Assembly (NCBI GenBank): GCA_965216565.1
Contig: OZ244170.1
Location: forward strand, 2,720,001-2,784,000
From: Bythopirellula sp.
GTDB lineage: Bacteria; Planctomycetota; Planctomycetia; Pirellulales; Lacipirellulaceae
Reading direction: 5' to 3'
DNA length: 64,000 bases
Each line of letters starts with the position of its first letter. The first letter of the stretch is position 1. Shown here piece after piece: positions 1 to 64,000 of the stretch. The notes below the pieces were generated by a model. It searched no databases. It was not told the DNA's origin and saw nothing but the letters and a program-made list of their open reading frames with translations. The position numbers and the translations under genes are program-made.

Positions 1-151
1 GAAAGCCAAGCAAGCCAGCTGGACACATTGGTCAACGGTCGAACAAACGTCTAAGGCATCTCTAGAACTTTTCCTTAGACACGTTAGGTACGCAGACCAA
101 GCCTGAGTGGCAAATGTCAGCGGAGTTTCGGAGAATCCGCCTGGCGACCGC

Positions 152-889
152 TCACTTTCTGGGCGTTGGTATCGCTGGCTGGGCTTTGGCATCGCCGGAC
201 TTCTGCTCATCCGACGTGCTGCGTTTGGGGGCCGCTTGCTTTGGAGCTGGCGTCTCTACTGACTTGCGATTAGCACGTCTGCCTTCCACGTCGACAATGA
301 AATCGCCACGTAAGAAGTTCCGCCCCAGAAGCATCGGGTATTTCATGTGAGAGCGATCCTTGAGCGTCACCAAGACCTTCTTTTTCACTTCGTAAAGCTG
401 CAAGGTCAGTAGCACTTTGTAGCGGTGCTCCGCGTCTACCGAGGTCTGGATTAGCGAGACTTCAGCAATACGGCTCTTGAGCCATTCCGATTCGCCATCT
501 TGATTCTTCATTCGGAAACGAATCTTCTTGCCCACATTGTCTTCCATCCGCTCCGCTTCATCTTCGATGATGTATTCCTCGATATGCAGTGAGGAAGTCG
601 TGGCCCCGGTGTCCACTCGGGCTTTGAACAGTAGATCTGAGCGGACTTCTTCCACGGTCGCCGTGGCTCCGATCACGTGCTTGTCGCCTATTTTTGGAAC
701 TTCGGAAGCCGGCTTAGACTCCGACTTCGCAGCGGCGCCGCTGCAGAAAGCTACTGCAGAGATCAGGCTCGCAGTAATTGAATAGCTAACTATCGACCAT
801 CCTGGTCGCAGACGCTGAGTCATCGTTACCATCCTTGGCAAGGTCTCAATCGATACCCGTAGATCGGGCGTCTCCCACGATTGGGACAT
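152..889 (-). CDS. Retropepsin-like putative protease (RimK-associated 'ATP-dependent zinc protease' family), probably secreted
   Basis: Motifs ARVDTGATTSSLH and LKDRSHMKYPMLLGRNFL; hydrophobic signal-like segment; real start may be ATG 832. Confidence 0.8.
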   Translation of the reverse strand: MSQSWETPDLRVSIETLPRMVTMTQRLRPGWSIVSYSITASLISAVAFCSGAAAKSESKPASEVPKIGDKHVIGATATVEEVRSDLLFKARVDTGATTSSLHIEEYIIEDEAERMEDNVGKKIRFRMKNQDGESEWLKSRIAEVSLIQTSVDAEHRYKVLLTLQLYEVKKKVLVTLKDRSHMKYPMLLGRNFLRGDFIVDVEGRRANRKSVETPAPKQAAPKRSTSDEQKSGDAKAQPAIPTPRK

Positions 890-1021
890 CTATTATTCAA
901 ACTGTCATACAAAAAAATCTTAACGGCAAGGACCCCTCTTCCCTGCTCGTCAGCCCGGAATTGAAGCTGATCTCACTGCTTCAGACAAGATCAGATCATG
1001 CTGTTGCTAGCAGCATCAGTG

Positions 1022-1315
1022 CTAGTGCGTTGCGGCCAATGAGGCGCCCCGTGGCACTTCGAACCCCGCTTCAGAAACCATATCGGCAGTCAACGGGTTC
1101 GTAATCTTGATTGAATTAATAATCTCGAAATCAATCAACAAAAACCGACCACCCAAAGCATCTGGCACAGTTCGTTCCAACAGCACAGTGTTCCCTTTCG
1201 TCCAAATATTTCTGAAGGGCATGGCCTCGTTGAGACACGATATAATGACCCCCTGCCTGGGGATACTCTCTGGCCATTCCTCGAGAAACGACTTCCAGTT
1301 TGCTGCTGAGCTCAT
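1022..1315 (-). CDS. Small hypothetical protein
   Basis: 97-aa ATG ORF with globular composition, co-oriented with its neighbours. Confidence 0.65.
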   Translation of the reverse strand: MSSAANWKSFLEEWPESIPRQGVIISCLNEAMPFRNIWTKGNTVLLERTVPDALGGRFLLIDFEIINSIKITNPLTADMVSEAGFEVPRGASLAATH

Positions 1316-1483
1316 CTTATGCCTCTTTTCGTTCTACTCAAACGCTATCATTGTCCTAGCTATCATGACGGCTGCCCAATTTGGGTTTCTCAAGGGTAGC
1401 TCGAAAAGAAACATCGCAGGTTCAAATCCGCGTCAGGATACGAGCCTGAGTCCGATTGTAGGGCTTGTTTTACCGCGAAATCG

Positions 1484-2224
1484 CTAGGCGGAACGCCTGT
1501 AAGACTGCTGGAGTTGCGGGAGGCCCTCGAAGGCCTGTCTCACAATTGCTGCGCGGCTAGGATCTGCCAAAATGGCTCTTACCTGCGCGAGCGCGAATCG
1601 CTTGCACTGCAAGCGAACCAATGGCAAGCCAATTGCAGCCAAAGCCAGTGTGCAGCCGATTGTGGCCCCGCCCGCGGCATAAGCATGAAAGGCAATCAAC
1701 CCCATACCGGCTAGCACAAAAACGAGCGTTGCCTCCATACCGATCCAAAACCATGACCAAGAGTCTAGAGCCTGATGGATCAAGTGCGGGTCGATGCCTG
1801 GCGAACGACTACTCGCAAATCGGTAAAAGGCCTGTTGCATGATGCTGTGACGCCTCGCCAACCACTCGTCATCGCTAACAGCGGGAACATCGACGTTCGA
1901 TTGCTCTGCTAGCGCAGCAATAATCACATCGATATCAAACCGCTCTCGCACGCCCAGCCAGTGGGCCAAGTGCCCATGCAACCGAAACACACGGGCCGAA
2001 AGCCCAATGACCAGTGCCGGTAATAGCGTTCCACCAGGGATAGGCAGCAAATTGCCAGACGCCGTTTCCAGCTCGAGATCGATCGATTGGAGATGCCCGT
2101 TGATGATGGGCACGTTGTCGCGCAATAGCCAAATAGCACCCAACGCTGCCACCGATGTGAACCAAAACACACGGCTAAGCATCGACTGATAATCAGTAAC
2201 TGGAGCAAGCGGACTTACAGCCAT
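1484..2224 (-). CDS. Hypothetical integral membrane protein
   Basis: 246-aa ORF with about 4 hydrophobic segments. Confidence 0.7.
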   Translation of the reverse strand: MAVSPLAPVTDYQSMLSRVFWFTSVAALGAIWLLRDNVPIINGHLQSIDLELETASGNLLPIPGGTLLPALVIGLSARVFRLHGHLAHWLGVRERFDIDVIIAALAEQSNVDVPAVSDDEWLARRHSIMQQAFYRFASSRSPGIDPHLIHQALDSWSWFWIGMEATLVFVLAGMGLIAFHAYAAGGATIGCTLALAAIGLPLVRLQCKRFALAQVRAILADPSRAAIVRQAFEGLPQLQQSYRRSA

Positions 2225-2347
2225 GAGAGCCGCCGGAGATTAGAGGCTTGAAACTTCAGATTCGAGCCGCGAATCTTACTGAATGCGTGTACAGCGCTGA
2301 AGGGCAATTTCCGTGCTGGCAGTGTTTTGCCCGCCCCAAGTCTTGAG

Positions 2348-3163
2348 TCATCTCTGACTTACCGTCGCTACGCTTTCACCCAGGATGTTCACCTCGAAAG
2401 AACCCCCGCTACCGGCATTGCGTGGAATGAGAATGCCAATCTGCACATCTGCCGAGCCGATGGCGGTGTGCTGGACTCGATAGGTGGTGGGCATCGTCAC
2501 CCATGCTTTAGAATCGGCATCCAGCGTAAAGTGAAGCTGCGCCGCTGGCATGCCTAGAGAACCCGTGTTACCGAGCGACGGGGTGGCCTGCACACTCATT
2601 CCATTGTCGCTGACGAACTGCCCCGCTGTTGCTGTGCCTGCCGGAATCGACAAGAGCGATGGGTTCACAAACAGGTTTCCAAATGCGGGATCGTTGGGAT
2701 CGGTCGACGGGTCATCGACCACCAAAGGATTCGTCTCGGTGCGAGGTACGAGGACGATGGCGCCGATCTCTTCTCCGTCGGAAGTGATGCGAAAGTCCCG
2801 ACGTTGCAACCGAAGGTGGAGCATTTTGTCGAGTTCAATCTTGCTGGCTAAATATCCGGCCGAAATCGATCCAGAAACCATTATGTAGTCACCGTCGCTA
2901 GCCTGACGGGTGACCACCAGCTTGGAACTGCCACCGGCACGCACCGACTGGGGCTGAGGAATCGGCAGCCCATTTTTGGCCAATGGCGAAACTCCTCCGA
3001 TCACCTCGAGTGCTTCGACTGCTCTAGTCTTCTCCACCGAAAAGTCCGCCGGCTTAACGAACCGATAGGCGTTGTAGATCATCAATCCGGCCAGAAAAAC
3101 TATTGGCGGAATCGTGGCTATGAGCAATTGGTTTACTTTACCGCGTCGCGTGTCAGTCAACAT
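2348..3163 (-). CDS. Hypothetical membrane-anchored protein
   Basis: 271-aa ORF; single N-terminal TM segment followed by a beta-rich domain; GGGGAG RBS upstream. Confidence 0.7.
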   Translation of the reverse strand: MLTDTRRGKVNQLLIATIPPIVFLAGLMIYNAYRFVKPADFSVEKTRAVEALEVIGGVSPLAKNGLPIPQPQSVRAGGSSKLVVTRQASDGDYIMVSGSISAGYLASKIELDKMLHLRLQRRDFRITSDGEEIGAIVLVPRTETNPLVVDDPSTDPNDPAFGNLFVNPSLLSIPAGTATAGQFVSDNGMSVQATPSLGNTGSLGMPAAQLHFTLDADSKAWVTMPTTYRVQHTAIGSADVQIGILIPRNAGSGGSFEVNILGESVATVSQR

Positions 3164-3521
3164 TAAGCTCCCCCATTCCTCATCGCCTTAGGCTAACGTT
3201 GGTGAAATTGTACTATACCTTCCTGAGTAGTGAATGAAACTGTCCACCACCCCTAAAACACGGAACATCAATCAGTCGTGCATTCTAACGTTTCCTTCTA
3301 TAGGCCTAGCCCAAACTGCCCAGGAGCATGAACAACAACAAGGAACAGCACCAAGCAGCACAAAACATCGTTAGTCTGGCACGTATTTGGGCGAACCAGA
3401 CGATGGGAAATCGAAGTTTCTTGACGCAGATGGTGCCCCGGCGTTACCATAAGCAACATGCGCCACGGGGCCAGTGCCCCTGTGCTCTTTTCACCAGTCT
3501 AAGCATGCTAGGGGTAGTCTA

Positions 3522-4334
3522 ATGGGTGGCATTCGAGCCTGTTCGTGTTGTGCATTTCTCGGTACAGCGGCTTTTGTATTCTTCTCTCTCAACTTCCATA
3601 CGGACACCGCGTTCGGTATCGTTTCGGTTTCGAATTCACTGAGCGCTAGAGCTGAAGTTGTGGCCGATGGTCTCGGAAATCCCCCTGTCATCGACACCCT
3701 AGGCGACCCCGTCTCTGCTTCCGATTCACTCACCAACGATGGTGTAACATCCACGGCCAGCGCCGAGGCAACCTATGGCATCCTCAAGGCAAGTGCCGAG
3801 ATTTCCAAAGGCTCCGCCATCGAGCCTTTTAACTTCGCTACTGGTACCGCCGAATTCGACGACACCCTGACCATCACCGGCGGGGCAGGTAGTGCGGACA
3901 TTAGCTTCGCATTTCAGCTCGATGGGGTGCTACAGGATATCAATGCCGCTGAGTCGCGAGCACGAGTCGAATTCAACGTCTTCTTGCCTCAGACTTTCCA
4001 AAGCTATAATCAAACTTTCATGGTCGAGTCGGGGAATTCTCGTACGCTGAATGAGCTGCTTGTCACACCCGATTTCACGTTTGATTACGGCGTACCCTTT
4101 ATCGTCCAAGTTGATCTCATTGCCAGCGTTAGCCTGGAAGAAACCGACGACGGCACGGCATCGTCCTTATTCGACAACACCGCGATCTTTACTGGTCTGA
4201 CTGTCTCCAGCGGAGGCGTGCCTGTCTCCGGTGCGACCGTATCGGCTAGTTCGGGGACTAATTACCCGGTGCCCGAACCCGCTAGTAGCCTGTTACTACT
4301 TATCGGCTTCGCAGCATTCTCCCGCCGCCGCTAG
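3522..4334 (+). CDS. PEP-CTERM sorting domain protein
   Basis: Signal peptide; C-terminal VPEPASSLLLLIGFAAFSRRR; ATG 3522 is in frame with ORF 3474. Confidence 0.85.
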   Translation: MGGIRACSCCAFLGTAAFVFFSLNFHTDTAFGIVSVSNSLSARAEVVADGLGNPPVIDTLGDPVSASDSLTNDGVTSTASAEATYGILKASAEISKGSAIEPFNFATGTAEFDDTLTITGGAGSADISFAFQLDGVLQDINAAESRARVEFNVFLPQTFQSYNQTFMVESGNSRTLNELLVTPDFTFDYGVPFIVQVDLIASVSLEETDDGTASSLFDNTAIFTGLTVSSGGVPVSGATVSASSGTNYPVPEPASSLLLLIGFAAFSRRR

Positions 4335-4376
4335 GGGCAACCTGCCACGCTGCAATTTATTCGGCTCATGACGAAA

Positions 4377-5249
4377 CTATTCTGCTTTGCCCTGCATGAG
4401 CAGCGGGTGGAATCGACCGCCCATTGGTTGACCAACTGCAATTGCATCGGTGCCTTCTAGCAGCGGTTCGGCTTCCGCAGCGACTGTGCCGTCGAGAAAC
4501 ACATTCAGCACTATGGCCCGGCGTGGACGTTCGCTACGATTTTCGTAGCTACCATGAAGCATCAGCGGATGGTGAAAACTCGCCTCGCCCGCCTTCATCT
4601 CGCACGGTACCGGCTGAAACTCCGCCAGTTGTTCGTCGTTAAGCACGTCGCGAATAGCCTCCATGTTATTAGCCAAATCGGTGCGTTCCAACAGTGGCCA
4701 ACGGTGCGATCCCGGCACATAGTTCACGCAACCATTCTCAGTCGTCGAATCGTCCAAGCCAATCCAACAGGTAAGATGCTGCATCGGCGTCGTTCGTGTC
4801 CAATAGCTATAGTCTTGGTGCCAGGCAACAACTCCGCCATGCTGCGCTGGTTTGCAAAACAATTGGTCGTGCCAAAACCGGACGCTGCCGCCGAGCAACT
4901 GGCTTGCTGGTACGGTAAAGGCCGGATGCCAAAGGATGTCGTGCATCGCGGGCCGCAGACGCCATGCGCCCAATGCGTGGAACAACACATTGTCTGCATC
5001 ATTCGATTCGTTGCAGTGGTACTCGTACCACAATTCCTTGCCCGAATGGTCGGCCTCAAAAAACTCTGCCAGCTCTTCGCGAAGGACTTCGATTTGCTCG
5101 GCATCTAGAATTGGAACACCGGCAAGAAAGCCTTGCTCGTGAAACCGAGCAACCAATTCGTCAGACAGTCGAAAATTGTCGCTACTGTCCCCGTCCTTAG
5201 GAAAGATCTCAGATACCGGATGATGCTCGTGCGAAAGATCGGTGGCCAT
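4377..5249 (-). CDS. Phytanoyl-CoA dioxygenase (PhyH) family Fe(II)/2OG dioxygenase
   Basis: WHQD motif, ENGCVNYVPGSH, distal HGS and RRA motifs. Confidence 0.9.
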   Translation of the reverse strand: MATDLSHEHHPVSEIFPKDGDSSDNFRLSDELVARFHEQGFLAGVPILDAEQIEVLREELAEFFEADHSGKELWYEYHCNESNDADNVLFHALGAWRLRPAMHDILWHPAFTVPASQLLGGSVRFWHDQLFCKPAQHGGVVAWHQDYSYWTRTTPMQHLTCWIGLDDSTTENGCVNYVPGSHRWPLLERTDLANNMEAIRDVLNDEQLAEFQPVPCEMKAGEASFHHPLMLHGSYENRSERPRRAIVLNVFLDGTVAAEAEPLLEGTDAIAVGQPMGGRFHPLLMQGKAE

Positions 5250-5406
5250 GGTTAGTCTTAGACCAAGTTCGAGGAGTTGAAGATGCAGCCGTACGCTGCG
5301 ATTATCTCAGGAGGCTAACTAGATTTCCAGCCTCTGGAATAGTCCTCATAATCCCCAACATCGAGATTTCACTCCTTCCTCGGATAAGGAAAGAGAACAG
5401 TCCGAA

Positions 5407-6549
5407 TCACGCACACATCTTACGCACCGGTCGGACTAGCATCCCCATAGCACCAAGACCAATGAGTAATGCGACGCTGGTTGGCTCAGGAACGGCGGCA
5501 GCGCTTGCGGATAACGGTGCCGAGTTTCCAGTGTGTTGCTGCTGCCAAAGTAAAAAGTCGAGGCCACTAGACTCGAGATCGCCGTCGGCATCGCCACCTG
5601 CGGTGGAATTGTACGCAGCATTCCACGCGCTTAGGTCCGCGGCATCGACGTCGTGGTCACCATCAAAATCGGCTGAGAATGGCGAGGTATTGATGAACTG
5701 CGTGGAGACAACGAAATCATCGTAATAGGCAAATTCGTCTTTCGTGGTCTCCCATTGCGAGCTGCTTCCACCAAAAAACGTGCTGAAGTAGAGCGTATCG
5801 ATCTTCAATGCAGAGGTGGTCCGAAAGCGGATATCCTGCCTGTCGAGCACCATCTCGCCATCTAGCCAGGCCTGAATGATACCGTCCGACGAACCGGGGG
5901 TGTTCATCACAATGCGATGTTGAAGCTGATACCACACATCGGAATCAAAACTCTTCCAATCGGTGGGGGTCGTGTCGTCCCACCTCATATCTTCTGCAAA
6001 CGTACCCGGCTGATCTGGATAGTACAGATATTGAACGATGTTTGCCTTATCGCCGTTGGTAGGCGAACCGCTCGAACCATTGGTGCGCCACATCATCCGC
6101 GCAGACCACCCGTCGGTCCCGTCGGGGGGATCGCCGCCCGAATTACATTCACCCCCGCACAACCCCGGCAACTTACCGCCACGGACGAAATCGAAGTTAT
6201 CGTCGAAGCGAATCTTATAACTGAAATAAAGTTCGTCGTACGATCCGCCCAGCGGTGCCTTCCACTGCGACTTACCCGTATTCGACAAGCCATCGGGATA
6301 CTTCACCACTAGCGACTTGTTGCCGACCGTGTTGGAGTCGTCCACAATCGAAACTCGACCTTCGTCGACGCCATCGTTGGAGGTGACCCCCCAGTCTGCC
6401 GAGAGATTGGAAACGGTGTAGGTCCCCACCGGATCATCCTCAAAATCGTTCTGGTAAATGATCTGCGCGCTGGCCGATGACAAACAAACCAAGGTCAGCC
6501 CCCAAGCAAAAACTAGAACTTCTCTACGAAGGAAGCGGGGATCGGTCAT
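5407..6549 (-). CDS. Polysaccharide lyase (PL14-like) with dockerin-like repeats and PEP-CTERM anchor
   Basis: FDFVRGGKLPGLCGG, GWSARMMWR, FSTFFGG; DFDGDHDVD repeats; VPEPTS tail. Confidence 0.8.
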   Translation of the reverse strand: MTDPRFLRREVLVFAWGLTLVCLSSASAQIIYQNDFEDDPVGTYTVSNLSADWGVTSNDGVDEGRVSIVDDSNTVGNKSLVVKYPDGLSNTGKSQWKAPLGGSYDELYFSYKIRFDDNFDFVRGGKLPGLCGGECNSGGDPPDGTDGWSARMMWRTNGSSGSPTNGDKANIVQYLYYPDQPGTFAEDMRWDDTTPTDWKSFDSDVWYQLQHRIVMNTPGSSDGIIQAWLDGEMVLDRQDIRFRTTSALKIDTLYFSTFFGGSSSQWETTKDEFAYYDDFVVSTQFINTSPFSADFDGDHDVDAADLSAWNAAYNSTAGGDADGDLESSGLDFLLWQQQHTGNSAPLSASAAAVPEPTSVALLIGLGAMGMLVRPVRKMCA

Positions 6550-6743
6550 AGATTCCTCAATAATTCTGATCCGCAGGACGCCGGCGAGTTGGCGTCGCTG
6601 AGTGACAAGCATACGAACTTGCCGAGCCCGACTGCATTCGGGCCCGACTTCGATACAACTATTCTAGCAGGGAATTGCAAATCAGGACCTCCAAGTATCC
6701 GGAAGAAAGTTCTGATTTTTGGCTCTCGGATCTCACCTCTCCA

Positions 6744-7214
6744 CTATCGAATCCACCACTTACGGTTGTCTCTCTGCCGTTCTTCGAGAATCCCTACGTA
6801 GGTCAGGATTATTACAATGATTGCCGTCCCCCCCAGTGACCAGAGGAAGAACTCCACCCCATAGAAATTCTGTTCACCCTGCAATCGATACGCGAAGATG
6901 GAGTCGTCATAGTATTCCACCTCGAACTTACTGTTCTTGGGATAGAGCTTTGATTCTAATTCATCCACGGTCAAGAAACCTTCTTGTGTGGTACCTGTGT
7001 TGACGTTGTGGAACTCGAAGGTGACGCGAAAGTCGTTTTGTTGATTGCCCCAAGGGCTAAGCTCGGGACGAACCGTGACGACGCGGGCTGTTCCCGTTTC
7101 TCCCCACAGATAGTAGAACAGCTCGTCCGACGACTTGTAACAGGACACAGCAAACATCAACCCCAACCACCAACAGAAACAAATGCCCTGCTTGGTCCAA
7201 ACAAAGTCTTCCAA
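6744..7214 (-). CDS. Hypothetical two-TM membrane protein (DUF3592-like architecture)
   Basis: TM - small beta domain - TM - basic tail; start uncertain. Confidence 0.5.
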   Translation of the reverse strand: MEDFVWTKQGICFCWWLGLMFAVSCYKSSDELFYYLWGETGTARVVTVRPELSPWGNQQNDFRVTFEFHNVNTGTTQEGFLTVDELESKLYPKNSKFEVEYYDDSIFAYRLQGEQNFYGVEFFLWSLGGTAIIVIILTYVGILEERQRDNRKWWIR

Positions 7215-7802
7215 AATCTTTCCGCACTGTCTGGTACGATCCAGCGATCTGCCCTTTCTAGGGGTGTAAGAATAGCCAACCGAAACTGATGGTTATTCGC
7301 CCGGGCAGGACGAATCTTGCTGACAATCGGTTAGGATTGTCTCTCGCAGAGGCGCAAAGACGCAGAGTGCTATGGCGTTGCCTTATCGTAATGCGCTTAC
7401 CCTATAAGAATGCGCTTACTGGAGGGGTCACCTAGAGTGATGCACAACTCCCGAATATTGTATAGCACAGCAATTTTCGCCGACATACTAAGCGCTCTCA
7501 GGAGCGGTCTGTCGGCCACATTCTCTCGACACTGGTCTCTAGACTCTTGTCTTCATAGATGTCAAAGAGCGATCGGACAACACGGAGCTATAAACAATTA
7601 TCTACAAGCCGATCGAGGAGATCAGCGACGTTTCTGGGCCGCCGTCTTTGTTCAAGTTGTTGCTGTTCTCCTTATCCATGAACGACTCCAATTTGCTTGT
7701 GGTAAGACAGGAATCGATATCCCTACATTATCAATGCTCAGGCAGGATTAAAGGTGTCAACGCCGCGAAGGTCGAACTCACTACATCAACTATACATCGG
7801 TA

Positions 7803-7887
7803 GTCGAAAATGGGGACAGGCACGACGACGCCAAGAGTGTAGGTGTTCAAACTCTTGTGATGCGTCGAGCCGGTCCCCATTTTCGAC
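7803..7887. repeat. Long imperfect inverted repeat (REP/MITE-like hairpin)
   Basis: gtcgaaaatggggac (7803-7817) is the exact reverse complement of gtccccattttcgac (7873-7887); inner arms also pair. Confidence 0.7.
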
Positions 7888-7994
7888 GGACCATTGGCAG
7901 AACCGCGGAGTTCGATATAGCGATTATAATGGCACCACAGAGGACACCGAGGACACGGAGAGCGGTTGAGAGCGTCGCTCAATACCTCTAGTAT

Positions 7995-8480
7995 CTACTC
8001 ATCATCCGACACAAAAGTCGCCTGTTGGACGCTGGGGGAGGTGGAGTCGCCGTAGAGCATGTCCTGGTTGGGCGTGAGTTGTTGGTCGATTTCGTTCGGT
8101 GTGAATCGCCACATCGCGCCGGTGGCCGAATCGGCTGCCAAGCCCACGACTCCCCCCAAGACCACGTTGCCAGCCATCCAAGGATTCAGCTTCGGTTGGA
8201 TCGGCACGCGGGCCGTCTCAAAGCCCGGCTTTTGAATGGTGGCCGTGTAGCGGGGAGCCTTCTTGAAGATGCCATTGCCCCGCTTAAGTGAAACCTTGCC
8301 GGGGGTCTTGGTCGTGGCCACCGTTTGACCCTTCTCATTTTGCACGGCAACATGCGCGTGCGAGGGACTGCTGCTAATAGCCACATCGGTTTCGCGACCA
8401 CTGATAATCGTGGCGCACCCGCTGGTGACGCTTACGCTGAGAACTAAACCCAGAGCTACCGCTCGCTGGAACGACTTCAT
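7995..8480 (-). CDS. Lipoprotein with PEGA-like domain
   Basis: Lipobox TSGC followed by ATIISG; C-terminal GNVVLGGVVGLAADSATGA motif. Confidence 0.75.
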   Translation of the reverse strand: MKSFQRAVALGLVLSVSVTSGCATIISGRETDVAISSSPSHAHVAVQNEKGQTVATTKTPGKVSLKRGNGIFKKAPRYTATIQKPGFETARVPIQPKLNPWMAGNVVLGGVVGLAADSATGAMWRFTPNEIDQQLTPNQDMLYGDSTSPSVQQATFVSDDE

Positions 8481-8800
8481 TGCATTGACCCCACACGATG
8501 CATAGACGGAGAAGAGACCCATCAGCATGGTGAAAAACCACACTGAATGGCGGCGAATCTTAGGGAGGGGTGCTGTCTAGTTCTAGGGCAGTTGAAAGAG
8601 TTGCTAGCAGAAGCCGTGTGTTGCGTTGCAACACGGCTCGTTTAGCAGTAGAAAGGGTTACACGTCCTCGGCATAGGGTGGCATGCCCTCGGAGGTCCGC
8701 CGACGTGGGCATGGGGGTCGACGTTGTGATCTATCACAGGCGAACACGGAGAAGGGAGCGTGTGCCGCAGGTGCTAGCTCTGAGGCAGGTCAGGCAAGGA

Positions 8801-10096
8801 CTAAGCACGAGTGGTACGTAGGTGATCTATGATTTCGCCTTGGACAACTTCAATCTCTTCGAGCAATCGCGAACAGGTCACCATCCTGTCATCATCACAG
8901 TGAAGATTGTGCAGAGCCGCTTTTAGAAATGCAGCTCCTCGGAGTGCGCGTTTGAGCTGGACCGAAACCAGTCCGCGATCGTTTTCATCCATTTCGTACC
9001 TTGGAGGTAACGGCAACACTTGCGACAGGCCACCACAGAGTTGGCAAGCCGACTCAAGTATAGTACCGACTCCCGAACTGTGAGTTGTTTCGGTGAGCTT
9101 TGCCACTTCCAAGAATAGTTGGGTTGATCTTTCTAGCAGCGGATCGCGTTTTCCAAATAACGAGTTGGAATCTTGTTCGGAGTCGAAGCTACCTGCCCAA
9201 AGCTCGTCTGAGGGTACATCGTCATCGTCCCTGTCTAATGGACTATCCAGTTCTGACGGAATATCCCGCTGTGATTTGAGATAGTCTATATCGTCAGCCG
9301 GAGAAACCTCGATTCGTTCGTCAGCGATCTCTGCCAGCGCAGACTCTAAGGCTTCCTTGGGCGTGTGTCCGGCGAGCAGTTGCGATTCGATGTGTCGTTG
9401 CATGCGGATTGAGCGTACCATGCCATCGCGGTAAAGTTTATCCCACTGGGCTTCAATCTCAGTCCAGTCTGCCTGGAATTCGTCTGGGGCATCTGCACTT
9501 GTGGCAAGTTGTTTGTCGGATTGACGGAACACTTGATGAACCTTTTGTACAACCCGAGTTACGCGTTTTACAATAATCTCTGTGTCCTCACACGCTTCAT
9601 GGCTGAGCGGATGCTTCTCAAGTCCATCCGACACCGCTTTGATGATATTTGCACTTCGCTGCATCGAAGCGGCAAGGCGTGTTGGGTCGCGATGCGTCCA
9701 GTAATCAGATTCGTCGTTAACCTCGAGATTGGGAATGAACTGCCTCTTAATCTCTAACAGTGTTTCTACAAGAGCTGCATGCCCTTCCACCGAACCGAAT
9801 TGCGTTTTGACAAAGCACCAGGGCAATTTGCCTAGCGGACGCTCTTCAACCCCTTCAATATCAGTAGGCATGATGAGAATGCTCTCGGGGGAGAACAGCA
9901 GGCTGAATGTCTCTTGTCCTGGAGCCAAATTTACGAGCACACCGCGGACCGCTCGCTGTGGACTACGATCTGCGGCGGATCGCCATAATTGAACTTGCCC
10001 GCCGAAAGCTAACGCAAGGTCGATCACATAGTCTTCGAGCGATTCGATCGCTGCTATGTCGTCAACCTTCCCTCGATAGTGAACGGTGATGCCCAT
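8801..10096 (-). CDS. Hypothetical protein
   Basis: 431-aa ATG ORF with no recognised catalytic motif. Confidence 0.7.
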   Translation of the reverse strand: MGITVHYRGKVDDIAAIESLEDYVIDLALAFGGQVQLWRSAADRSPQRAVRGVLVNLAPGQETFSLLFSPESILIMPTDIEGVEERPLGKLPWCFVKTQFGSVEGHAALVETLLEIKRQFIPNLEVNDESDYWTHRDPTRLAASMQRSANIIKAVSDGLEKHPLSHEACEDTEIIVKRVTRVVQKVHQVFRQSDKQLATSADAPDEFQADWTEIEAQWDKLYRDGMVRSIRMQRHIESQLLAGHTPKEALESALAEIADERIEVSPADDIDYLKSQRDIPSELDSPLDRDDDDVPSDELWAGSFDSEQDSNSLFGKRDPLLERSTQLFLEVAKLTETTHSSGVGTILESACQLCGGLSQVLPLPPRYEMDENDRGLVSVQLKRALRGAAFLKAALHNLHCDDDRMVTCSRLLEEIEVVQGEIIDHLRTTRA

Positions 10097-10145
10097 AGAT
10101 TGGTTTTAGCACGAACTACTCACAGGGCGTAGGCGTTGCCAAAGC

Positions 10146-10180
10146 AAAAAAACCCCGTCTTGAATCTCTCCAAGACGGGG
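10146..10180 (-). terminator. Intrinsic terminator of the rRNA unit
   Basis: ccccgtcttg/caagacgggg stem followed by a U-run on the minus strand, directly after 5S. Confidence 0.85.
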
Positions 10181-10188
10181 CTATAAAA

Positions 10189-10297
10189 CCTGGCGATACC
10201 TACTTTCGCGAGTGCTCTCACTATCATCGGCCCGGAGTGCTTAACTACTGTGTTCGGAATGGGGACAGGTGTTTCCACTACGGTATGGTCGCCAGAA
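10189..10297 (-). rRNA. rrf: 5S rRNA
   Basis: Minus strand reads TTCTGGCGACCATACC...CCCCATTCCGAACAC...GCCAGG; ends approximate. Confidence 0.95.
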
Positions 10298-10501
10298 GAA
10301 GTGCGGAGCGCCGGTAGACGCCACCGCACTTAACGATCTGGTGTATGCAAGAAGTTTGAAATTTCAAGTTTGAGTGATGAAGTGAAAATACTTCACAGAT
10401 CAAACTTCAAAGATCAGCGATTCTTTGTCCTTGGATTGGGATCCAAAAAGCGTGATCACTTATCGGTTGTCTCTCTGGAAAAGAGAGCCTTCGATAAATG
10501 T

Positions 10502-13427
<2,926 letters not shown>

Positions 13428-13720
13428 ACATTTATCCAAGGCTCTCAAAAACAACTGTCAGCGGTTAGCTTTCAGCGATCAGCTCACCAAGGCTCGTGAA
13501 AACCTCAGCTCGCAAAAGAGAACCATCAATAAATGGTGTTATGAATCCAGTACGGTAATGATAACCGCCTGGAAAGTAACGCTTGTTAGATCCTTGTAAT
13601 CTAAGGACAAAGAAAACTACTTACGCGACTACCACTAAGATTTGTGATTTGATGACCCTCTGCAAAAAAGGTCATCCAGTCGCGCAAGATTTTTTTGTCA
13701 CTTCTTGCTTGCTACACCAA

Positions 13721-13733
13721 ATTGTCAAAGATC
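13721..13733 (-). promoter_or_regulatory. boxA-like antitermination element
   Basis: Minus strand GATCTTTGACAAT in the rRNA leader, downstream of the promoter. Confidence 0.6.
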
Positions 13734-13816
13734 GGGCGATTCGTCCGCTGGGCAGATGCCCAAGTCAGAATCACGACCGCCAGGGGCCGCCCCCACCAGT
13801 TGGTGGGAAGCTCTAA

Positions 13817-13844
13817 ATCATACCGACATTCCGAAACCTGTCAA
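13817..13844 (-). promoter_or_regulatory. Sigma70 promoter of the 23S-5S unit
   Basis: Minus strand TTGACA-16 nt-TATGAT; 16-bp spacers are typical of rRNA promoters. Confidence 0.8.
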
Positions 13845-14114
13845 AGGGGGCTGGAACCTTTTCGGTAAGATTTTCGGCACGCGATGAGATCCGCCCGCGC
13901 AGGCCTTCTCTTGCTATCGCCTAGGCTGCAATCATCGGCGGACGGGTGCCGTGCACATCAGATTATTTCTAAGAGGGACAGGTTCTGACGGCAGACAATT
14001 AGCCGACCTCCACGAGGTCCGCTGGACTCCGGAGGCAGGTGTGGCTCCGGCTAGGGTGTGAACCTCTAATTCCATCAATAGCCCTCTAATTCCATCAACA
14101 GCATAGAGCGGACG

Positions 14115-14513
14115 CTACGATTCCCGCTGGAAATAGCGGCGGGCGTGGACGCAGAACCAGCCGTTCGCCGCGGCGGTGAGGGCGATGAGGAGGAAATCGG
14201 TCCATAATATCCAGGGCTGCCGCAGGGGAACAATGATTCCCCAAAGCTGATGAACGCCGTTCATGAACTGCCCGCCAAGGCCTGTCCACATGCTGGCGGC
14301 AACGATTAGTGCTCCCAAGCAAAATGCTCGCTGGTCGCCCTGGGCAAACATTAAGCCCGCCGCCAAAAAGGCGAGCAAAGCGTAAGAAAGAAGTCCAACC
14401 AGCGCCAAACTCACAGCGGAGGGAACTAGCGAAACCGCCACGCACCAAACTGCGAACACAGTGGTCGCAATCAGCAGAGTACGCATGCTGAATCGGAACG
14501 GAACTAGCGGCAT
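14115..14513 (-). CDS. Hypothetical membrane protein
   Basis: 132 aa with 4 hydrophobic segments; RFSMRTLLIATT N-terminus common in planctomycetes. Confidence 0.7.
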   Translation of the reverse strand: MPLVPFRFSMRTLLIATTVFAVWCVAVSLVPSAVSLALVGLLSYALLAFLAAGLMFAQGDQRAFCLGALIVAASMWTGLGGQFMNGVHQLWGIIVPLRQPWILWTDFLLIALTAAANGWFCVHARRYFQRES

Positions 14514-14610
14514 GCGGCTACCTAGACTTGAGCGAATTGCGATTGAAACTTATCTGCGGGTTCTAGCATAGCAGCCTCGCAGCTTCGACCCAATCGCTCC
14601 CTCGACAAGC

Positions 14611-16095
14611 CTAAACGCCGGCCAGTGCCTCGTCGGCTGCACATTGGGCTTTGGCCCGCTTCATCATGTCGTCGGCCTCGTCGGTGGGTTTCACTTCGCA
14701 AGTGCCGATGCTCACTTCGATTTGCAATTGCTTGCCACCCATGGGGATCACGCACTTGGAAATCGCGGTTTGAATCCGTGTGGCCACCATTTGAGCTTCG
14801 CGGTCGGTACTGCCGGGAAGCATGACGCCGAATTCGCCTGGCTCGAGCTTGGCCAGCAGATCCATGTCTCTGAGCGAAGTGCGAATGAACTGGGCTACCG
14901 AGTCCAGCAGCAGCTTGCCAACGGCACTGCCATACTCCTTTTCTAGGCCAGCATAGTTCCCCATACGAATGTACATCGACGAGAGCGAGACGCCAAAACG
15001 GTGGCTCTCGGCCACTCGGCGTTGCAACTCTTCAGTGAACGCTTCTTCGTCTGGCAAGGCACCGGCTGATTCGTCTTGAGCGGCCTCTTCTTCTGAGGGC
15101 TGTTTATTTTCGACAGGCTCGTCCGCAGGACTTGCATCAGAATCCATGGGCAGGAGGCTCTCACCGTCACTCCAGTGGCCACAGTTACGGCCTTCTTCTT
15201 TCGACTTATAAACCCCGTCGTCTGCGCGACGGATCAATTTAGCCGAGTCTTCGCCGGGAAACGCTTCCGCCAAACCCACGCTGATCGTGACCTGTAGGGT
15301 CTTGTCTTCGAATTCCACACTCATTGCCTCAATGGCCTTACGGACACGCTCAGACGCGATGCGGCCATTGTCTACGTTTGTGCTGGGCATAATCAGTGCG
15401 AACTCTTCGCCACCGTATCGGCAGGGAATATCGCTCACCTTCACGACTTGTGACAGCGTTTTCGCGACAGACCGCAGCACTTCGTCACCAGCCTGATGGC
15501 CGTGGGTATCGTTAAATTGCTTGAAATGATCGACATCGAAGATCAACAAGCTAAACGGACGTCCATCGCGTTTGACCAGCTCCAAATTCTGCAGCATGGT
15601 GTCGTCGAAAGCTCGACGATTGGCCAAGCCTGTCAGGGCATCGGTGCGGGCCTCGCTCTGCTGGGTTCTGATCTCCTCCGCTTGTACCTGGATCTTCTTC
15701 TCCGCGTCGGCAAGGCGGGTTTGCAGCTTTTCGTTGGCAGCCAGAATCTTGGCAACCGCTTCCGACACAGCCGCATTGGCTTCGGGCGATTGCAGGTCGA
15801 CGTCACCCAATTCGGCGGTGACATCGGTCATGACATTGCTGTGTGCCCCAACGTCGGTTGCGACATTGGCAGCCAAGTCTCGCAACTGCTGAGCCGCCAT
15901 GCTGGCTCGCTCCGCATCGTTGGCTGCTTCGCCAGTCGGGGTGTCCACAGGAATGTCCGCGCCTTCGCTGCTAGTGTTGGAGTCCGTCATCCGGACGTAC
16001 CAAACCGCTGAGAAGAAGCCCACAAACAGCGCGATCAGCGCCATTCCTGCATCGATCAACACGTTGTCCAGCGCTACGCCGAATAGAAGCGGCAT
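14611..16095 (-). CDS. Membrane-anchored diguanylate cyclase with a second, degenerate GGDEF domain
   Basis: DALTGLANRR, DVDHFKQFNDTHGH, RYGGEEF; second domain has EPGEF; start taken at ATG 16095. Confidence 0.9.
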   Translation of the reverse strand: MPLLFGVALDNVLIDAGMALIALFVGFFSAVWYVRMTDSNTSSEGADIPVDTPTGEAANDAERASMAAQQLRDLAANVATDVGAHSNVMTDVTAELGDVDLQSPEANAAVSEAVAKILAANEKLQTRLADAEKKIQVQAEEIRTQQSEARTDALTGLANRRAFDDTMLQNLELVKRDGRPFSLLIFDVDHFKQFNDTHGHQAGDEVLRSVAKTLSQVVKVSDIPCRYGGEEFALIMPSTNVDNGRIASERVRKAIEAMSVEFEDKTLQVTISVGLAEAFPGEDSAKLIRRADDGVYKSKEEGRNCGHWSDGESLLPMDSDASPADEPVENKQPSEEEAAQDESAGALPDEEAFTEELQRRVAESHRFGVSLSSMYIRMGNYAGLEKEYGSAVGKLLLDSVAQFIRTSLRDMDLLAKLEPGEFGVMLPGSTDREAQMVATRIQTAISKCVIPMGGKQLQIEVSIGTCEVKPTDEADDMMKRAKAQCAADEALAGV

Positions 16096-16489
16096 TTGTC
16101 TTATCCCTTGAAAAAAGTTTTGCCAGCGCGAAAGTCTAGACCTTCGGTGGCTGAATGAATCCAGTGTTTTGTTGTGTTTCCTCTGCCAAACAATAGGTTT
16201 CCCCAAATCCAAGTCAAAAGAATTGGAGGGCCAATTGAATAATTCGTTGAGTAATAATCCGCATACTCGTTTAGAGGTTACCCACATGCCGACTGTGGGA
16301 AGTGGAACGAGCTGTTGTGACGGTTGGATCGAATCTGCAGACGTGCACTGAACTGGAAAATTCAAACAGCTAGTGCAGATACCCTAAGCCTGAGCCGAGT
16401 AATCGTCACAAGCGGAACGCAGAACCCGAACCTAGGGTTTTGCAAATCAGAACACCAAGCCACAGAAGAGGTCATTACCGCAGAAACCA

Positions 16490-17800
16490 CTATTCGTGGC
16501 GGAGGGCTTCGATGGGGTCGAGCTTAGCGGCGCGGAGGGCTGGGTAGACTCCAAACAGGACGCCCACGACCAAAGATATGCCGAATGCCAGCGGAATTGA
16601 CCAATTCACAAGCTGCGGCTCGATCGTGCGGATCAGTTCGGGGAGCGTGTCCATCTGCTCGGGAAACCATTCGACTAATTTCTCTCTCGCAAAGATCGAA
16701 AGCGGGCGGCAAAACAGGCCCCCCAGTACGCCGAGTGTACCCCCCGCGAGAGACAGCACAGTACTTTCCACGAGAAACTGAGTGGTAATGTCGCGCCGTT
16801 TGGCACCCAAAGCTCGGCGAATGCCGATCTCGTGTGTCCGCTCCGTCACGGTGGCCAGCATGATATTCATGATCCCAATGCCGCCCACCACCAGCGAAAT
16901 CGCAGCAATCATCCCAAGAAACAGGATAAACATCAGCCGCGTCGTCTCTGCTTGCTGCAACAGTTCTAAAGGGACCGTCACCGCAAAATCTTCCATCGCG
17001 TGTTCGTACTCAATCGTCTGATGCACGATGTCGGCGGTTTGTAAGACCTTGTCGCGGTTTTCGACCTCGATCGTAATCTGGCTCAGTTCAAAGAGATCAC
17101 GCTGAAATTGCCCCGGCTTGGTCACCACTTCCATATCGCCCAGGCGGCGCCAGAGGGTGGTGATGGGGATATAGACGTCTTTGGAAAAGTCCTCCGCGGC
17201 CAGCGAACCGCCGATACCGGCCGAGGGGGCACGAGATTTCATCACGCCTACCACCTCGTAGAAAGTATCGTCCACCATGATTTCTTGATCGACTGCATTG
17301 CCAGTTGGGAAAAGCCTATCAGCCGTTTCGGCGGCCAAGACGCAGTAATTGCCTTCGCGCTGCACATCGCCATCGGTGAGAAAGCGGCCTCGATCCAGCT
17401 TCAATCTGGTAACCGCGGCATACTCGGGCACTGTTCCTACGAGTCGCCCCTCAAAACTTCGCGTCCGGTAGCGAAACTCCTGGCCGTAGACGCGGATGGG
17501 AATTGCCTTGGAAATGGTCGGCACGGTGGCAAGCAAGCGCAGATAATCTTTCCGCGTGAGCCCGTAGCCGCCGTCGCCTGCCTCTTCGGCCGAAGGCTTG
17601 ATCGTGCGGACGATAATATTCTTATCGCCCAGACTGGAGATCTGCTCCTGAGCAGCGCGGCCAATGCCCTCGCCCATTGCCAGCAGCCAGATGACACTCG
17701 CCACGCCGATAAAGATTCCCAGCACCGTCAGGGCCGAGCGCAGCGGATGCAGGAGCAAGCTCTTGATGCTCAGACGGATGGTGCGGAGCCAGTTTGCCAC
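16490..17800 (-). CDS. ABC transporter permease (MacB/FtsX family)
   Basis: RSALTVLGIFIGV, GGIGIMNIML..VTERTHEIGIRRALGA, LDPIEALRHE. Confidence 0.95.
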   Translation of the reverse strand: MANWLRTIRLSIKSLLLHPLRSALTVLGIFIGVASVIWLLAMGEGIGRAAQEQISSLGDKNIIVRTIKPSAEEAGDGGYGLTRKDYLRLLATVPTISKAIPIRVYGQEFRYRTRSFEGRLVGTVPEYAAVTRLKLDRGRFLTDGDVQREGNYCVLAAETADRLFPTGNAVDQEIMVDDTFYEVVGVMKSRAPSAGIGGSLAAEDFSKDVYIPITTLWRRLGDMEVVTKPGQFQRDLFELSQITIEVENRDKVLQTADIVHQTIEYEHAMEDFAVTVPLELLQQAETTRLMFILFLGMIAAISLVVGGIGIMNIMLATVTERTHEIGIRRALGAKRRDITTQFLVESTVLSLAGGTLGVLGGLFCRPLSIFAREKLVEWFPEQMDTLPELIRTIEPQLVNWSIPLAFGISLVVGVLFGVYPALRAAKLDPIEALRHE

Positions 17801-18498
17801 TCGCGTATCCTCTCGTCAGAAAGCAATTGGCCATCGCGAAGCACAATGTTGCGTCGCGTATGCTCGGCCACCTCGGGTTCGTGGGTCACAATAATGATGG
17901 TTCGCCCCTCATCGTTGAGCTTGGCCAGCAATTCCAGGATCTCCTCGGTGGTGCTGGTATCGAGGTTTCCTGTCGGCTCGTCGGCAAGGATAAAGCGAGG
18001 GTCGTTCACCAAACTACGGGCAATGGCAACACGCTGTTGCTGACCGCCAGAAAGTTGGCTGGGGCGATGCTCCATCCGCGAGCCGAGTCCGACTAGCTCC
18101 GCAAGTTCTTGGCATCGCTCGCGCGACTGCTGCCCCAACCGACCGCTATAGTACAGTGGGACTTCGATATTCTCGACCACCGACAACGCTGGAAGCAGAT
18201 TATACGACTGAAAGACGAAGCCAATGCGCGTGGCGCGGGTTTCAGAGAGCTGATCGTCATTCATCGCCGCAACGTCATCGTCACCCAGCAAGAATGAGCC
18301 CGAAGTAGGGCGGTCTAGGCACCCGAGAAGATTTAGCAACGTACTCTTTCCCGAACCAGATGGCCCCATGATCGATATATAGTCACCCACCGGCACGTCA
18401 AACGTCACGCCCCGTAGGGCATGCACCGTCTCGCTGCTGAGCACATAGTCCTTGGTCAAGTCGCGGATGCTGGCAGCCAATAGCATGGTTTGGTGCAA
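17770..18498 (-). CDS. ABC transporter ATP-binding protein (LolD/MacB type)
   Basis: GPSGSGKST, LSGGQQQR, ADEPTGNLD. Confidence 0.95.
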   Translation of the reverse strand: MHQTMLLAASIRDLTKDYVLSSETVHALRGVTFDVPVGDYISIMGPSGSGKSTLLNLLGCLDRPTSGSFLLGDDDVAAMNDDQLSETRATRIGFVFQSYNLLPALSVVENIEVPLYYSGRLGQQSRERCQELAELVGLGSRMEHRPSQLSGGQQQRVAIARSLVNDPRFILADEPTGNLDTSTTEEILELLAKLNDEGRTIIIVTHEPEVAEHTRRNIVLRDGQLLSDERIREWQTGSAPSV

Positions 18499-18652
18499 GT
18501 TGTTAGGTCCTGAGTACTATGGGTACGTGCGATTTGCGGATTCAAATACAGGCCCGGAGGATCGATACAGTATCGGCCCTCCGGGACTCATGCAAACTCG
18601 ATTCTAGATCCAAGATAATTGCTTGCACCTGCGAGAATAGGTAACGACGTAC

Positions 18653-18755
18653 GGAACTGAGGAGAAATAACTTCTCCTCTGGTCCCTCGCCCCTTCGGGG
18701 AGAGGTTAGGTGAGGGGAATTCTAAGAAGGACGGAAGTTATTTCTCCTCAGTTCC
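18653..18755. repeat. MITE-like element with 22-bp perfect terminal inverted repeats
   Basis: ggaactgaggagaaataacttc (18653-18674) and gaagttatttctcctcagttcc (18734-18755) enclose ccctcgccccttcggggagagg. Confidence 0.65.
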
Positions 18756-18782
18756 TTTTTCTCCGGTCTTAGCTCGCCGGTC

Positions 18783-20330
18783 CTAGCTTTCCGCAGACTG
18801 CCCGGTGTCGTCCGCATCTTGCTGGGCTTGTTCCAAATCGGTCGAAGGCTGCGGCACAATTTGTTGCTCGTTCTCGGGGCGAAACTCTGGCAGATCAACC
18901 TGGTCGAGATAGCGCCGGGGATTGAGGGCGATTTGCTCGCCTCCCTCCAAGCCACTTTCGATGACGAAAAAGCGATCGTTGGTTGGCCCGCAAACAACTT
19001 GCTTGGCATTCCACTCGCCCCCGTCATAGGCAAGACAATAGAAATGCGGTCCATGGGCATGGACTGCCTGAACGGGAACTTGCACCGCGTCGGGAACTTC
19101 CGCACAGCGAATAATCACCGAAGCAGTGAGTCCAGCGCGAAGCACCGGGGGTGGGTCGGTGATGCTGACAAACGCCTTGTATTCTTTGACGTTGGCTTTC
19201 CGCCAACCGGAGGGCTCGGCAAACTGATTGACCATCTTCACCTTCCCCCGCAGCGTGAGATCCCCCAGTCCAACTGGCTCGATACGCGCGGCCAAACCCT
19301 TTTTGACGAATTGAATCAGCGATTCGTTGATCGTCAGTTCCACTTCCATCTGCGATGGATCGGGCAGCCGAATGATCGCCTGCCGATCGCGGATAACTGC
19401 CCCTTCTTCGACCACGAATTTATTGTCTCTCCAATTATCGTTGTCGTGAGCATACAACACGCTTCCCGCTCGGGGAGCGGTGATCATGCACAACTCAATT
19501 TGCTCTTCGAGATCTTCGAGTTTCTCAAGCTCCAACCCATAACTGTGCTTTTGGGCCTCCCACTTGGCTTTGGCGATGGCGATATCGCTTTCAAGCTGTT
19601 TTAGGGTTTTGGCCTTGGTAAAATCGTCGAGCACTTTCAACTTGGTTTGAGCGGCTTCCAATTCCTTGGCCGTCTTTTCGACAGCGAATTGGTCGGCCTC
19701 CAATTGCAACGCATTGACATAACCCTTTGCTGCCAACTTCTTGCTGTATTCCAAATACTCTTTAGCGCGGTTGAGATTTTCTTCGGCGACAAATACTTCG
19801 CTCTCGATTGTCTGCCGTTCTTGGACGTATGTCCCCTCGAGGTACTCGCGCTTTGCGATCTCAGCCGTCTCGAACAAGTTGCGAGCCTCGATGACCAAAG
19901 CCTCGACTTGCGAAACAATAATCTGCTGTGCAGTTCGCTCTTCCTTGAGGGCAGACGAATCGAGTTCTACGAGGAAGTCGCCCTTCTCGACGCGGGTCCC
20001 TTCCGGAACAATTCGCAAGATCGCCGTCCCGGCTGTGTTCTTGCTCTTGACCTTAGATCGCACTTCATTGAGCCCGCTCGACTTGATCTCGCCGCGTTCG
20101 ACCACGTCGAGCACAAAGTCATCGCGCTCAACCGTATGCAAGATGGCATCGGTGGAGCTATCGTCCTCTAACTGTGAATTCCACCACCAATAGAAACTTC
20201 CCGAGGTGGCTAGCAAGATCAAAGTCAGAACGAGAAGCGAACCTAAACTAGCCAGACCTCGATTCGGAGGACGGGGGCCTAGCTTTTGGTCTGTCGAGTC
20301 GAGCATGGTCAATTCAAACATAGTCGCCAC
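18783..20330 (-). CDS. Efflux RND-type periplasmic adaptor subunit
   Basis: N-terminal TM, biotinyl-lipoyl-like VPEGTRVEKGDFLVELD, long coiled coil, ITAPRAG. Confidence 0.9.
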   Translation of the reverse strand: MATMFELTMLDSTDQKLGPRPPNRGLASLGSLLVLTLILLATSGSFYWWWNSQLEDDSSTDAILHTVERDDFVLDVVERGEIKSSGLNEVRSKVKSKNTAGTAILRIVPEGTRVEKGDFLVELDSSALKEERTAQQIIVSQVEALVIEARNLFETAEIAKREYLEGTYVQERQTIESEVFVAEENLNRAKEYLEYSKKLAAKGYVNALQLEADQFAVEKTAKELEAAQTKLKVLDDFTKAKTLKQLESDIAIAKAKWEAQKHSYGLELEKLEDLEEQIELCMITAPRAGSVLYAHDNDNWRDNKFVVEEGAVIRDRQAIIRLPDPSQMEVELTINESLIQFVKKGLAARIEPVGLGDLTLRGKVKMVNQFAEPSGWRKANVKEYKAFVSITDPPPVLRAGLTASVIIRCAEVPDAVQVPVQAVHAHGPHFYCLAYDGGEWNAKQVVCGPTNDRFFVIESGLEGGEQIALNPRRYLDQVDLPEFRPENEQQIVPQPSTDLEQAQQDADDTGQSAES

Positions 20331-20455
20331 GCCTTACTGCCGCAGGTGGGTGAGATGCATTGCTGTATTATACGGGAGTAACGCCCGGGTGTCATTTCGG
20401 ATTGATTCGCAGAATCTTCAAACGCATGAAACAGGCGACTCGGGTCCCGAACAGG

Positions 20456-23359
20456 TCAATTTACTTCTGGCAATGGCTTCGGAAGTTGCTGGACATCGTT
20501 GTTCCCTTGGCTTGCCGAGGCGCTTGGCTCTGGAGCGAGCAATTCCTGGTAGGCCGCCAATTGAACATGATTGTCGTGTTGCGGGGATTGCGCCGCACTG
20601 TTGTCTTCTGGGTCAGCCTCTGGTTCTGCCTCTGGGGCAGGGATTGGCTCGGCGGCTCGCTCACCGTCGGGAAGCAAAATCACCTCCAGCGGTCGCGACG
20701 CCTCGAACTCTTCGGCCGCCAATCCCAAGTCGGTGGAGTTATAGGGCAGGTTTTCCAAATACATTTCGAGAGGTATCCCGTTTTCGATTCTCAGCCCGTT
20801 GGGTGCCAACTCCATAATACCCAGATCGGCTTCCAGGTTGAGCCGTTGTAGTTCGTAGTTGACCCACACGCTTAGGAAATCGTTCTGCACGTTCAATAGG
20901 TCGGAAAGCGATTGGACCAAATCGCGGGCGGTGGTGTTGTCGAACTGTTCTGTCTCTCCAGGTTGGGGCGGTTCGGAGAGACGAAGCTGAGTGAGGTCGA
21001 CCTGCGATATAGCAACCTGAACAGCAGCTCGTCGCAATTCGAAGTTGACCTCGTTGAGCCGAATTTGCCGCAAGGTGTTGCGCAGCCCCTGATAGAGTTG
21101 ATCGCGGAATTGATAGTAGTTTCGTCTTGCCTGCTGATACTCGATGAGCGATTGACGATAGACGTTTCGCTCGGCGAGGCGTGTTAGCGGGGCATCGAAC
21201 TCCACACCCGCCCGTAGTCGGCCCCGCGAACCGCGTAGATCGAACGGATTGTCGCCGACGTTCCCGATATCGCCACTGAAAACCAGATCCAAATCGCTCA
21301 TCAAATCGTTGGCATTGAAGTAAATCAACCGCCAGCTATCTACCAGGTTTGCCCTGGCATTCATCCAGTCGCGGCGATAAGAGGCGGCAATGGCCAGTGC
21401 CTGCTCGTCGGTGATTTCTACCGGCGTGAACTTCAACGTTTCCAGCCGCACACTGGCCTGCACCAAAGACAGTTCAAGCAGTTGGCCAGAGAGGTCGCTC
21501 AATGCATCGATCAAGGTATTGAGTTCCGAGAGCCGAGTCGGCATCGGCTGAGACAGTTCGGTTACTTCACGAACCGTTTCGTCTAACCGTTGTTCAATCT
21601 TCTCGTATTCGCTCAAGCGGTTGGCCACGCGTGCGTCAAGCTGCTTGGTATCGAACAAACTGACATCGACATCGGCATATTGAATTTCTTCTCGATCGAT
21701 CAATTGCTTGAGATACTCGCGACGCCCAGGCAATGCTTTATCGAGCTCTTCAAAATCTTGCTGGACACTATCTAGTCGGTCTTGGGTGAGCTCGATTACC
21801 TCGCCCAGATCGGCGCTGCCCGAGTTGAGTATCTCCTGAATATCGGCGTCAAACACACTTTGATCAATCAAGGGAGCGTTGGGCAATAGGATTTGGATGT
21901 CCTGCTCATCGGGTGTTTCCTCGACCAATTCCGCCCGTAGACTCCGCAAAGCATCGAGTCCCCCCGCCACGCGACGACGCAAATCCTCCAGAACCGGATC
22001 AAGTAGATCTAATCGTTCAAAAGTATCGTCCTCGATCTTCACATTTAGTTCCGGTGGCAGGCCGAGCGATGTTTTGAAGTTGTCCAGTGTGGACTGGTAG
22101 AAAGTCTCGGAGGTGAGCAATTGGCTTTGGGCGTTGTAGAGTGCCTGGCGGGCAAGTTCGACTTGAAAGCGATCGATTCTGCCCGCTTCATAGGAAGCCT
22201 GCAATTGCTCAACGCTGTCGCGAAGAGCGATGACATTGTTGCGTTGGTTGCCGATCACCTGTGCAGTTTGTAAGAGTCCCAAGTAGCCTCCAGCCCCTTG
22301 GGCACCCGCTCCACCGGTGAAGCCGCCACCACCTCCGCCACCGCCCTGCCCTCCAAAGAAGCCATTGCCCTGGAAGTTGTTATTGAGCTGGCCAAATCCG
22401 CCGCCGCCGACGCCGCTAAATCCTTCCAAACCACTGCCGCCAAAGACGCCGCCTCGGCGCGACGGGCCCCGTCCAGGATCGCGACCATTGAGCACGCTCA
22501 CATAAAACGTGCGTCGAAATCGTTCCATCTGACGGACGTTTGCCAGTAGCGAGCGCTCGGTGATAGTGAGCCGTTCCAAAACACGCGCCCGCCCGGCGGT
22601 GCGGAGCAGAGGTTGGACAATGGAAAAGTCGAGCACCGTATTGCTTGTATAATCGTCCGGCCCTGCGAATTGCCAGACGAGCGAATTCGCCAGCCCAACG
22701 ACTAGCTCGCCACCGGTAGCCGTCAGCCGAGTTGCCCGTAAGCGATTGCCTGTGAGAGCTGGTGACGCCACCCGCGAAGGCTCGACCGCCAGCTGGGTAC
22801 TCGACTCACCGGTACCCGTCCGCTCGTTGCCATCAGCTGTGATAAATACACTCGACCCGCCGAAAAACTGGGTATCGAATCGGAACCGCTCGAACGTCAC
22901 ATCTAAAGCCGAGAGGTAAAGCGATTCGAGCTGACTCTGATAGAACGGGGAATGCAGCAGTGCTAATTCAATGGCGCCCTGCTCGTCGAGCACGACTTCG
23001 CCCTCGTCGTTATATGGCAAGTGTTCTAGCCAACCAGGATTTTCCACAAACGGTGTTCGCGGCAGACATTTCCAACACTCCGAACCCTTCTTGCAATCGA
23101 CGCAATGCATGAGCCTGTGCGAAGCGGGGTCGTCCGGCGGCATGGGCTCGCAGTCGGGATCGTGGGGATCGAACATCCGCGAACGTGGATCGACGTTGAT
23201 TCCGTAGTTCCCAGGTTCGGCATCTACACAAGCTGCCTTCTGATTTATAGCGGTGTAAGCTTCGACGTCTGCTTGCTGACGGTAGAATCCTCGATTGCAA
23301 CCGGTGCTGGCTATCAAAATGGCCATGCCCCACAGCAGTGAAATTCTCTGTGCGTTCAT
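20456..23359 (-). CDS. TolC-family outer-membrane efflux lipoprotein (large planctomycete type)
   Basis: Lipobox STGC; helical OEP-like repeats; in operon with adaptor and ABC genes; ATG overlaps the MarR stop. Confidence 0.8.
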   Translation of the reverse strand: MNAQRISLLWGMAILIASTGCNRGFYRQQADVEAYTAINQKAACVDAEPGNYGINVDPRSRMFDPHDPDCEPMPPDDPASHRLMHCVDCKKGSECWKCLPRTPFVENPGWLEHLPYNDEGEVVLDEQGAIELALLHSPFYQSQLESLYLSALDVTFERFRFDTQFFGGSSVFITADGNERTGTGESSTQLAVEPSRVASPALTGNRLRATRLTATGGELVVGLANSLVWQFAGPDDYTSNTVLDFSIVQPLLRTAGRARVLERLTITERSLLANVRQMERFRRTFYVSVLNGRDPGRGPSRRGGVFGGSGLEGFSGVGGGGFGQLNNNFQGNGFFGGQGGGGGGGGFTGGAGAQGAGGYLGLLQTAQVIGNQRNNVIALRDSVEQLQASYEAGRIDRFQVELARQALYNAQSQLLTSETFYQSTLDNFKTSLGLPPELNVKIEDDTFERLDLLDPVLEDLRRRVAGGLDALRSLRAELVEETPDEQDIQILLPNAPLIDQSVFDADIQEILNSGSADLGEVIELTQDRLDSVQQDFEELDKALPGRREYLKQLIDREEIQYADVDVSLFDTKQLDARVANRLSEYEKIEQRLDETVREVTELSQPMPTRLSELNTLIDALSDLSGQLLELSLVQASVRLETLKFTPVEITDEQALAIAASYRRDWMNARANLVDSWRLIYFNANDLMSDLDLVFSGDIGNVGDNPFDLRGSRGRLRAGVEFDAPLTRLAERNVYRQSLIEYQQARRNYYQFRDQLYQGLRNTLRQIRLNEVNFELRRAAVQVAISQVDLTQLRLSEPPQPGETEQFDNTTARDLVQSLSDLLNVQNDFLSVWVNYELQRLNLEADLGIMELAPNGLRIENGIPLEMYLENLPYNSTDLGLAAEEFEASRPLEVILLPDGERAAEPIPAPEAEPEADPEDNSAAQSPQHDNHVQLAAYQELLAPEPSASASQGNNDVQQLPKPLPEVN

Positions 23360-23820
23360 GCCGCTTTCCTCCGACTTAAAGAAACTATCGGAATGGCACG
23401 AAGCTGCACGCTCTCGGCGGATTTGATAATCCTGCTGAGTAGCTCGCCGCCTGATGAAGTAATCGACCAGAGAGTGCGCCGTCGGTCGCCCGGGGCAGGC
23501 TGGCTGCAAAGAAGTCCACGAATCCTCAGTTGTTCCACCAGCGCACTAATCTGTGCGGGAGAACAGGCCATCAATTCGGCAAGCCGCGATTGATCGAATT
23601 GGCTGCCCTCGTCACGCAGCAGCCAAAGAACGCGGAACTCGGGTTCTTTCAAATCGAACTCAGAAATCCAGGCAGACAATTGCCGAGACGCATTGCGACC
23701 TAAGGCAATGCAAAGGCATAGCTGATCGAATTGCTCGATTGGAGAACTGGCATCCATGCCGGAATCTCTCTGCCTAAATAAATACTGTTCAGCGAATTGA
23801 CAGACGCCAGCGGCAATCAA
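23356..23820 (-). CDS. MarR family transcriptional regulator
   Basis: wHTH with QSRLAE..SPAQISALVEQL and DRRR..ITSSG; start may be ATG 23757. Confidence 0.85.
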   Translation of the reverse strand: MIAAGVCQFAEQYLFRQRDSGMDASSPIEQFDQLCLCIALGRNASRQLSAWISEFDLKEPEFRVLWLLRDEGSQFDQSRLAELMACSPAQISALVEQLRIRGLLCSQPAPGDRRRTLWSITSSGGELLSRIIKSAESVQLRAIPIVSLSRRKAA

Positions 23821-24008
23821 ACCGAGCGCCTGTGAATTGTTTCGGTCGTGAACAGTTCAGACTTGAATCATCGGACGATGACCGCAGTGCTAGCATTGCC
23901 AATTTCTGCTGAAATTCGCCCGAAACATCTAGCTTAGAAGCCCGATCCTTGGCTTCCAAGACAGTCGCTTAGTTGCGGTGACACGCCCAGCGACTTCCGG
24001 TTCGAGAG

Positions 24009-27188
<3,180 letters not shown>

Positions 27189-27324
27189 TCAGACTCTCCG
27201 TGAATGCAATTTGAAGTAATCCTGATAGGAGATCACTAGCATACCAATAGACACTCAGAATTTCTACGAATTGCTAACGCTCAGCAATCTTAGATGACAA
27301 TGATGTTGTCAAGCAGAGAGAGCC

Positions 27325-28098
27325 TCAACCCACCGGGGTTTGAAACTCCAGCTGAACCACTTCCAGCGATTCGTCGAACATCGAGCCGGCACGTTTGGCG
27401 ACAACTTGCACTTCGTCGGTGAGCCCGATCGTGTCGCCATCGTCAATCTGCTTTTTCTCTGAGATTTGATAGTGGGCCACGTTGTAAGCGAATTCCAAGA
27501 TTTGCTGCGGCTCTCCCGGGAAGTGAGGCACTTCGATTTCGGTATAACCGAGTGCTTCCATTCCCGTGGTATACATCCGCGTGCCGCCGGTTTCCGTTCG
27601 CTCCACACGGAAGTCGATCCACAGAAACAGTGGCAAATCGGCATCGGTGGATTGCACCGCCTGCTCGATAAATGCTTGCGACGGGTGTACCAATCGGCCT
27701 GGCCCCCAAAATACCCCTGCCGCTGCAGGACTTGCCGCTAGCCCGGCCACCAACTGCGTAAGTGCCAGACTTTTCTCTGCAGGCTTTCCGCCTTCGTCAA
27801 TCAACGTCACGACGAGATGAGCTTGATGATCGCGCAGCGCTTCTTCTGCATCGGGCCAGTACCAAGCGGTCGCGCAAGGACCTTCCAACTGGCTCCACGG
27901 CACAGGATTGGGAACCAACGTCGCCGCGGCCGTATATTCGCCGATGGTGCAGGTGAACATATTCTCTGTACTGCCGGCCTGCTCGATCGTGGGAGGCTCT
28001 TCGAAACGCTCGGCAATGGACTGCGCCATTTCATCGAACGAGGGCATCTTATTCTCTTTGAGCATCACCAATGCTAGCCAACGTAACGGATTGTCCAT
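27325..28098 (-). CDS. DUF4261-like domain protein
   Basis: HQAHLVV, LWIDF, YTTGMEALG..EIE and DGDTIG patterns. Confidence 0.7.
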   Translation of the reverse strand: MDNPLRWLALVMLKENKMPSFDEMAQSIAERFEEPPTIEQAGSTENMFTCTIGEYTAAATLVPNPVPWSQLEGPCATAWYWPDAEEALRDHQAHLVVTLIDEGGKPAEKSLALTQLVAGLAASPAAAGVFWGPGRLVHPSQAFIEQAVQSTDADLPLFLWIDFRVERTETGGTRMYTTGMEALGYTEIEVPHFPGEPQQILEFAYNVAHYQISEKKQIDDGDTIGLTDEVQVVAKRAGSMFDESLEVVQLEFQTPVG

Positions 28099-28166
28099 GA
28101 TGTTTGATTCCAGTCGATTCGAGAATTTCGGTACCTACAGCCTCAAGCCTAATGCCTTCGGGCTCC

Positions 28167-30464
28167 CTACCCTTTCAACGGCACGCCCACCGCCATTCGC
28201 TCCAGTGCCTCGATGTCTTTATCAATGAAGCGTTCCAACAGCAGCATGCAAACAAAACCGATTCCACCGCCGATGCTCACCACCAACAGCGGTCCGCGGA
28301 TTCCTCCTTCACCGTGACTAATCGTAACCAAGATCGTCCCAAACACGGGCACCAATGCCGCGATGGCCACGTGCACGCGATTCCAAAACCGCAGACGCTC
28401 GAGATCGCTCCAACGCGGCCCTAAGACCAGATTATTCCGCACCATTGCTGGGAAAAACCACCGCACGGCAAGTGTCACCAGGAAGAAGTAAGGGTACGCC
28501 ATCGCAGCAAAGCCGCACAAGGCAAGCGTGGAAAAGAAATGCGTGTACAGCGTCTTCACGCCTTCGTCTGCGGGGTTGAGCCCGAGGGCGATAGGATACG
28601 CAATTCCCGCTGCTGTCCACAAAGTTAATGTCAAGACAGAGACAAATAAGCCGAAGAACAAGACACGCGCACCCGCTTCGTCGGAGCGCTCCTTACCTTT
28701 TGTATTAACAAACTGAAATACCCCAGCCGCTACGTACAATCCATAGCCCATTCCAATGGCAAAGGCGACTACGTTGACCCAGAGCAATACCTGATCGAAC
28801 TTAGCGATGAACTCCGGCATCTGCTCTTTTACCCAGAGCCGGTAGTAATAAAACTTGAACGCCAAAATAATCACATTGGGAACCACGCTAACAGCGAGCG
28901 CTGCCACTAAGGGCATGCGGAGCAGTGCTTTGCCGAGGCTGCTTTCCACTGGCTGCATCATGCTCCACGCACGCGGATGCATGCAGAGTCGCAGGTCGCG
29001 GGCCACTTCTTCTGCTGTGCTGTACCGTTCATCCTGCCGCGATTGCAATAGACGCAGCAATACTTGCTTGAGTGCCTCGGGGCAATCTCGAGGTAGCTGC
29101 TCGGCGAGTTCTCCAAAGTCGGCATATTGTCGGCGGTCGATCATCCGCTGGATTCGGGCCAAAGTCTTCTCTTCGTCGTCCTCATCGTCAAATGGCCGAC
29201 GCCCACACAGCATTTCCCACAGCAAAACACCTAACGAGTACAAATCACTGGGGGCACGTACCCTTTGCGGCGAGCCACCCAGCACTGGATGGCAAGCTTG
29301 TAGTTGCTCTGGAGACATATAGACCAATGATCCACCAAAGGTGTCGGCGGGATCTTCATCCATGCGTCCGCCGTTGTAGCTCACATTAAAATCAGCCAGC
29401 TTCGGCGTTCCCGATGAAGTGAGCAACACGTTGGCCGGTTTGATGTCGCGATGCAACACGCCCTTCTTGTGCGCGTAGGTCAGCCCCTCGGCAAGCTGCG
29501 CGCCGATTTGGCACACGGCCATCGGCCAGGTCGCCGCTTCGAGCCAACTGCGAGCGGGCGATCCTTCCGGCTTCGATGTGCCATGTGCGGCCAGCTTTTC
29601 GTCGACCGTAGCCAAAAGCAATTGGCCCGTCCTCGCGCCAGGCGAAGTGCGACGGATCAACTGCACTACCGAATGCAACGTGCCGCCGGGGACCACCTCC
29701 ATATACAGCAACCGTACTGCAGGGTCGCCGGCTTCACGTTGGTCGTAGACCCGCACCAGGTTGGAATGATCGAGCTGCGCGAGCGTCTGCGGTTCGCTTC
29801 CCTGCTGAGCGGAAATTTTCAATGCGACAAGACGTTCCATGGAAACTTGTCGAGCGAGAAACACCTGCGCAAATGCCCCTTCGCCGAGCATGGTGAGCAA
29901 CTGGAAGTCGTCGACCTGTTGTCCCGGGTTGTAGCGGACCGTATCGTTTCCCACGGGCACCACGTCGGTCTGCTGCTTGGTTCCCTTTTTCGTTTCCGAG
30001 TAAAAAGTCTGAGTCGGGGTACACGGCACTGCCATTCCACCGACCAGATCGCACAGCGCGGGCGCCTCGTGGGGAAACCGCTCGTGGATTTCGTTTTCCG
30101 AAACGCTATCGCCCGATTGCATGCGGACCTGCAATTCTTCGTGAATCAATTCGACAGGCAATCTGCCTTCCCCGTCTCTTAACGGGAACTCATCGGCATA
30201 CGCTTCGAGCTTTTTCGGATTACGCTTGTTCTGCCAACGGTATTCAAGATCGGTCTTCACAAGCTCGGGAAGTGCCAGGCTGAACAACTTGCTGCCTGCC
30301 TCGGGCAACGCGGCCTGAAGACTTGGCTCGTCTTTCTCACCAGACAAATATTCTTCCCAATGCCCGCTAAAACTATCGATTGTTTCGGCAACCTGCTCCC
30401 ACAGCGCGTCGTCGCCTTGGGCACTGTGGCAAGGTTGGCTAGAATGTGAGTCGACGTCGGCCAT
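28167..30464 (-). CDS. Membrane Ser/Thr protein kinase
   Basis: LGEGAFAQV, VALK, HRDIKPANVL, ADFN, YMSPEQ; C-terminal multi-TM domain. Confidence 0.93.
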   Translation of the reverse strand: MADVDSHSSQPCHSAQGDDALWEQVAETIDSFSGHWEEYLSGEKDEPSLQAALPEAGSKLFSLALPELVKTDLEYRWQNKRNPKKLEAYADEFPLRDGEGRLPVELIHEELQVRMQSGDSVSENEIHERFPHEAPALCDLVGGMAVPCTPTQTFYSETKKGTKQQTDVVPVGNDTVRYNPGQQVDDFQLLTMLGEGAFAQVFLARQVSMERLVALKISAQQGSEPQTLAQLDHSNLVRVYDQREAGDPAVRLLYMEVVPGGTLHSVVQLIRRTSPGARTGQLLLATVDEKLAAHGTSKPEGSPARSWLEAATWPMAVCQIGAQLAEGLTYAHKKGVLHRDIKPANVLLTSSGTPKLADFNVSYNGGRMDEDPADTFGGSLVYMSPEQLQACHPVLGGSPQRVRAPSDLYSLGVLLWEMLCGRRPFDDEDDEEKTLARIQRMIDRRQYADFGELAEQLPRDCPEALKQVLLRLLQSRQDERYSTAEEVARDLRLCMHPRAWSMMQPVESSLGKALLRMPLVAALAVSVVPNVIILAFKFYYYRLWVKEQMPEFIAKFDQVLLWVNVVAFAIGMGYGLYVAAGVFQFVNTKGKERSDEAGARVLFFGLFVSVLTLTLWTAAGIAYPIALGLNPADEGVKTLYTHFFSTLALCGFAAMAYPYFFLVTLAVRWFFPAMVRNNLVLGPRWSDLERLRFWNRVHVAIAALVPVFGTILVTISHGEGGIRGPLLVVSIGGGIGFVCMLLLERFIDKDIEALERMAVGVPLKG

Positions 30465-30490
30465 CAAAAATCCTCTCGGTGCTCCAATCC

Positions 30491-31084
30491 ATGTCCGATC
30501 ATGATACGACTATTCTCGCCGGGATTCGAGCGGGCGACCAGGACGCTTTGGTCAAGTTTCTGGAAACCAATCGCGAATCGCTGCTAGCCTTCATCCGCAG
30601 TCGCATCGGCACCAAGCTGCAAAAGAAGGTCGAGCCAGAAGACGTTCTACAAGAGGCCAGCATCGAGGCCCTGCGGTCTTTCGAGCAAACCGACCTCACC
30701 AATTGGGACCCCCTGAATTGGTTGTTTCAGATTTGCGAACGAAAGATCATCGATGCGCATCGCCGTTATTTCGCCAGCAAAAAAAGAGATGCTAGTCGCG
30801 AAGCGGCACTCCCCGCCGGGAGCGACCAGGCAGGAATCGCCGATCTCTTAGCCGCCAGCATGACAACACCCAGCGCCGCCTTCAGCCGCGACCAACGACA
30901 GCTGCGCATGCTCGCCGCCCTCGACACGCTGCCAGAAACCGAACGCGAAGCCCTCCGCCTGCGGTACCTCGTGGGATTGCCTTCCAAAGAAATCGCCCAA
31001 AAGTTCGGCAAATCAGACGGCGCCACACGGGTGATGATCTCGCGCGCATTGAGCAAATTACAGGAGATGCTGAGTGAAGAGTGA
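30491..31084 (+). CDS. ECF RNA polymerase sigma factor (planctomycete STK-associated type)
   Basis: Region 2 EPEDVLQE, WLFQI; TTPS linker; region 4 LRY..GL..KEIA. Confidence 0.9.
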   Translation: MSDHDTTILAGIRAGDQDALVKFLETNRESLLAFIRSRIGTKLQKKVEPEDVLQEASIEALRSFEQTDLTNWDPLNWLFQICERKIIDAHRRYFASKKRDASREAALPAGSDQAGIADLLAASMTTPSAAFSRDQRQLRMLAALDTLPETEREALRLRYLVGLPSKEIAQKFGKSDGATRVMISRALSKLQEMLSEE

Positions 31085-31175
31085 GACCGAGGGGCGAACA
31101 AAACGCCATCGTTTAAACTTGTGAGAATTCAGCATTTGATCAACAGCACTTCGTACAATACCCCAACCTATCCCA

Positions 31176-31260
31176 AGCCCCAAAGGGGCGTCAGTTAATA
31201 GCCAGGGGCGCAAGCCCCTGGAACATTGTGCCAGCAATGAAACAAGCCCCAACGGGGCGA
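31176..31260. repeat. REP-like palindromes left of the transposase
   Basis: agccccaaaggggc; aatagccaggggcgcaagcccctgg; agccccaacggggc. Confidence 0.75.
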
Positions 31261-31298
31261 AAGCATCCTAGAAATCTTGTCCCTCCTCGGAATCAATC

Positions 31299-31748
31299 GT
31301 GCCACAATCCTTCGGCTCACTTCACTGTCACATTGTTTTCAGCACATAGAGTCGCAAGCCCCTAATCAGCCCGTCATGGCAATCTCGACTTCACGAAGAC
31401 ATCGGAGGCATCCTAAGAGAGAACTCCCACAAACTACTTGCCGCGGGAGGGATGCCCGACCACATTCACCTCTTAACCTCGATGAGTCGCCTGCGATCAG
31501 TGTCTGATTTGGTGCGGGTTGTGAAAACCAATTCTTCTTCCTGGATTCACAAAACCCTCAACGTTCCAGAATTTCAGTGGCAAAACGGATATGGTGCATT
31601 CGCTGTTAGTCTTTCAAATCTCGAACAAGTAAAAAGATATCTGGCCAATCAGGACGAGCACCACCGGACCCGTTCCTTTCAAGAGGAGTTCTTGGGGTTG
31701 TTACAAAAACACGATCTCCAGTGGGACGATCGATACGTGTGGGATTGA
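31299..31748 (+). pseudogene. tnpA: IS200/IS605-family (RAYT-like) Y1 transposase with an internal amber stop
   Basis: GTG 31299 reads MPQSFGSLHCHIVFST*SRKPLI...GGMPDHIHLL...FQWQNGYGAFAVS...YLANQDEHH; TAG at 31347-31349. Confidence 0.85.
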
Positions 31749-31755
31749 TCGGGTC

Positions 31756-31840
31756 TGTCGCCCTTTCAGGGCTTCTTTTTTTTAGCTTTTCGGGCCAGGG
31801 GCTTGCGCCCCTGGCTATTGACCCGTAGCCCCGTTGGGGC
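31756..31840. repeat. REP-like palindromes right of the transposase
   Basis: 31795-31819 is the exact 25-bp reverse complement of 31197-31221; also gccctttcagggc and gccccgttggggc. Confidence 0.75.
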
Positions 31841-31870
31841 GATCAGGCTTCAAGACTATGTAACTGGCAT

Positions 31871-31931
31871 TAGTCATACCTAATTGTGCGTAGTCATACC
31901 TAAGTGTGCTTATGTCATACATAGGGGTGCA
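31871..31931. repeat. Three imperfect tandem 20-21 bp repeats
   Basis: tagtcatacctaattgtgcg / tagtcatacctaagtgtgct / tatgtcatacataggggtgca. Confidence 0.7.
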
Positions 31932-31971
31932 TAGTTTTCCCTAGTTAGCACAATTCATGGGTTGATCAGAT

Positions 31972-32745
31972 TCACCGCGCCCCGCTCAAGAGCGGAGCTA
32001 GAATTGCGCTCGCCGCCACCAGTACGAGCAGCACGTAGGTAATTTGGCGGAACAAGGGTTTCGAGAGTCGGTGTCCCCAACCGAATCCAACCCGCAAACC
32101 AATTAGCACCATCGGCAACACAATCAAAGCGGTCGTTGCTGCGGGTAGGATTTTTTCTCCATGTTCCCAATAGAAAGCGGTCGCCACCACGGGGAGTCCC
32201 GTTGCAGAACAAAAAAACAAGAACGCCCGCGACTTTTGAGCCGTCCATGTTAGCCCGTTGAGGTAGATCACCAACGGCGCCCCGCCAATCGCAGCGAAGC
32301 CCATGAGCAATCCCGATGTCGTGTAGGCCAACGTCTGCCAGCCGAGGTTCAACTCGTCTCGGGGCGTCACCCGCAATCCCCACAGCAAGCTGATGGTGAC
32401 GAGCAAGATGGTACCGATCAATTGTTTGGACTGTGCGGGGTCTACATAGGTGTCGGCAAGCGAAGCAACATACGCGCCGCAGGGAATGGCAAGTATCCTC
32501 AGCGTTACCGGCAGCACAAGTTCCTTCGGCTCTAAGTGCGACCAAAGTTTCCAAGCGCCGGTTGTATTCTGCACGGCTGTTGAAACCAGATTGATCGTCG
32601 CTGCCTCGGGGATCGAAAACCCGCTTAGCATCAGCAACGGCACGCACAACAATCCCGATCCAAACCCGACGGCCCCTTGCACGACGCTGCCAAAGGTCAT
32701 GATCACACCGACCAAGGCAATTTCTTCGGGAGAGTACGTGACCAT
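31972..32745 (-). CDS. Sulfite exporter TauE/SafE family membrane protein
   Basis: VQGAVGFGSGLLCVPLL, GFAAIGGAPLVIYL, about 8 TM segments. Confidence 0.85.
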   Translation of the reverse strand: MVTYSPEEIALVGVIMTFGSVVQGAVGFGSGLLCVPLLMLSGFSIPEAATINLVSTAVQNTTGAWKLWSHLEPKELVLPVTLRILAIPCGAYVASLADTYVDPAQSKQLIGTILLVTISLLWGLRVTPRDELNLGWQTLAYTTSGLLMGFAAIGGAPLVIYLNGLTWTAQKSRAFLFFCSATGLPVVATAFYWEHGEKILPAATTALIVLPMVLIGLRVGFGWGHRLSKPLFRQITYVLLVLVAASAILAPLLSGAR

Positions 32746-33032
32746 GGGCAAGTTCAATGGGGACTCTGCGAGAGGACGAAAACGAACTAAGCCCCTACCC
32801 AACTCAAGCTAGTCGCGATTCAATAAATCGTCGACTGGAGGCCGTCTACCCGCGTAGAAACTGTGAGAACAGATTCTTCCGGAGGCAATCTTCATTGACA
32901 CAATCGATTGTGCCCAGACTGTGTCAATCGTCAAGGTCACCACGTTTCTCAGGCCCGGCAGCTTCTTTTGCGTTGTCACACTGAGTCTCGTCAGTGGAAC
33001 GTCCGTGGTGATTTGCACTCGCATTCCACGAC

Positions 33033-33797
33033 TCAGCTCCACCAGCCCCCGTTCACGTGGATGGTCTGTCCCGAGACATAGGATGCCAGGTCACTGCATA
33101 GGAACAAAACGACTGAAGCAATCTCATCAGGCTCGCCAAACCTACCGAGGGGAATCTGGTCTAGCATCTGACGCTGAACCTTATCGGGTATCGCTTTCCC
33201 CATTTCCGTCAACACAACTCCCGGCGCTACGGCGTTGACGGTAATACTCTGCTTGGCCAGCTCACGACTCAATACCTTGGTGAGTGACATAACGCCTGCC
33301 TTGGCCGCTGCGTAGTTGGCTTGACCGTAGGTTCCTACGACAGCAGATAATGAAGCAAGGCTAACGATCCGCCCTCCATCGGCCAAAGAGTGGCTGGCTT
33401 GTTGGCACATGTTGAACACGCCTGTGAGGTTGGTGTCGATCACCTGTTGCCACTGGTCGGAGGTCATGTTGCGAACGGTCCGATCTCGCGTGATTCCGGC
33501 GTTATTGACCACGATGTCAACTTGGCCCCATCGGGACTCAATTTGTTCGAACAAATCGGCAATGGCTGTGGGATCGCGCACGTCTGCGGGCAACGCCACC
33601 GCTCGATCTCCAAGCGCAGCTGCCACTTCCTCTGCTTGTGAGCGATTGCTTATGCCGCTAGCATCAGCCTCGTTCTCGAAGAAGTTGATGGCAACTTTTG
33701 CACCTGCTGCGTAGAGCGATTCGGCAATCGCACGCCCGAGCCCCTGTCCGGCACCGGTGACGATGGCATTCTTCTGAGAGAGATCAATTCGGTTCAT
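33033..33797 (-). CDS. SDR oxidoreductase (FabG/acetoacetyl-CoA reductase-like)
   Basis: TGAGQGLG, NNAGITRD, YAAAK, VNAVAPG. Confidence 0.9.
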   Translation of the reverse strand: MNRIDLSQKNAIVTGAGQGLGRAIAESLYAAGAKVAINFFENEADASGISNRSQAEEVAAALGDRAVALPADVRDPTAIADLFEQIESRWGQVDIVVNNAGITRDRTVRNMTSDQWQQVIDTNLTGVFNMCQQASHSLADGGRIVSLASLSAVVGTYGQANYAAAKAGVMSLTKVLSRELAKQSITVNAVAPGVVLTEMGKAIPDKVQRQMLDQIPLGRFGEPDEIASVVLFLCSDLASYVSGQTIHVNGGWWS

Positions 33798-33939
33798 AGC
33801 TGTGGTTCATCCTCGGAGCGATTTTAAATTGCCTGTCGTTGTTCTGCGACCCCTACTCCTCATCGGTTTCAAATTGCTTATAATCGAAATCTGTGGTGTT
33901 TGATAACCAACGATTGAAGAACACTAGTGAGGCTGACAA

Positions 33940-35382
33940 ATGCGACGACGTGATTTCTTAGTCGGAACTGCAACAGGTTTGGCAACAGCCGGATTGATTT
34001 CGGGTCGCTCAAAGGCAGAAACTCATGATCACGGTGCTCACGAGTTGTGCCAGCACATGTATCCAACGCCTCAGGCTGCGATGCGTTCTCCCCGTGAGAC
34101 CGTGGCGTTTGTACCGGCAATTTATGTTGGCACTGGGATATCAAAACCAGATTATCTAGCGGTCGTGGATCTCGATCCGCAGTCTCCAACATTCAGCCAA
34201 GTTGTGAGTCGTCTCCCCATGCCAAACGTGGGCGACGAACTTCATCATTTCGGCTGGAACGCCTGTAGTAGCTGTCACGGGGAACCTGGGAAATCGCGGC
34301 AGTATCTGGTGCTTCCCGGTTTGGGCTCTGGTCGAATTCATATTGTCGATGTGGCTAACCCGCGTCACCCGAAGTTGCACAAAGTGATCGAAGGCGAAGC
34401 CATTGCCGAGCAGGTGGATCTATCGGCTCCCCACACAGTCCACTGCCTCGCCAACGGGCAGATCATGATTTCTATGTTGGGCGACTCCAAGGGCGAAGGG
34501 CCGGGCGGTTTCCTCTTGCTCGATGATGAATTCGAGATTGTTGGGCGTTGGGAAAAGGAAGCCGAAGCAATGCGATTCAACTACGACTTCTGGTATCAGC
34601 CGCGACACAACGTCATGGTGAGTAGCGAATGGGGAGCGCCTAACACGATACAAGAGGGTTTCAAACTAGAAGATGTACAGGCCGACAAATACGGCCACCA
34701 ACTTCACTTTTGGGACTGGAAAGAAAAGCGTATCAAACAGAGTGTCGACCTGGGTGAAGAAGGCATGATTCCTCTGGAAGTTCGCTTTCACCACGACCCG
34801 GATAGCGCCCACGGTTATGTCGGCGCGGCGCTCAGCAGTGCCATGTGGCATTTCTCCAAAGGAGAGAAACTTTGGGATGTCGAAAAAGCTATTCAGGTCG
34901 ACCCGGTCGAAACAGAGGGCTGGCCATTCCCCGTTCCAGGGTTGATTACGGATTTATTGCTATCGCTCGATGATAAGTGGCTCTATTTTTCAAACTGGCT
35001 TCACGGAGATATTAGGCAATACGACGTTAGCGACCCGGCTAATCCAAAACTCACAGGGCAAGTGTGGCTGGGTGGAGTTATTGGCAAAGAAAGCTCGACA
35101 GATCGCCAGCTAGAAGGTGGCCCACAAATGTTGCAGTTGAGCCTCGATGGCAAGCGGCTCTATGTGACAAACTCTTTGTATAGTCGCTGGGACGATCAAT
35201 TCTATCCTGAGATGGCCAAGAGCGGCTCGTACATGTTGCAGCTCGACTGCAACACTGAGAGCGGCGGGCTGACAGTCAACGAAGATTTCTTCGTTGATTT
35301 TGGAAAAGAGCCAGATGGCCCTGCGCGGGCACACGAGATTAGGTTTCCCGGTGGCGACTGCACGTCGGACATTTGGGTGTAA
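33940..35382 (+). CDS. SBP56/SELENBP1-family protein (putative methanethiol oxidase) with Tat signal
   Basis: MRRRDFL signal; DELHHFGWNACSSC, YDFWYQPRHNVM, GGPQMLQLSLDGKRLY, GGDCTSDIW. Confidence 0.9.
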   Translation: MRRRDFLVGTATGLATAGLISGRSKAETHDHGAHELCQHMYPTPQAAMRSPRETVAFVPAIYVGTGISKPDYLAVVDLDPQSPTFSQVVSRLPMPNVGDELHHFGWNACSSCHGEPGKSRQYLVLPGLGSGRIHIVDVANPRHPKLHKVIEGEAIAEQVDLSAPHTVHCLANGQIMISMLGDSKGEGPGGFLLLDDEFEIVGRWEKEAEAMRFNYDFWYQPRHNVMVSSEWGAPNTIQEGFKLEDVQADKYGHQLHFWDWKEKRIKQSVDLGEEGMIPLEVRFHHDPDSAHGYVGAALSSAMWHFSKGEKLWDVEKAIQVDPVETEGWPFPVPGLITDLLLSLDDKWLYFSNWLHGDIRQYDVSDPANPKLTGQVWLGGVIGKESSTDRQLEGGPQMLQLSLDGKRLYVTNSLYSRWDDQFYPEMAKSGSYMLQLDCNTESGGLTVNEDFFVDFGKEPDGPARAHEIRFPGGDCTSDIWV

Positions 35383-35408
35383 GGCAGTTAGGCCGTTTCA
35401 ATTTTGGG

Positions 35409-36350
35409 CTAGCTTGTGACCGGCATGCTCTTGCCTCGCGCGGCTTCCAATTCCGGCATTGCCTTTTGTAAGGCTTTGATGTGTGCGGGACTTGTGCCGC
35501 AACAGCCACCTAGCAGTCGCACGCCAGCTGCAACCCAGCCGAGTGCCTCCGTGACCAATTCCTCTGGTGGAATGACGTCGACAAACTCCCAATTGGGTTT
35601 CGCAAAATAGCCCGACTCGGGATAGACGCCGATGGGGCCTGACCATCGCTCGCGAATTAGTTCGATGGCGCTGCCAATGGCTCTGATTTCGCTGTGCATA
35701 ATATTCACAACGGTAGGGCCCATCGGGATAAGAGCATCTAGAATCTCAGTGAAATCTGTGTCGGGACAGGCAAAGCTAACAATCCTGCCATCCTCTGCTC
35801 TTTTGCAACTCATCCCAAGCCAAATTGGCAATCCAGTTTCCAACGCTGCCCGCATCGCTCTGGGAGCATGCGTCGTATCTTCCATCATCTCCAACGCAAT
35901 GATGTCTGCCCCGGCCTTTGTAAGAATAGTGGCCGCTTCTCGATACGATTCGAGTTCTTTCTCAGCAGATTGATAGGCGCCTCGATCGAAACCGGGGGGC
36001 ATAGCCGAGATCGACCCAGCCACGGCAACGGCGGCGTCCGCCAGGTTCTCCCGGGCCAATATGGCAAGTTCCACGGCACTACGGTTGACGGTTTCGACTT
36101 GGTCTCCGAAACCAGCCGGTTCCAGCATCTGCCGCGTTGAGCCAAATGTGTTTGCAATGATCACCCGCGACCCAGAGCGAATGTAATCTTCGTGCGTCTC
36201 GCGCACGATGTCGGGATGCGAGAGCACGGCTGCTCCGCTCCACGCCACCATATCCATAGGTACTCCGCGGCGTTGGAGCTCGGTGCCCGTCGCACCATCG
36301 ATAAGTACAATTTCGTTTGCTTCAAGCTTTTGCTGCCAGTTTTTTTTCAT
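35409..36350 (-). CDS. Homocysteine S-methyltransferase family protein
   Basis: LIDGATGTEL, HEDYIRSG..IIANTF, GVYPE, GGCCGT.PAHI; start taken at ATG 36350. Confidence 0.9.
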   Translation of the reverse strand: MKKNWQQKLEANEIVLIDGATGTELQRRGVPMDMVAWSGAAVLSHPDIVRETHEDYIRSGSRVIIANTFGSTRQMLEPAGFGDQVETVNRSAVELAILARENLADAAVAVAGSISAMPPGFDRGAYQSAEKELESYREAATILTKAGADIIALEMMEDTTHAPRAMRAALETGLPIWLGMSCKRAEDGRIVSFACPDTDFTEILDALIPMGPTVVNIMHSEIRAIGSAIELIRERWSGPIGVYPESGYFAKPNWEFVDVIPPEELVTEALGWVAAGVRLLGGCCGTSPAHIKALQKAMPELEAARGKSMPVTS

Positions 36351-36511
36351 AACGTTTCTTTTTTTGCGGCAGTCCTTTTTGGGTGCCACACAATCGGCTA
36401 TATGGTAGCTTAACTAACGATAACAACATCTTCGGCTTTTTATTCTAATCCATGGCTACTCCAGAGTACAAAATGAGTTGGGCCATAATTCGCAAAACAG
36501 ATTGAATATTT

Positions 36512-36524
36512 TTTGTTGAACAAA
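36512..36524. promoter_or_regulatory. Putative operator TTTGTTGAACAAA, copy 1
   Basis: Palindrome (6-1-6) in the divergent HMT/ligase promoter region; identical copies at 47573 and 62324. Confidence 0.65.
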
Positions 36525-36554
36525 TATCTCTCGATGCTAAGTGGAGAAGAGTCC

Positions 36555-38168
36555 TTGAATAGTTTGATGATGGATTTTCCGCTCACGTTAAACTCAATTC
36601 TGCATCGAGCAGAAACGATTCATGGAGAGCGTGAGGTGGTTACGCGGATGCCCGACAGGAGCTGGCACCGATATGGTTACCGCGACATGTCGGACCGCGC
36701 CAAACGATTGGCCCTGGCGCTGTCAAATTTGGGGGTTGAGGCAGGAGATAGAGTCGCCACACTCTGCTGGAATCATTACCGTCACCTCGAAACCTATTTC
36801 GGAATTCCGGCTTATGGGGCAGTGCTACACACGCTCAACCCTCGGCTGCATGAAGACGATCTGGTCCACATCATCAGCGAGGCTGGGGACAAAATTCTGA
36901 TTCTGGACGAGTCTCTGCTACCAGTCTTGGCTAGGTTTCGAGATCGTATCAATCTGGAACATGTCATTGTGATTGCCGAAGGCGGAGAGTTGCCTGAGGG
37001 TATGCACAGCTACGAGACCTTACTCAGCGAAACCGATGTTAACGATTTCAAATACCCAGAGATTGACGAGAATCAAGCCGCTTCGATGTGCTACACCTCT
37101 GGAACAGTCGGCAAGCCGAAGGGTGTTGTTTACTCTCACCGCGCGATCGCGTTACATTCACTGGGCGCAGCGTTGACGTGTGGGTTCGAGATTTGGGAAT
37201 CGGATAGCATTTTGCCAGTGGTGCCCATGTTTCACGTGAATGGCTGGGGCTTGCCCTACATTGCCGCGATGATGGGATCCAAGTTGGTGCTACCCGGCCC
37301 CTCGCTCGATGCAGTGAGTTTGCTTGAAGCCTACGAGCAGGAGCAAGTGACCTTTACGGCCGGTGTTCCGACCATGTGGTTAGCGCTGCTTGAGAAGCTT
37401 GACGAAGATCCGGAGAAATACGACGTCTCGGCCTTGCGCAAGCTGATAGTCGGTGGAGCTGCCATGCCGCAGAGCTTGCTGCAGGCTTTCCAAGAACGAC
37501 ACAATCTAAATCTCGTTGCGGCTTGGGGCATGACGGAAACTACACCGATGGGTACGATCTGCTATCTCAGACCCGGGCAAGAAGAGGCTTCACAGGACGA
37601 GCAGTATGGGTACCGGTGTCGCCAGGGAACACCGGTTCCGTTTGTCGAAATCCGTGCTCGCGGCCCCAATGGTTTAGTTGAGTGGGATGGCAAGACGATG
37701 GGCGAACTGGAAGTTCGCGGTCCTTGGATTACGAGCGGCTACCACAATCGGCCTGACACCGCGGATCGAATTACCGAGGACGGTTGGTTCCGCACTGGCG
37801 ACATTGTCTCGATCAATAAGCGCGGTTCGATGAAAATCGAGGATCGATCGAAGGATCTGATTAAATCGGGGGGCGAGTGGATTAGTTCGGTCGATCTAGA
37901 GAATGCGATAATGGCGCATGAAGACGTTGCCGAGGCAGCGGTCATTGCCATAGATCATCCGAAATGGGGCGAGCGTCCCTTGGCCGCAGTGGTCGCTCGT
38001 CCAGAATCGACACTGAACGTCGAAGAACTGCAAGAATTTCTGGCCTCGGTGGTAGCCAAGTGGTGGATTCCAGATGCATTTGAGATAGTATCTGAGATTC
38101 CGAAGACAGCAACTGGAAAATTCAATAAGGTTGCACTCCGAGAGCAATTCGCGAGACGAAGCGTGTAA
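36555..38168 (+). CDS. Acyl-CoA ligase (DmdB/medium-long-chain fatty acid-CoA ligase-like)
   Basis: YTSGTVGKPKGVVYSHR, PMFHVNGWG, WGMTET, IKSGGEWISS; TTG 36555 follows a GGAG RBS. Confidence 0.88.
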   Translation: MNSLMMDFPLTLNSILHRAETIHGEREVVTRMPDRSWHRYGYRDMSDRAKRLALALSNLGVEAGDRVATLCWNHYRHLETYFGIPAYGAVLHTLNPRLHEDDLVHIISEAGDKILILDESLLPVLARFRDRINLEHVIVIAEGGELPEGMHSYETLLSETDVNDFKYPEIDENQAASMCYTSGTVGKPKGVVYSHRAIALHSLGAALTCGFEIWESDSILPVVPMFHVNGWGLPYIAAMMGSKLVLPGPSLDAVSLLEAYEQEQVTFTAGVPTMWLALLEKLDEDPEKYDVSALRKLIVGGAAMPQSLLQAFQERHNLNLVAAWGMTETTPMGTICYLRPGQEEASQDEQYGYRCRQGTPVPFVEIRARGPNGLVEWDGKTMGELEVRGPWITSGYHNRPDTADRITEDGWFRTGDIVSINKRGSMKIEDRSKDLIKSGGEWISSVDLENAIMAHEDVAEAAVIAIDHPKWGERPLAAVVARPESTLNVEELQEFLASVVAKWWIPDAFEIVSEIPKTATGKFNKVALREQFARRSV

Positions 38169-38217
38169 CTCTTTCCGAACAGTCACGGCCAAACTCTGGC
38201 GACAGGGATCAAAATAG

Positions 38218-39513
38218 ATGAGCAAGTTCAGTAGTTTTAAGTTCGATACGTTATCGCTCCATGCTGGCCAACATCCAGACCCCGCAACTGGGGCCCGTGC
38301 CACGCCCATTTATCAGACGGCGTCTTATGTATTCCGCGACACCGATCACGCTGCATCACTCTTCAACATCGAGCGCACCGGGCACGTCTATTCTCGAATC
38401 TCAAACCCGACCAGTGCTGTCTTGGAAGAACGCATCTCTGCCTTGGAAGGCGGAGTGGGAGCGATCGCGACGTCGAGCGGACAAGCCGCGATGCACCTTG
38501 CCATCGTCACGTTGATGGACGGAGGTTCGCACATCGTCGCTTCGAATTCCCTGTATGGAGGAACGCACAATCTCTTGGCTTATACGATGCCGCGTTTCGG
38601 CATTGAAACCACCTTTGTCGATCCTCGCGATCCCGATGCCTTCCGTGCTGCGATTCAGCCCAATACGCGTCTGGTGTTTGGCGAGATCCTCGGCAATCCT
38701 GGCTTGGAGGTGTTGAATATTCCTGAGATCTCCAAAGTGGCCCACGAAGCGGGACTACCACTGCTCGTAGATTCGACATTCACAACGCCCTATCTCTGCA
38801 AGCCCTTGGAATTGGGTGCCGACTTGGTGTACCACTCCGCGACGAAGTTTCTCGGGGGCCATGGTGTCGCAATTGGAGGTTTGCTCGTGGATGGAGGGAT
38901 TTTTGATTGGGAAGCATCTGGCAAGTTCCCAACGTTGACCGAGCCCTATTCAGGATTTCACAACCTTGATTTCGTCGAAGAATTTGGCCCAGCTGCATTC
39001 ATTACCAGGGCCCGCAAGGAAGGTATCCGAGACTTTGGCGCGTGCATGAGCGCGAATACGGCTTTTCTGATCCTGCAAGGCATGGAAACACTGCCCCTCC
39101 GAATGGAAAAGCATGTCGACAACACTCGAAAAATCATCGATTACCTGAAGCAGCAGGACGCTGTGGAGTGGGTCACCTACCCAGAGCTACCCAACCATCC
39201 TGATCACGTTCTAGCGACTGAGATTTTGCCGAAAGGTTGTGGCGCAGTGTTTAGCTTTGGAATCAAGGGAGGCCGTGCGGCCGGGCAGCAGTTTATCGAA
39301 CGCTTGGAATTGTTCTCGCATCTGGCCAATATTGGCGATGCCAAGTCACTAGTGATTCACCCCGCAAGCACAACTCATCACCGGATGGATGCCGCAGCAC
39401 TTGAGGCGGCTGGCATCTCCGAGGGGTTGGTAAGAATGTCTGTTGGCATCGAGGATGCGGACGATCTGATCGCGGACATCGACAAGGGCTTGCGGGCGGC
39501 GCAGAAGGTTTAG
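38218..39513 (+). CDS. metY: O-acetylhomoserine aminocarboxypropyltransferase/sulfhydrylase
   Basis: PIYQTASY, YSRISNPT, HSATKFLGGHG (PLP Lys), HLANIGDAKSLVIHPASTTH. Confidence 0.93.
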   Translation: MSKFSSFKFDTLSLHAGQHPDPATGARATPIYQTASYVFRDTDHAASLFNIERTGHVYSRISNPTSAVLEERISALEGGVGAIATSSGQAAMHLAIVTLMDGGSHIVASNSLYGGTHNLLAYTMPRFGIETTFVDPRDPDAFRAAIQPNTRLVFGEILGNPGLEVLNIPEISKVAHEAGLPLLVDSTFTTPYLCKPLELGADLVYHSATKFLGGHGVAIGGLLVDGGIFDWEASGKFPTLTEPYSGFHNLDFVEEFGPAAFITRARKEGIRDFGACMSANTAFLILQGMETLPLRMEKHVDNTRKIIDYLKQQDAVEWVTYPELPNHPDHVLATEILPKGCGAVFSFGIKGGRAAGQQFIERLELFSHLANIGDAKSLVIHPASTTHHRMDAAALEAAGISEGLVRMSVGIEDADDLIADIDKGLRAAQKV

Positions 39514-39538
39514 AAGCTCTTTTTGTTTAGGGAATTTC

Positions 39539-40327
39539 ATGGAATTACAAATGAATGGGAAGAGCGTCTACATGGCCACCGGCAATCGCGAGATTGACCC
39601 GGCTCTAGAGACTGTTGTTTTCGTCCACGGTGCAGGTCAGGACCATACAATTTGGGTGTTGCCGACAAGATACTTCGCGCGTCATAGGTTCAACGTGGTG
39701 GCGGTCGATTTGCCGGGGCATGGTCGGTCCGCAGGGCCTTTGCTCAAGTCGGTGGAAGAAATGGCTGACTGGGTGGTAGGTGTACTCGATGGGGTTGGCG
39801 TTAGCTGTGCAGCCGTGATTGGACATAGCATGGGATCGCTTGTGGCCCTCGACATGGCGGCCCGCTACCAAGACCGAGTGCGATCGCTCGCCTTGGTCGG
39901 AACTTCGGTGCCGATGCCCGTGAGCGAGAAACTGTTGTCAACAGCTGAGGCAAACGACCCCGCGACCGTGGATATGCTAACCCTTTGGGGGCACAGTTCT
40001 TCGGCTCACTTAGGCGGCAGTGCCACCCCGGGAATGTGGATGGTGGGGGGTGCCAGACGGCTGCTAGAGCGTTCAGCATCCGGGGTTTTGCATGCCGACT
40101 TGAAGGCTTGCAATGACTATAATCAGGGATTGGAAAAGGCCAGCGATGTGACCAGTCCCGTTCTTCTGGTGCTTGGAAAACGAGATGCAATGACCCCTGT
40201 ACGGGCCACTGGCAAGCTTTGCGACGCACTTGCGAATGTAAAAACTGTTATTCTGGAAGGCTCTGGGCATGCTCTTCTTTCGGAACGTCCCGACGAAGTA
40301 CTCGATGCTCTGATTCAGATTGTCTAA
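39539..40327 (+). CDS. Alpha/beta hydrolase
   Basis: VFVHGAG, DLPGHG, GHSMG nucleophile elbow, distal SGH. Confidence 0.9.
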   Translation: MELQMNGKSVYMATGNREIDPALETVVFVHGAGQDHTIWVLPTRYFARHRFNVVAVDLPGHGRSAGPLLKSVEEMADWVVGVLDGVGVSCAAVIGHSMGSLVALDMAARYQDRVRSLALVGTSVPMPVSEKLLSTAEANDPATVDMLTLWGHSSSAHLGGSATPGMWMVGGARRLLERSASGVLHADLKACNDYNQGLEKASDVTSPVLLVLGKRDAMTPVRATGKLCDALANVKTVILEGSGHALLSERPDEVLDALIQIV

Positions 40328-40357
40328 AAACAAACCGCCAACCACGATATCAGTTCT

Positions 40358-41356
40358 ATGTCTCTCTTAGCCCATAACGACTTGCCTGCGTTTGCGGACC
40401 TCCAGCAAGAGGGCGCCGACGTGGTAGTCGACCAGTCGCAAGCTCAGCCGCACCTGCGCATCGCCTTGCTCAATTTGGTGCCTGATGCTGTTCTGCAAGC
40501 GACTGAGCGCCAATGGTTGCGGTTGTTGGCTAACTATACTGAAGCTCAGATTTCGTTCTTCCCAATCACTGTGGCATCGGAGCAGCGGAGCGAAGCGGCT
40601 CAGGACCACATAGCCCAGCACTACGAGTCCTTTGATTCGATCCGTACTCGCGGAATTGACGCACTGATAGTAACGGGTGCCAATCCTCGAACAGAAGACA
40701 TTACCCAAGAATCGTTCTGGCAGCCGATGTTGGACATTCTCGATTGGGCTCGGCAGGATGGATGTTCGATCCTCTATTCCTGCCTGGCTGTCCATGCAGC
40801 AATGCATGCTTATCTCGATACGGAACGGAACCTCCTGCCGCAAAAGTGTTGGGGCGTTTATCCACACCGTAGAAACGATCCCAAAGACCCCTTGGTTCAG
40901 GGCATTGAGGAAGGCTGGGCGCTGCCTCATTCCCGTCGTTATGAAATCACCAGAGAGCAGTTCGAGGATTCTGGAATGCGAATCCTGATTGAGAGTCAAG
41001 AGGCCGGTGTGCTGCTGGCGGTTGATGGCGAGAATGCCGAGCAACTCTATTTCCAAGGACATCCGGAATACGACGTCAATTCGCTGCTTAAGGAATACAA
41101 GCGGGAGGTCCTGCGGTTCTTCGATGGCGTGCGAGACGATTATCCACCTAACCCAGAGAATTATTTTCCAGTCGAGTGCGCCCCGATATTGGAAGATTAC
41201 AAAGTGCAACTCTCGCGTGCCAAGCAGCTAGAACACGCGCAGCCCGAATTTCCTGAAGAAGAATTGATGCAACACCTGAGAAATTCTTGGGCTACTTCGG
41301 GAGAACGTCTGCTGCACAACTGGCTTGGCCAAGTCCAGTTGGCTACAGTCAGTTAG
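40358..41356 (+). CDS. metA: Homoserine O-succinyl/acetyltransferase (MetA family)
   Basis: ALLNLVPD...ATERQ, DALIVTGA, SCLA (catalytic Cys), PHSR, QGHPEYD..SLLKEYKR. Confidence 0.88.
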   Translation: MSLLAHNDLPAFADLQQEGADVVVDQSQAQPHLRIALLNLVPDAVLQATERQWLRLLANYTEAQISFFPITVASEQRSEAAQDHIAQHYESFDSIRTRGIDALIVTGANPRTEDITQESFWQPMLDILDWARQDGCSILYSCLAVHAAMHAYLDTERNLLPQKCWGVYPHRRNDPKDPLVQGIEEGWALPHSRRYEITREQFEDSGMRILIESQEAGVLLAVDGENAEQLYFQGHPEYDVNSLLKEYKREVLRFFDGVRDDYPPNPENYFPVECAPILEDYKVQLSRAKQLEHAQPEFPEEELMQHLRNSWATSGERLLHNWLGQVQLATVS

Positions 41357-41390
41357 CGACTATCAGTTAGCAAGAGCGTGGCTCTTGGAC

Positions 41391-43493
41391 TCACAAGTCT
41401 CGAAAGTTGCCGCCACTGCTGGCAAGCCTCTTTAGGAGCGGTGCCGGCTGCCACAGTTCTGGCTCAGTCTCAGCAAATTGGCACACGCGATCGTAGACTT
41501 TGTCGAGCCCTACCGAGTCGGCGTAGTACATGGGGCCACCGCGGAAGCCGGGGAATCCGTAGCCGAATAGGTACACGACATCGATATCGCTAGCCCGAGA
41601 TGCGACGCCCTCTTCCAAAATATACGCCCCTTCGTTCACCAATGCATAAACGCAGCGTTCCACAATTTCCTGGTCAGTGATCTCGCGCCGCTCGATGCCT
41701 AGTTCTTTCGACTCGTTGAGGATCATTGTTTCGATCTCAGGGTCGGGGACCGCCTTACGGCTACCCTCGTTGTATCGATACATCCCTGAGCCGGTCTTCT
41801 GACCAAAACGGTTCTGCTCGCAGATGATATCTTGCAGCTTGGAGTAGCGCGCCCCGGGGGGACGGTTTGCTGCTTGACGTTGACGAATGAGCCAGAAAAC
41901 GTCTTGCCCCGCTAAATCGCACATAGCGTGCGGCCCCATGGCAAAGCCGAATTTCTGAAGAGCTCCGTCGACTTGCTGCGGAAGGGCTCCTTCTTCGAGC
42001 AGGAAACACGCTTCTCGTACATAGGGGAAGACCATGCGATTGCCGACGAATCCGTCGCAGACTCTCACGGGTACTCCCACCTTTTTCATCGACTTCACCA
42101 TAGCCATGGACGTCGCAACAGTTTCCTTGCTGGTGGTGTCGGCTCGCACGACTTCGACCAATTTCATGATTTGAGCTGGACTGAAGAAGTGCAGTCCGAT
42201 GACCTTTTCTGGTCGGTTCGTCTGAGCGGCGATATCACCGATGTCGAGCATCGAAGTGTTGGTCGCCAGAATTGCCTCTGGCTTAGCAGTCTCAGAGAGT
42301 TTGTTGAATACTTCCTTCTTGAGCGCCATGTCCTCGAAGACAGCTTCGACAACGATATCTGCTTCGGCCACCTTGTCCCAATTCTGCACGGGAGTGATGC
42401 GTCCTACGATCTGGTCAACATCGCGTTCTGTCATCCGCCCCTTGGCAACTAAGCCAGCGTAATTTTTCTTGATCGCCGCCATGCTGCGTTCCAGAGCTTC
42501 GGGAGACTTGTCAAAAACGCAGACCGGAATCTCCGCCTTGGCAAAGTTCATGGCGATGCCCGTGCCCATGGTCCCTGCACCCAAGATGACTGCCGAATTG
42601 ATCTCCTGGGTAGGCGTATCCTCTGGGACATCGGGGATCTTGGCGCACAGCCGTTCCGCGAAAAAAAGATAGCGAAGTGCTGCTGACTGGTCAGTCGCCA
42701 TGCACTCGGCAAAAATCTCTGCTTCTCTGGCGATTCCCTGATCGAATGGCAAGCTCGTGGCCGCTTCAATGGCATCGACGGCGCGCAGCGGCGATTGCAG
42801 TCCGCGCGATTGCTTCCGTGCCGTTTCCCGCGCTTGATCGAAGACTTCTGCAGAGACGTCCTGCACACGTTCATTCTGCTGACTTGCCAACCGTTTCCCA
42901 TTGCCTTGAGCAATCAGGTCTTCAGCAAATGAGACCGCACCGGCCAGCAAGTCTTCTTCGCCGGACGTCTCGATCACTTGATCAACGAGTCCAATTGCAT
43001 GGGCCTCGGCTGCTGAGATAGGTCGCCCCGAGGTGACCATTTGCAATGCCGACTCGACGCCAACAATTCGGGGCAGTCTTTGAGTTCCCTCACCGCCAGG
43101 AATAATGCCCAAGAATATTTCGGGCAGGCCACAACGACTAGTTGCGTCGGCCACGCGATAATCACATGCCATGGCCAGTTCCAAGCCGCCGCCGAGGGTT
43201 GTGCCATGCATTGCCGCGATCACCGGGCAGTGTAGATTCTCTAGAGCGACGAAGAGAGTATGAAAATCTGGTTGGGCAAACGGTTCCCCCAGCTCATTGA
43301 TATCCGCCCCCGCGATAAAGGTACGTCCCGCGCAGTGAATGACCACTGCCTGAGTCGACGCATCCGCAGCCACCTCTTCCAGGCAATTGACGAGTCCTCG
43401 ACGTACTGTTTCCCCAAGTGCGTTTACCGGCGGGCTATCGATGGTCAGAATCGCGATCGTGCCTTTGTTGCTTCGAGTGACTTCGCTACCCAT
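41391..43493 (-). CDS. Bifunctional enoyl-CoA hydratase / 3-hydroxyacyl-CoA dehydrogenase (FadB/FadJ-like)
   Basis: PPVNAL, GGGLELA, GTQRLPR; GAGTMG, EAVFE, GLHFFSP. Confidence 0.92.
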   Translation of the reverse strand: MGSEVTRSNKGTIAILTIDSPPVNALGETVRRGLVNCLEEVAADASTQAVVIHCAGRTFIAGADINELGEPFAQPDFHTLFVALENLHCPVIAAMHGTTLGGGLELAMACDYRVADATSRCGLPEIFLGIIPGGEGTQRLPRIVGVESALQMVTSGRPISAAEAHAIGLVDQVIETSGEEDLLAGAVSFAEDLIAQGNGKRLASQQNERVQDVSAEVFDQARETARKQSRGLQSPLRAVDAIEAATSLPFDQGIAREAEIFAECMATDQSAALRYLFFAERLCAKIPDVPEDTPTQEINSAVILGAGTMGTGIAMNFAKAEIPVCVFDKSPEALERSMAAIKKNYAGLVAKGRMTERDVDQIVGRITPVQNWDKVAEADIVVEAVFEDMALKKEVFNKLSETAKPEAILATNTSMLDIGDIAAQTNRPEKVIGLHFFSPAQIMKLVEVVRADTTSKETVATSMAMVKSMKKVGVPVRVCDGFVGNRMVFPYVREACFLLEEGALPQQVDGALQKFGFAMGPHAMCDLAGQDVFWLIRQRQAANRPPGARYSKLQDIICEQNRFGQKTGSGMYRYNEGSRKAVPDPEIETMILNESKELGIERREITDQEIVERCVYALVNEGAYILEEGVASRASDIDVVYLFGYGFPGFRGGPMYYADSVGLDKVYDRVCQFAETEPELWQPAPLLKRLASSGGNFRDL

Positions 43494-43923
43494 TTATCTC
43501 CCCTGAAATTCGACCCCAATCGGATACCATAAAGCTTGCCTGGACTTCTGCAACGACATCACCGGTATCGTCCCGAATCGCCTTGCCTTCCATCAGCAGC
43601 AGTGTTCTCTTTTTCTTCACAGCACGCCCCTCCAATCGGAGCAATACTCCCGGCGGATGTGCAGCGCGAAATCGCATTTCTGCCTTCGCGGTGGTTGCTT
43701 TCGCACCCTGCAAAAACCACCAGTTAGCCATGACGTCGTCCAATGCACTGAATAGGATGCCGCCATGGGTGATGCCATCAAAGCCCACGTGATCATCGGT
43801 CGGAGTGAATTCACCACGGCTAACTTGTCCTTCGAGCCGAAAGCTAATCCGTAGCCCTACAGGATTGTGCTCTCCGCAGACAAAGCAGTTATCGGCATCG
43901 TTTCGTCCACGCTTATCACCCAT
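43486..43923 (-). CDS. PaaI family thioesterase
   Basis: CFVCG..NPVGL, HGGILFSALDD hotdog motif; overlaps the start of the FadB-like gene. Confidence 0.88.
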   Translation of the reverse strand: MGDKRGRNDADNCFVCGEHNPVGLRISFRLEGQVSRGEFTPTDDHVGFDGITHGGILFSALDDVMANWWFLQGAKATTAKAEMRFRAAHPPGVLLRLEGRAVKKKRTLLLMEGKAIRDDTGDVVAEVQASFMVSDWGRISGEING

Positions 43924-44082
43924 TATTGATTCGGCTCTAAATCAGATTGTTAGTTGGACCAGCCTGCTGTTAGCCAGCCTCGTCGGTAGTGCAAAGAAGA
44001 CGACTACCGATTATTGCCGAACAGCGATTCGCAAAGTGTCGCCCACTCGAGGAGCAATTTTCACATTGAAGTGTGCGGAAGT

Positions 44083-45834
44083 CTAGTCTGTGGTTTGAAT
44101 TTCAAAGTGCTTCACAATCCAGTCGCGACGCTCCTCGTAGTAGGGCGCATCGACCCAATGCCCTGCATGGGGGTAGACTCGGAAATCTTTCGGTGCTTCG
44201 AGTTTGTTGTAGACGGCAAAGATGGTCACCGGTGGGCAAACGTCGTCTTGTAATCCAAGACCCAAGAATACCGGACAACGGATTCTATCGGTGAAATTCA
44301 GTGCATCGAAGTAGCTTAACGTGTGAAGCATCTTCTCCCACGAACGGTGTGGCTGGGACTTCACCCAGGTGTTGATCTCCGGCCAATCAGAAGTCTTAAA
44401 GTAGCGATCCCAGTTGCAGAGGAAGGGAATATAAGGCGCACAGAGGCTGATCCGATCGTCCAGCCCGGCGGTGACAAGGCTCAGTCCGCCTCCCTGGCTA
44501 CCACCTGTGACGGCGATTCGGCTGCGATCGACTTCGTCGCGCGATGCTAGGAAATCTACTGCCCGCACGCAGTCGGCATAAGCCCCTTGATAGTAGTAGC
44601 CCTGTTTATCATCGAGTCCACGCGTCCAGAAATCCTCGGGAGTACCGCTGACATCTTGCTGGCTGTTTCCATGGCCACGGACATTGAAAGAGAACACAGC
44701 AATCGGATCCGACGTGCCACTGGGCTGCATGTTTTGAGAATATCCGGGAACTCGCAGCAGAGCGGGAACGGGACCATCCGCCTTTGGGCGCTCATACCAA
44801 CCCCGAACGCGAACGTCGCCGAGACTGTGCATGGCGACCTCATAGACCTCATGAGTGGCCGAGTCCAGTTCGGGCTTAGGCATGAGCTGATATTGGGGAG
44901 CAATGGACGCAAGTGCTTGCCGCGTCTCTTTCCAAAACTGGTCAAAATCGTCCGCCCGAGTCAATTCGGTGGTGATCTCTTCCGGTTGGTATCCAAGAAT
45001 CATCGAAGCGGTGCTAACTTCCTCTCCGGTCTCGCACTGAAACTCACATTTCACACGATAAAACCCAGGGACTGTGGGGGAGAATTTGCAGGTGGCCTTC
45101 TGCTCGCCACGGGCGGGTAGCGTAAGCACATTCGTTTCTGTGGAAAGTTGCTCCCCTTCGTCTGTTTCTATGGTCCACCTTAGATGCCCGGTTAGTTGGT
45201 GGGGTGTGTCGTTCGAGATTGAAGTAGAGAAAGGCAACCCTTTTTGCTGAATGAATATCCCGTTGCTCCCTTCATCGAATGAGATTTCCACCAAGTCTTG
45301 CCACGAAGCCACTCTTAGGCTGTAGGGTCCTTCGTACATCCCGCCATCGCTGGCGCCATCATAAACTCGAACGGCGAGGACGTTGTCCGCATCCCAGCTT
45401 AACGACTCGGCAGATACCTTGTAGGTTCGATCTGTGGACCAACTCGTTCCGTAGTTCTCTGGCATGTGTCCGGTCTGGCCAATGAGTGCGCCGTTCCACC
45501 AGGTTTGATCAACATCGTCGATCTTTCCGAGCGAAAGAATCAGTGTACCGAACTCTTTGAAATCAGGATTGTCTCGGAACTTGGCGGGCAGGCGGAGACT
45601 CAAACGATACCAGCCATAGCCGTTGTAGTCTTTGTGGCCCTGCTCTTCCCATGGGGCGCCGACATCGATGGGTTCCCACCCGGAATCATCAAAGGCCGGG
45701 TCGGACCATTGCTTGTCGTCACCGGTGGAAAACTTCCAACCTTCGGAAACTTCTGACGTAATAACTTGCGTTTCCTCTGCCACGACATACGCGGCAGAAA
45801 AGGCGAAGACAGCAACAGACAGTATGAGTCGCAT
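44083..45834 (-). CDS. Secreted acetyl xylan esterase (CE7) with N-terminal sugar-binding-like domain
   Basis: Signal peptide; GYGWYR/LGKIDD domain; DFDQFW, RGHG, GGSQGGG, DDVCPP, GH. Confidence 0.85.
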   Translation of the reverse strand: MRLILSVAVFAFSAAYVVAEETQVITSEVSEGWKFSTGDDKQWSDPAFDDSGWEPIDVGAPWEEQGHKDYNGYGWYRLSLRLPAKFRDNPDFKEFGTLILSLGKIDDVDQTWWNGALIGQTGHMPENYGTSWSTDRTYKVSAESLSWDADNVLAVRVYDGASDGGMYEGPYSLRVASWQDLVEISFDEGSNGIFIQQKGLPFSTSISNDTPHQLTGHLRWTIETDEGEQLSTETNVLTLPARGEQKATCKFSPTVPGFYRVKCEFQCETGEEVSTASMILGYQPEEITTELTRADDFDQFWKETRQALASIAPQYQLMPKPELDSATHEVYEVAMHSLGDVRVRGWYERPKADGPVPALLRVPGYSQNMQPSGTSDPIAVFSFNVRGHGNSQQDVSGTPEDFWTRGLDDKQGYYYQGAYADCVRAVDFLASRDEVDRSRIAVTGGSQGGGLSLVTAGLDDRISLCAPYIPFLCNWDRYFKTSDWPEINTWVKSQPHRSWEKMLHTLSYFDALNFTDRIRCPVFLGLGLQDDVCPPVTIFAVYNKLEAPKDFRVYPHAGHWVDAPYYEERRDWIVKHFEIQTTD

Positions 45835-46005
45835 CGAGGGTCCCTACACATTCTTCTAAATTACAAATTCTGAAACTAACTAACCTGCTCGCGGTGTCAC
45901 CCCCGGAAGGCTTGCCGAGCCGGTTTGATATCGAATGCAGCTTGGCACGATTGGTATCGAGAAGCGTTTATTCGAGTAGCAACTGTATTTGAATACCTCG
46001 CCATA

Positions 46006-47391
46006 TCAATTGCTTGCTGAATTCTGTGAGCCGAGCTCCGTGACCAACTGCGACATTTGTTCGTAGTCTTGCCATTCGCATTCTGTGCAGTCCTCGGTCA
46101 ATACAGGATACTTCCTACGTCTGAGGTTGTGATTCAGGACCAGGTATCTTGTCGATTGGGTCCGAGAACAAATGCAAAGCGTATGGGTCGAGGCAGTACC
46201 GACGTCGAGATAGCGGACCCCATCCAAGAGAGCCGATTCCCCTACACCCGTGGCAATGAGAAACACGTCTTTGTTGCTCGCCACAAACGAAGACGCATCG
46301 CCGAACTTGGCATCATTCACGTAGGCGACCTTTTTGGTCTTTACTCCCTTCTCTACCACCTCTTCCGCTTGTAATGGCACCCATTTGTTTTTCGTCACTT
46401 CTTTGCACTCAATCCATTTCACCGGGATATGGAATACCTTTCCGCCAGTTGCCATGGCAGCGGAGGAGATGAACGCGGCCTCAATGGGTTTGACGATTGC
46501 CGCAAAGGCGTCGATTCCCACCGTACCCAAGCAAGCGCTAATAGCACCCCCCACGGGTGAGCCGGCAAAAGTTCGCAGTCTCCATTTCACTCCCAATGAC
46601 CGCCGAAACGGGCTGATGTCTTTGTTCTCTAACGTCCCCACGGTGAACTGTTCCAGCCGTTTGCCGGAGTGCCGACACGCGTCTTGAATTAGTTTTCTAA
46701 GGACAGAAACTACATCCGAGTGGCTGTTGTCTGCCGTTGACTGTAGCCATTCGTTGGGGTCGAAGGATTCCCCCGCAGCATTCAACGAAGCGGCGATTGT
46801 TGAGCTAACGCATACGGTCAGATATTCGTCCGCCACGATTCGTTGAGGTCTCCCTCGAATGTCTCTGACAATCTCTCCGTCGGCATCCTTCTTCAGCACG
46901 TCGCGGAACGAGCCTGGAGGTCCGCCAACTATCATTGAAGCTGCTCCGGTGTAACCTCGTAGTAAGTCGCCGAGTCCATCTACGGGAATGCAGAGTAACT
47001 CTAGATCCAGATCTGGTTTTTCACGGCGCTCAAGTAGTGCACGGAAAGGTTTCCAAATCTGTTCGGCGTAATCGGGTTTATGATAGAAAGCTGCCGTTTC
47101 CTGTAACTCGGCAAACCGGATATTGAAATTCGCGTCGGCCAAGTAACCTAACATGGTACGCAACACCAGACGTCCGACCGTGGGCCGATACATTCCGCGG
47201 TCTTCGGTATCGTGACCTCCGATTCCTCGACCCATCAGCAAACTTGCCAGAATGCTGGCTTGTTCGGTGCATCTTGTCAGGTCTAACGCAGCGAGTCGAA
47301 CAGCAAGTTGCTCTGAGTTTTCTTTCTGCTCGCTTTCGAATTCTTCTGCTGCATTAAGGGTTGGGGGCGTTTGTGTCATGGGATCGATCAT
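46006..47391 (-). CDS. Divergent class II fructose-1,6-bisphosphatase (GlpX)-fold protein lacking catalytic motifs
   Basis: LDLTRCTEQA..MGRG, PVDG, DVFLIATGV..LLDGVRY and THTL..SRT..TRY align in order with GlpX. Confidence 0.7.
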   Translation of the reverse strand: MIDPMTQTPPTLNAAEEFESEQKENSEQLAVRLAALDLTRCTEQASILASLLMGRGIGGHDTEDRGMYRPTVGRLVLRTMLGYLADANFNIRFAELQETAAFYHKPDYAEQIWKPFRALLERREKPDLDLELLCIPVDGLGDLLRGYTGAASMIVGGPPGSFRDVLKKDADGEIVRDIRGRPQRIVADEYLTVCVSSTIAASLNAAGESFDPNEWLQSTADNSHSDVVSVLRKLIQDACRHSGKRLEQFTVGTLENKDISPFRRSLGVKWRLRTFAGSPVGGAISACLGTVGIDAFAAIVKPIEAAFISSAAMATGGKVFHIPVKWIECKEVTKNKWVPLQAEEVVEKGVKTKKVAYVNDAKFGDASSFVASNKDVFLIATGVGESALLDGVRYLDVGTASTHTLCICSRTQSTRYLVLNHNLRRRKYPVLTEDCTECEWQDYEQMSQLVTELGSQNSASN

Positions 47392-47427
47392 GGCTTTGGT
47401 CCACCAAAGGGCTTTGGTCCACCAAAG
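47392..47427. repeat. Tandem duplication of an 18-bp palindromic unit
   Basis: ggctttggtccaccaaag twice; core ctttggt-cc-accaaag. Confidence 0.8.
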
Positions 47428-47572
47428 CTAGTTAGTGAATTGTGGATTGGCTGCTTAGTAAATTAACTTGTTCAAGAAAACCAGCTTCGGTGGCATTGTG
47501 ATACACACTTTTATTCACGCCTAGTGGCCAATCTACAACGGGTACCGCCCGGAATCGAAGGATAGAGATTTT

Positions 47573-47585
47573 TTTGTTCAACAAA
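47573..47585. promoter_or_regulatory. Putative operator TTTGTTGAACAAA, copy 2 (reads TTTGTTCAACAAA on +)
   Basis: Reverse-complement identical to copies 1 and 3; partial sites at 47468 and 47599. Confidence 0.55.
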
Positions 47586-48147
47586 ATCTGTGCCGCCAGT
47601 TCAACAAGATTTTCCGAATTTCGGGCACCTGCGCGTTGCTAGGCTTTCGCAGGACGAAGATAATGGCATTAGCCCAGAGTGAGGGACATACTGGAATTTA
47701 CTGGAGCCCTCGCATGGCCTTGTTGGCCGATTTGTAAGTTGTAGTACCGAATCGGGCATAGGGGTTCAGAGGGCGTAAGGAGTGTGAAACAAGTTTCACA
47801 GCCGAAATTGCTGCGTCATTGTGAAGCCGAGGAGTCGGAAGGGATGCTTGCTATGCCAGGTTTTCCTCCAAAATTCAGCTCGTGCTTTTTTGACCTCGCG
47901 AATGCGATTTATTAAACTCATTGTTAGGTCTAATCTCAATTTCTTCCCTCAACACCAACTCAGTTTGCTCAGAAATCTATCTTCTCACTCCTCCTTCATC
48001 ACCTTTTCAATTTAACTTTTCGCTGGCCCAAATGGTTTGTTTGCTTGAGGGTTTGGAAAGTAGCCAGCGATTTCAGCGCATGCATCTTACGATCCAATAC
48101 TCAGCTTGCTCCACAACTTTGTGATCTAGAATCCCCGGGAGACTCAA

Positions 48148-49380
48148 ATGCCAATAGACACGCGAAAGAATCTGGAAGAGGCTCCAGCTAACGATACAGC
48201 GAACCACGACGGTCACGACTCCAAATCACGATGGCTCAGCTACGCTGCCGCGGGAGCAGCAGGTGCCGCGGCGGTTGCCGTCGGGTCTCAGGGCGATGCG
48301 GCACTGGTCTTGAATTCTGGCGATCTCGCCATGGGTTCGCTGCCTTATACGTTGACGCCTGACGAAGACCTCGCCTTGGATTTGAATAACGATGGCAACG
48401 TCGACATAACTTTACGCAATAGGCAAAGCCTCAACTTTTCCAACGACCCCAACTTAGGCGGACGGGCATTTGTTGATGGTTATTTTCTGGGAGCTTTCGG
48501 TCAGTACAATGGCAGCGGTGGTACGTACAACTACACAATTAACTTTAGCCGTGTCTCTTCGATTGGCCCAAATTTCACGAAGGACTTTTCCCCTCCTGTC
48601 TCGACGGGGGGCTCCACGTTATCGCAGGCAAACGGTTTCTGGGACTACGCAGTTGTTCAAGGTGCTGCTACTACGTCATCCTTCTTTTATGGAGGGTATG
48701 TGCGGGATGGTGGTGCCGGATTCCCGCTGAGTGGCTGGGGCAGCTGGTACGGAAGTAGCCCTCAATACACCAACAATGCTCCAGGCTTCCTGGGCGTCCG
48801 CTTTGATATCGGCGGCAGCACGCACTACGGGTTTGTTGAAATGGATATCGACCTTTCGGTCCTCAATGCGGCTGGTGGGTCGGCCAATGTGCTGAGGATA
48901 CTGAGCTATGGGTTTGAGGACGTTGCCGATGCCCAGATCAGTGGCCCCGGCGATGCGAATTTTGAACGGAACGATGCGGTTCCTATTGAATTCCAACTCG
49001 ATCCTGATCCAAATGCCGCTGACCCAAATGCCCTGGTTCGCGTTTATCCCAGCGGAATCGAAACCAATTGGCTGCGAGCCCAAGACCACGTCGACGGTTT
49101 AGATTTCTTGAAATGGCAAACTGGATTTGGCGATCCCAATGCCACACAGCGGGACGGCGATGCCAATCGCGACGGCGTTGTCGATGGCCAAGACTTGGCA
49201 ATTTGGGAAAACCAATATGGGGAAGCGCGAAGCCACGACAATACGCAGGTACCGCTTAATCCCAATGTTGCCACGGTTCCGGAACCGAATTCCTTGGGCC
49301 TACTCGCCTTGGGAGCCTCCGGGTTGATGGTGTTACGACGATTCCGTCGTTTGCAACGCAAGCAGAATCAGGGAGAGTGA
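48148..49380 (+). CDS. PEP-CTERM protein with RWLSYAAA leader and dockerin-like repeats
   Basis: GGAG RBS; DLNNDG, FLGVRFDIGG.THYGFVE, VPEPNSLGLLALGA..RRFRR. Confidence 0.88.
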   Translation: MPIDTRKNLEEAPANDTANHDGHDSKSRWLSYAAAGAAGAAAVAVGSQGDAALVLNSGDLAMGSLPYTLTPDEDLALDLNNDGNVDITLRNRQSLNFSNDPNLGGRAFVDGYFLGAFGQYNGSGGTYNYTINFSRVSSIGPNFTKDFSPPVSTGGSTLSQANGFWDYAVVQGAATTSSFFYGGYVRDGGAGFPLSGWGSWYGSSPQYTNNAPGFLGVRFDIGGSTHYGFVEMDIDLSVLNAAGGSANVLRILSYGFEDVADAQISGPGDANFERNDAVPIEFQLDPDPNAADPNALVRVYPSGIETNWLRAQDHVDGLDFLKWQTGFGDPNATQRDGDANRDGVVDGQDLAIWENQYGEARSHDNTQVPLNPNVATVPEPNSLGLLALGASGLMVLRRFRRLQRKQNQGE

Positions 49381-49474
49381 ATCTTTGTCCCCGTCCTGAG
49401 TGGCAGTAGGGTGGATTGGCAGAACCAGTTTTCGAACACTACTAAATTTTGATACTTCGAGAGGGAGACGTCTA

Positions 49475-50221
49475 ATGAAGTCGAACAAAGAGAATACTAG
49501 TCAACGCAAGTGGAACAAAAAAAACGAGAGCAAGAGTTCCAAGGGCCGTTGGCTAAGCTATGCCGCCGCCACAGGTGCCGCAGCTTTAACCGCTGGCCAG
49601 GCAGACGCAGTCACATTGCAATTCCCTGGTAGCGGAAGTGTCGGACCCGATGGATCGGTGGCGCTCGACCTCAATGGCGATACAACCACTGACGTCACCA
49701 TCTTCAATTTGTACAGCACAAGCTTCTATGGTACAGGCTCGGCGGGAAGGGCCGGTGCAAGCGGGTCGGTGCTCGGCTACTACGGTGGCTACTTCAGTAC
49801 TGGCAAGTCTTACCTCTATGCGAAGAAGTTCAGCAACTTCTCGTCGATCACGCCAAGTTTTTCGGGTCCAGGGAATCCTGGCTACTACACCTCGGGCATC
49901 AACAGCGGTACCCAGCATTACATGCGAGATGGTAACGGTTTCCCCCTTAGTGGATGGGGCGGAAGCTACAATGGCCCTGGTCTGTTGGGTGTTCGCTTCG
50001 ATATCGGCGGCAATTCGCACATGGGATTCGTAGAAATCTCTGTGGACCCCAGTAACAACACCAATGGAGCACCTGGCAATATTCCTACTATTATTAGCTT
50101 TGGATACGAAACGCAGCCAAACACGGCGCTAAGCAATCCCGTCCCGGAGCCAACCTCGTTAGGCTTGCTCGCCATGGGAGCTGCGGGTTTGGCAACTCTG
50201 CGTCGACGTCGCAAAGCATAG
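49475..50221 (+). CDS. PEP-CTERM protein, paralog of the 48148 gene
   Basis: GAGGGAG RBS; RWLSYAAA, RDG.GFPLSGWG, LLGVRFDIGG.SHMGFVE, VPEPTSLGLLAMGA..RRRRK. Confidence 0.88.
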   Translation: MKSNKENTSQRKWNKKNESKSSKGRWLSYAAATGAAALTAGQADAVTLQFPGSGSVGPDGSVALDLNGDTTTDVTIFNLYSTSFYGTGSAGRAGASGSVLGYYGGYFSTGKSYLYAKKFSNFSSITPSFSGPGNPGYYTSGINSGTQHYMRDGNGFPLSGWGGSYNGPGLLGVRFDIGGNSHMGFVEISVDPSNNTNGAPGNIPTIISFGYETQPNTALSNPVPEPTSLGLLAMGAAGLATLRRRRKA

Positions 50222-50258
50222 GCTTTGGCGAATACAATAGAGAGACTAGGTATCTGGG

Positions 50259-50285
50259 CAGCCGTTTCCCCACAGGAAGCGGCTG
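50259..50285 (+). terminator. Stem-loop between the PEP-CTERM genes and the sulfotransferase fusion
   Basis: cagccgtttcc-ccaca-ggaagcggctg with only a weak U-tract. Confidence 0.45.
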
Positions 50286-50338
50286 TCTTGCAATGTATTT
50301 GGTCACAAGCATTACGAAGGAATAGGTAAGAGCGAAAC

Positions 50339-53077
50339 ATGGCCGACACCCCTCGACGTCCAAAAGTCTTGCTAATTGGCTGGGACGGAGCAGACTGGCA
50401 GCATATCGAGCCATTGCTGGAACAGGGGTTGATGCCCAATCTGCAACGGATGATCTCCGGCGGGGTGATGGGTAACATCGCCACCCTCAACCCAATCTTG
50501 AGCCCAATGCTTTGGAACTCCGTGGCCACTGGTAAGATGGCCGACGAGCACGGAATCCTGGGGTTCAGCGAGCCTGACCCCGTTAACGGTGGTTCGCGAC
50601 CGTGCGCCAGTACGTCGAGAAAAGTGAAGGCGCTTTGGAATATCCTTTCGCAGGAAGGACTCGAAAGCAACATCGTCAATTGGTGGGCCAGCCATCCAGC
50701 CGAGCCAATCCGAGGTGCGATGGTTTCTAATTCATACCCCCACTCTCCATTTGTCCGGCAAAAGGGTTGGAAGAACCTCCCTGGACTGACTCACCCACCG
50801 GAATTAATCGACCAAATTGGCGAATTTCGGATGCATGTGACGGAAGTCACCGACCAAGAAATTTTGCCTTTTATTCCTCTCGCTGGCAAAGTCGACCAGG
50901 AGGAAGACCGTCTACTGGAAGTTTTTGCTAAGCAATTTGCCCAATGTGTCGCTATCCAATCGGCCGGCACCTGGTTGATGGAAAATCGTTCCTGGGATTT
51001 TACGGCAATTTACTTTGAAGGGATCGATCACTTCTGCCATGGGTTTATGCATCTGGCACCGCCACGGTTGCCTTATGTCAAGGAAGAGCAGTTTGAAATC
51101 TATAAGGACGTGATCACCGGAGCCTACCGATTCCATGACATGATGCTCGGCAGGCAATTGGCATTGGCTGGCGATGATGCCCATGTCATCCTCTGCTCGG
51201 ACCATGGATTCTTGAGCGGTGATCATCGGCCTCGCTTCACGCCCCGCGAACCTGCTGGACCGGCTTATTGGCATCGCGAGTTGGGTATTTTTGTGATGAA
51301 GGGACCGGGAATCCGTCGCGACGAGTTAGTGTTTGGTACTAGCCTGCTCGACATCACACCGACAATTCTCCACTTGTTCGGGCTACCGATTGGCGAGGAC
51401 ATGCGGGGCAGAGTTCGTCTGGATGCCTTTGAATCGCCGACCGAGGTGAAGACTATCCCCTCTTGGGAAGATGTCACCGGCGAGAGTGGGCAACATCCTC
51501 CAGGGACGGAGATGGATGCAGAGACCTCAAACGAATTGATGGAGCAGTTCGTAGCCTTGGGATATATCGAAGATCCTGGAAAAAACAAAGAAGAAGCGGC
51601 TCACAAGGCCGACATTGAGCTCCAATACAACTTAGCCAGAGTCTATTTGTTTACTGGTCGCCCTGACGAGGCAATGAAGATTTTTGAGCGCCTTACAGAG
51701 GACTCGCCTTGGGAAAATAGGTTCTTGCTAAATTTAGCGCGTTCCTACTACGAGTGTGGCTATTTGCGGCAGGCAGAGCGGCTCATGAGCACTGCCTATC
51801 CCAATGAAGAGAATTCGCCAGCGGTCGCATTGGCCTTGTATGGCCGGATTCTTGTTAGCCTCGGGCAACTCGAAGAGGGCCTCGATTTTCTTCAGAAGGC
51901 AGAAAACAAGCAAGCGACCTTAGCGGGACTGCATGTCGAAATCGCTCGCACTTATCTGGCTCAGCGGCAATGGTCGAAGGCGAAGCAGGCCGCCGAAAGC
52001 GAGCTGGCTCTAAATCCAAATTCTGCAGACGCACATGCCGCGCTAGCGACAGCTTATTTGCGATTGGGCGAGACAGAGGAAGCGATCGACTCAGCTCTGA
52101 CTTCGGTAAGCATCAAACATTGGTCGCCCAACACCCACTTTGTTCTCGGTGTTGCTGCGGCGCGGCTTGAGTGGTTTGAGCGGGCTGAGCGCGCACTGAA
52201 GACGGCAGTGCAGATGAGTCCTGGCCTGATCGTGGCCCATCGAATGCTAGCCAGGATCTATCGTCGCAATTTGGATCAAATAGATCGGGCTGCTTTTCAC
52301 ACAGAATTAGCCCAGCAGGAGCGAGACAGATTCAACGATTCGAGCCAAGCAAGAATGGAACGTGTCGAACAAATCTTTGATCTCCCGTCTATTCCAAATC
52401 CGAAAGAGCGATGGGATACGCTCAACGAGGAGCGACCAAGGGGCAAACCAGGCAAAGAAAAGACCAAGGAAAAGTCCGGCAAGACGTTTACTCTGGTCTC
52501 GGGACTTCCCCGATCGGGGACATCGCTAATGATGCAAATGCTCGACGCGGGGGGCATGATGCCCAAGACCGATGGCCAGCGTGTCGCAGACGACGACAAT
52601 CCTCAAGGATATCTTGAGTGGGAAGAAATCAAACAGATTGCCAAGAAACCAGAGCTCTTTGAGGAAGAAGATTTAGATCAACAAGTTATCAAGGTAATTT
52701 CGATGTTATTGCCGCAGCTTCCAACAGAGCACGATTATAATGTCATCTTTATGGATCGACCTCCGGAAGAAGTGGCCCGATCCCAGGCCAAGATGATTGA
52801 GCGGCTGGGCACCAAAGGTGCCGAGGGTGGCCCCGACAAAGTCCAACGGCAGCTTCAAGCTCATCGAGGTCAAACCTTGCGTTGGTTGAAAAATGCCAAG
52901 CACATGAATGTTTTGACTGTGGTCTATCCAGAACTGGTGAGCGACCCCGAATCGGAAGTGGCACGTGTGCGAGAGTTCCTGGGTTCTGACCGATTACCAG
53001 TGGCCGAGGCGATGGTAAATGCCGTGAAACCCGAGCTCTATCGGCAGAGACGTGATCAACCAAATGGCGAAGCGTAA
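50339..53077 (+). CDS. AlkP-superfamily (phosphodiesterase-like) + TPR + sulfotransferase fusion protein
   Basis: KVLLIGWDGADW, LSPMLW..ATG, SDHGF; central TPR-like repeats; VSGLPRSGTSLMMQML PAPS-binding motif. Confidence 0.85.
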   Translation: MADTPRRPKVLLIGWDGADWQHIEPLLEQGLMPNLQRMISGGVMGNIATLNPILSPMLWNSVATGKMADEHGILGFSEPDPVNGGSRPCASTSRKVKALWNILSQEGLESNIVNWWASHPAEPIRGAMVSNSYPHSPFVRQKGWKNLPGLTHPPELIDQIGEFRMHVTEVTDQEILPFIPLAGKVDQEEDRLLEVFAKQFAQCVAIQSAGTWLMENRSWDFTAIYFEGIDHFCHGFMHLAPPRLPYVKEEQFEIYKDVITGAYRFHDMMLGRQLALAGDDAHVILCSDHGFLSGDHRPRFTPREPAGPAYWHRELGIFVMKGPGIRRDELVFGTSLLDITPTILHLFGLPIGEDMRGRVRLDAFESPTEVKTIPSWEDVTGESGQHPPGTEMDAETSNELMEQFVALGYIEDPGKNKEEAAHKADIELQYNLARVYLFTGRPDEAMKIFERLTEDSPWENRFLLNLARSYYECGYLRQAERLMSTAYPNEENSPAVALALYGRILVSLGQLEEGLDFLQKAENKQATLAGLHVEIARTYLAQRQWSKAKQAAESELALNPNSADAHAALATAYLRLGETEEAIDSALTSVSIKHWSPNTHFVLGVAAARLEWFERAERALKTAVQMSPGLIVAHRMLARIYRRNLDQIDRAAFHTELAQQERDRFNDSSQARMERVEQIFDLPSIPNPKERWDTLNEERPRGKPGKEKTKEKSGKTFTLVSGLPRSGTSLMMQMLDAGGMMPKTDGQRVADDDNPQGYLEWEEIKQIAKKPELFEEEDLDQQVIKVISMLLPQLPTEHDYNVIFMDRPPEEVARSQAKMIERLGTKGAEGGPDKVQRQLQAHRGQTLRWLKNAKHMNVLTVVYPELVSDPESEVARVREFLGSDRLPVAEAMVNAVKPELYRQRRDQPNGEA

Positions 53078-53080
53078 AGT

Positions 53081-54910
53081 ATGAATGCCCTGCCTAGCAA
53101 AGCGAACCGAGGGGAACGGAGCAGCGACTTGTATTTGCGTAAGCTAAACATCGTGTTCTGCGTTGCTGGACTGCTCCTGGTTTTCGCAAGCCGAGCTCAT
53201 GCCGACACGATCATTAGCCCCACGAACACGAACATTCAATACACGGGCCGGTTCAGTCTCTCCAACCCGTCGCGGCCGGAGTTTGGCTGGTCTGGCAGTT
53301 CTATCATTGCCAATTTTGAGGGGACTTCTCTTTCGGCACGGTTCGACGATGACGGCGATAACTATCTGTACTACAGAATCGACGACGGCGATCCTGTTGA
53401 ATTAAATCTGAGCTCGAGTGCGTCCGACTATCTGCTTGCGTCAGGGTTGTCGGATGGTCAGCACAAGATAGAGATTGGTAAGAAGAGCGAGGGTACCTAC
53501 GGCGAGGTGAAGTTTCTGAATTTCCGACTCGATAATGGAAAAACTTTGACAGCGCCACCGCCCCGACCTCCAAGAAAGCTGATTTTCTTTGGAGACTCCA
53601 ACCAGGCTGGGTATTCCGCAGAAGAGATTTGCGATTGCGGAGGCTCGGAGAACGAAGATAGCTACTATACCTATCCAGCGATCACATCCCGGATGCTCGA
53701 TGCGGAGTTTCAGAATGTCTCGGCAAGTGGAATCACAATATCCCATTCGTGGAATATTCGAAACATCTGGAACAAAACCTATTACGGAAATGGTAGTGGC
53801 CCTACCTGGGATTCTAGTGGCGACGCTCCGGATGCCGTCATTATCAACTTGGGAGCTAACGATCTTTATGCGAGCCAAAGCAAGTCGCAGATCAAGAATG
53901 GCTGGAAGAATTTCATCAGCAACGAGTTGAGAGGTGCCTACCCGAACACGCACATCGTTTTGGCGAACTCCTATGGTTGGGACTCGAACGAACCGGCTAA
54001 CTATGTTCACGAAGCGGTCGAAGAATTGAACAATGCTGGGGATGCAAACGTTTCGTTTGTGAAGTTTCCTTGGCTGTGGAGCCAGGCGCACGCAGTCACT
54101 TTCGAGCAGGCTGGCTTTGCAAATATTTTGGCAGAGCATCTAGCTAACAAACTCGACTTGGAACAGCCCCCTCCGAATCAGCTATCGAGTTTTGCTCCGC
54201 CCGGACAGGTACCCAATGGAGATTTAGAGAAGAGCAACCTACCAGGTGTTCCCGATGGGTGGCGTTTTCAGGGCAGCGGTGCGACCTATGTGGAGGATGC
54301 CAGCGACGCGCACTCTGGAACCGCTTTCGCTCAAGTTACTGGAGGAAACTCATTTTTTTGGCACGCTACCGATGCGATCCCAGGTCATGAGTACCAGTTC
54401 GGAGCCTGGATGCGAAAGAACGGGAATGGAACCAGTGGTAAGCTGCGAATTCAATTCAAAGACCAAGGTCAGCAAGTAATCTCCACGTTCGATAAAATAG
54501 AAGCCGTGGACGAAAATTGGGAGGAAGTATCCTTCACCGCGACTGCCCCAGCGGGGGCCTGGCAAGTCTCTGTTTCCATACTCGCTGGTGGTGCCAATCA
54601 GACAATCGATTTCGATGATCTGGTGCTGGCAGACCTGAACGGCCCGCCCATTGCCCCGGCTGATTTCGATGAAGATGGCGACGTAGATAACGTGGACTTA
54701 GGAATTTGGCACGGTGCGTATGGAAGTAGCTCGCTGGCTGATGCAGATAACGATGGAGACAGCGATGGACTAGATTTTCTCCTTTGGCAAACCAATACAT
54801 CCTCGCAAACGTCAAGTTCGCTGAGCCCTGTGCCAGAACCAACAACATGGATCATTTTCCTGAGTGCTCTAACCGGAGTTAGTACCGTCGGACCTCGAAG
54901 CCTGCGATAG
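53081..54910 (+). CDS. SGNH/GDSL esterase (CE2-like) with CBM-like domain, dockerin-like repeats and PEP-CTERM
   Basis: IQYTGRF, FFGDS..AGY, INLGAND; NGDLE...PDGW domain; ADFDEDGDVD; VPEPTT. Confidence 0.8.
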   Translation: MNALPSKANRGERSSDLYLRKLNIVFCVAGLLLVFASRAHADTIISPTNTNIQYTGRFSLSNPSRPEFGWSGSSIIANFEGTSLSARFDDDGDNYLYYRIDDGDPVELNLSSSASDYLLASGLSDGQHKIEIGKKSEGTYGEVKFLNFRLDNGKTLTAPPPRPPRKLIFFGDSNQAGYSAEEICDCGGSENEDSYYTYPAITSRMLDAEFQNVSASGITISHSWNIRNIWNKTYYGNGSGPTWDSSGDAPDAVIINLGANDLYASQSKSQIKNGWKNFISNELRGAYPNTHIVLANSYGWDSNEPANYVHEAVEELNNAGDANVSFVKFPWLWSQAHAVTFEQAGFANILAEHLANKLDLEQPPPNQLSSFAPPGQVPNGDLEKSNLPGVPDGWRFQGSGATYVEDASDAHSGTAFAQVTGGNSFFWHATDAIPGHEYQFGAWMRKNGNGTSGKLRIQFKDQGQQVISTFDKIEAVDENWEEVSFTATAPAGAWQVSVSILAGGANQTIDFDDLVLADLNGPPIAPADFDEDGDVDNVDLGIWHGAYGSSSLADADNDGDSDGLDFLLWQTNTSSQTSSSLSPVPEPTTWIIFLSALTGVSTVGPRSLR

Positions 54911-55017
54911 AAGTCTTCCGGTCTGACAGAAAGCAATTTGCGTTATATTTAGAATATTTCGAGTGTTATTACTTAAGTCTCATCAAGTGTAGTGAGCGAA
55001 TTTGTGGAGCATTAATC

Positions 55018-56082
55018 ATGCATCAATCATCTTTTTCACAACGATATCGAGGTTTCACGCTCGTGGAACTCTTGGTTGTCATTGCTATTATTGGCACTCT
55101 AGTCGCACTATTGTTGCCGGCTGTTCAAGCGGCACGCGAAGCAGCACGCCGCGCTCAGTGTGTAAATAACGCTAAACAACTTTCTTTGGCCGTTCACAAT
55201 TATGAATCGGCTTTCAAGGAATTTCCGCCAGGAGCGATCAACTTCTTCGGAGGAAATTGGGCCCTCAAGATATTGCCTTACCTGGAACAAGGTGCCGTCG
55301 ATCAAGGCTTGGTCGATGGACGAATGGCTGGACTCCCTGACGACGGGAGTGGGTGGATGGGTCCTCCCAATGCTGTAGGTCCTGGTCTGAATTACCAGTT
55401 ACTAGATGGTGTGGTGTTTCCGATGTTTCGCTGCCCCTCGAGCCCTTGGCCGGCACTCAGCTACCCGTACGAGAGTTTTAGTCTTGGCACTTGGGAAATG
55501 TCGCACCAGTTTGCTGTGAACGACTACCTGGGAATCGCGGGCTTCGCCGATCCCAATGACCTCGATCGAGTTTCTAACGAAGGATCGTATGGCATTGCGG
55601 CAGCTAATGGGGCCTTCCAACCCAACGACGGTGTTCCAATTTCTTTCTTTACCGACGGCACCTCGAATACGATGCTGATCGGAGAGCAATCGGGCATTGT
55701 GAACTACCAAGGCGAGGCCGTAGATCAACGAAGTGGCAATTGGGCAGGTGGATTTCTGGGAATGATTGCCGATCAGGTTCCCAAAGGCTGTGGAGAAATG
55801 CCAAATCAGAGAGAGGGACGGTGGTCGAAGAATCACTCCTGTTACTGGGCAGGGCTAACCACGATGCGTTACGCGATTGGTGCGAATGTCCGACCCGCTC
55901 CCGGTGCTCTTGATTCCTGGGATATGAATCAACCGTTGAATTCCTCGCATCCAGGGGGTGTGCATGTTGCTAGGGCTGATGGGGGAGTGATTTTTCTGTC
56001 AGACGCGATCGGACCGGCTGTCCTGCGACCGCTGGCCATCCGTGACGATGGCGAATTAACCCAAGAGAGCTTGACGAATTAG
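55018..56082 (+). CDS. DUF1559 prepilin-type N-terminal cleavage domain protein
   Basis: GFTLVELLVVIAIIG..LLLPAVQAAREAARR.QC.NN; DGTSNT; SSHPGG...ADG. Confidence 0.95.
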   Translation: MHQSSFSQRYRGFTLVELLVVIAIIGTLVALLLPAVQAAREAARRAQCVNNAKQLSLAVHNYESAFKEFPPGAINFFGGNWALKILPYLEQGAVDQGLVDGRMAGLPDDGSGWMGPPNAVGPGLNYQLLDGVVFPMFRCPSSPWPALSYPYESFSLGTWEMSHQFAVNDYLGIAGFADPNDLDRVSNEGSYGIAAANGAFQPNDGVPISFFTDGTSNTMLIGEQSGIVNYQGEAVDQRSGNWAGGFLGMIADQVPKGCGEMPNQREGRWSKNHSCYWAGLTTMRYAIGANVRPAPGALDSWDMNQPLNSSHPGGVHVARADGGVIFLSDAIGPAVLRPLAIRDDGELTQESLTN

Positions 56083-56152
56083 AGTGCAATCGTTCAGCTT
56101 AGCTAATCTTGCAAACAACGTTATAGAATCTAACAACCCTATTCTTACGACT

Positions 56153-56608
56153 ATGCCGAGCCACACGCCTCAATTGAAAGCCTTTTTGTTAGGCCTCGCG
56201 ATTCTTGTTCTGGGGGGGTGTGGACCACAGGGCCCAGACCTGGGGCCATTCGGACCAGTTTCTGGAAAAGTTACCTACCAGGGGAAGCCTGTAGCAAAGG
56301 GTATGATTACTTTCAGCAGTCCCCAGTCCGGTCAATCGGCCACTGCCAACTTAAATTCCGATGGCACTTACGTCATGGAACTAAACGACCGCAACGGGCT
56401 GCCCGTTGGAACGTACAAAATCTGTATTCGGCCACCACTGACTGCCAAGAACGAAACCGATCCTAGCAAGATGCGACGGAACAACCTGTACGATCCAGAG
56501 GTTTCTAAAGACATTCCGATGAAGTACCGCTACGAGAGTACTAGTGGGCTTGAGGAAACTGTTGTCGAAAGCGAAAACAAGTTTGACTTCGACATGTCAC
56601 CCGAATAG
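56153..56608 (+). CDS. Lipoprotein partner of DUF1559 (carboxypeptidase regulatory-like domain)
   Basis: Lipobox LGGC; VSGKVTYQGKPV..G.I.F; IP.KY...SGL; ENKFDFDM. Confidence 0.85.
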   Translation: MPSHTPQLKAFLLGLAILVLGGCGPQGPDLGPFGPVSGKVTYQGKPVAKGMITFSSPQSGQSATANLNSDGTYVMELNDRNGLPVGTYKICIRPPLTAKNETDPSKMRRNNLYDPEVSKDIPMKYRYESTSGLEETVVESENKFDFDMSPE

Positions 56609-56739
56609 CCGATCGTTGCACGACGGATGACCCCTACCTTTAATCAGGTAGCCCTCCCCTGCCCCGTGGTTAGACCACGCCCTAGTCTGAAACTCTTACG
56701 ACGGCCATCTTAACAGGCCGATCCATGCCAGACTGATTT

Positions 56740-58239
56740 CTATCCGTGGTCCTGCTTCAATGTCTTGACCAGTGAGTAAGACATAAAGATCCCTACGATT
56801 AGAATCGGTAGCGACACAACCAAGGTCGCAGTTTGAGCAACTTTGATTCCTCCGACATACATCAAAGTAATCGGCAAGATGGCTAGTGCAAAAGACCAAA
56901 AGGATCGGTGCCAGCGTGGCGGATCTTCGGTGGGCGAAAGGCGGCGCGTAGCGTTGGCGGCCAGGATGTAGGATGCTGAGTCGTAAGTTGTGGCTGAAAA
57001 GATGATACTTACCAAGCAGAACACAAGCAAAAATGGTTCGGCAAGGGGAAGTTGATCGAAGCTGGCGATAATTGCCTGATTTCCATCCTGTTCGTTGAGG
57101 ATATCTACGACAGAAACTTGATCGGTCAGTTGCTGATGCAGCGAGAAATTCCCTAGCGTCAGATAAAACAGTGCCCCTCCCAGGGAACCATAAGTCAACA
57201 TGCCAACGATTACCTCACGAATAGTTCGGCCTCGCGAGATTCGAGTGACAAACAACCCAACAAAGGGAGCATAAGCCACCCACCAGGCCCAGTAGAATAC
57301 GGTCCAATCCTCTACGAATCCCGACTTGGTGAATGGGTCGGTCCAAGTATTCATACGAATAAAGTTTTGGGCGACAGTTCCGATGCTGTTGAGTGCCGAC
57401 TTCGCTAGAAACAGAGTCGGTCCTGCTAACAGGACAAATACAACCAGCCCCAGGGCGAGCAACATATTCAAATCGCTGAGTCGTTTGATTCCTTTCTTGA
57501 GACCTAGGGCGACACTAATGGCAAACAACACAACACAGACGGCAACCACAGCCACTTCAAGACCGAAACTTACCTCAATCCCAGTCAACCGAGAAACCAG
57601 GGCCGCGATCAATGGGGTAGAAAACCCAAGCGAGGATCCCGCTCCTCCGATGAGTGCGATCATAAAAAAGAAATCGATGAGCCGCGAAATAAAATGGTCT
57701 TCTTTGCCTTTCAAGAAGTAATGACAGCTTAGGCTAAACTTCAAGAACGGAACCTTCTTCACATGAAACGGATATGCAATTGCTAACGTGGGCAAACAAT
57801 AGAATGCCCACGCAGTAACTCCCCAGTGAAAAATGCCGTACGACGATGCCCAATTGGCGGCTTCTGGCGAACTCGGTTCGACTCCAAAAGGGGGAGCCTG
57901 GTAGTAGAAGGCCCATTCGATAGAGGACCAATACATCAAGCCCGCCCCGACACCAGCGCAGAATAGCATGCCGATCCAGCTGTAGGTGCTAAACTCCGGT
58001 TGGTCCCCCCTGTCCCCGAGTGTGATCAGGCCGTAACGGCTCAGGGCGAGCCAAGCCAGCAATAGCAATGCCGCGCAACCACCTAACAAGTAGAGAACCC
58101 CGAAGTGGGAAGCGACAAAGTCGTAGCATACCTGCAAATACTTGGCCCCTGCTTCCGGTGCAAAGAATAATGGGGCACAAACTAAGAGGATGACTAATAG
58201 AGTTGCGGCAAAACTAGTCTTATCGATATTCTTGTCCAA
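56740..58239 (-). CDS. BCCT family transporter (betaine/carnitine/choline/DMSP)
   Basis: SWIGMLFCAGVGAG, FHWG, WTVFYWAWW..APFVG, RISRGRTIRE. Confidence 0.93.
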   Translation of the reverse strand: MDKNIDKTSFAATLLVILLVCAPLFFAPEAGAKYLQVCYDFVASHFGVLYLLGGCAALLLLAWLALSRYGLITLGDRGDQPEFSTYSWIGMLFCAGVGAGLMYWSSIEWAFYYQAPPFGVEPSSPEAANWASSYGIFHWGVTAWAFYCLPTLAIAYPFHVKKVPFLKFSLSCHYFLKGKEDHFISRLIDFFFMIALIGGAGSSLGFSTPLIAALVSRLTGIEVSFGLEVAVVAVCVVLFAISVALGLKKGIKRLSDLNMLLALGLVVFVLLAGPTLFLAKSALNSIGTVAQNFIRMNTWTDPFTKSGFVEDWTVFYWAWWVAYAPFVGLFVTRISRGRTIREVIVGMLTYGSLGGALFYLTLGNFSLHQQLTDQVSVVDILNEQDGNQAIIASFDQLPLAEPFLLVFCLVSIIFSATTYDSASYILAANATRRLSPTEDPPRWHRSFWSFALAILPITLMYVGGIKVAQTATLVVSLPILIVGIFMSYSLVKTLKQDHG

Positions 58240-58307
58240 ACAGTCTCTCCCACAAAGAGCTATCTATTTGCGCCACGATAGAGTACTTGCAAACTCAGTG
58301 AACCTAT

Positions 58308-60260
58308 TTAGCACTTTAACTCGTCGAGATCTTCAAACAAGGAAAGGGCATGGGGATTCGCCAACGCCTCCTTGTTGCTGACGGGCTGATGATGAATCAC
58401 ATTGCGAACTGCAATTTCGGCGATTTTTCCACTGAGAGTTCGGGGTATGTCACTTACTTGGATTATCTTACTAGGTACGTGTCGTGGTGTGGTGTTTTCT
58501 TTGATGGTTTTTCGAATCTTACTTGTCAAGCTTTCGTCAAGTTCCAGGTCTTTTCGCATGCAAACGAATAAGACTACGCGGCAATCATCTTGCCAGTCTT
58601 GGCCAATTACTAATGATTCAACGACCTCGTCGATCTTCTCCACTTGTCGATAAATCTCTGCGGTGCCGATTCTGACACCGCCCGGATTGAGCACCGCATC
58701 AGACCTTCCATAGATCACAAATCCGCCCGTGTCGGTTATCTCTGCATAGTCACCATGCGTCCAGATGTTATCAAATCGGTCGAAGTAAGCTTCGCGGAAT
58801 CGTTCGTTGTTTGGGTCATTCCAGAATCCAATGGGAACAGACGGAAACGATTGCCGGCAAACGAGTTCACCCTTTCGCTCGCGAATCGAACGTCCCTCGT
58901 CATCGACTACGTCGACATCCATCCCAAGCCCTGGGCATTGTAGCTCGCCAGCGTGAACCGGCAGACATGGATTGCCAGAGACAAACGCCCCCAACAAATC
59001 GGTGCCGCCGGCGATGGACGACAACAAGACATCATGCTTCACATTCTCGTACACATAGCTAAAGCCTTCTGGCGCCAATGGCGAGCCGGTGGAAAGTATC
59101 GTTCTGAGGCTGTCGAGGTCATAATCTTTGGAAGGTTCTGCTTCGGATTTCTCTAAGGCGCTGATGAATTTAGCGCTCGTGCCGAAAATAGAAATCGCTT
59201 CTCTGTCGATCAATTCAATAAGACGATCAATTTTCGGATAGGTCGGCGCACCATCGTACAAGACCAGGGTACAACCGGTTGCCAGGCCACTTACAAGCCA
59301 ATTCCACATCATCCAGCCGCAGGTGCTGAAATAGAATGCGACGTCCCCTGCCCCCATGTCAGTGTGCAGCAAGTGCTCTTTTTGGTGTTCTAGCAAGGCA
59401 CCTCCCGCGCAGTGAACAATGCACTTAGGTTTTCCGGTTGTGCCGGAGGAGTACAGAATGAACAGCGGGTGGTCGAACGGTAGCCGCTGGAATTCGCAGT
59501 CGCGGGAGCCTGCTCTCAAGTAATCATTGATCAAAACCGCGGAAGGAATATCGCAAATGTTGGGAGCATCGCTTACTAGCGGGAGGACTACCACTCGACG
59601 AACGGTTGGTAGCTGTTGTAAGACCGATTTTACACGGCCGAGCGAGTCGTGAACTTTTCCGTTGTAATAGTAGCCATCGGCAGTAAAAAGTACCTTGGGT
59701 TCGATCTGGCCAAAGCGATCAAGCAAACCTTGCTCGCCAAAATCGGGTGAGCAAGAACTCCATACGGCCCCGAGACTGGCCGATGCCAGCATCGCCACGG
59801 TTGCATCGATGATGTTCGGTACGAAACCCGCAACGCGGTCACCAACAGATACTCCTTCCTCGCGCAAAGCTGCTGCCAGGGCGGCAACACGGTTGTAGAG
59901 GTCGGCGTAACTGATCTCCTGTCGTCGACCATTTTCTAACCAAGAAACGAGGGCAGGATGATCGTCGCGTCGGCGGAGTAGATTCTCCGCATAGTTGAGC
60001 TTGGCCCTGGGGAACCACTGGCTCCCTGGTAGATGATCTGGCTGTTCCAGGTAGGGAGGCTTGCCTTTATCGCCAATAATTCCAGAAAAATCCCATAATT
60101 GCGACCAAAAGGCTTCCCGATTGTCGACGCTCCAGCGATGCAGTGCCCAATAATCCTTGGAAGGTAACTGGTCAGGAATTTGGTGCTGGAAGCGTGTAAT
60201 CGCTGCGGCTTCGATACGGCGGTCGTCGGGACGCCAAAGAGCTTGCATGTTGTGCCCCAT
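58308..60260 (-). CDS. Acetoacetate--CoA ligase
   Basis: SSCSPDFG, ILYSSGTTGKPKCIVH, GWMMWNWL, GRSDAVLNPGGVRIG; ATG overlaps the upstream TAA. Confidence 0.92.
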   Translation of the reverse strand: MGHNMQALWRPDDRRIEAAAITRFQHQIPDQLPSKDYWALHRWSVDNREAFWSQLWDFSGIIGDKGKPPYLEQPDHLPGSQWFPRAKLNYAENLLRRRDDHPALVSWLENGRRQEISYADLYNRVAALAAALREEGVSVGDRVAGFVPNIIDATVAMLASASLGAVWSSCSPDFGEQGLLDRFGQIEPKVLFTADGYYYNGKVHDSLGRVKSVLQQLPTVRRVVVLPLVSDAPNICDIPSAVLINDYLRAGSRDCEFQRLPFDHPLFILYSSGTTGKPKCIVHCAGGALLEHQKEHLLHTDMGAGDVAFYFSTCGWMMWNWLVSGLATGCTLVLYDGAPTYPKIDRLIELIDREAISIFGTSAKFISALEKSEAEPSKDYDLDSLRTILSTGSPLAPEGFSYVYENVKHDVLLSSIAGGTDLLGAFVSGNPCLPVHAGELQCPGLGMDVDVVDDEGRSIRERKGELVCRQSFPSVPIGFWNDPNNERFREAYFDRFDNIWTHGDYAEITDTGGFVIYGRSDAVLNPGGVRIGTAEIYRQVEKIDEVVESLVIGQDWQDDCRVVLFVCMRKDLELDESLTSKIRKTIKENTTPRHVPSKIIQVSDIPRTLSGKIAEIAVRNVIHHQPVSNKEALANPHALSLFEDLDELKC

Positions 60261-61249
60261 TAGGCTTCGGTGTCGACGATCACGCACCCGCGAACTTCAC
60301 CTTTTTCGATCAGTTCATGGGCGTGAGAAAGTTTTTCCAACGGCACAACATGGGCTACACGGTGCTGCAAGCTGCCTTCAGAAAGGCAACGATTGATATC
60401 TTCGATCGCTTGCTGCTTGGCACTCTCTGGCATGGCATACACAATCACCATCCGGATGGTTAGGTCCTTGTACATCATTTGCAAGAATGGCAGTTCCGGC
60501 TTTTGAACTTGAGTGGAAGAATACGTCGCGATGGTGCCACTCGTACGTATGCACTTCAAGACTTCCGGTAAATTGGTGCCAAACTCAACATCGATTACAC
60601 GATCGACTTTCTTACCCTGTGTGGCTTCAAGAACATGCTCGCCCCAGTTATCCTTGCGGTGATTGACGACATGCTCCGCGCCAATTCCGCGGCAAGTTTG
60701 CTCATCTGCCGAGTTACTGGCTGTGGCAACAACAGTTGCGCCGGCGGACTTTGCCCATTGAATAGCGTAATAGCCAACACGTCCAGCACCACCGGTGACT
60801 AAAATAGACTGTTCTTTTACCGGGCCATCAGCGAAGACGCAGCGGTGGGCCGTCATTGCTGGAATCCCCAAGCAAGCGCCAACTTCGAACGAGGCATTTG
60901 CTGGCAATGCTGCAGCACGAAGAGTATCAAGGGCAACATATTCAGCGGCGGTCCCGAACCGACGTCCATACTGAGCCTGGTAGACCCACACCCTTTCGCC
61001 AATTCGATCTGGGGACACACCATCGCCCACGGCTTCGATAATCCCAGCACCATCGCTGTGGGGAATAACCGGCCCTTCGTCCAACAGGCTGGCAAAGGCT
61101 CCAGTACGCTTCTTTACGTCGGAAGGATTCACGCCGCTGGTTTTCAACTTTACCAGCACTTCACCGGCCAAAGGCACAGGTTTCGGCTGCTCACCTACAA
61201 TGAGTGAATCTCTTGCTGGGCCAAACGAATCGAACCATCCGGCTTTCAT
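60260..61249 (-). CDS. NADPH:quinone reductase-like MDR oxidoreductase
   Basis: GVNPSD.K, PHSDGAG, GTAAEY, TGGAGRVG. Confidence 0.88.
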   Translation of the reverse strand: MKAGWFDSFGPARDSLIVGEQPKPVPLAGEVLVKLKTSGVNPSDVKKRTGAFASLLDEGPVIPHSDGAGIIEAVGDGVSPDRIGERVWVYQAQYGRRFGTAAEYVALDTLRAAALPANASFEVGACLGIPAMTAHRCVFADGPVKEQSILVTGGAGRVGYYAIQWAKSAGATVVATASNSADEQTCRGIGAEHVVNHRKDNWGEHVLEATQGKKVDRVIDVEFGTNLPEVLKCIRTSGTIATYSSTQVQKPELPFLQMMYKDLTIRMVIVYAMPESAKQQAIEDINRCLSEGSLQHRVAHVVPLEKLSHAHELIEKGEVRGCVIVDTEA

Positions 61250-61265
61250 GTCTCTCTCCTATCAC

Positions 61266-62075
61266 TCAATTGAATGAGCAAAGCTTGTTGGATAGTGTTT
61301 CGGTATGGCCGTCGATGGAAATAGCTTGGCCAGACAATGTCGCCCCTGCCTCAGAGCAAAAATACAGTGCCATGCTCGCCACATCATCGGGTCTCACAAA
61401 TAAACTCATAGAACTTTGCTCTAAATAGGCCAGACGGATCTTGCTTGCGTCGACCCCTCGTGCCTGAGCATCCCTGGCGATAACGCCGTTAATTCGCTCG
61501 CCCTCCACACTCCCGGGGCAAATTGCATTGACTCGAATGTTGAACGGGCCGAGTTCCATGGCCCAGGTTTTCGTCAGGCCAATCAAAGCCCATTTCGCGG
61601 CGGAATAGGGAGATCGGAGCGGACAACCGAAAAATGCGGCATTGGACGAAATATTAATGATCGAGCCGCCATGACACGATTTGAGCATAGGCACTGCTAG
61701 GCGAGTGCAGTAGAACTGACCGCTCAAGTCTATGGCGATTGTCTTATCCCACTCCTCAATCTCGATATCTTCTACTGCTGCAGTCGGGCCAGCGATGGCA
61801 GCGTTGTTGACTAGGATGTCTAGACGTTGATAGAGATTACTCAGGTCACTGAAGACGCGCTCGACTTGCTCGGGCTGACTAACATCGGCAACGCTTGCCG
61901 ATGCTGTGGGGTTTGATTCTAGAAACTCACCGATCCTGTCTTCACACACGTCGCACACATGAACTTTGCAATCATGAGCAAGCAGGCTCTCAGCGATATA
62001 GCGCCCGATCCCAGAAGCACCTGCTGTGACAAGGGCAACCTGTCCAGGTCGAATTTCATTAACAAGGTTTGCCAT
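61266..62075 (-). CDS. SDR oxidoreductase (3-hydroxyacid dehydrogenase-like)
   Basis: VTAGASGIG, NNAAIAGP, YSAAK, VNAICPG; start taken at ATG 62075. Confidence 0.88.
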   Translation of the reverse strand: MANLVNEIRPGQVALVTAGASGIGRYIAESLLAHDCKVHVCDVCEDRIGEFLESNPTASASVADVSQPEQVERVFSDLSNLYQRLDILVNNAAIAGPTAAVEDIEIEEWDKTIAIDLSGQFYCTRLAVPMLKSCHGGSIINISSNAAFFGCPLRSPYSAAKWALIGLTKTWAMELGPFNIRVNAICPGSVEGERINGVIARDAQARGVDASKIRLAYLEQSSMSLFVRPDDVASMALYFCSEAGATLSGQAISIDGHTETLSNKLCSFN

Positions 62076-62323
62076 CTCGTTCTCATTGGCCGTTTGCGTT
62101 TCTCTAATTGTCGCCCTGCTCCAGCTGGATTGAAAGGGGACTGACATAAAAACACTTCGTAACAACGCGGTAATTTGATTACGTAAAAAGTAGTCAAATC
62201 CCTCGCCGTTCGACGCTCGGTCAATCGATAGATAGTCAAAGCCTCGAGTTTGATTTTCTATGTAAGCACAAAGACCAAACCAAACTCACTCACTAATAAC
62301 AATTGGCGCTCTAAAGAACTCTT

Positions 62324-62336
62324 TTTGTTGAACAAA
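62324..62336. promoter_or_regulatory. Putative operator TTTGTTGAACAAA, copy 3
   Basis: Identical palindrome upstream of the SDR-QOR-ligase-BCCT operon. Confidence 0.65.
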
Positions 62337-62507
62337 CGACTTGGCACTGTATGCCGAGCCAACTCGATTTGCACTGTGTGCCTATCAGAGTGATAGTTCC
62401 TGAGAGAGGCAACTGCATTTAGTTACAAGCGTTGCCTTGCAATAGATTAGAAAATGCGCGGCCGCGATCTGACAGATCTCCGGTATCTGTCGTTCCGCTA
62501 ATCCTAC

Positions 62508-63026
62508 TCAGATCAAATCCAAAGGGCTGGGCCGACGGTGACGCTTCGTCCCGCAGTCGGAACAGATGCCGGAGATTATCAGCCGATGGCCGGTGATGCG
62601 GAAGTGGTGGTCGGTGGCAACCGCCTCACGGAGTCGCTTGAGTTCTTCACTTTGGAATTCGATCAGTTCATCGCAAATGGTGCAGTGCAAATGATCGTGC
62701 TGAGGGTAGCCGTAATCGTGTTCGTAGACCGCTCGGCCGCGAAGGTTCATCCGCCGCAGGAGCCCCGCATCGACCAATTCGTTGAGTGTTCGGTAAACGG
62801 TGGGCCGGCTAACCTTGCTGCCCTCAGGTTGCTGGGCCAAGTTGAGAATCAGTTCCTCGGCATCAAAGTGGTCGTGGCGCTTGAAAACGAAGTCGACCAG
62901 GATCTTCCTTTGCTGAGTGATCCGCTTGCCTTTGCTCTGCAGGAATTCGCTGAAGCGCTCCTGAGGGCTGCTGGAAACCGTGACCGTACCGAGTGAGTAG
63001 CCGCTGGACATCGCTGAATTTACCAT
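62508..63026 (-). CDS. Fur family transcriptional regulator
   Basis: RITQQR, HFDAEEL, SRPTVYRTL, HDHLHCTIC, C-terminal CSDC. Confidence 0.93.
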   Translation of the reverse strand: MVNSAMSSGYSLGTVTVSSSPQERFSEFLQSKGKRITQQRKILVDFVFKRHDHFDAEELILNLAQQPEGSKVSRPTVYRTLNELVDAGLLRRMNLRGRAVYEHDYGYPQHDHLHCTICDELIEFQSEELKRLREAVATDHHFRITGHRLIISGICSDCGTKRHRRPSPLDLI

Positions 63027-63325
63027 TTGCGTCGAAGAGCCAGTTTCAATAAGGGCGGGCCACGGCCTTTATTGAGACCAGAGCCAGCTGTGTAGTTCTG
63101 ACGAACAGCCTAGTATAGCTGTCTGCAGAAGAATGTTACATCTTCTTATTGATTCTACGCTTTTCGCTGCTGAGTCTCAAGAGTGAGACCAAAACCCGGG
63201 GCTGCAGGGAATTGAGCTGCCTGATTTCTTCGGCGAGCCGACTTGTCTCCAAGTCAAAGGAGCCGAGGTCGGGGACGACTCGGCTCGCTGGGGAGGAATT
63301 CGTTCAAACTCGTGGACACGGCCTA

Positions 63326-63604
63326 TCAGCCGATTTCGTCTAGCAGATTGTCAAGCGCGGCATCGAGCTTGTCGGCGGTCTCGTAAGTGCCGTCGGCAAT
63401 CTGTTGACGAACACGATTCACCAAGTCGGTGCGAATTTCGCCACTCTCTTGGGCCTCGATCGCTTCAAGCGCTGCCGCGGAAATGTCGAGTTGATCGGAA
63501 GGGCCTGCCGAAGCGGGGTTCGCTTGTGGGGCATTGTTCCGATTGTAGTGAGGGCCGTTGATGCCGTGGGCACCGTGAAGGTGCGAGGGTCCGTTGACTT
63601 GCAT
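63326..63604 (-). CDS. flgM: Flagellar anti-sigma-28 factor FlgM
   Basis: DQLDIS...IRTDLVNRVRQQIADGTY; GGAG RBS. Confidence 0.85.
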   Translation of the reverse strand: MQVNGPSHLHGAHGINGPHYNRNNAPQANPASAGPSDQLDISAAALEAIEAQESGEIRTDLVNRVRQQIADGTYETADKLDAALDNLLDEIG

Positions 63605-64000
63605 GATGTTCTCCAGATGAGATTACTGATTGCCAGAGTCGCACGGGCAAAATGCTATCGAGCTTTGCTACCGTGGGCGGGTGACGAGTGGTTTCAGTGG
63701 AATAGGTCTCAAAGGGTGTCGGAATGGTTCAGATCAAAAAACTGTGAACGACGAGTGAAGACTCGCCCGTACTATTCTCATCGTCGCGCTCGGCGGCAGG
63801 GAATCATCGTTTTGAACAAAGGCCGGTCAACCGACCGGCACGTTCTGTATCGGGTATGACAGTATTGATTGACGAATATGGCAGTTAGCAGGTGGATTTG
63901 TTTCGTTTTCGCAACATCTCCGAGCGGTTGCGGTCGGTTCCTGGCGAAGGCACTCGTCAGACCGAATTTGTGGCCCAGGCGCGATCGCAGCACTCGTAAC

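Follow-up and report, generated by a model that had tools for sequence, protein, structure and literature searches.

Analysis of a 64,000-nucleotide stretch of a Bythopirellula sp. genome (hereafter the window, in genome G000) pointed to a conserved four-gene core, encoding a homocysteine S-methyltransferase, an acyl-CoA ligase, the O-acylhomoserine sulfhydrylase MetY and an alpha/beta hydrolase, which occurs together with or near a gene for a DddT-like BCCT transporter. We put at about even the chance that these genes serve the import of a dimethylsulfonium acid and pass both its methyl group and its sulfur to methionine without DmdA. The imported substrate would most likely be DMSP, and possibly gonyol or dimethylsulfonioacetate. 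This reading was built on the gene content, the synteny, the lack of DmdA and DmdC matches, the conservation of residues and a modelled MetY-hydrolase complex. A sequence-only reading of the window had proposed a larger cluster of this kind; the four core genes were indeed conserved, but the core was smaller than had been proposed.

All the open reading frames of that reading were intact, in the order and on the strands given. The gene of the methyltransferase, a stand-alone protein of 313 aa belonging to what we call the 'MH' subfamily, is located at positions 35409-36350 on the minus strand, and is divergent from that of the DmdB-like short/medium-chain acyl-CoA ligase (36567-38168, plus strand), with 216 bp between them. 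The ligase gene is followed on the plus strand by metY (38218-39513), the hydrolase gene (39539-40327) and metA (40358-41356; homoserine O-acyltransferase), with intergenic gaps of 49, 25 and 30 bp. On the minus strand lie a fadB-type gene for a bifunctional enoyl-CoA hydratase/3-hydroxyacyl-CoA dehydrogenase (41391-43493), which is a probable member of the cluster, and the gene of a PaaI-like hotdog thioesterase (43486-43923; PF03061, 31 bits), a possible member; the two overlap by 8 bp. The cluster is not an assembly artefact, because two sequencing runs each span the locus in a single contig: run X4, possibly the source, covers 32500-46000, and run X5, an 'algae metagenome' from a different study in which the strain was thus detected, covers 33416-46000 with 101 differences in 12.6 kb.

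The synteny that the sequence-only reading had named as a check was recovered in part. The methyltransferase-ligase pair and the metY-hydrolase pair recur in two divergent Pirellulaceae genomes, G459 (locus L022) and G471 (locus L121), where six genes keep the same order: fadN, metY, hydrolase and BCCT, converging on the methyltransferase gene, which is back to back with the ligase gene there as in the window. Identity is 54-80% between the genes of the two loci and 49-79% between these and their five orthologues in the window, and both loci include a DddT-like BCCT and a 3-hydroxyacyl-CoA dehydrogenase/hydratase. Of 32 loci fetched for a methyltransferase of 39% identity or more, 30 have neither ligase, metY, hydrolase nor BCCT, and the same holds for 21 of the 23 whose flanks extend 8 kb or more in each direction; the methyltransferase family as such is therefore not bound to the route. 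The three clustered methyltransferases formed one clade in one tree (97/88) and did not in a second, so that the three loci may reflect a single origin.

The SBP56 gene (33940-35382, plus strand; SELENBP1/RdMTO-type with a twin-arginine leader; PF05694, 719 bits) and tauE, which had been read as parts of the module, are absent at both syntenic loci and look, from their distribution, like resident neighbours. TauE does lie upstream of SBP56 as had been noted, but a FabG-like SDR gene (33033-33797) stands between them; membership of this minus-strand pair (31972-33797) was not supported, and neither gene was seen at L022, L121 or 11 SBP56 loci. Judging by its motifs, SBP56 is likely an exported methanethiol oxidase acting outside the cytoplasm. 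Residues H102/H103, H165/H168, D216 and E280, corresponding to the six copper ligands, and the C-terminal C474 are present, as mapped by motif spacing from the report on the copper methanethiol oxidases SELENBP1 and Roseobacter RdMTO (PMC13603461); the CSSC motif is likewise shared with these enzymes. In contrast to them as described there, the window protein carries the twin-arginine leader and scores far below the cut-off of the Hyphomicrobium-type MtoX equivalog NF052453 (135/650 bits). Among planctomycetes the gene is common and elsewhere shows no linkage to the module; it is found at 64-76% identity in 15 of 60 relatives, which are without a close methyltransferase.

The methyltransferase matched PF02574 with 172 bits and showed the barrel fold, DG..TE motif (DGxxGTE), conserved Glu (Glu154) and GGCC motif (Cys283/Cys284) of that family, and its model (pLDDT 90.6) has the MetH/BHMT/MmuM fold. 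It remained below the NCBIfam cut-offs (MmuM 131/215, PRK07534 97/338). The three-Cys zinc site of BHMT/Bmt/MmuM (G-x-N-C plus GGCC) is not present: His219 replaces the first zinc Cys, with N-I-M-H instead of G-I-N-C. This His aligned with the GINC Cys in two of three PDB alignments and was found in 120/120 close homologues and 132/133 distant rows, and we infer from this pattern that it may be a zinc ligand. At a threshold of E 1e-30 the 'MH' subfamily numbers at least 2414 proteins, and we found no characterised member in the literature; it is large and apparently uncharacterised. Trp37 is retained, a residue common to MmuM in the printed alignment and absent from the two MetH domains. Together with the stand-alone form and the BCCT neighbour, it suggests that an onium compound may be the direct methyl donor. 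Methyl transfer from DMSP to homocysteine is itself already known: Bmt of Phaeobacter inhibens is reported to catalyze it in vitro, also using betaine, and mammalian BHMT to accept DMSP, while Bmt was no substitute for DmdA in Phaeobacter under the standard conditions of that report (PMC12366255). The window enzyme resembles Bmt, BHMT and E. coli MmuM as described (PMC12366255, PMC12478193) in the PF02574 fold, the Cys-Cys zinc motif and the stand-alone architecture, and differs in its sub-cut-off scores and in the Cys-to-His replacement throughout its subfamily. Moreover, Bmt represents one part, the homocysteine module, of a MetH that is split, while the window genome has an intact MetH and its methyltransferase gene lies beside those for the downstream catabolic steps.

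The ligase, which had been linked with DmdB, is DmdB-like but falls below the DmdB cut-off (PRK07008, 627 vs 822 bits); it scored 574/476 against PRK06187, and its PDB match to ttLC-FACS (520 bits) exceeded that to DmdB 6IHK (439 bits). It keeps the equivalents of the DmdB pocket and catalytic residues (H231, W235, G302, G303, W326, P333 and K523); the pocket motifs are also present in relatives without linkage to the cluster. The ligases of the three clusters grouped together (88/95), and relatives with 63-66% identity are found in G013 and G014 as solitary genes near glnA.

MetY, a single-copy protein in the genome, scored 795/636 against PRK08134 and carries the PLP lysine motif SATK at 207-210. 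MetY enzymes are reported to fix methanethiol (PMC5069961, PMC6302742). The hydrolase (Ser97, Asp216, His244) belongs to an uncharacterised family, whose solved relatives are at most 25% identical, and its gene is directly 3′ of metY wherever seen, including 16/16 fetched gammaproteobacterial loci, 11 of which continue with metA. By gene order, metY-hydrolase is a widespread fixed pair. DmdC-type genes adjoin it in three and DmdA-like genes in two of these 16 loci, and locus L115 has both besides; in a Ralstonia record the pair is present and DMSP genes were not found nearby. Modelling predicted that the two proteins form a complex: the score was 0.88 (best of three controls, 0.00), on a scale whose mark was attained for 116/157 solved complexes and 2/215 mismatched pairs, and the runs agreed in at least 91% of contacts with partner pLDDT of at least 94. 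The predicted interface comprises hydrolase residues 37-48 and 157-171, the most conserved motifs of the family; only one MetY chain was modelled, and this surface may serve the MetY oligomer instead. MetA (PRK05368.1-3, 359.6/358) likely supplies the MetY substrate, since no MetX was found in a search of G000; G459 and G471 lack MetA and have MetX-like genes elsewhere in the genome.

The only BCCT gene of the genome (56740-58239, minus strand), which the sequence-only reading left unmentioned, lies in the window 13 kb from the cluster, where it closes an SDR-MDR-acetoacetate-CoA ligase-BCCT operon. It probably encodes the importer; its membership is uncertain. Its best PDB match was DddT of Psychrobacter sp. 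D2 (PDB 21FF; PMC13270143), with 490 bits vs 262 for CaiT, and the L022 protein likewise matched DddT best (521 bits; others at most 250). The window BCCT is 49-50% identical to the in-cluster copies of L022 and L121 and 61% to that of L169; a copy in an SDR-MDR-BCCT operon of G461 (61%) is nearer to it than the in-cluster ones are. A BCCT of the window type was found in one of 301 genomes of the order, that of the window; of the four planctomycetes whose methyltransferase is 60% or more identical, three (G000, G459 and G471) have a BCCT and one (G460) does not. In the alignment, the DMSP- and sodium-site residues listed for DddT are conserved in the window protein apart from Y112F, A99G and L252I, and the L022 and L121 proteins have Val at the aromatic-box position of DddT Tyr324. 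DddT-likeness is not diagnostic of DMSP transport, because two metagenomic homologues are reported not to transport DMSP, the aromatic-box and sodium-site residues being no guarantee of it (PMC13270143), and a relative 44% identical lies in a carnitine-type cluster (L170). The dddT genes of that report are defined by adjoining dddD/dddX lyase genes; here the neighbour is the methyltransferase gene, and no dddD or dddX was found beside the BCCT genes of the window, L022 or L121.

The claim that dmdA and a DmdC-type acyl-CoA dehydrogenase are missing held genome-wide with the queries used. The best matches to DmdA in G000, G459 and G471 were 23-29% identical, and in G000 PF01571 matched just two genes, one of gcvT size and the other weakly (DmdA-like query match, 23%). 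The one acyl-CoA dehydrogenase encoded in G000, of 644 aa, is not of the DmdC type: DmdC 6IJC is not among its best 60 PDB matches, and a DmdC-type query gave nothing at E 1e-5; in G459, too, only one acyl-CoA dehydrogenase, of ~700 aa, was seen. The only crotonase domain of the cluster is that of FadB, with no stand-alone DmdD there. FadB is 26-28% identical to the FadN-type enzyme of L022 and L121, a non-orthologous equivalent, and the hotdog thioesterase is not conserved at these loci. Compared with the DmdA-DmdB-DmdC-DmdD/AcuH pathway and MetY described in Ruegeria and Pelagibacter (PMC5395565, PMC5069961), the cluster shares a DmdB-like ligase, a crotonase-domain enzyme and MetY, and in L115, L162 and L165 dmdA/dmdC-like genes lie next to the same metY-hydrolase pair. 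It differs in having no DmdA, DmdC-type dehydrogenase or stand-alone DmdD: a homocysteine methyltransferase replaces the demethylase, and the methyl acceptor would be homocysteine, not folate.

In the proposed route, the sulfonium would be imported via the BCCT, and the His/Cys/Cys zinc methyltransferase would move one of its S-methyl groups onto homocysteine, yielding methionine together with a methylthio acid, which is MMPA if DMSP is the substrate. The divergently encoded ligase would form the CoA ester, which would then be oxidised, in this genome probably by an enzyme borrowed in place of the missing DmdC. The hydratase domain of FadB/FadN would add water and methanethiol would leave spontaneously, as is reported to follow MTA-CoA hydration by DmdD (PMC3660561). 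Near the MetY site, the hydrolase, which is predicted to bind MetY, might cleave the remaining thioester or methyl thioester, and MetY would couple methanethiol with the O-acylhomoserine made by MetA. A role in turning an onium compound into methionine without DmdA is supported by the synteny of the cluster with the BCCT and by metY-hydrolase lying near dmdA/dmdC-like genes in some gammaproteobacteria; no DmdC is present for the step from MMPA-CoA to methanethiol. In this genome the module is supplementary, because MetH, two other Cys/Met PLP enzymes and two PAPS-reductase-family genes are also encoded.

An N-methyl onium donor, such as glycine betaine or a carnitine-derived compound, might instead enter through the BCCT, with the salvage of methylthio acids or methanethiol a separate task of ligase, MetY and hydrolase in a general methionine-scavenging island. 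The carnitine-type and non-DMSP members among the DddT-like BCCTs, the use of betaine by BHMT and Bmt and the occurrence of metY-hydrolase apart from the methyltransferase (G017 and G044) agree with this. However, dimethylglycine/sarcosine and carnitine catabolic genes were not seen among the annotated neighbours at L022 or L121, methyltransferase and CoA ligase are back to back at each of the three loci, as would suit a demethylation product that is a carboxylic acid, and the dmdA/dmdC-like neighbours of metY-hydrolase also argue against it; we regard it as unlikely. Less probable still is an MmuM-like enzyme recycling S-methylmethionine (or R-SAM) from an endogenous sulfonium pool. MmuM gave the best stand-alone NCBIfam score, many homologues are automatically named S-methylmethionine-dependent, and a SET-domain plus AdoMet-decarboxylase-like gene pair (PF02675 match) elsewhere in the genome could feed such a pool, but the score lies far below the cut-off, and the first gene of the pair was not found in G459, was faint in G471 (E 3e-4) and is present in G012, which is without the module. 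S-methylmethionine would moreover yield two methionines with ligase, MetY and MetA unneeded.

The genes might also be a loose assemblage, in which metA-metY synthesize methionine from sulfide by ordinary direct sulfhydrylation and a fatty-acid ligase and genes of beta-oxidation lie next to them, and this we hold to be the least probable of the three. Consistent with it, in 11 gammaproteobacterial genomes of small size metY-hydrolase-metA is not flanked by catabolic genes, DmdB/DmdC-type enzymes are reported to have broad fatty-acid specificity (PMC5395565), codon use of the cluster genes was not atypical, a promoter scan found sites no more often than chance and an Rfam search found no riboswitch. 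On the other side, this metY is present in only two of 60 relatives and missing from 58, and the single-contig G012 also lacks MetA and MetX, so the metY and metA of the cluster are not housekeeping genes here; in addition, the six-gene order has been maintained at 54-80% identity.

Returning to the sulfonium route, a stronger version seems doubtful: a dedicated demethylation of DMSP without DmdA or DmdD, in which a new subfamily of His-zinc DMSP:homocysteine methyltransferases, with many members in public metagenomes, supplies a MetY-hydrolase complex that captures methanethiol upon its release, the same complex being the methanethiol-handling step in many DmdD-less demethylators. We did not find such a cluster, the His subfamily or the MetY complex in the published literature. 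Marine DMSP demethylation is counted via dmdA, and a folate-free methyltransferase route in planctomycetes, if true, would be invisible to this marker and would yield two methionines per DMSP. DmdD is reported to be absent from most dmdA-bearing bacteria (PMC5395565). The widespread metY-hydrolase pair, with its predicted complex, would offer a handle on methanethiol release and retention in those without it, and may bear on the amount of sulfur escaping as gas.

All eight genes that the sequence-only reading had placed at this locus were found to be present and intact, in the arrangement it described. The acyl-CoA ligase (36567-38168, forward strand), metY (38218-39513, forward), alpha/beta hydrolase (39539-40327, forward) and metA (40358-41356) genes are separated by 25-49 bp, and the methyltransferase gene (35409-36350, reverse) diverges from the ligase gene across 216 bp. 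A FadB-type gene (41391-43493, reverse) and an SBP56 gene (33940-35382) lie on either side, with a FabG-like SDR gene between SBP56 and tauE (31972-33797 for SDR and tauE together). The genome is a single contig of 5.2 Mb (94% complete) and that of a planctomycete: one gene close to the cluster matches a Planctomycetaceae-type sigma factor model best, and two cluster genes have near homologues labelled Bythopirellula sp. One contig of run X4, which may be the source, spans the region. A separate study's algal metagenome, run X5, has 33416-46000 in one contig at about 99% identity, and contigs of that run also cover 44000-63000. The composition of the window gave no signal of recent horizontal transfer, and patchy distribution is the only evidence that the module may have been acquired in this way. 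An Rfam search revealed no riboswitch at the locus, its only result being Acido-Lenti-1 RNA at 31176-31221 (48.7 bits) and, weakly, at 31795-31826; the two matches flank an IS200-like transposase fragment (31176-31221; 31452-31826). Promoter and terminator scans gave site numbers not above chance. Further downstream, 46006-47391 (reverse) encodes a 461-aa protein with a weak match to GlpX (class II fructose-bisphosphatase) in its C-terminal half only, and 48148-54910 (forward), which separates the cluster from the BCCT operon, appears by eye to encode PEP-CTERM-like proteins and a phosphodiesterase/TPR/sulfotransferase-like protein.

Searches of related genomes showed that metY of the window type occurs in 2 of 60 relatives, and the hydrolase in none of 300 sampled planctomycetes; of 119 members of the family, 3 have the ligase. 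In 60 relatives the methyltransferase search gave nothing beyond 33% identity, whereas two of 400 phylum genomes have a match with an E value no higher than 1e-40 (46% and 33%). A plasmid search returned a single match (33%). The window metY and metA are each the sole copy in the genome, which encodes elsewhere MetH, two further Cys/Met PLP enzymes and two PAPS-reductase-family genes. Given these low counts and the other methionine genes, the module is rare and supplementary. Housekeeping methionine synthesis is made unlikely by the gene counts among relatives and by the distribution of MetA and MetX. No MetX match was obtained in the Bythopirellula genome, where metA sits in the cluster, and MetA was not found in G459 and G471, two divergent Pirellulaceae genomes with the module, which carry MetX-like genes away from it; a source of O-acylhomoserine for MetY therefore exists in all three genomes.

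Scanning genomes with the methyltransferase yielded 10 loci, including L022 on the chromosome of G459, where fadN-metY-hydrolase-BCCT is followed on the opposite strand by a methyltransferase gene back to back with the ligase gene. A search of 251 genomes in the family of G459 gave 3 matches, and the six-gene order at L121 in G471 is identical to that of L022; the genes of the two loci share 54-80% identity, which implied that they do not come from near-identical strains. The expectation of synteny was therefore borne out for the core genes at these two loci. Among 32 fetched loci whose methyltransferase shares 39% identity or more across no fewer than 270 residues (one sequence occurs twice; 23 loci have flanks of 8 kb or more to either side), L022 and L121 alone have the partners, which speaks against a general rule. 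Matches from the metagenome scan were mostly distant methyltransferases (about 30%) and so added little. In the trees, the three clustered ligases form one group (88/95); the clustered methyltransferases are united by one tree (97/88) and form a grade in another, and a single clade for the four planctomycete methyltransferases was neither rejected nor shown (AU p 0.113). Repeated assembly of the cluster and a single origin followed by transfer or loss are equally likely.

SBP56 and tauE, both considered as module parts, are absent at L022 and L121, and SBP56 occurs in 15 of 60 relatives; both were accordingly rejected as members, and SBP56 is regarded as a resident neighbour. None of the other window genes was seen within the 1.5-kb flanks of 11 fetched SBP56 loci. 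The window protein belongs to the SELENBP1/RdMTO type and, judged by motif, has every listed copper ligand; it scores far under the MtoX cut-off and probably oxidizes methanethiol outside the cytoplasm. A twin-arginine leader is present in it and in the 8 relatives compared, suggesting that planctomycete proteins of this type (window copy and loci L143-L152) are probably exported.

The methyltransferase has the predicted fold of a homocysteine methyltransferase (pLDDT 90.6), scores below every curated family cut-off and falls outside the Bmt family (97/338 bits). His219 aligns with the first zinc Cys of MmuM and MetH in two of three alignments, and is kept in all 120 close homologues and in 132 of 133 distant rows (the query and those 132 of the best 150 representatives that are full-length). 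Trp37 is common to MmuM and absent from both MetH domains shown. Homologues at 70-78% identity are numerous and mostly metagenomic, the named close ones including Woeseiaceae, Paracoccaceae and Vicinamibacteria. According to PMC12366255, Phaeobacter Bmt methylates homocysteine with DMSP as the donor in vitro and does not replace DmdA under standard growth; PMC12478193 describes the Ruegeria orthologue as part of a split MetH, of which it forms the homocysteine module. Against the DmdB model, with its cut-off of 822, the ligase reached 627 bits; it passed a broader fatty-acid ligase model. It keeps the residues tied to MMPA, ATP and CoA in PMC6850173, and the same pocket motifs occur in unlinked relatives standing alone in genomes G013 and G014. 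Judging from its sequence, the ligase is better called DmdB-like than DmdB. In another member of the Bythopirellula genome's family (L178, G027:C20, 3972-10679), genes for a DmdC-type dehydrogenase, a crotonase-like protein and a relative of the ligase (41%) lie in one run that resembles a dmdC-dmdD-dmdB set.

The metY-hydrolase pair also occurs outside the planctomycetes. In the gammaproteobacterial order of genome G461, 23 of 201 genomes carry the hydrolase, and metY lies directly upstream of it at all 16 loci fetched from the 22 genomes other than G461. At these loci metA follows the hydrolase in 11, whose genomes are all small and probably related, and a DmdC-type dehydrogenase and a DmdA-like gene adjoin the pair in 3 and 2, respectively. 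Locus L115 of G461 comprises metA, metY, hydrolase, fadN, a DmdC-type gene and a DmdA-like gene. The DmdA-like genes beside the pair (L115, L162 and L165, with L115 and L165 close kin) score 350-387 bits, the NCBIfam cut-off being 410. G017 and G044 also carry the pair, as does a Ralstonia record, with no DMSP genes nearby; it is thus a general unit and not DMSP-specific. In G017, of the same genus as the Bythopirellula genome (93% complete; neither MetA nor MetX found), the pair adjoins the orthologue of the window's esterase gene at 44083-45834 (L111, contig C70). For Pelagibacter, an alpha/beta hydrolase encoded next to dmdA has reportedly been put forward as a DmdD substitute. The window hydrolase has a Ser-Asp-His triad, and the search for its substrate through structure found no solved relative closer than 25%. 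A model of the complex with one MetY chain scored 0.88 (best control 0.00). Of 157 solved complexes 116 attained the mark, as did 2 of 215 mismatched pairs; these counts are only approximate because the author's own alignments were used. Model runs shared at least 91% of contacts with partner pLDDT of at least 94, and the hydrolase residues in contact (37-48, 157-171) are better conserved than the rest of the protein, the triad excepted. The single-chain model thus supports, short of demonstrating, binding between MetY and the hydrolase.

The only BCCT gene of the genome (56740-58239) belongs to an SDR-MDR oxidoreductase-acetoacetate-CoA ligase-BCCT operon (56740-62165, reverse). Among solved proteins the DMSP importer DddT matches it best (490 bits; CaiT 262), as it does the L022 BCCT (521 bits), which as a query matched 1 of 301 genomes of the order, the Bythopirellula genome. 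The DddT residues listed in PMC13270143 are kept with three substitutions in the window protein, and Tyr324 is Val at L022 and L121. Two DddT-like proteins showed no DMSP transport in the same paper, a 44% relative sits in a carnitine-type cluster, and SDR-MDR-BCCT recurs in G461 (L169) at 56-62%, without acetoacetate-CoA ligase, between amidohydrolase and carboxylesterase genes; the BCCT evidence is therefore firmer for an onium compound than for DMSP. In that carnitine-type cluster (L170, G461 contig C51), a carnitine/butyrobetaine-type set of BKACE, dehydrogenase and BCCT genes is joined to trimethylamine-type methyltransferase, MetF, pterin-binding and RACo genes.

We infer, at about even confidence, a route in which a dimethylsulfonium acid would be imported, its methyl group passed to homocysteine and the resulting methylthio acid activated as a CoA ester. 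DmdA was not found in the genome, and the earlier statement that the window holds neither dmdA nor a DmdC-type dehydrogenase extends genome-wide with the queries used; the sole acyl-CoA dehydrogenase (644 aa) is unlike DmdC. With no dedicated gene, oxidation would fall to this resident dehydrogenase, or else the substrate would differ or elimination would occur. Hydration by a split DmdD, that is FadB or FadN plus the hydrolase, would be followed by spontaneous methanethiol loss, as shown for DmdD in PMC3660561, and by capture of methanethiol by MetY, a reaction covered in PMC5069961 and PMC6302742. DMSP itself is a plausible, somewhat doubtful substrate, and another sulfonium is improbable. 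According to PMC7221440, gonyol and dimethylsulfonioacetate are sulfoniums common in algae, and methanethiol arises from them by unidentified routes. The hydroxyacyl-CoA dehydrogenase present at all three loci would fit a substrate with a 3-hydroxy group, gonyol for example.

An N-methyl donor with separate salvage is rather unlikely, and a loose assemblage of genes is a slender prospect. S-methylmethionine recycling also has little probability: a SET-domain and decarboxylase pair is present in the genome, but does not track the module. At this site (L175, C1:1474846-1475699) a small SET-like gene overlaps an AdoMet-decarboxylase-like gene, and the SET-like gene has a 64% match in G012 and none in G459. 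No published account of the cluster, the His-ligand subfamily or a MetY-hydrolase complex was found in the main texts searched, which were mainly open-access. The sulfonium route has chemical precedent in Bmt, DmdB, MetY and DddT. Because neither DmdA nor DmdC was recovered, the cluster stands outside the canonical DMSP demethylation pathway, which it would resemble in function.

Follow-up and report, generated by a model that had tools for sequence, protein, structure and literature searches.

The locus lies in a stretch of 64,000 nucleotides of Bythopirellula sp. (the window) and consists of genes for two secreted partner proteins followed, on the same strand, by a gene fusing an AlkP domain, a TPR superhelix and a PAPS-type sulfotransferase (ST; Table 1). 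The initial annotation had described the partners as tandem PEP-CTERM paralogs with shared blocks, which agrees with their 37% identity (248 columns, E 6e-34) and with C-terminal PEP-CTERM matches above cut-off in both (PF07589, TIGR02595). The quoted blocks are present, with HMG in place of HYG in the shorter partner. The open reading frame of partner 2 opens at 49400 or 49475, and the ATG at 49475 gives 248 aa and has a Shine-Dalgarno-like element (GGGAGA). Hairpins similar to that between partner and enzyme genes are found in related cassettes. No sigma-54 motif was found upstream at the locus, and a promoter/terminator scan stayed at chance level. The gene after the fusion encodes an unrelated PEP-CTERM esterase.

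Table 1. Genes, domains and sequence elements of the locus, in window coordinates unless residues (aa) are given.
Feature	Position	Strand	Description
Partner protein 1 (P0001), 410 aa	48148..49380	+	ORF; Y-leader, unnamed beta-domain, dockerin-like repeat, system-type PEP-CTERM tail
Leader of partner 1	48223..48303	+	W-L-S-Y32-A.. up to A-x-A signal-peptidase-type site (cleavage site predicted from pattern)
Beta-domain of partner 1	about aa 53-268
Dockerin-like repeat of partner 1	aa 337-358		weak
Tail of partner 1	49273..49341	+	VPEP-x-SLGLLALG..GL..RR; PEP-CTERM match and system-specific motif
Partner protein 2 (P0002), 248 aa	49475..50221	+	Y-leader, beta-domain, system-type PEP-CTERM tail
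Leader of partner 2	49541..49609	+	conserved Tyr29 (49559-49561); predicted helix 18-35
All-beta domain of partner 2, unnamed	49610..50137	+	LDLNxD..D / G.W / LGVRF..G..H.G[WF] / [GA]YE
Tail of partner 2	50138..50209	+	VPEPTSLGLLAMGAAGL..RR
RNA hairpin	50256..50288	+	stable, z -3.25; between partner gene and enzyme gene
AlkP-TPR-ST fusion, 912 aa	50339..53077	+	no signal peptide
AlkP domain	50339..51583	+	NPP/PafA-like fold; predicted metal ligands D16, D230, H234, D288, H289, H312; nucleophile S55 (50501-50503)
TPR superhelix	51587..52333	+	about aa 417-665
PAPS-type ST domain	52472..53053	+	5'-PSB loop GLPRSGTS (52502-52525); 3'-PB-like R807..S815

The domain order proposed for the signal-less 912-aa protein is borne out by profile matches (PF01663 at aa 10-294, TPRs at about aa 427-645, Sulfotransfer_1/3 at aa 718-884), and its sequence opens straight into the AlkP core. 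The AlkP residues D16, S55, D230, H234, D288, H289, and H312 are invariant in all 95 close alignment rows, some of which are duplicated; from the order of the motifs, not from superposed coordinates, we take S55 to be the nucleophile and the others to be metal ligands. The fold resembles PafA/NPP (Z 27.3, rmsd 3.4, 322 residues aligned). The domain shares the fold (Z 25-27) and the layout of two metals and a nucleophile with the NPP/PafA branch of the AlkP superfamily (PF01663), but differs in being cytoplasmic, in its Ser nucleophile, in the TPR fusion, and in a sequence identity of at most 22%. Formylglycine S1 sulfatases carry a C/S-x-P-x-R motif, which is absent from the AlkP family found here, where the sequence reads S-P-M-L-W. 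A two-metal NPP-like site as predicted here is typical of phosphoryl chemistry and counts against the sulfation model developed below.

The ST has the features of the PAPS-dependent sulfotransferase fold: a 5' loop, GLPRSGTS, that is invariant in 47 of 47 alignment rows (a second alignment, whose rows were picked by this very motif, is uninformative on loop conservation), a 3' Arg..Ser pair in the invariant R807 and S815, which align to the "R...S" of SULTs, and the family HMM (PF13469 in 51 of 51). Its profile is closer to small-molecule SULTs (best E 1.3e-6) than to TPST (E 7e-4), and the match to TPST1/2 spans only positions 5-24, so that any likeness to TPST seen with the profile does not reach beyond the P-loop. 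Searching the PDB with single-domain sequences gave weak matches only. In one genome (G208) the AlkP sites are degenerate, the ST is missing as well, and the pseudo-enzyme copies keep their partners. An alternative genetic code for the in-frame stops of this genome was rejected because one is TAG and the other TAA.

The partner domain belongs to an unnamed family of 9,599 clusters (E≤1e-10). It matched no family in Pfam and NCBIfam and no structure in Foldseek at E≤0.001; the best VIA match, HmuY (Z 5.4), is within background, leaving no clear solved fold, and the Atlas matches are "hypothetical protein" clusters only. The partners generally have 200-500 aa, A-x-A or lipoprotein-type sites, and PEP-CTERM or T9SS ends. 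The leader tyrosine is a Y in 70 of the 76 occupied alignment rows and is missing from four fused loci that belong to a single clade (L057, L067, L070, L077). Reading the leader as a twin-arginine signal was rejected because the RR is not conserved. The shorter partner had been called Tyr-rich, with about a dozen residues, and indeed contains 12 in its mature part (6.8%), a share that none of the genome's 237 other PEP-CTERM-like proteins reaches (mean 2.4%). The accompanying caveat that an acidic context is missing also holds: at most one D/E is found within ±5 residues of any Tyr in P0002 and at most two in P0001, in neither case the acidic flanks of TPST- or RaxST-type acceptors. Among Bacteroidota-type domains, whose sequences are not independent, Tyr makes up 6.6% in 28 leader-bearing compared to 3.9% in 12 leader-less ones. 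A loop Tyr is present in 64% of the leader-bearing versus 8% of the leader-less domains, and its counterpart in partner 2 is Tyr113/115 as mapped by eye; Tyr113/115 and the leader Tyr29 are candidate acceptors. The leader-bearing domains are also slightly richer in Thr. Across the family alignment, the structural core aside, the mature domain has no conserved Tyr, and leader and tail gave no covariation signal across 179 proteins (top z 2.5).

The genetic coupling of four elements, the AlkP-TPR protein, the ST, the leader-bearing partner, and the SLGLLALG tail, is shown by their distribution. Each of the three AlkP-TPR paralogs of the genome belongs to a clade of its own and is immediately preceded by a gene of the partner family; the third is without an adjacent ST. 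The 80 genomes chosen for the enzyme contain the partner family in 79 and a cognate ST in 78 cases. The partner is found within the flank in 40 of the 80 GTDB loci (22 of 62 without the seed loci, and all nine ST-fused loci), and 39 of the other 40 genomes encode family members elsewhere, with up to 41 matches per genome in an acidobacterial case. The ST is fused in nine loci, adjacent in 36, and encoded elsewhere in the genome for 33 of the remaining 35, being absent in two; we therefore rejected the idea that it is an optional part. Enzyme and partner family occur together in Planctomycetota, Acidobacteriota, Bacteroidota, and Gammaproteobacteria. The initial annotation had suggested testing whether neighbours of fusion homologs carry the partner domain or its leader, and had named a lack of such co-occurrence as grounds for giving up its proposal; since co-occurrence is seen across these four groups, the proposal stands in this respect.

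In samples of whole phyla, it is the leader-bearing members and not the bare domain that predict the presence of the enzyme. A close enzyme is encoded by four of 300 Planctomycetota in an unselected sample, three of them with leader-bearing partners, and within the order (121 genomes) all five enzyme genomes have partners, two of the five being known beforehand, while 115 have neither. The domain is present in 20 of 381 Bacteroidota; the five genomes in which it bears a leader encode the enzyme without exception, though in G711 it was found only via the partner, and in the remaining 15 the best locus has neither leader nor enzyme. Among 151 genomes sampled from the phylum of G301 the partner family is restricted to G301 itself. 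The distribution of the system is patchy. Two genomes, G048 and G330, have the enzyme and no partner was found in them; both loci are at contig ends. The ST subfamily is also found with other AlkP proteins without the partner (15 of 46 AlkP-positive genomes), so that ST with AlkP is a more general module. The distances of enzymes and partners correlate (rho 0.70, quick tree), which we set aside because shared ancestry explains it. Concerning PAPS supply, no synthesis genes were found in the first 80 loci; CysD and CysNC lie beside the cassette at L140, at L144 the enzyme and partner genes have CysC between them, and our genome encodes CysD, APS kinase, and an exosortase.

The window tails have the PEP, the hydrophobic stretch (inside the normal range of the genome), and the basic cluster, the proteins have an N-terminal signal, and, with an exosortase in the genome and tails passing both TIGR02595 and PF07589, they resemble PEP-CTERM/exosortase sorting (PMC1569441). 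In contrast to that system, the motif is also found without PEP, in tails that are not transmembrane-like (median hydrophobicity 1.04 versus 1.90), as a mini-protein of its own, or at the N-terminal end of enzymes. The tail shares one ORF with the ST in four loci and with AlkP-TPR in three. When only the tail was scanned for, 65 loci had enough sequence downstream to be informative; 61 of them contain an AlkP enzyme, and the remaining four bear the tail on a partner. L144 showed no tail peptide. The SLGLLALG "PEP-CTERM" tail, which may sit on the substrate, stand alone, or be fused to the enzyme, thus behaves like an enzyme-associated element and is newly recognised here as part of the system. 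PEP-CTERM as such is dispensable, T9SS, lipoprotein, and non-transmembrane tails being found elsewhere as well. The initial proposal that the fusion modifies these surface proteins is partly supported; it had overlooked that PEP-CTERM is dispensable and that the tail is tied to the enzyme.

PAPS-supply genes within cassettes and the Tyr enrichment of leader-bearing members favour sulfation, and we regard it as moderately probable, judging from sequence, that secreted beta-domain proteins are sulfated in the cytoplasm before export, probably on Tyr, guided by leader and tail. The weakly hydrophobic L-x-x-Y-A signal leader would mark the substrate and slow its export. The tail helix would bind the AlkP-TPR module and activate or position it. 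Here the tail comes in cis; where a T9SS signal occupies the C-terminus it would act in trans as a mini-protein, and in other cases it is part of the enzyme itself. The ST would use PAPS. Catalysis by the AlkP domain would be coupled to this step: its likeliest role is a relay that passes on the sulfuryl group via Ser, the alternative being a hydrolase clearing PAP or APS. Signal peptidase would then remove the leader, and the product would be fixed to the surface, here through exosortase and in other cases through T9SS or a lipid, giving an anionic coat to surface proteins that are otherwise poor in acidic residues. It is possible, if rather doubtful, that this represents a general two-step protein sulfation by a PAPS ST and an NPP-like AlkP relay, acting on thousands of Tyr-signal-peptide proteins under a short-helix switch in cis, trans, or fused form. 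In that case a sorting signal would at the same time serve the enzyme as a cofactor, and any exported protein could be sulfated by giving it the signal and the tail as a transferable tag.

The AlkP domain might itself be the writer, placing a phosphoryl-type group (phosphate, nucleotidyl, phosphoglycerol) on the partners, with the ST making a sulfated donor, activator, or by-product. The fold nearest to PafA/NPP phosphodiesterases, the complete two-metal site with its Ser, and the fact that partners keep AlkP-TPR and not the ST adjacent (35 of the 80 loci, and our third paralog, are without an adjacent ST) would fit such a role; we think it unlikely because of the near-constant cognate ST, the PAPS genes inside some cassettes, and the fusion of the tail to the ST. 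The enzyme might instead place sulfate on a glycan or lipid-linked sugar that is attached later to Ser/Thr/Asn-rich surface proteins, by analogy to the haloarchaeal Agl30/31. This would have precedents: AlkP-fold sulfotransferases acting on lipid-linked glycans are documented (PMC11980604, PMC3892788), and glycosylation of PEP-CTERM proteins has been proposed (PMC1569441). The mild Thr enrichment would agree with this. However, no recurring glycosyltransferase family was seen among the top neighbour clusters (read by eye), the conserved cleaved leader and the enzyme-fused tail would be left unexplained, and Agl30/31 are described as sulfatase-like while the AlkP domain here is NPP-like, so that we consider the idea quite unlikely.

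A sensor or quality-control circuit seems quite improbable as well. Here, the tail peptide, a sorting leftover or mini-protein, would activate AlkP-TPR/ST on a small sulfated metabolite and the partners would remain unmodified. A tail that exists on its own as a mini-protein or within the enzyme, an ST resembling small-molecule SULTs, and partners retained by the pseudo-enzyme copies of G208 are consistent with it, but it explains neither why the Tyr enrichment is limited to leader-bearing members nor why one enzyme faces up to 41 partner matches in a genome. Finally, with about 260-280 PEP-CTERM-like ORFs in the genome a PEP-CTERM neighbour alone means little; the adjacent esterase gene is another such neighbour. 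Chance neighbourhood or mere co-regulation of surface genes is nevertheless hardly credible, being largely refuted already by the family-specific pairing of all three paralogs, the co-occurrence across phyla, and the tail-enzyme fusions.

Cytoplasmic sulfation guided by leader and tail, as we prefer to read the system, can be compared to several known ones. As in RaxST-RaxX of Xanthomonas oryzae, a sulfatyrotide RiPP (bioRxiv 10.1101/442517), a PAPS-type ST is encoded with its secreted substrate and is proposed to act before leader removal. In contrast to RaxX as portrayed there, the substrates here are folded proteins of 200-400 aa that carry Sec-type signals and can number tens in one genome. 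A GG-leader, a PCAT exporter, and an Asp-Tyr context are lacking, and AlkP-TPR and the tail are additional; the partners are thus not short RiPP precursors of the RaxX type. According to the same source, a LctM leader functions whether it is fused to its enzyme or provided in trans. Serine-rich repeat adhesins, with their KxYKxGKxW signal and GtfA-type glycosyltransferases (PMC3584209), share the extended Gly/Ala-rich, motif-bearing signal and the co-encoded modifying enzymes. Unlike the system here, they are glycosylated, the motif differs, no parts are homologous, and the sorting signals here vary between PEP-CTERM, T9SS, and lipoprotein. Agl30/Agl31 of Halobacterium, AlkP-fold proteins that act as sulfotransferases (PMC11980604), and Haloferax Agl7 (PMC3892788) are similarly tied to surface-glycoprotein sulfation, the AlkP assignment being documented for Agl30/31. 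As described, they are sulfatase-like and work on a dolichol-linked glycan, whereas here the AlkP domain is NPP/PafA-like, TPR-fused, and accompanied by a canonical PAPS ST.

The three genes of the locus represent one instance of a gene set that is widespread, recurring in four bacterial phyla, and that probably sulfates a very large secreted family without a name before export. A description of this system was not found in the literature searched, subscription papers and bioRxiv supplements being outside its scope. Only a handful of bacterial protein sulfation systems are known, namely RaxX and some RiPPs (PMC11143521). If true, our reading would provide a multi-phylum sulfation route for a family that comprises about 10,000 clusters and has neither a name nor a solved fold. 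It would give a testable role to many unannotated cytoplasmic AlkP proteins, would suggest that some PEP-CTERM tails do more than sorting, and may offer a genetically encodable sulfation tag.

Re-reading the window left the three open reading frames where the initial annotation had placed them. The two partner proteins, of 410 and 248 residues (the latter counted from the ATG at 49475), are paralogs with 37% identity (E 6e-34) and both carry PEP-CTERM tails. As had also been claimed, an AlkP domain (PF01663), TPR repeats and a sulfotransferase (ST) domain reside in one protein without a signal peptide, according to domain search and sequence. The tyrosine content of the smaller partner exceeds that of every one of the genome's 237 other PEP-CTERM-like proteins; the caution in the initial annotation that its tyrosines lack acidic neighbours holds as well. 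The closest named locus, in a Lacipirellulaceae genome, has 78% identity and the same gene order. A stable hairpin (z -3.25) lies between the partner and enzyme genes, and a cruder shuffle test pointed to similar hairpins in the majority of ten related partner-enzyme gaps; such hairpins would favour substrate over enzyme in amount. The 461-residue protein encoded nearby has an unrecognised N-terminal half and matches the FBPase GlpX only partially (PF03320, residues 233-419, E 2.7e-11), far under the TIGR00330 cut-off. The esterase gene begins 3 bases past the fusion gene, and a similar gene also follows the fusion at locus L001; genes of this type were not among the top recurring neighbour clusters of the enzyme loci.

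The number of PEP-CTERM-like ORFs in the genome is about 260-280 and varies with the search pattern, so a PEP-CTERM neighbour alone has little meaning. The partner domain, however, occurs in only five ORFs. Four of them have the conserved leader (an N-terminal L-x-x-Y-A signal) and immediately precede the genes of the three AlkP-TPR paralogs. The three enzymes belong to three separate clades in a quick tree and are thus not the product of one recent duplication. Signal and tail of the fifth ORF are ordinary, and no AlkP-TPR gene adjoins it. CysD, APS kinase and exosortase are all encoded in the genome. The stand-alone ST found elsewhere on the contig could serve the ST-less paralog in trans.

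Features of the window, its contig (C1) and genome G208
Sequence	Position	Strand	Feature
Window	46006-47391	-	461-residue protein
Window	48148-49380		Partner protein 1
Window	49475-50221		Partner protein 2
Window	50339-53077		AlkP-TPR paralog with partner upstream, fused ST
Window	53081-54910	+	CE2/GDSL esterase with CBM4/9, PEP-CTERM-like end
Window	55018-56608	+	Ordinary planctomycete DUF1559 prepilin-type gene and carboxypeptidase-regulatory-like gene
C1	628036		AlkP-TPR paralog with partner upstream, without ST
C1	4006983		AlkP-TPR paralog with partner upstream, with ST
C1	1287507-1299902		Stand-alone ST of the same subfamily beside two more distant AlkP proteins; AlkP/sulfatase-like TPR protein; no partner-family gene
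C1	5200251-5201153		Fifth, leader-less partner member, directly behind a different sulfotransferase-like gene (motif by eye)
L127 (G208)	8470-14859		AlkP-TPR, degenerate metal site
L128 (G208)	3987-5693		AlkP-TPR, degenerate metal site

Relatives of the fusion number in the thousands (6,052 of 7,998 candidates scored, a figure that TPR matches may inflate). The initial annotation had proposed looking for the partner family beside them, and among the best 80 of 513 related GTDB stretches it is indeed found in the flank of 40, in 22 of 62 after leaving out 18 seed loci, and in 9 of 9 ST-fused loci. Partners are encoded elsewhere in 39 of the other 40 genomes, with up to 41 matches per genome. 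The ST is fused in 9 of the 80 genomes and a nearby gene in 36; of the 35 genomes left, 33 encode it at another place. Unselected samples served as background. Among 300 Planctomycetota, a close enzyme (E<1e-120) is present in four and the partner domain in six; partners with the leader accompany the enzyme in three of its four genomes, no partner was found in G048, whose enzyme lies at a contig end, and the partner-domain copies of the two domain-only genomes (G166, G245) are leader-less. In a 121-genome order sample, neither enzyme nor partner turned up in 115 genomes; all five enzyme genomes, two of them known beforehand, have partners, and the last genome shows just a partial match containing stops. 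The partner domain was found in 20 of 381 Bacteroidota (25 of 42 matches inspected). All five with the leader have the enzyme, including G711, where it is in pieces and was missed at first; in the remaining 15 genomes the top-ranking locus lacks the enzyme, and its partner-domain protein starts with an ordinary signal. The G711 locus (L150) retains the full cassette order of partner, mini-peptide and AlkP, the enzyme gene consisting of frameshifted pieces. Divergent partners adjoin the enzyme in two more genomes, one recognised only by eye. Because related genomes are not independent, a P value for the co-occurrence is withheld. The enzyme and the partner family are almost certainly functionally linked, and a mere chance neighbourhood is highly improbable.

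The partner domain is predicted to be all-beta (mean pLDDT 71); no Pfam or NCBIfam model was found for it, and a search of solved folds gave nothing convincing. The family comprises 9,599 clusters at 50% identity (E≤1e-10). Enzyme-linked members have a long, weakly hydrophobic N-terminal signal, whose best-kept residue is the leader tyrosine (70 of 76 occupied alignment rows); it is absent in four fused loci, all of one clade. The leader is found on PEP-CTERM, T9SS (TIGR04183) and lipoprotein-type proteins (the last at L143, by eye). Tyrosine content of Bacteroidota-type domains is 6.6% in 28 leader-bearing versus 3.9% in 12 leader-less sequences, which are not independent. Large Bacteroidota-type proteins (P0137; L158, L161) contain the domain as tandem repeats without the leader, together with a zinc-protease-like motif seen by eye.

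The SLGLLALG tail is part of the system. Of 262 PEP-CTERM tails ranked by the motif, those of the genome's two other paralogs, which had not been used for training, came third and fourth. Among the 150 best representatives of the family, the motif is retained without PEP, at a hydrophobicity below transmembrane level (median 1.04 versus 1.90). Where partners are T9SS-ending or lipoproteins, the motif forms an ORF of 50-80 residues shortly before the enzyme gene (L065, L076, L140-L143, L150); none was seen in L144. Scanning metagenomes with the motif alone matched at least 120 stretches, and of the 80 loci examined, 76 had an identifiable tail-motif ORF. The AlkP enzyme is present in 61 of the 65 loci with at least 400 bases downstream of the motif, and in the remaining four the tail is the C-terminus of a partner. 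Tail and ST share one ORF in four metagenome loci, tail and AlkP-TPR in three, although translation of one of these three may really begin at an internal Met, and the others could likewise have alternative starts. This placement in cis, in trans or fused to the enzyme recalls RiPP leaders able to switch on their enzyme when fused to it as well as in trans (bioRxiv 10.1101/442517). Phage tail-collar-domain proteins lie near the cassette in 4 of the 80 metagenome loci (L176, L182, L190, L231; PF07484 checked for L231).

The predicted structure of the fusion is confident (mean pLDDT 88). D16, S55, D230, H234, D288, H289 and H312, which we take from the order of the motifs to be metal ligands and nucleophile, are invariant across all 95 close alignment rows, a few of which may repeat, being partly duplicates. 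Members of the ST subfamily are encoded by 15 of the 46 genomes that have any related AlkP and by 2 of the 34 that lack one, so that ST and AlkP also form a wider module. At L145 (G637) several distant AlkP proteins cluster with an APS kinase and what, judged by eye, is probably a sulfate adenylyltransferase, and this gene content would tie the wider AlkP family to sulfate activation. In G208 the AlkP-TPR site is lost in three copies, leader-bearing partners are still nearby, and no ST was found in this 91% complete genome; this single lineage suggests that AlkP and ST catalysis are coupled on a TPR scaffold able to persist alone. Two of its copies, each interrupted by one in-frame stop (TAG and TAA, respectively), continue into an extra domain without family match, GNAT-like by eye, and a weak N-acetyl-sugar amidotransferase-like gene adjoins the degenerate copies.

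PafA and the NPPs are the nearest structural relatives of the AlkP domain (Z 27.3, rmsd 3.4 over 322 residues, ENPPs tying), and this domain could itself be the writer of a phosphoryl-type modification of the partners. We consider this rather unlikely. The ST keeps both PAPS-binding motifs. The AlkP-fold proteins Agl30/31 can act as sulfotransferases (PMC11980604). The ST profile is nearer to small-molecule SULTs than to TPST. A small-molecule circuit set off by the tail is marginally less probable still, and a glycan as the sulfated group is unlikely to the same degree. CysD and CysNC flank the cassette at L140, CysC lies between enzyme and partner at L144, and one metagenome locus holds CysD and CysC; no such gene was found in the first 80 loci. 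RaxST-RaxX and the special-signal glycosylation of serine-rich adhesins work alike but have no specific parts in common with the present system, which falls outside the RaxX/TPST type. No description of it was found in the literature searched, subscription papers and bioRxiv supplements lying outside that scope. We favour, with moderate confidence, sulfation of the partners inside the cytoplasm, which leader and tail would direct, probably to tyrosine, and in which the AlkP domain would perform a step coupled to the ST.
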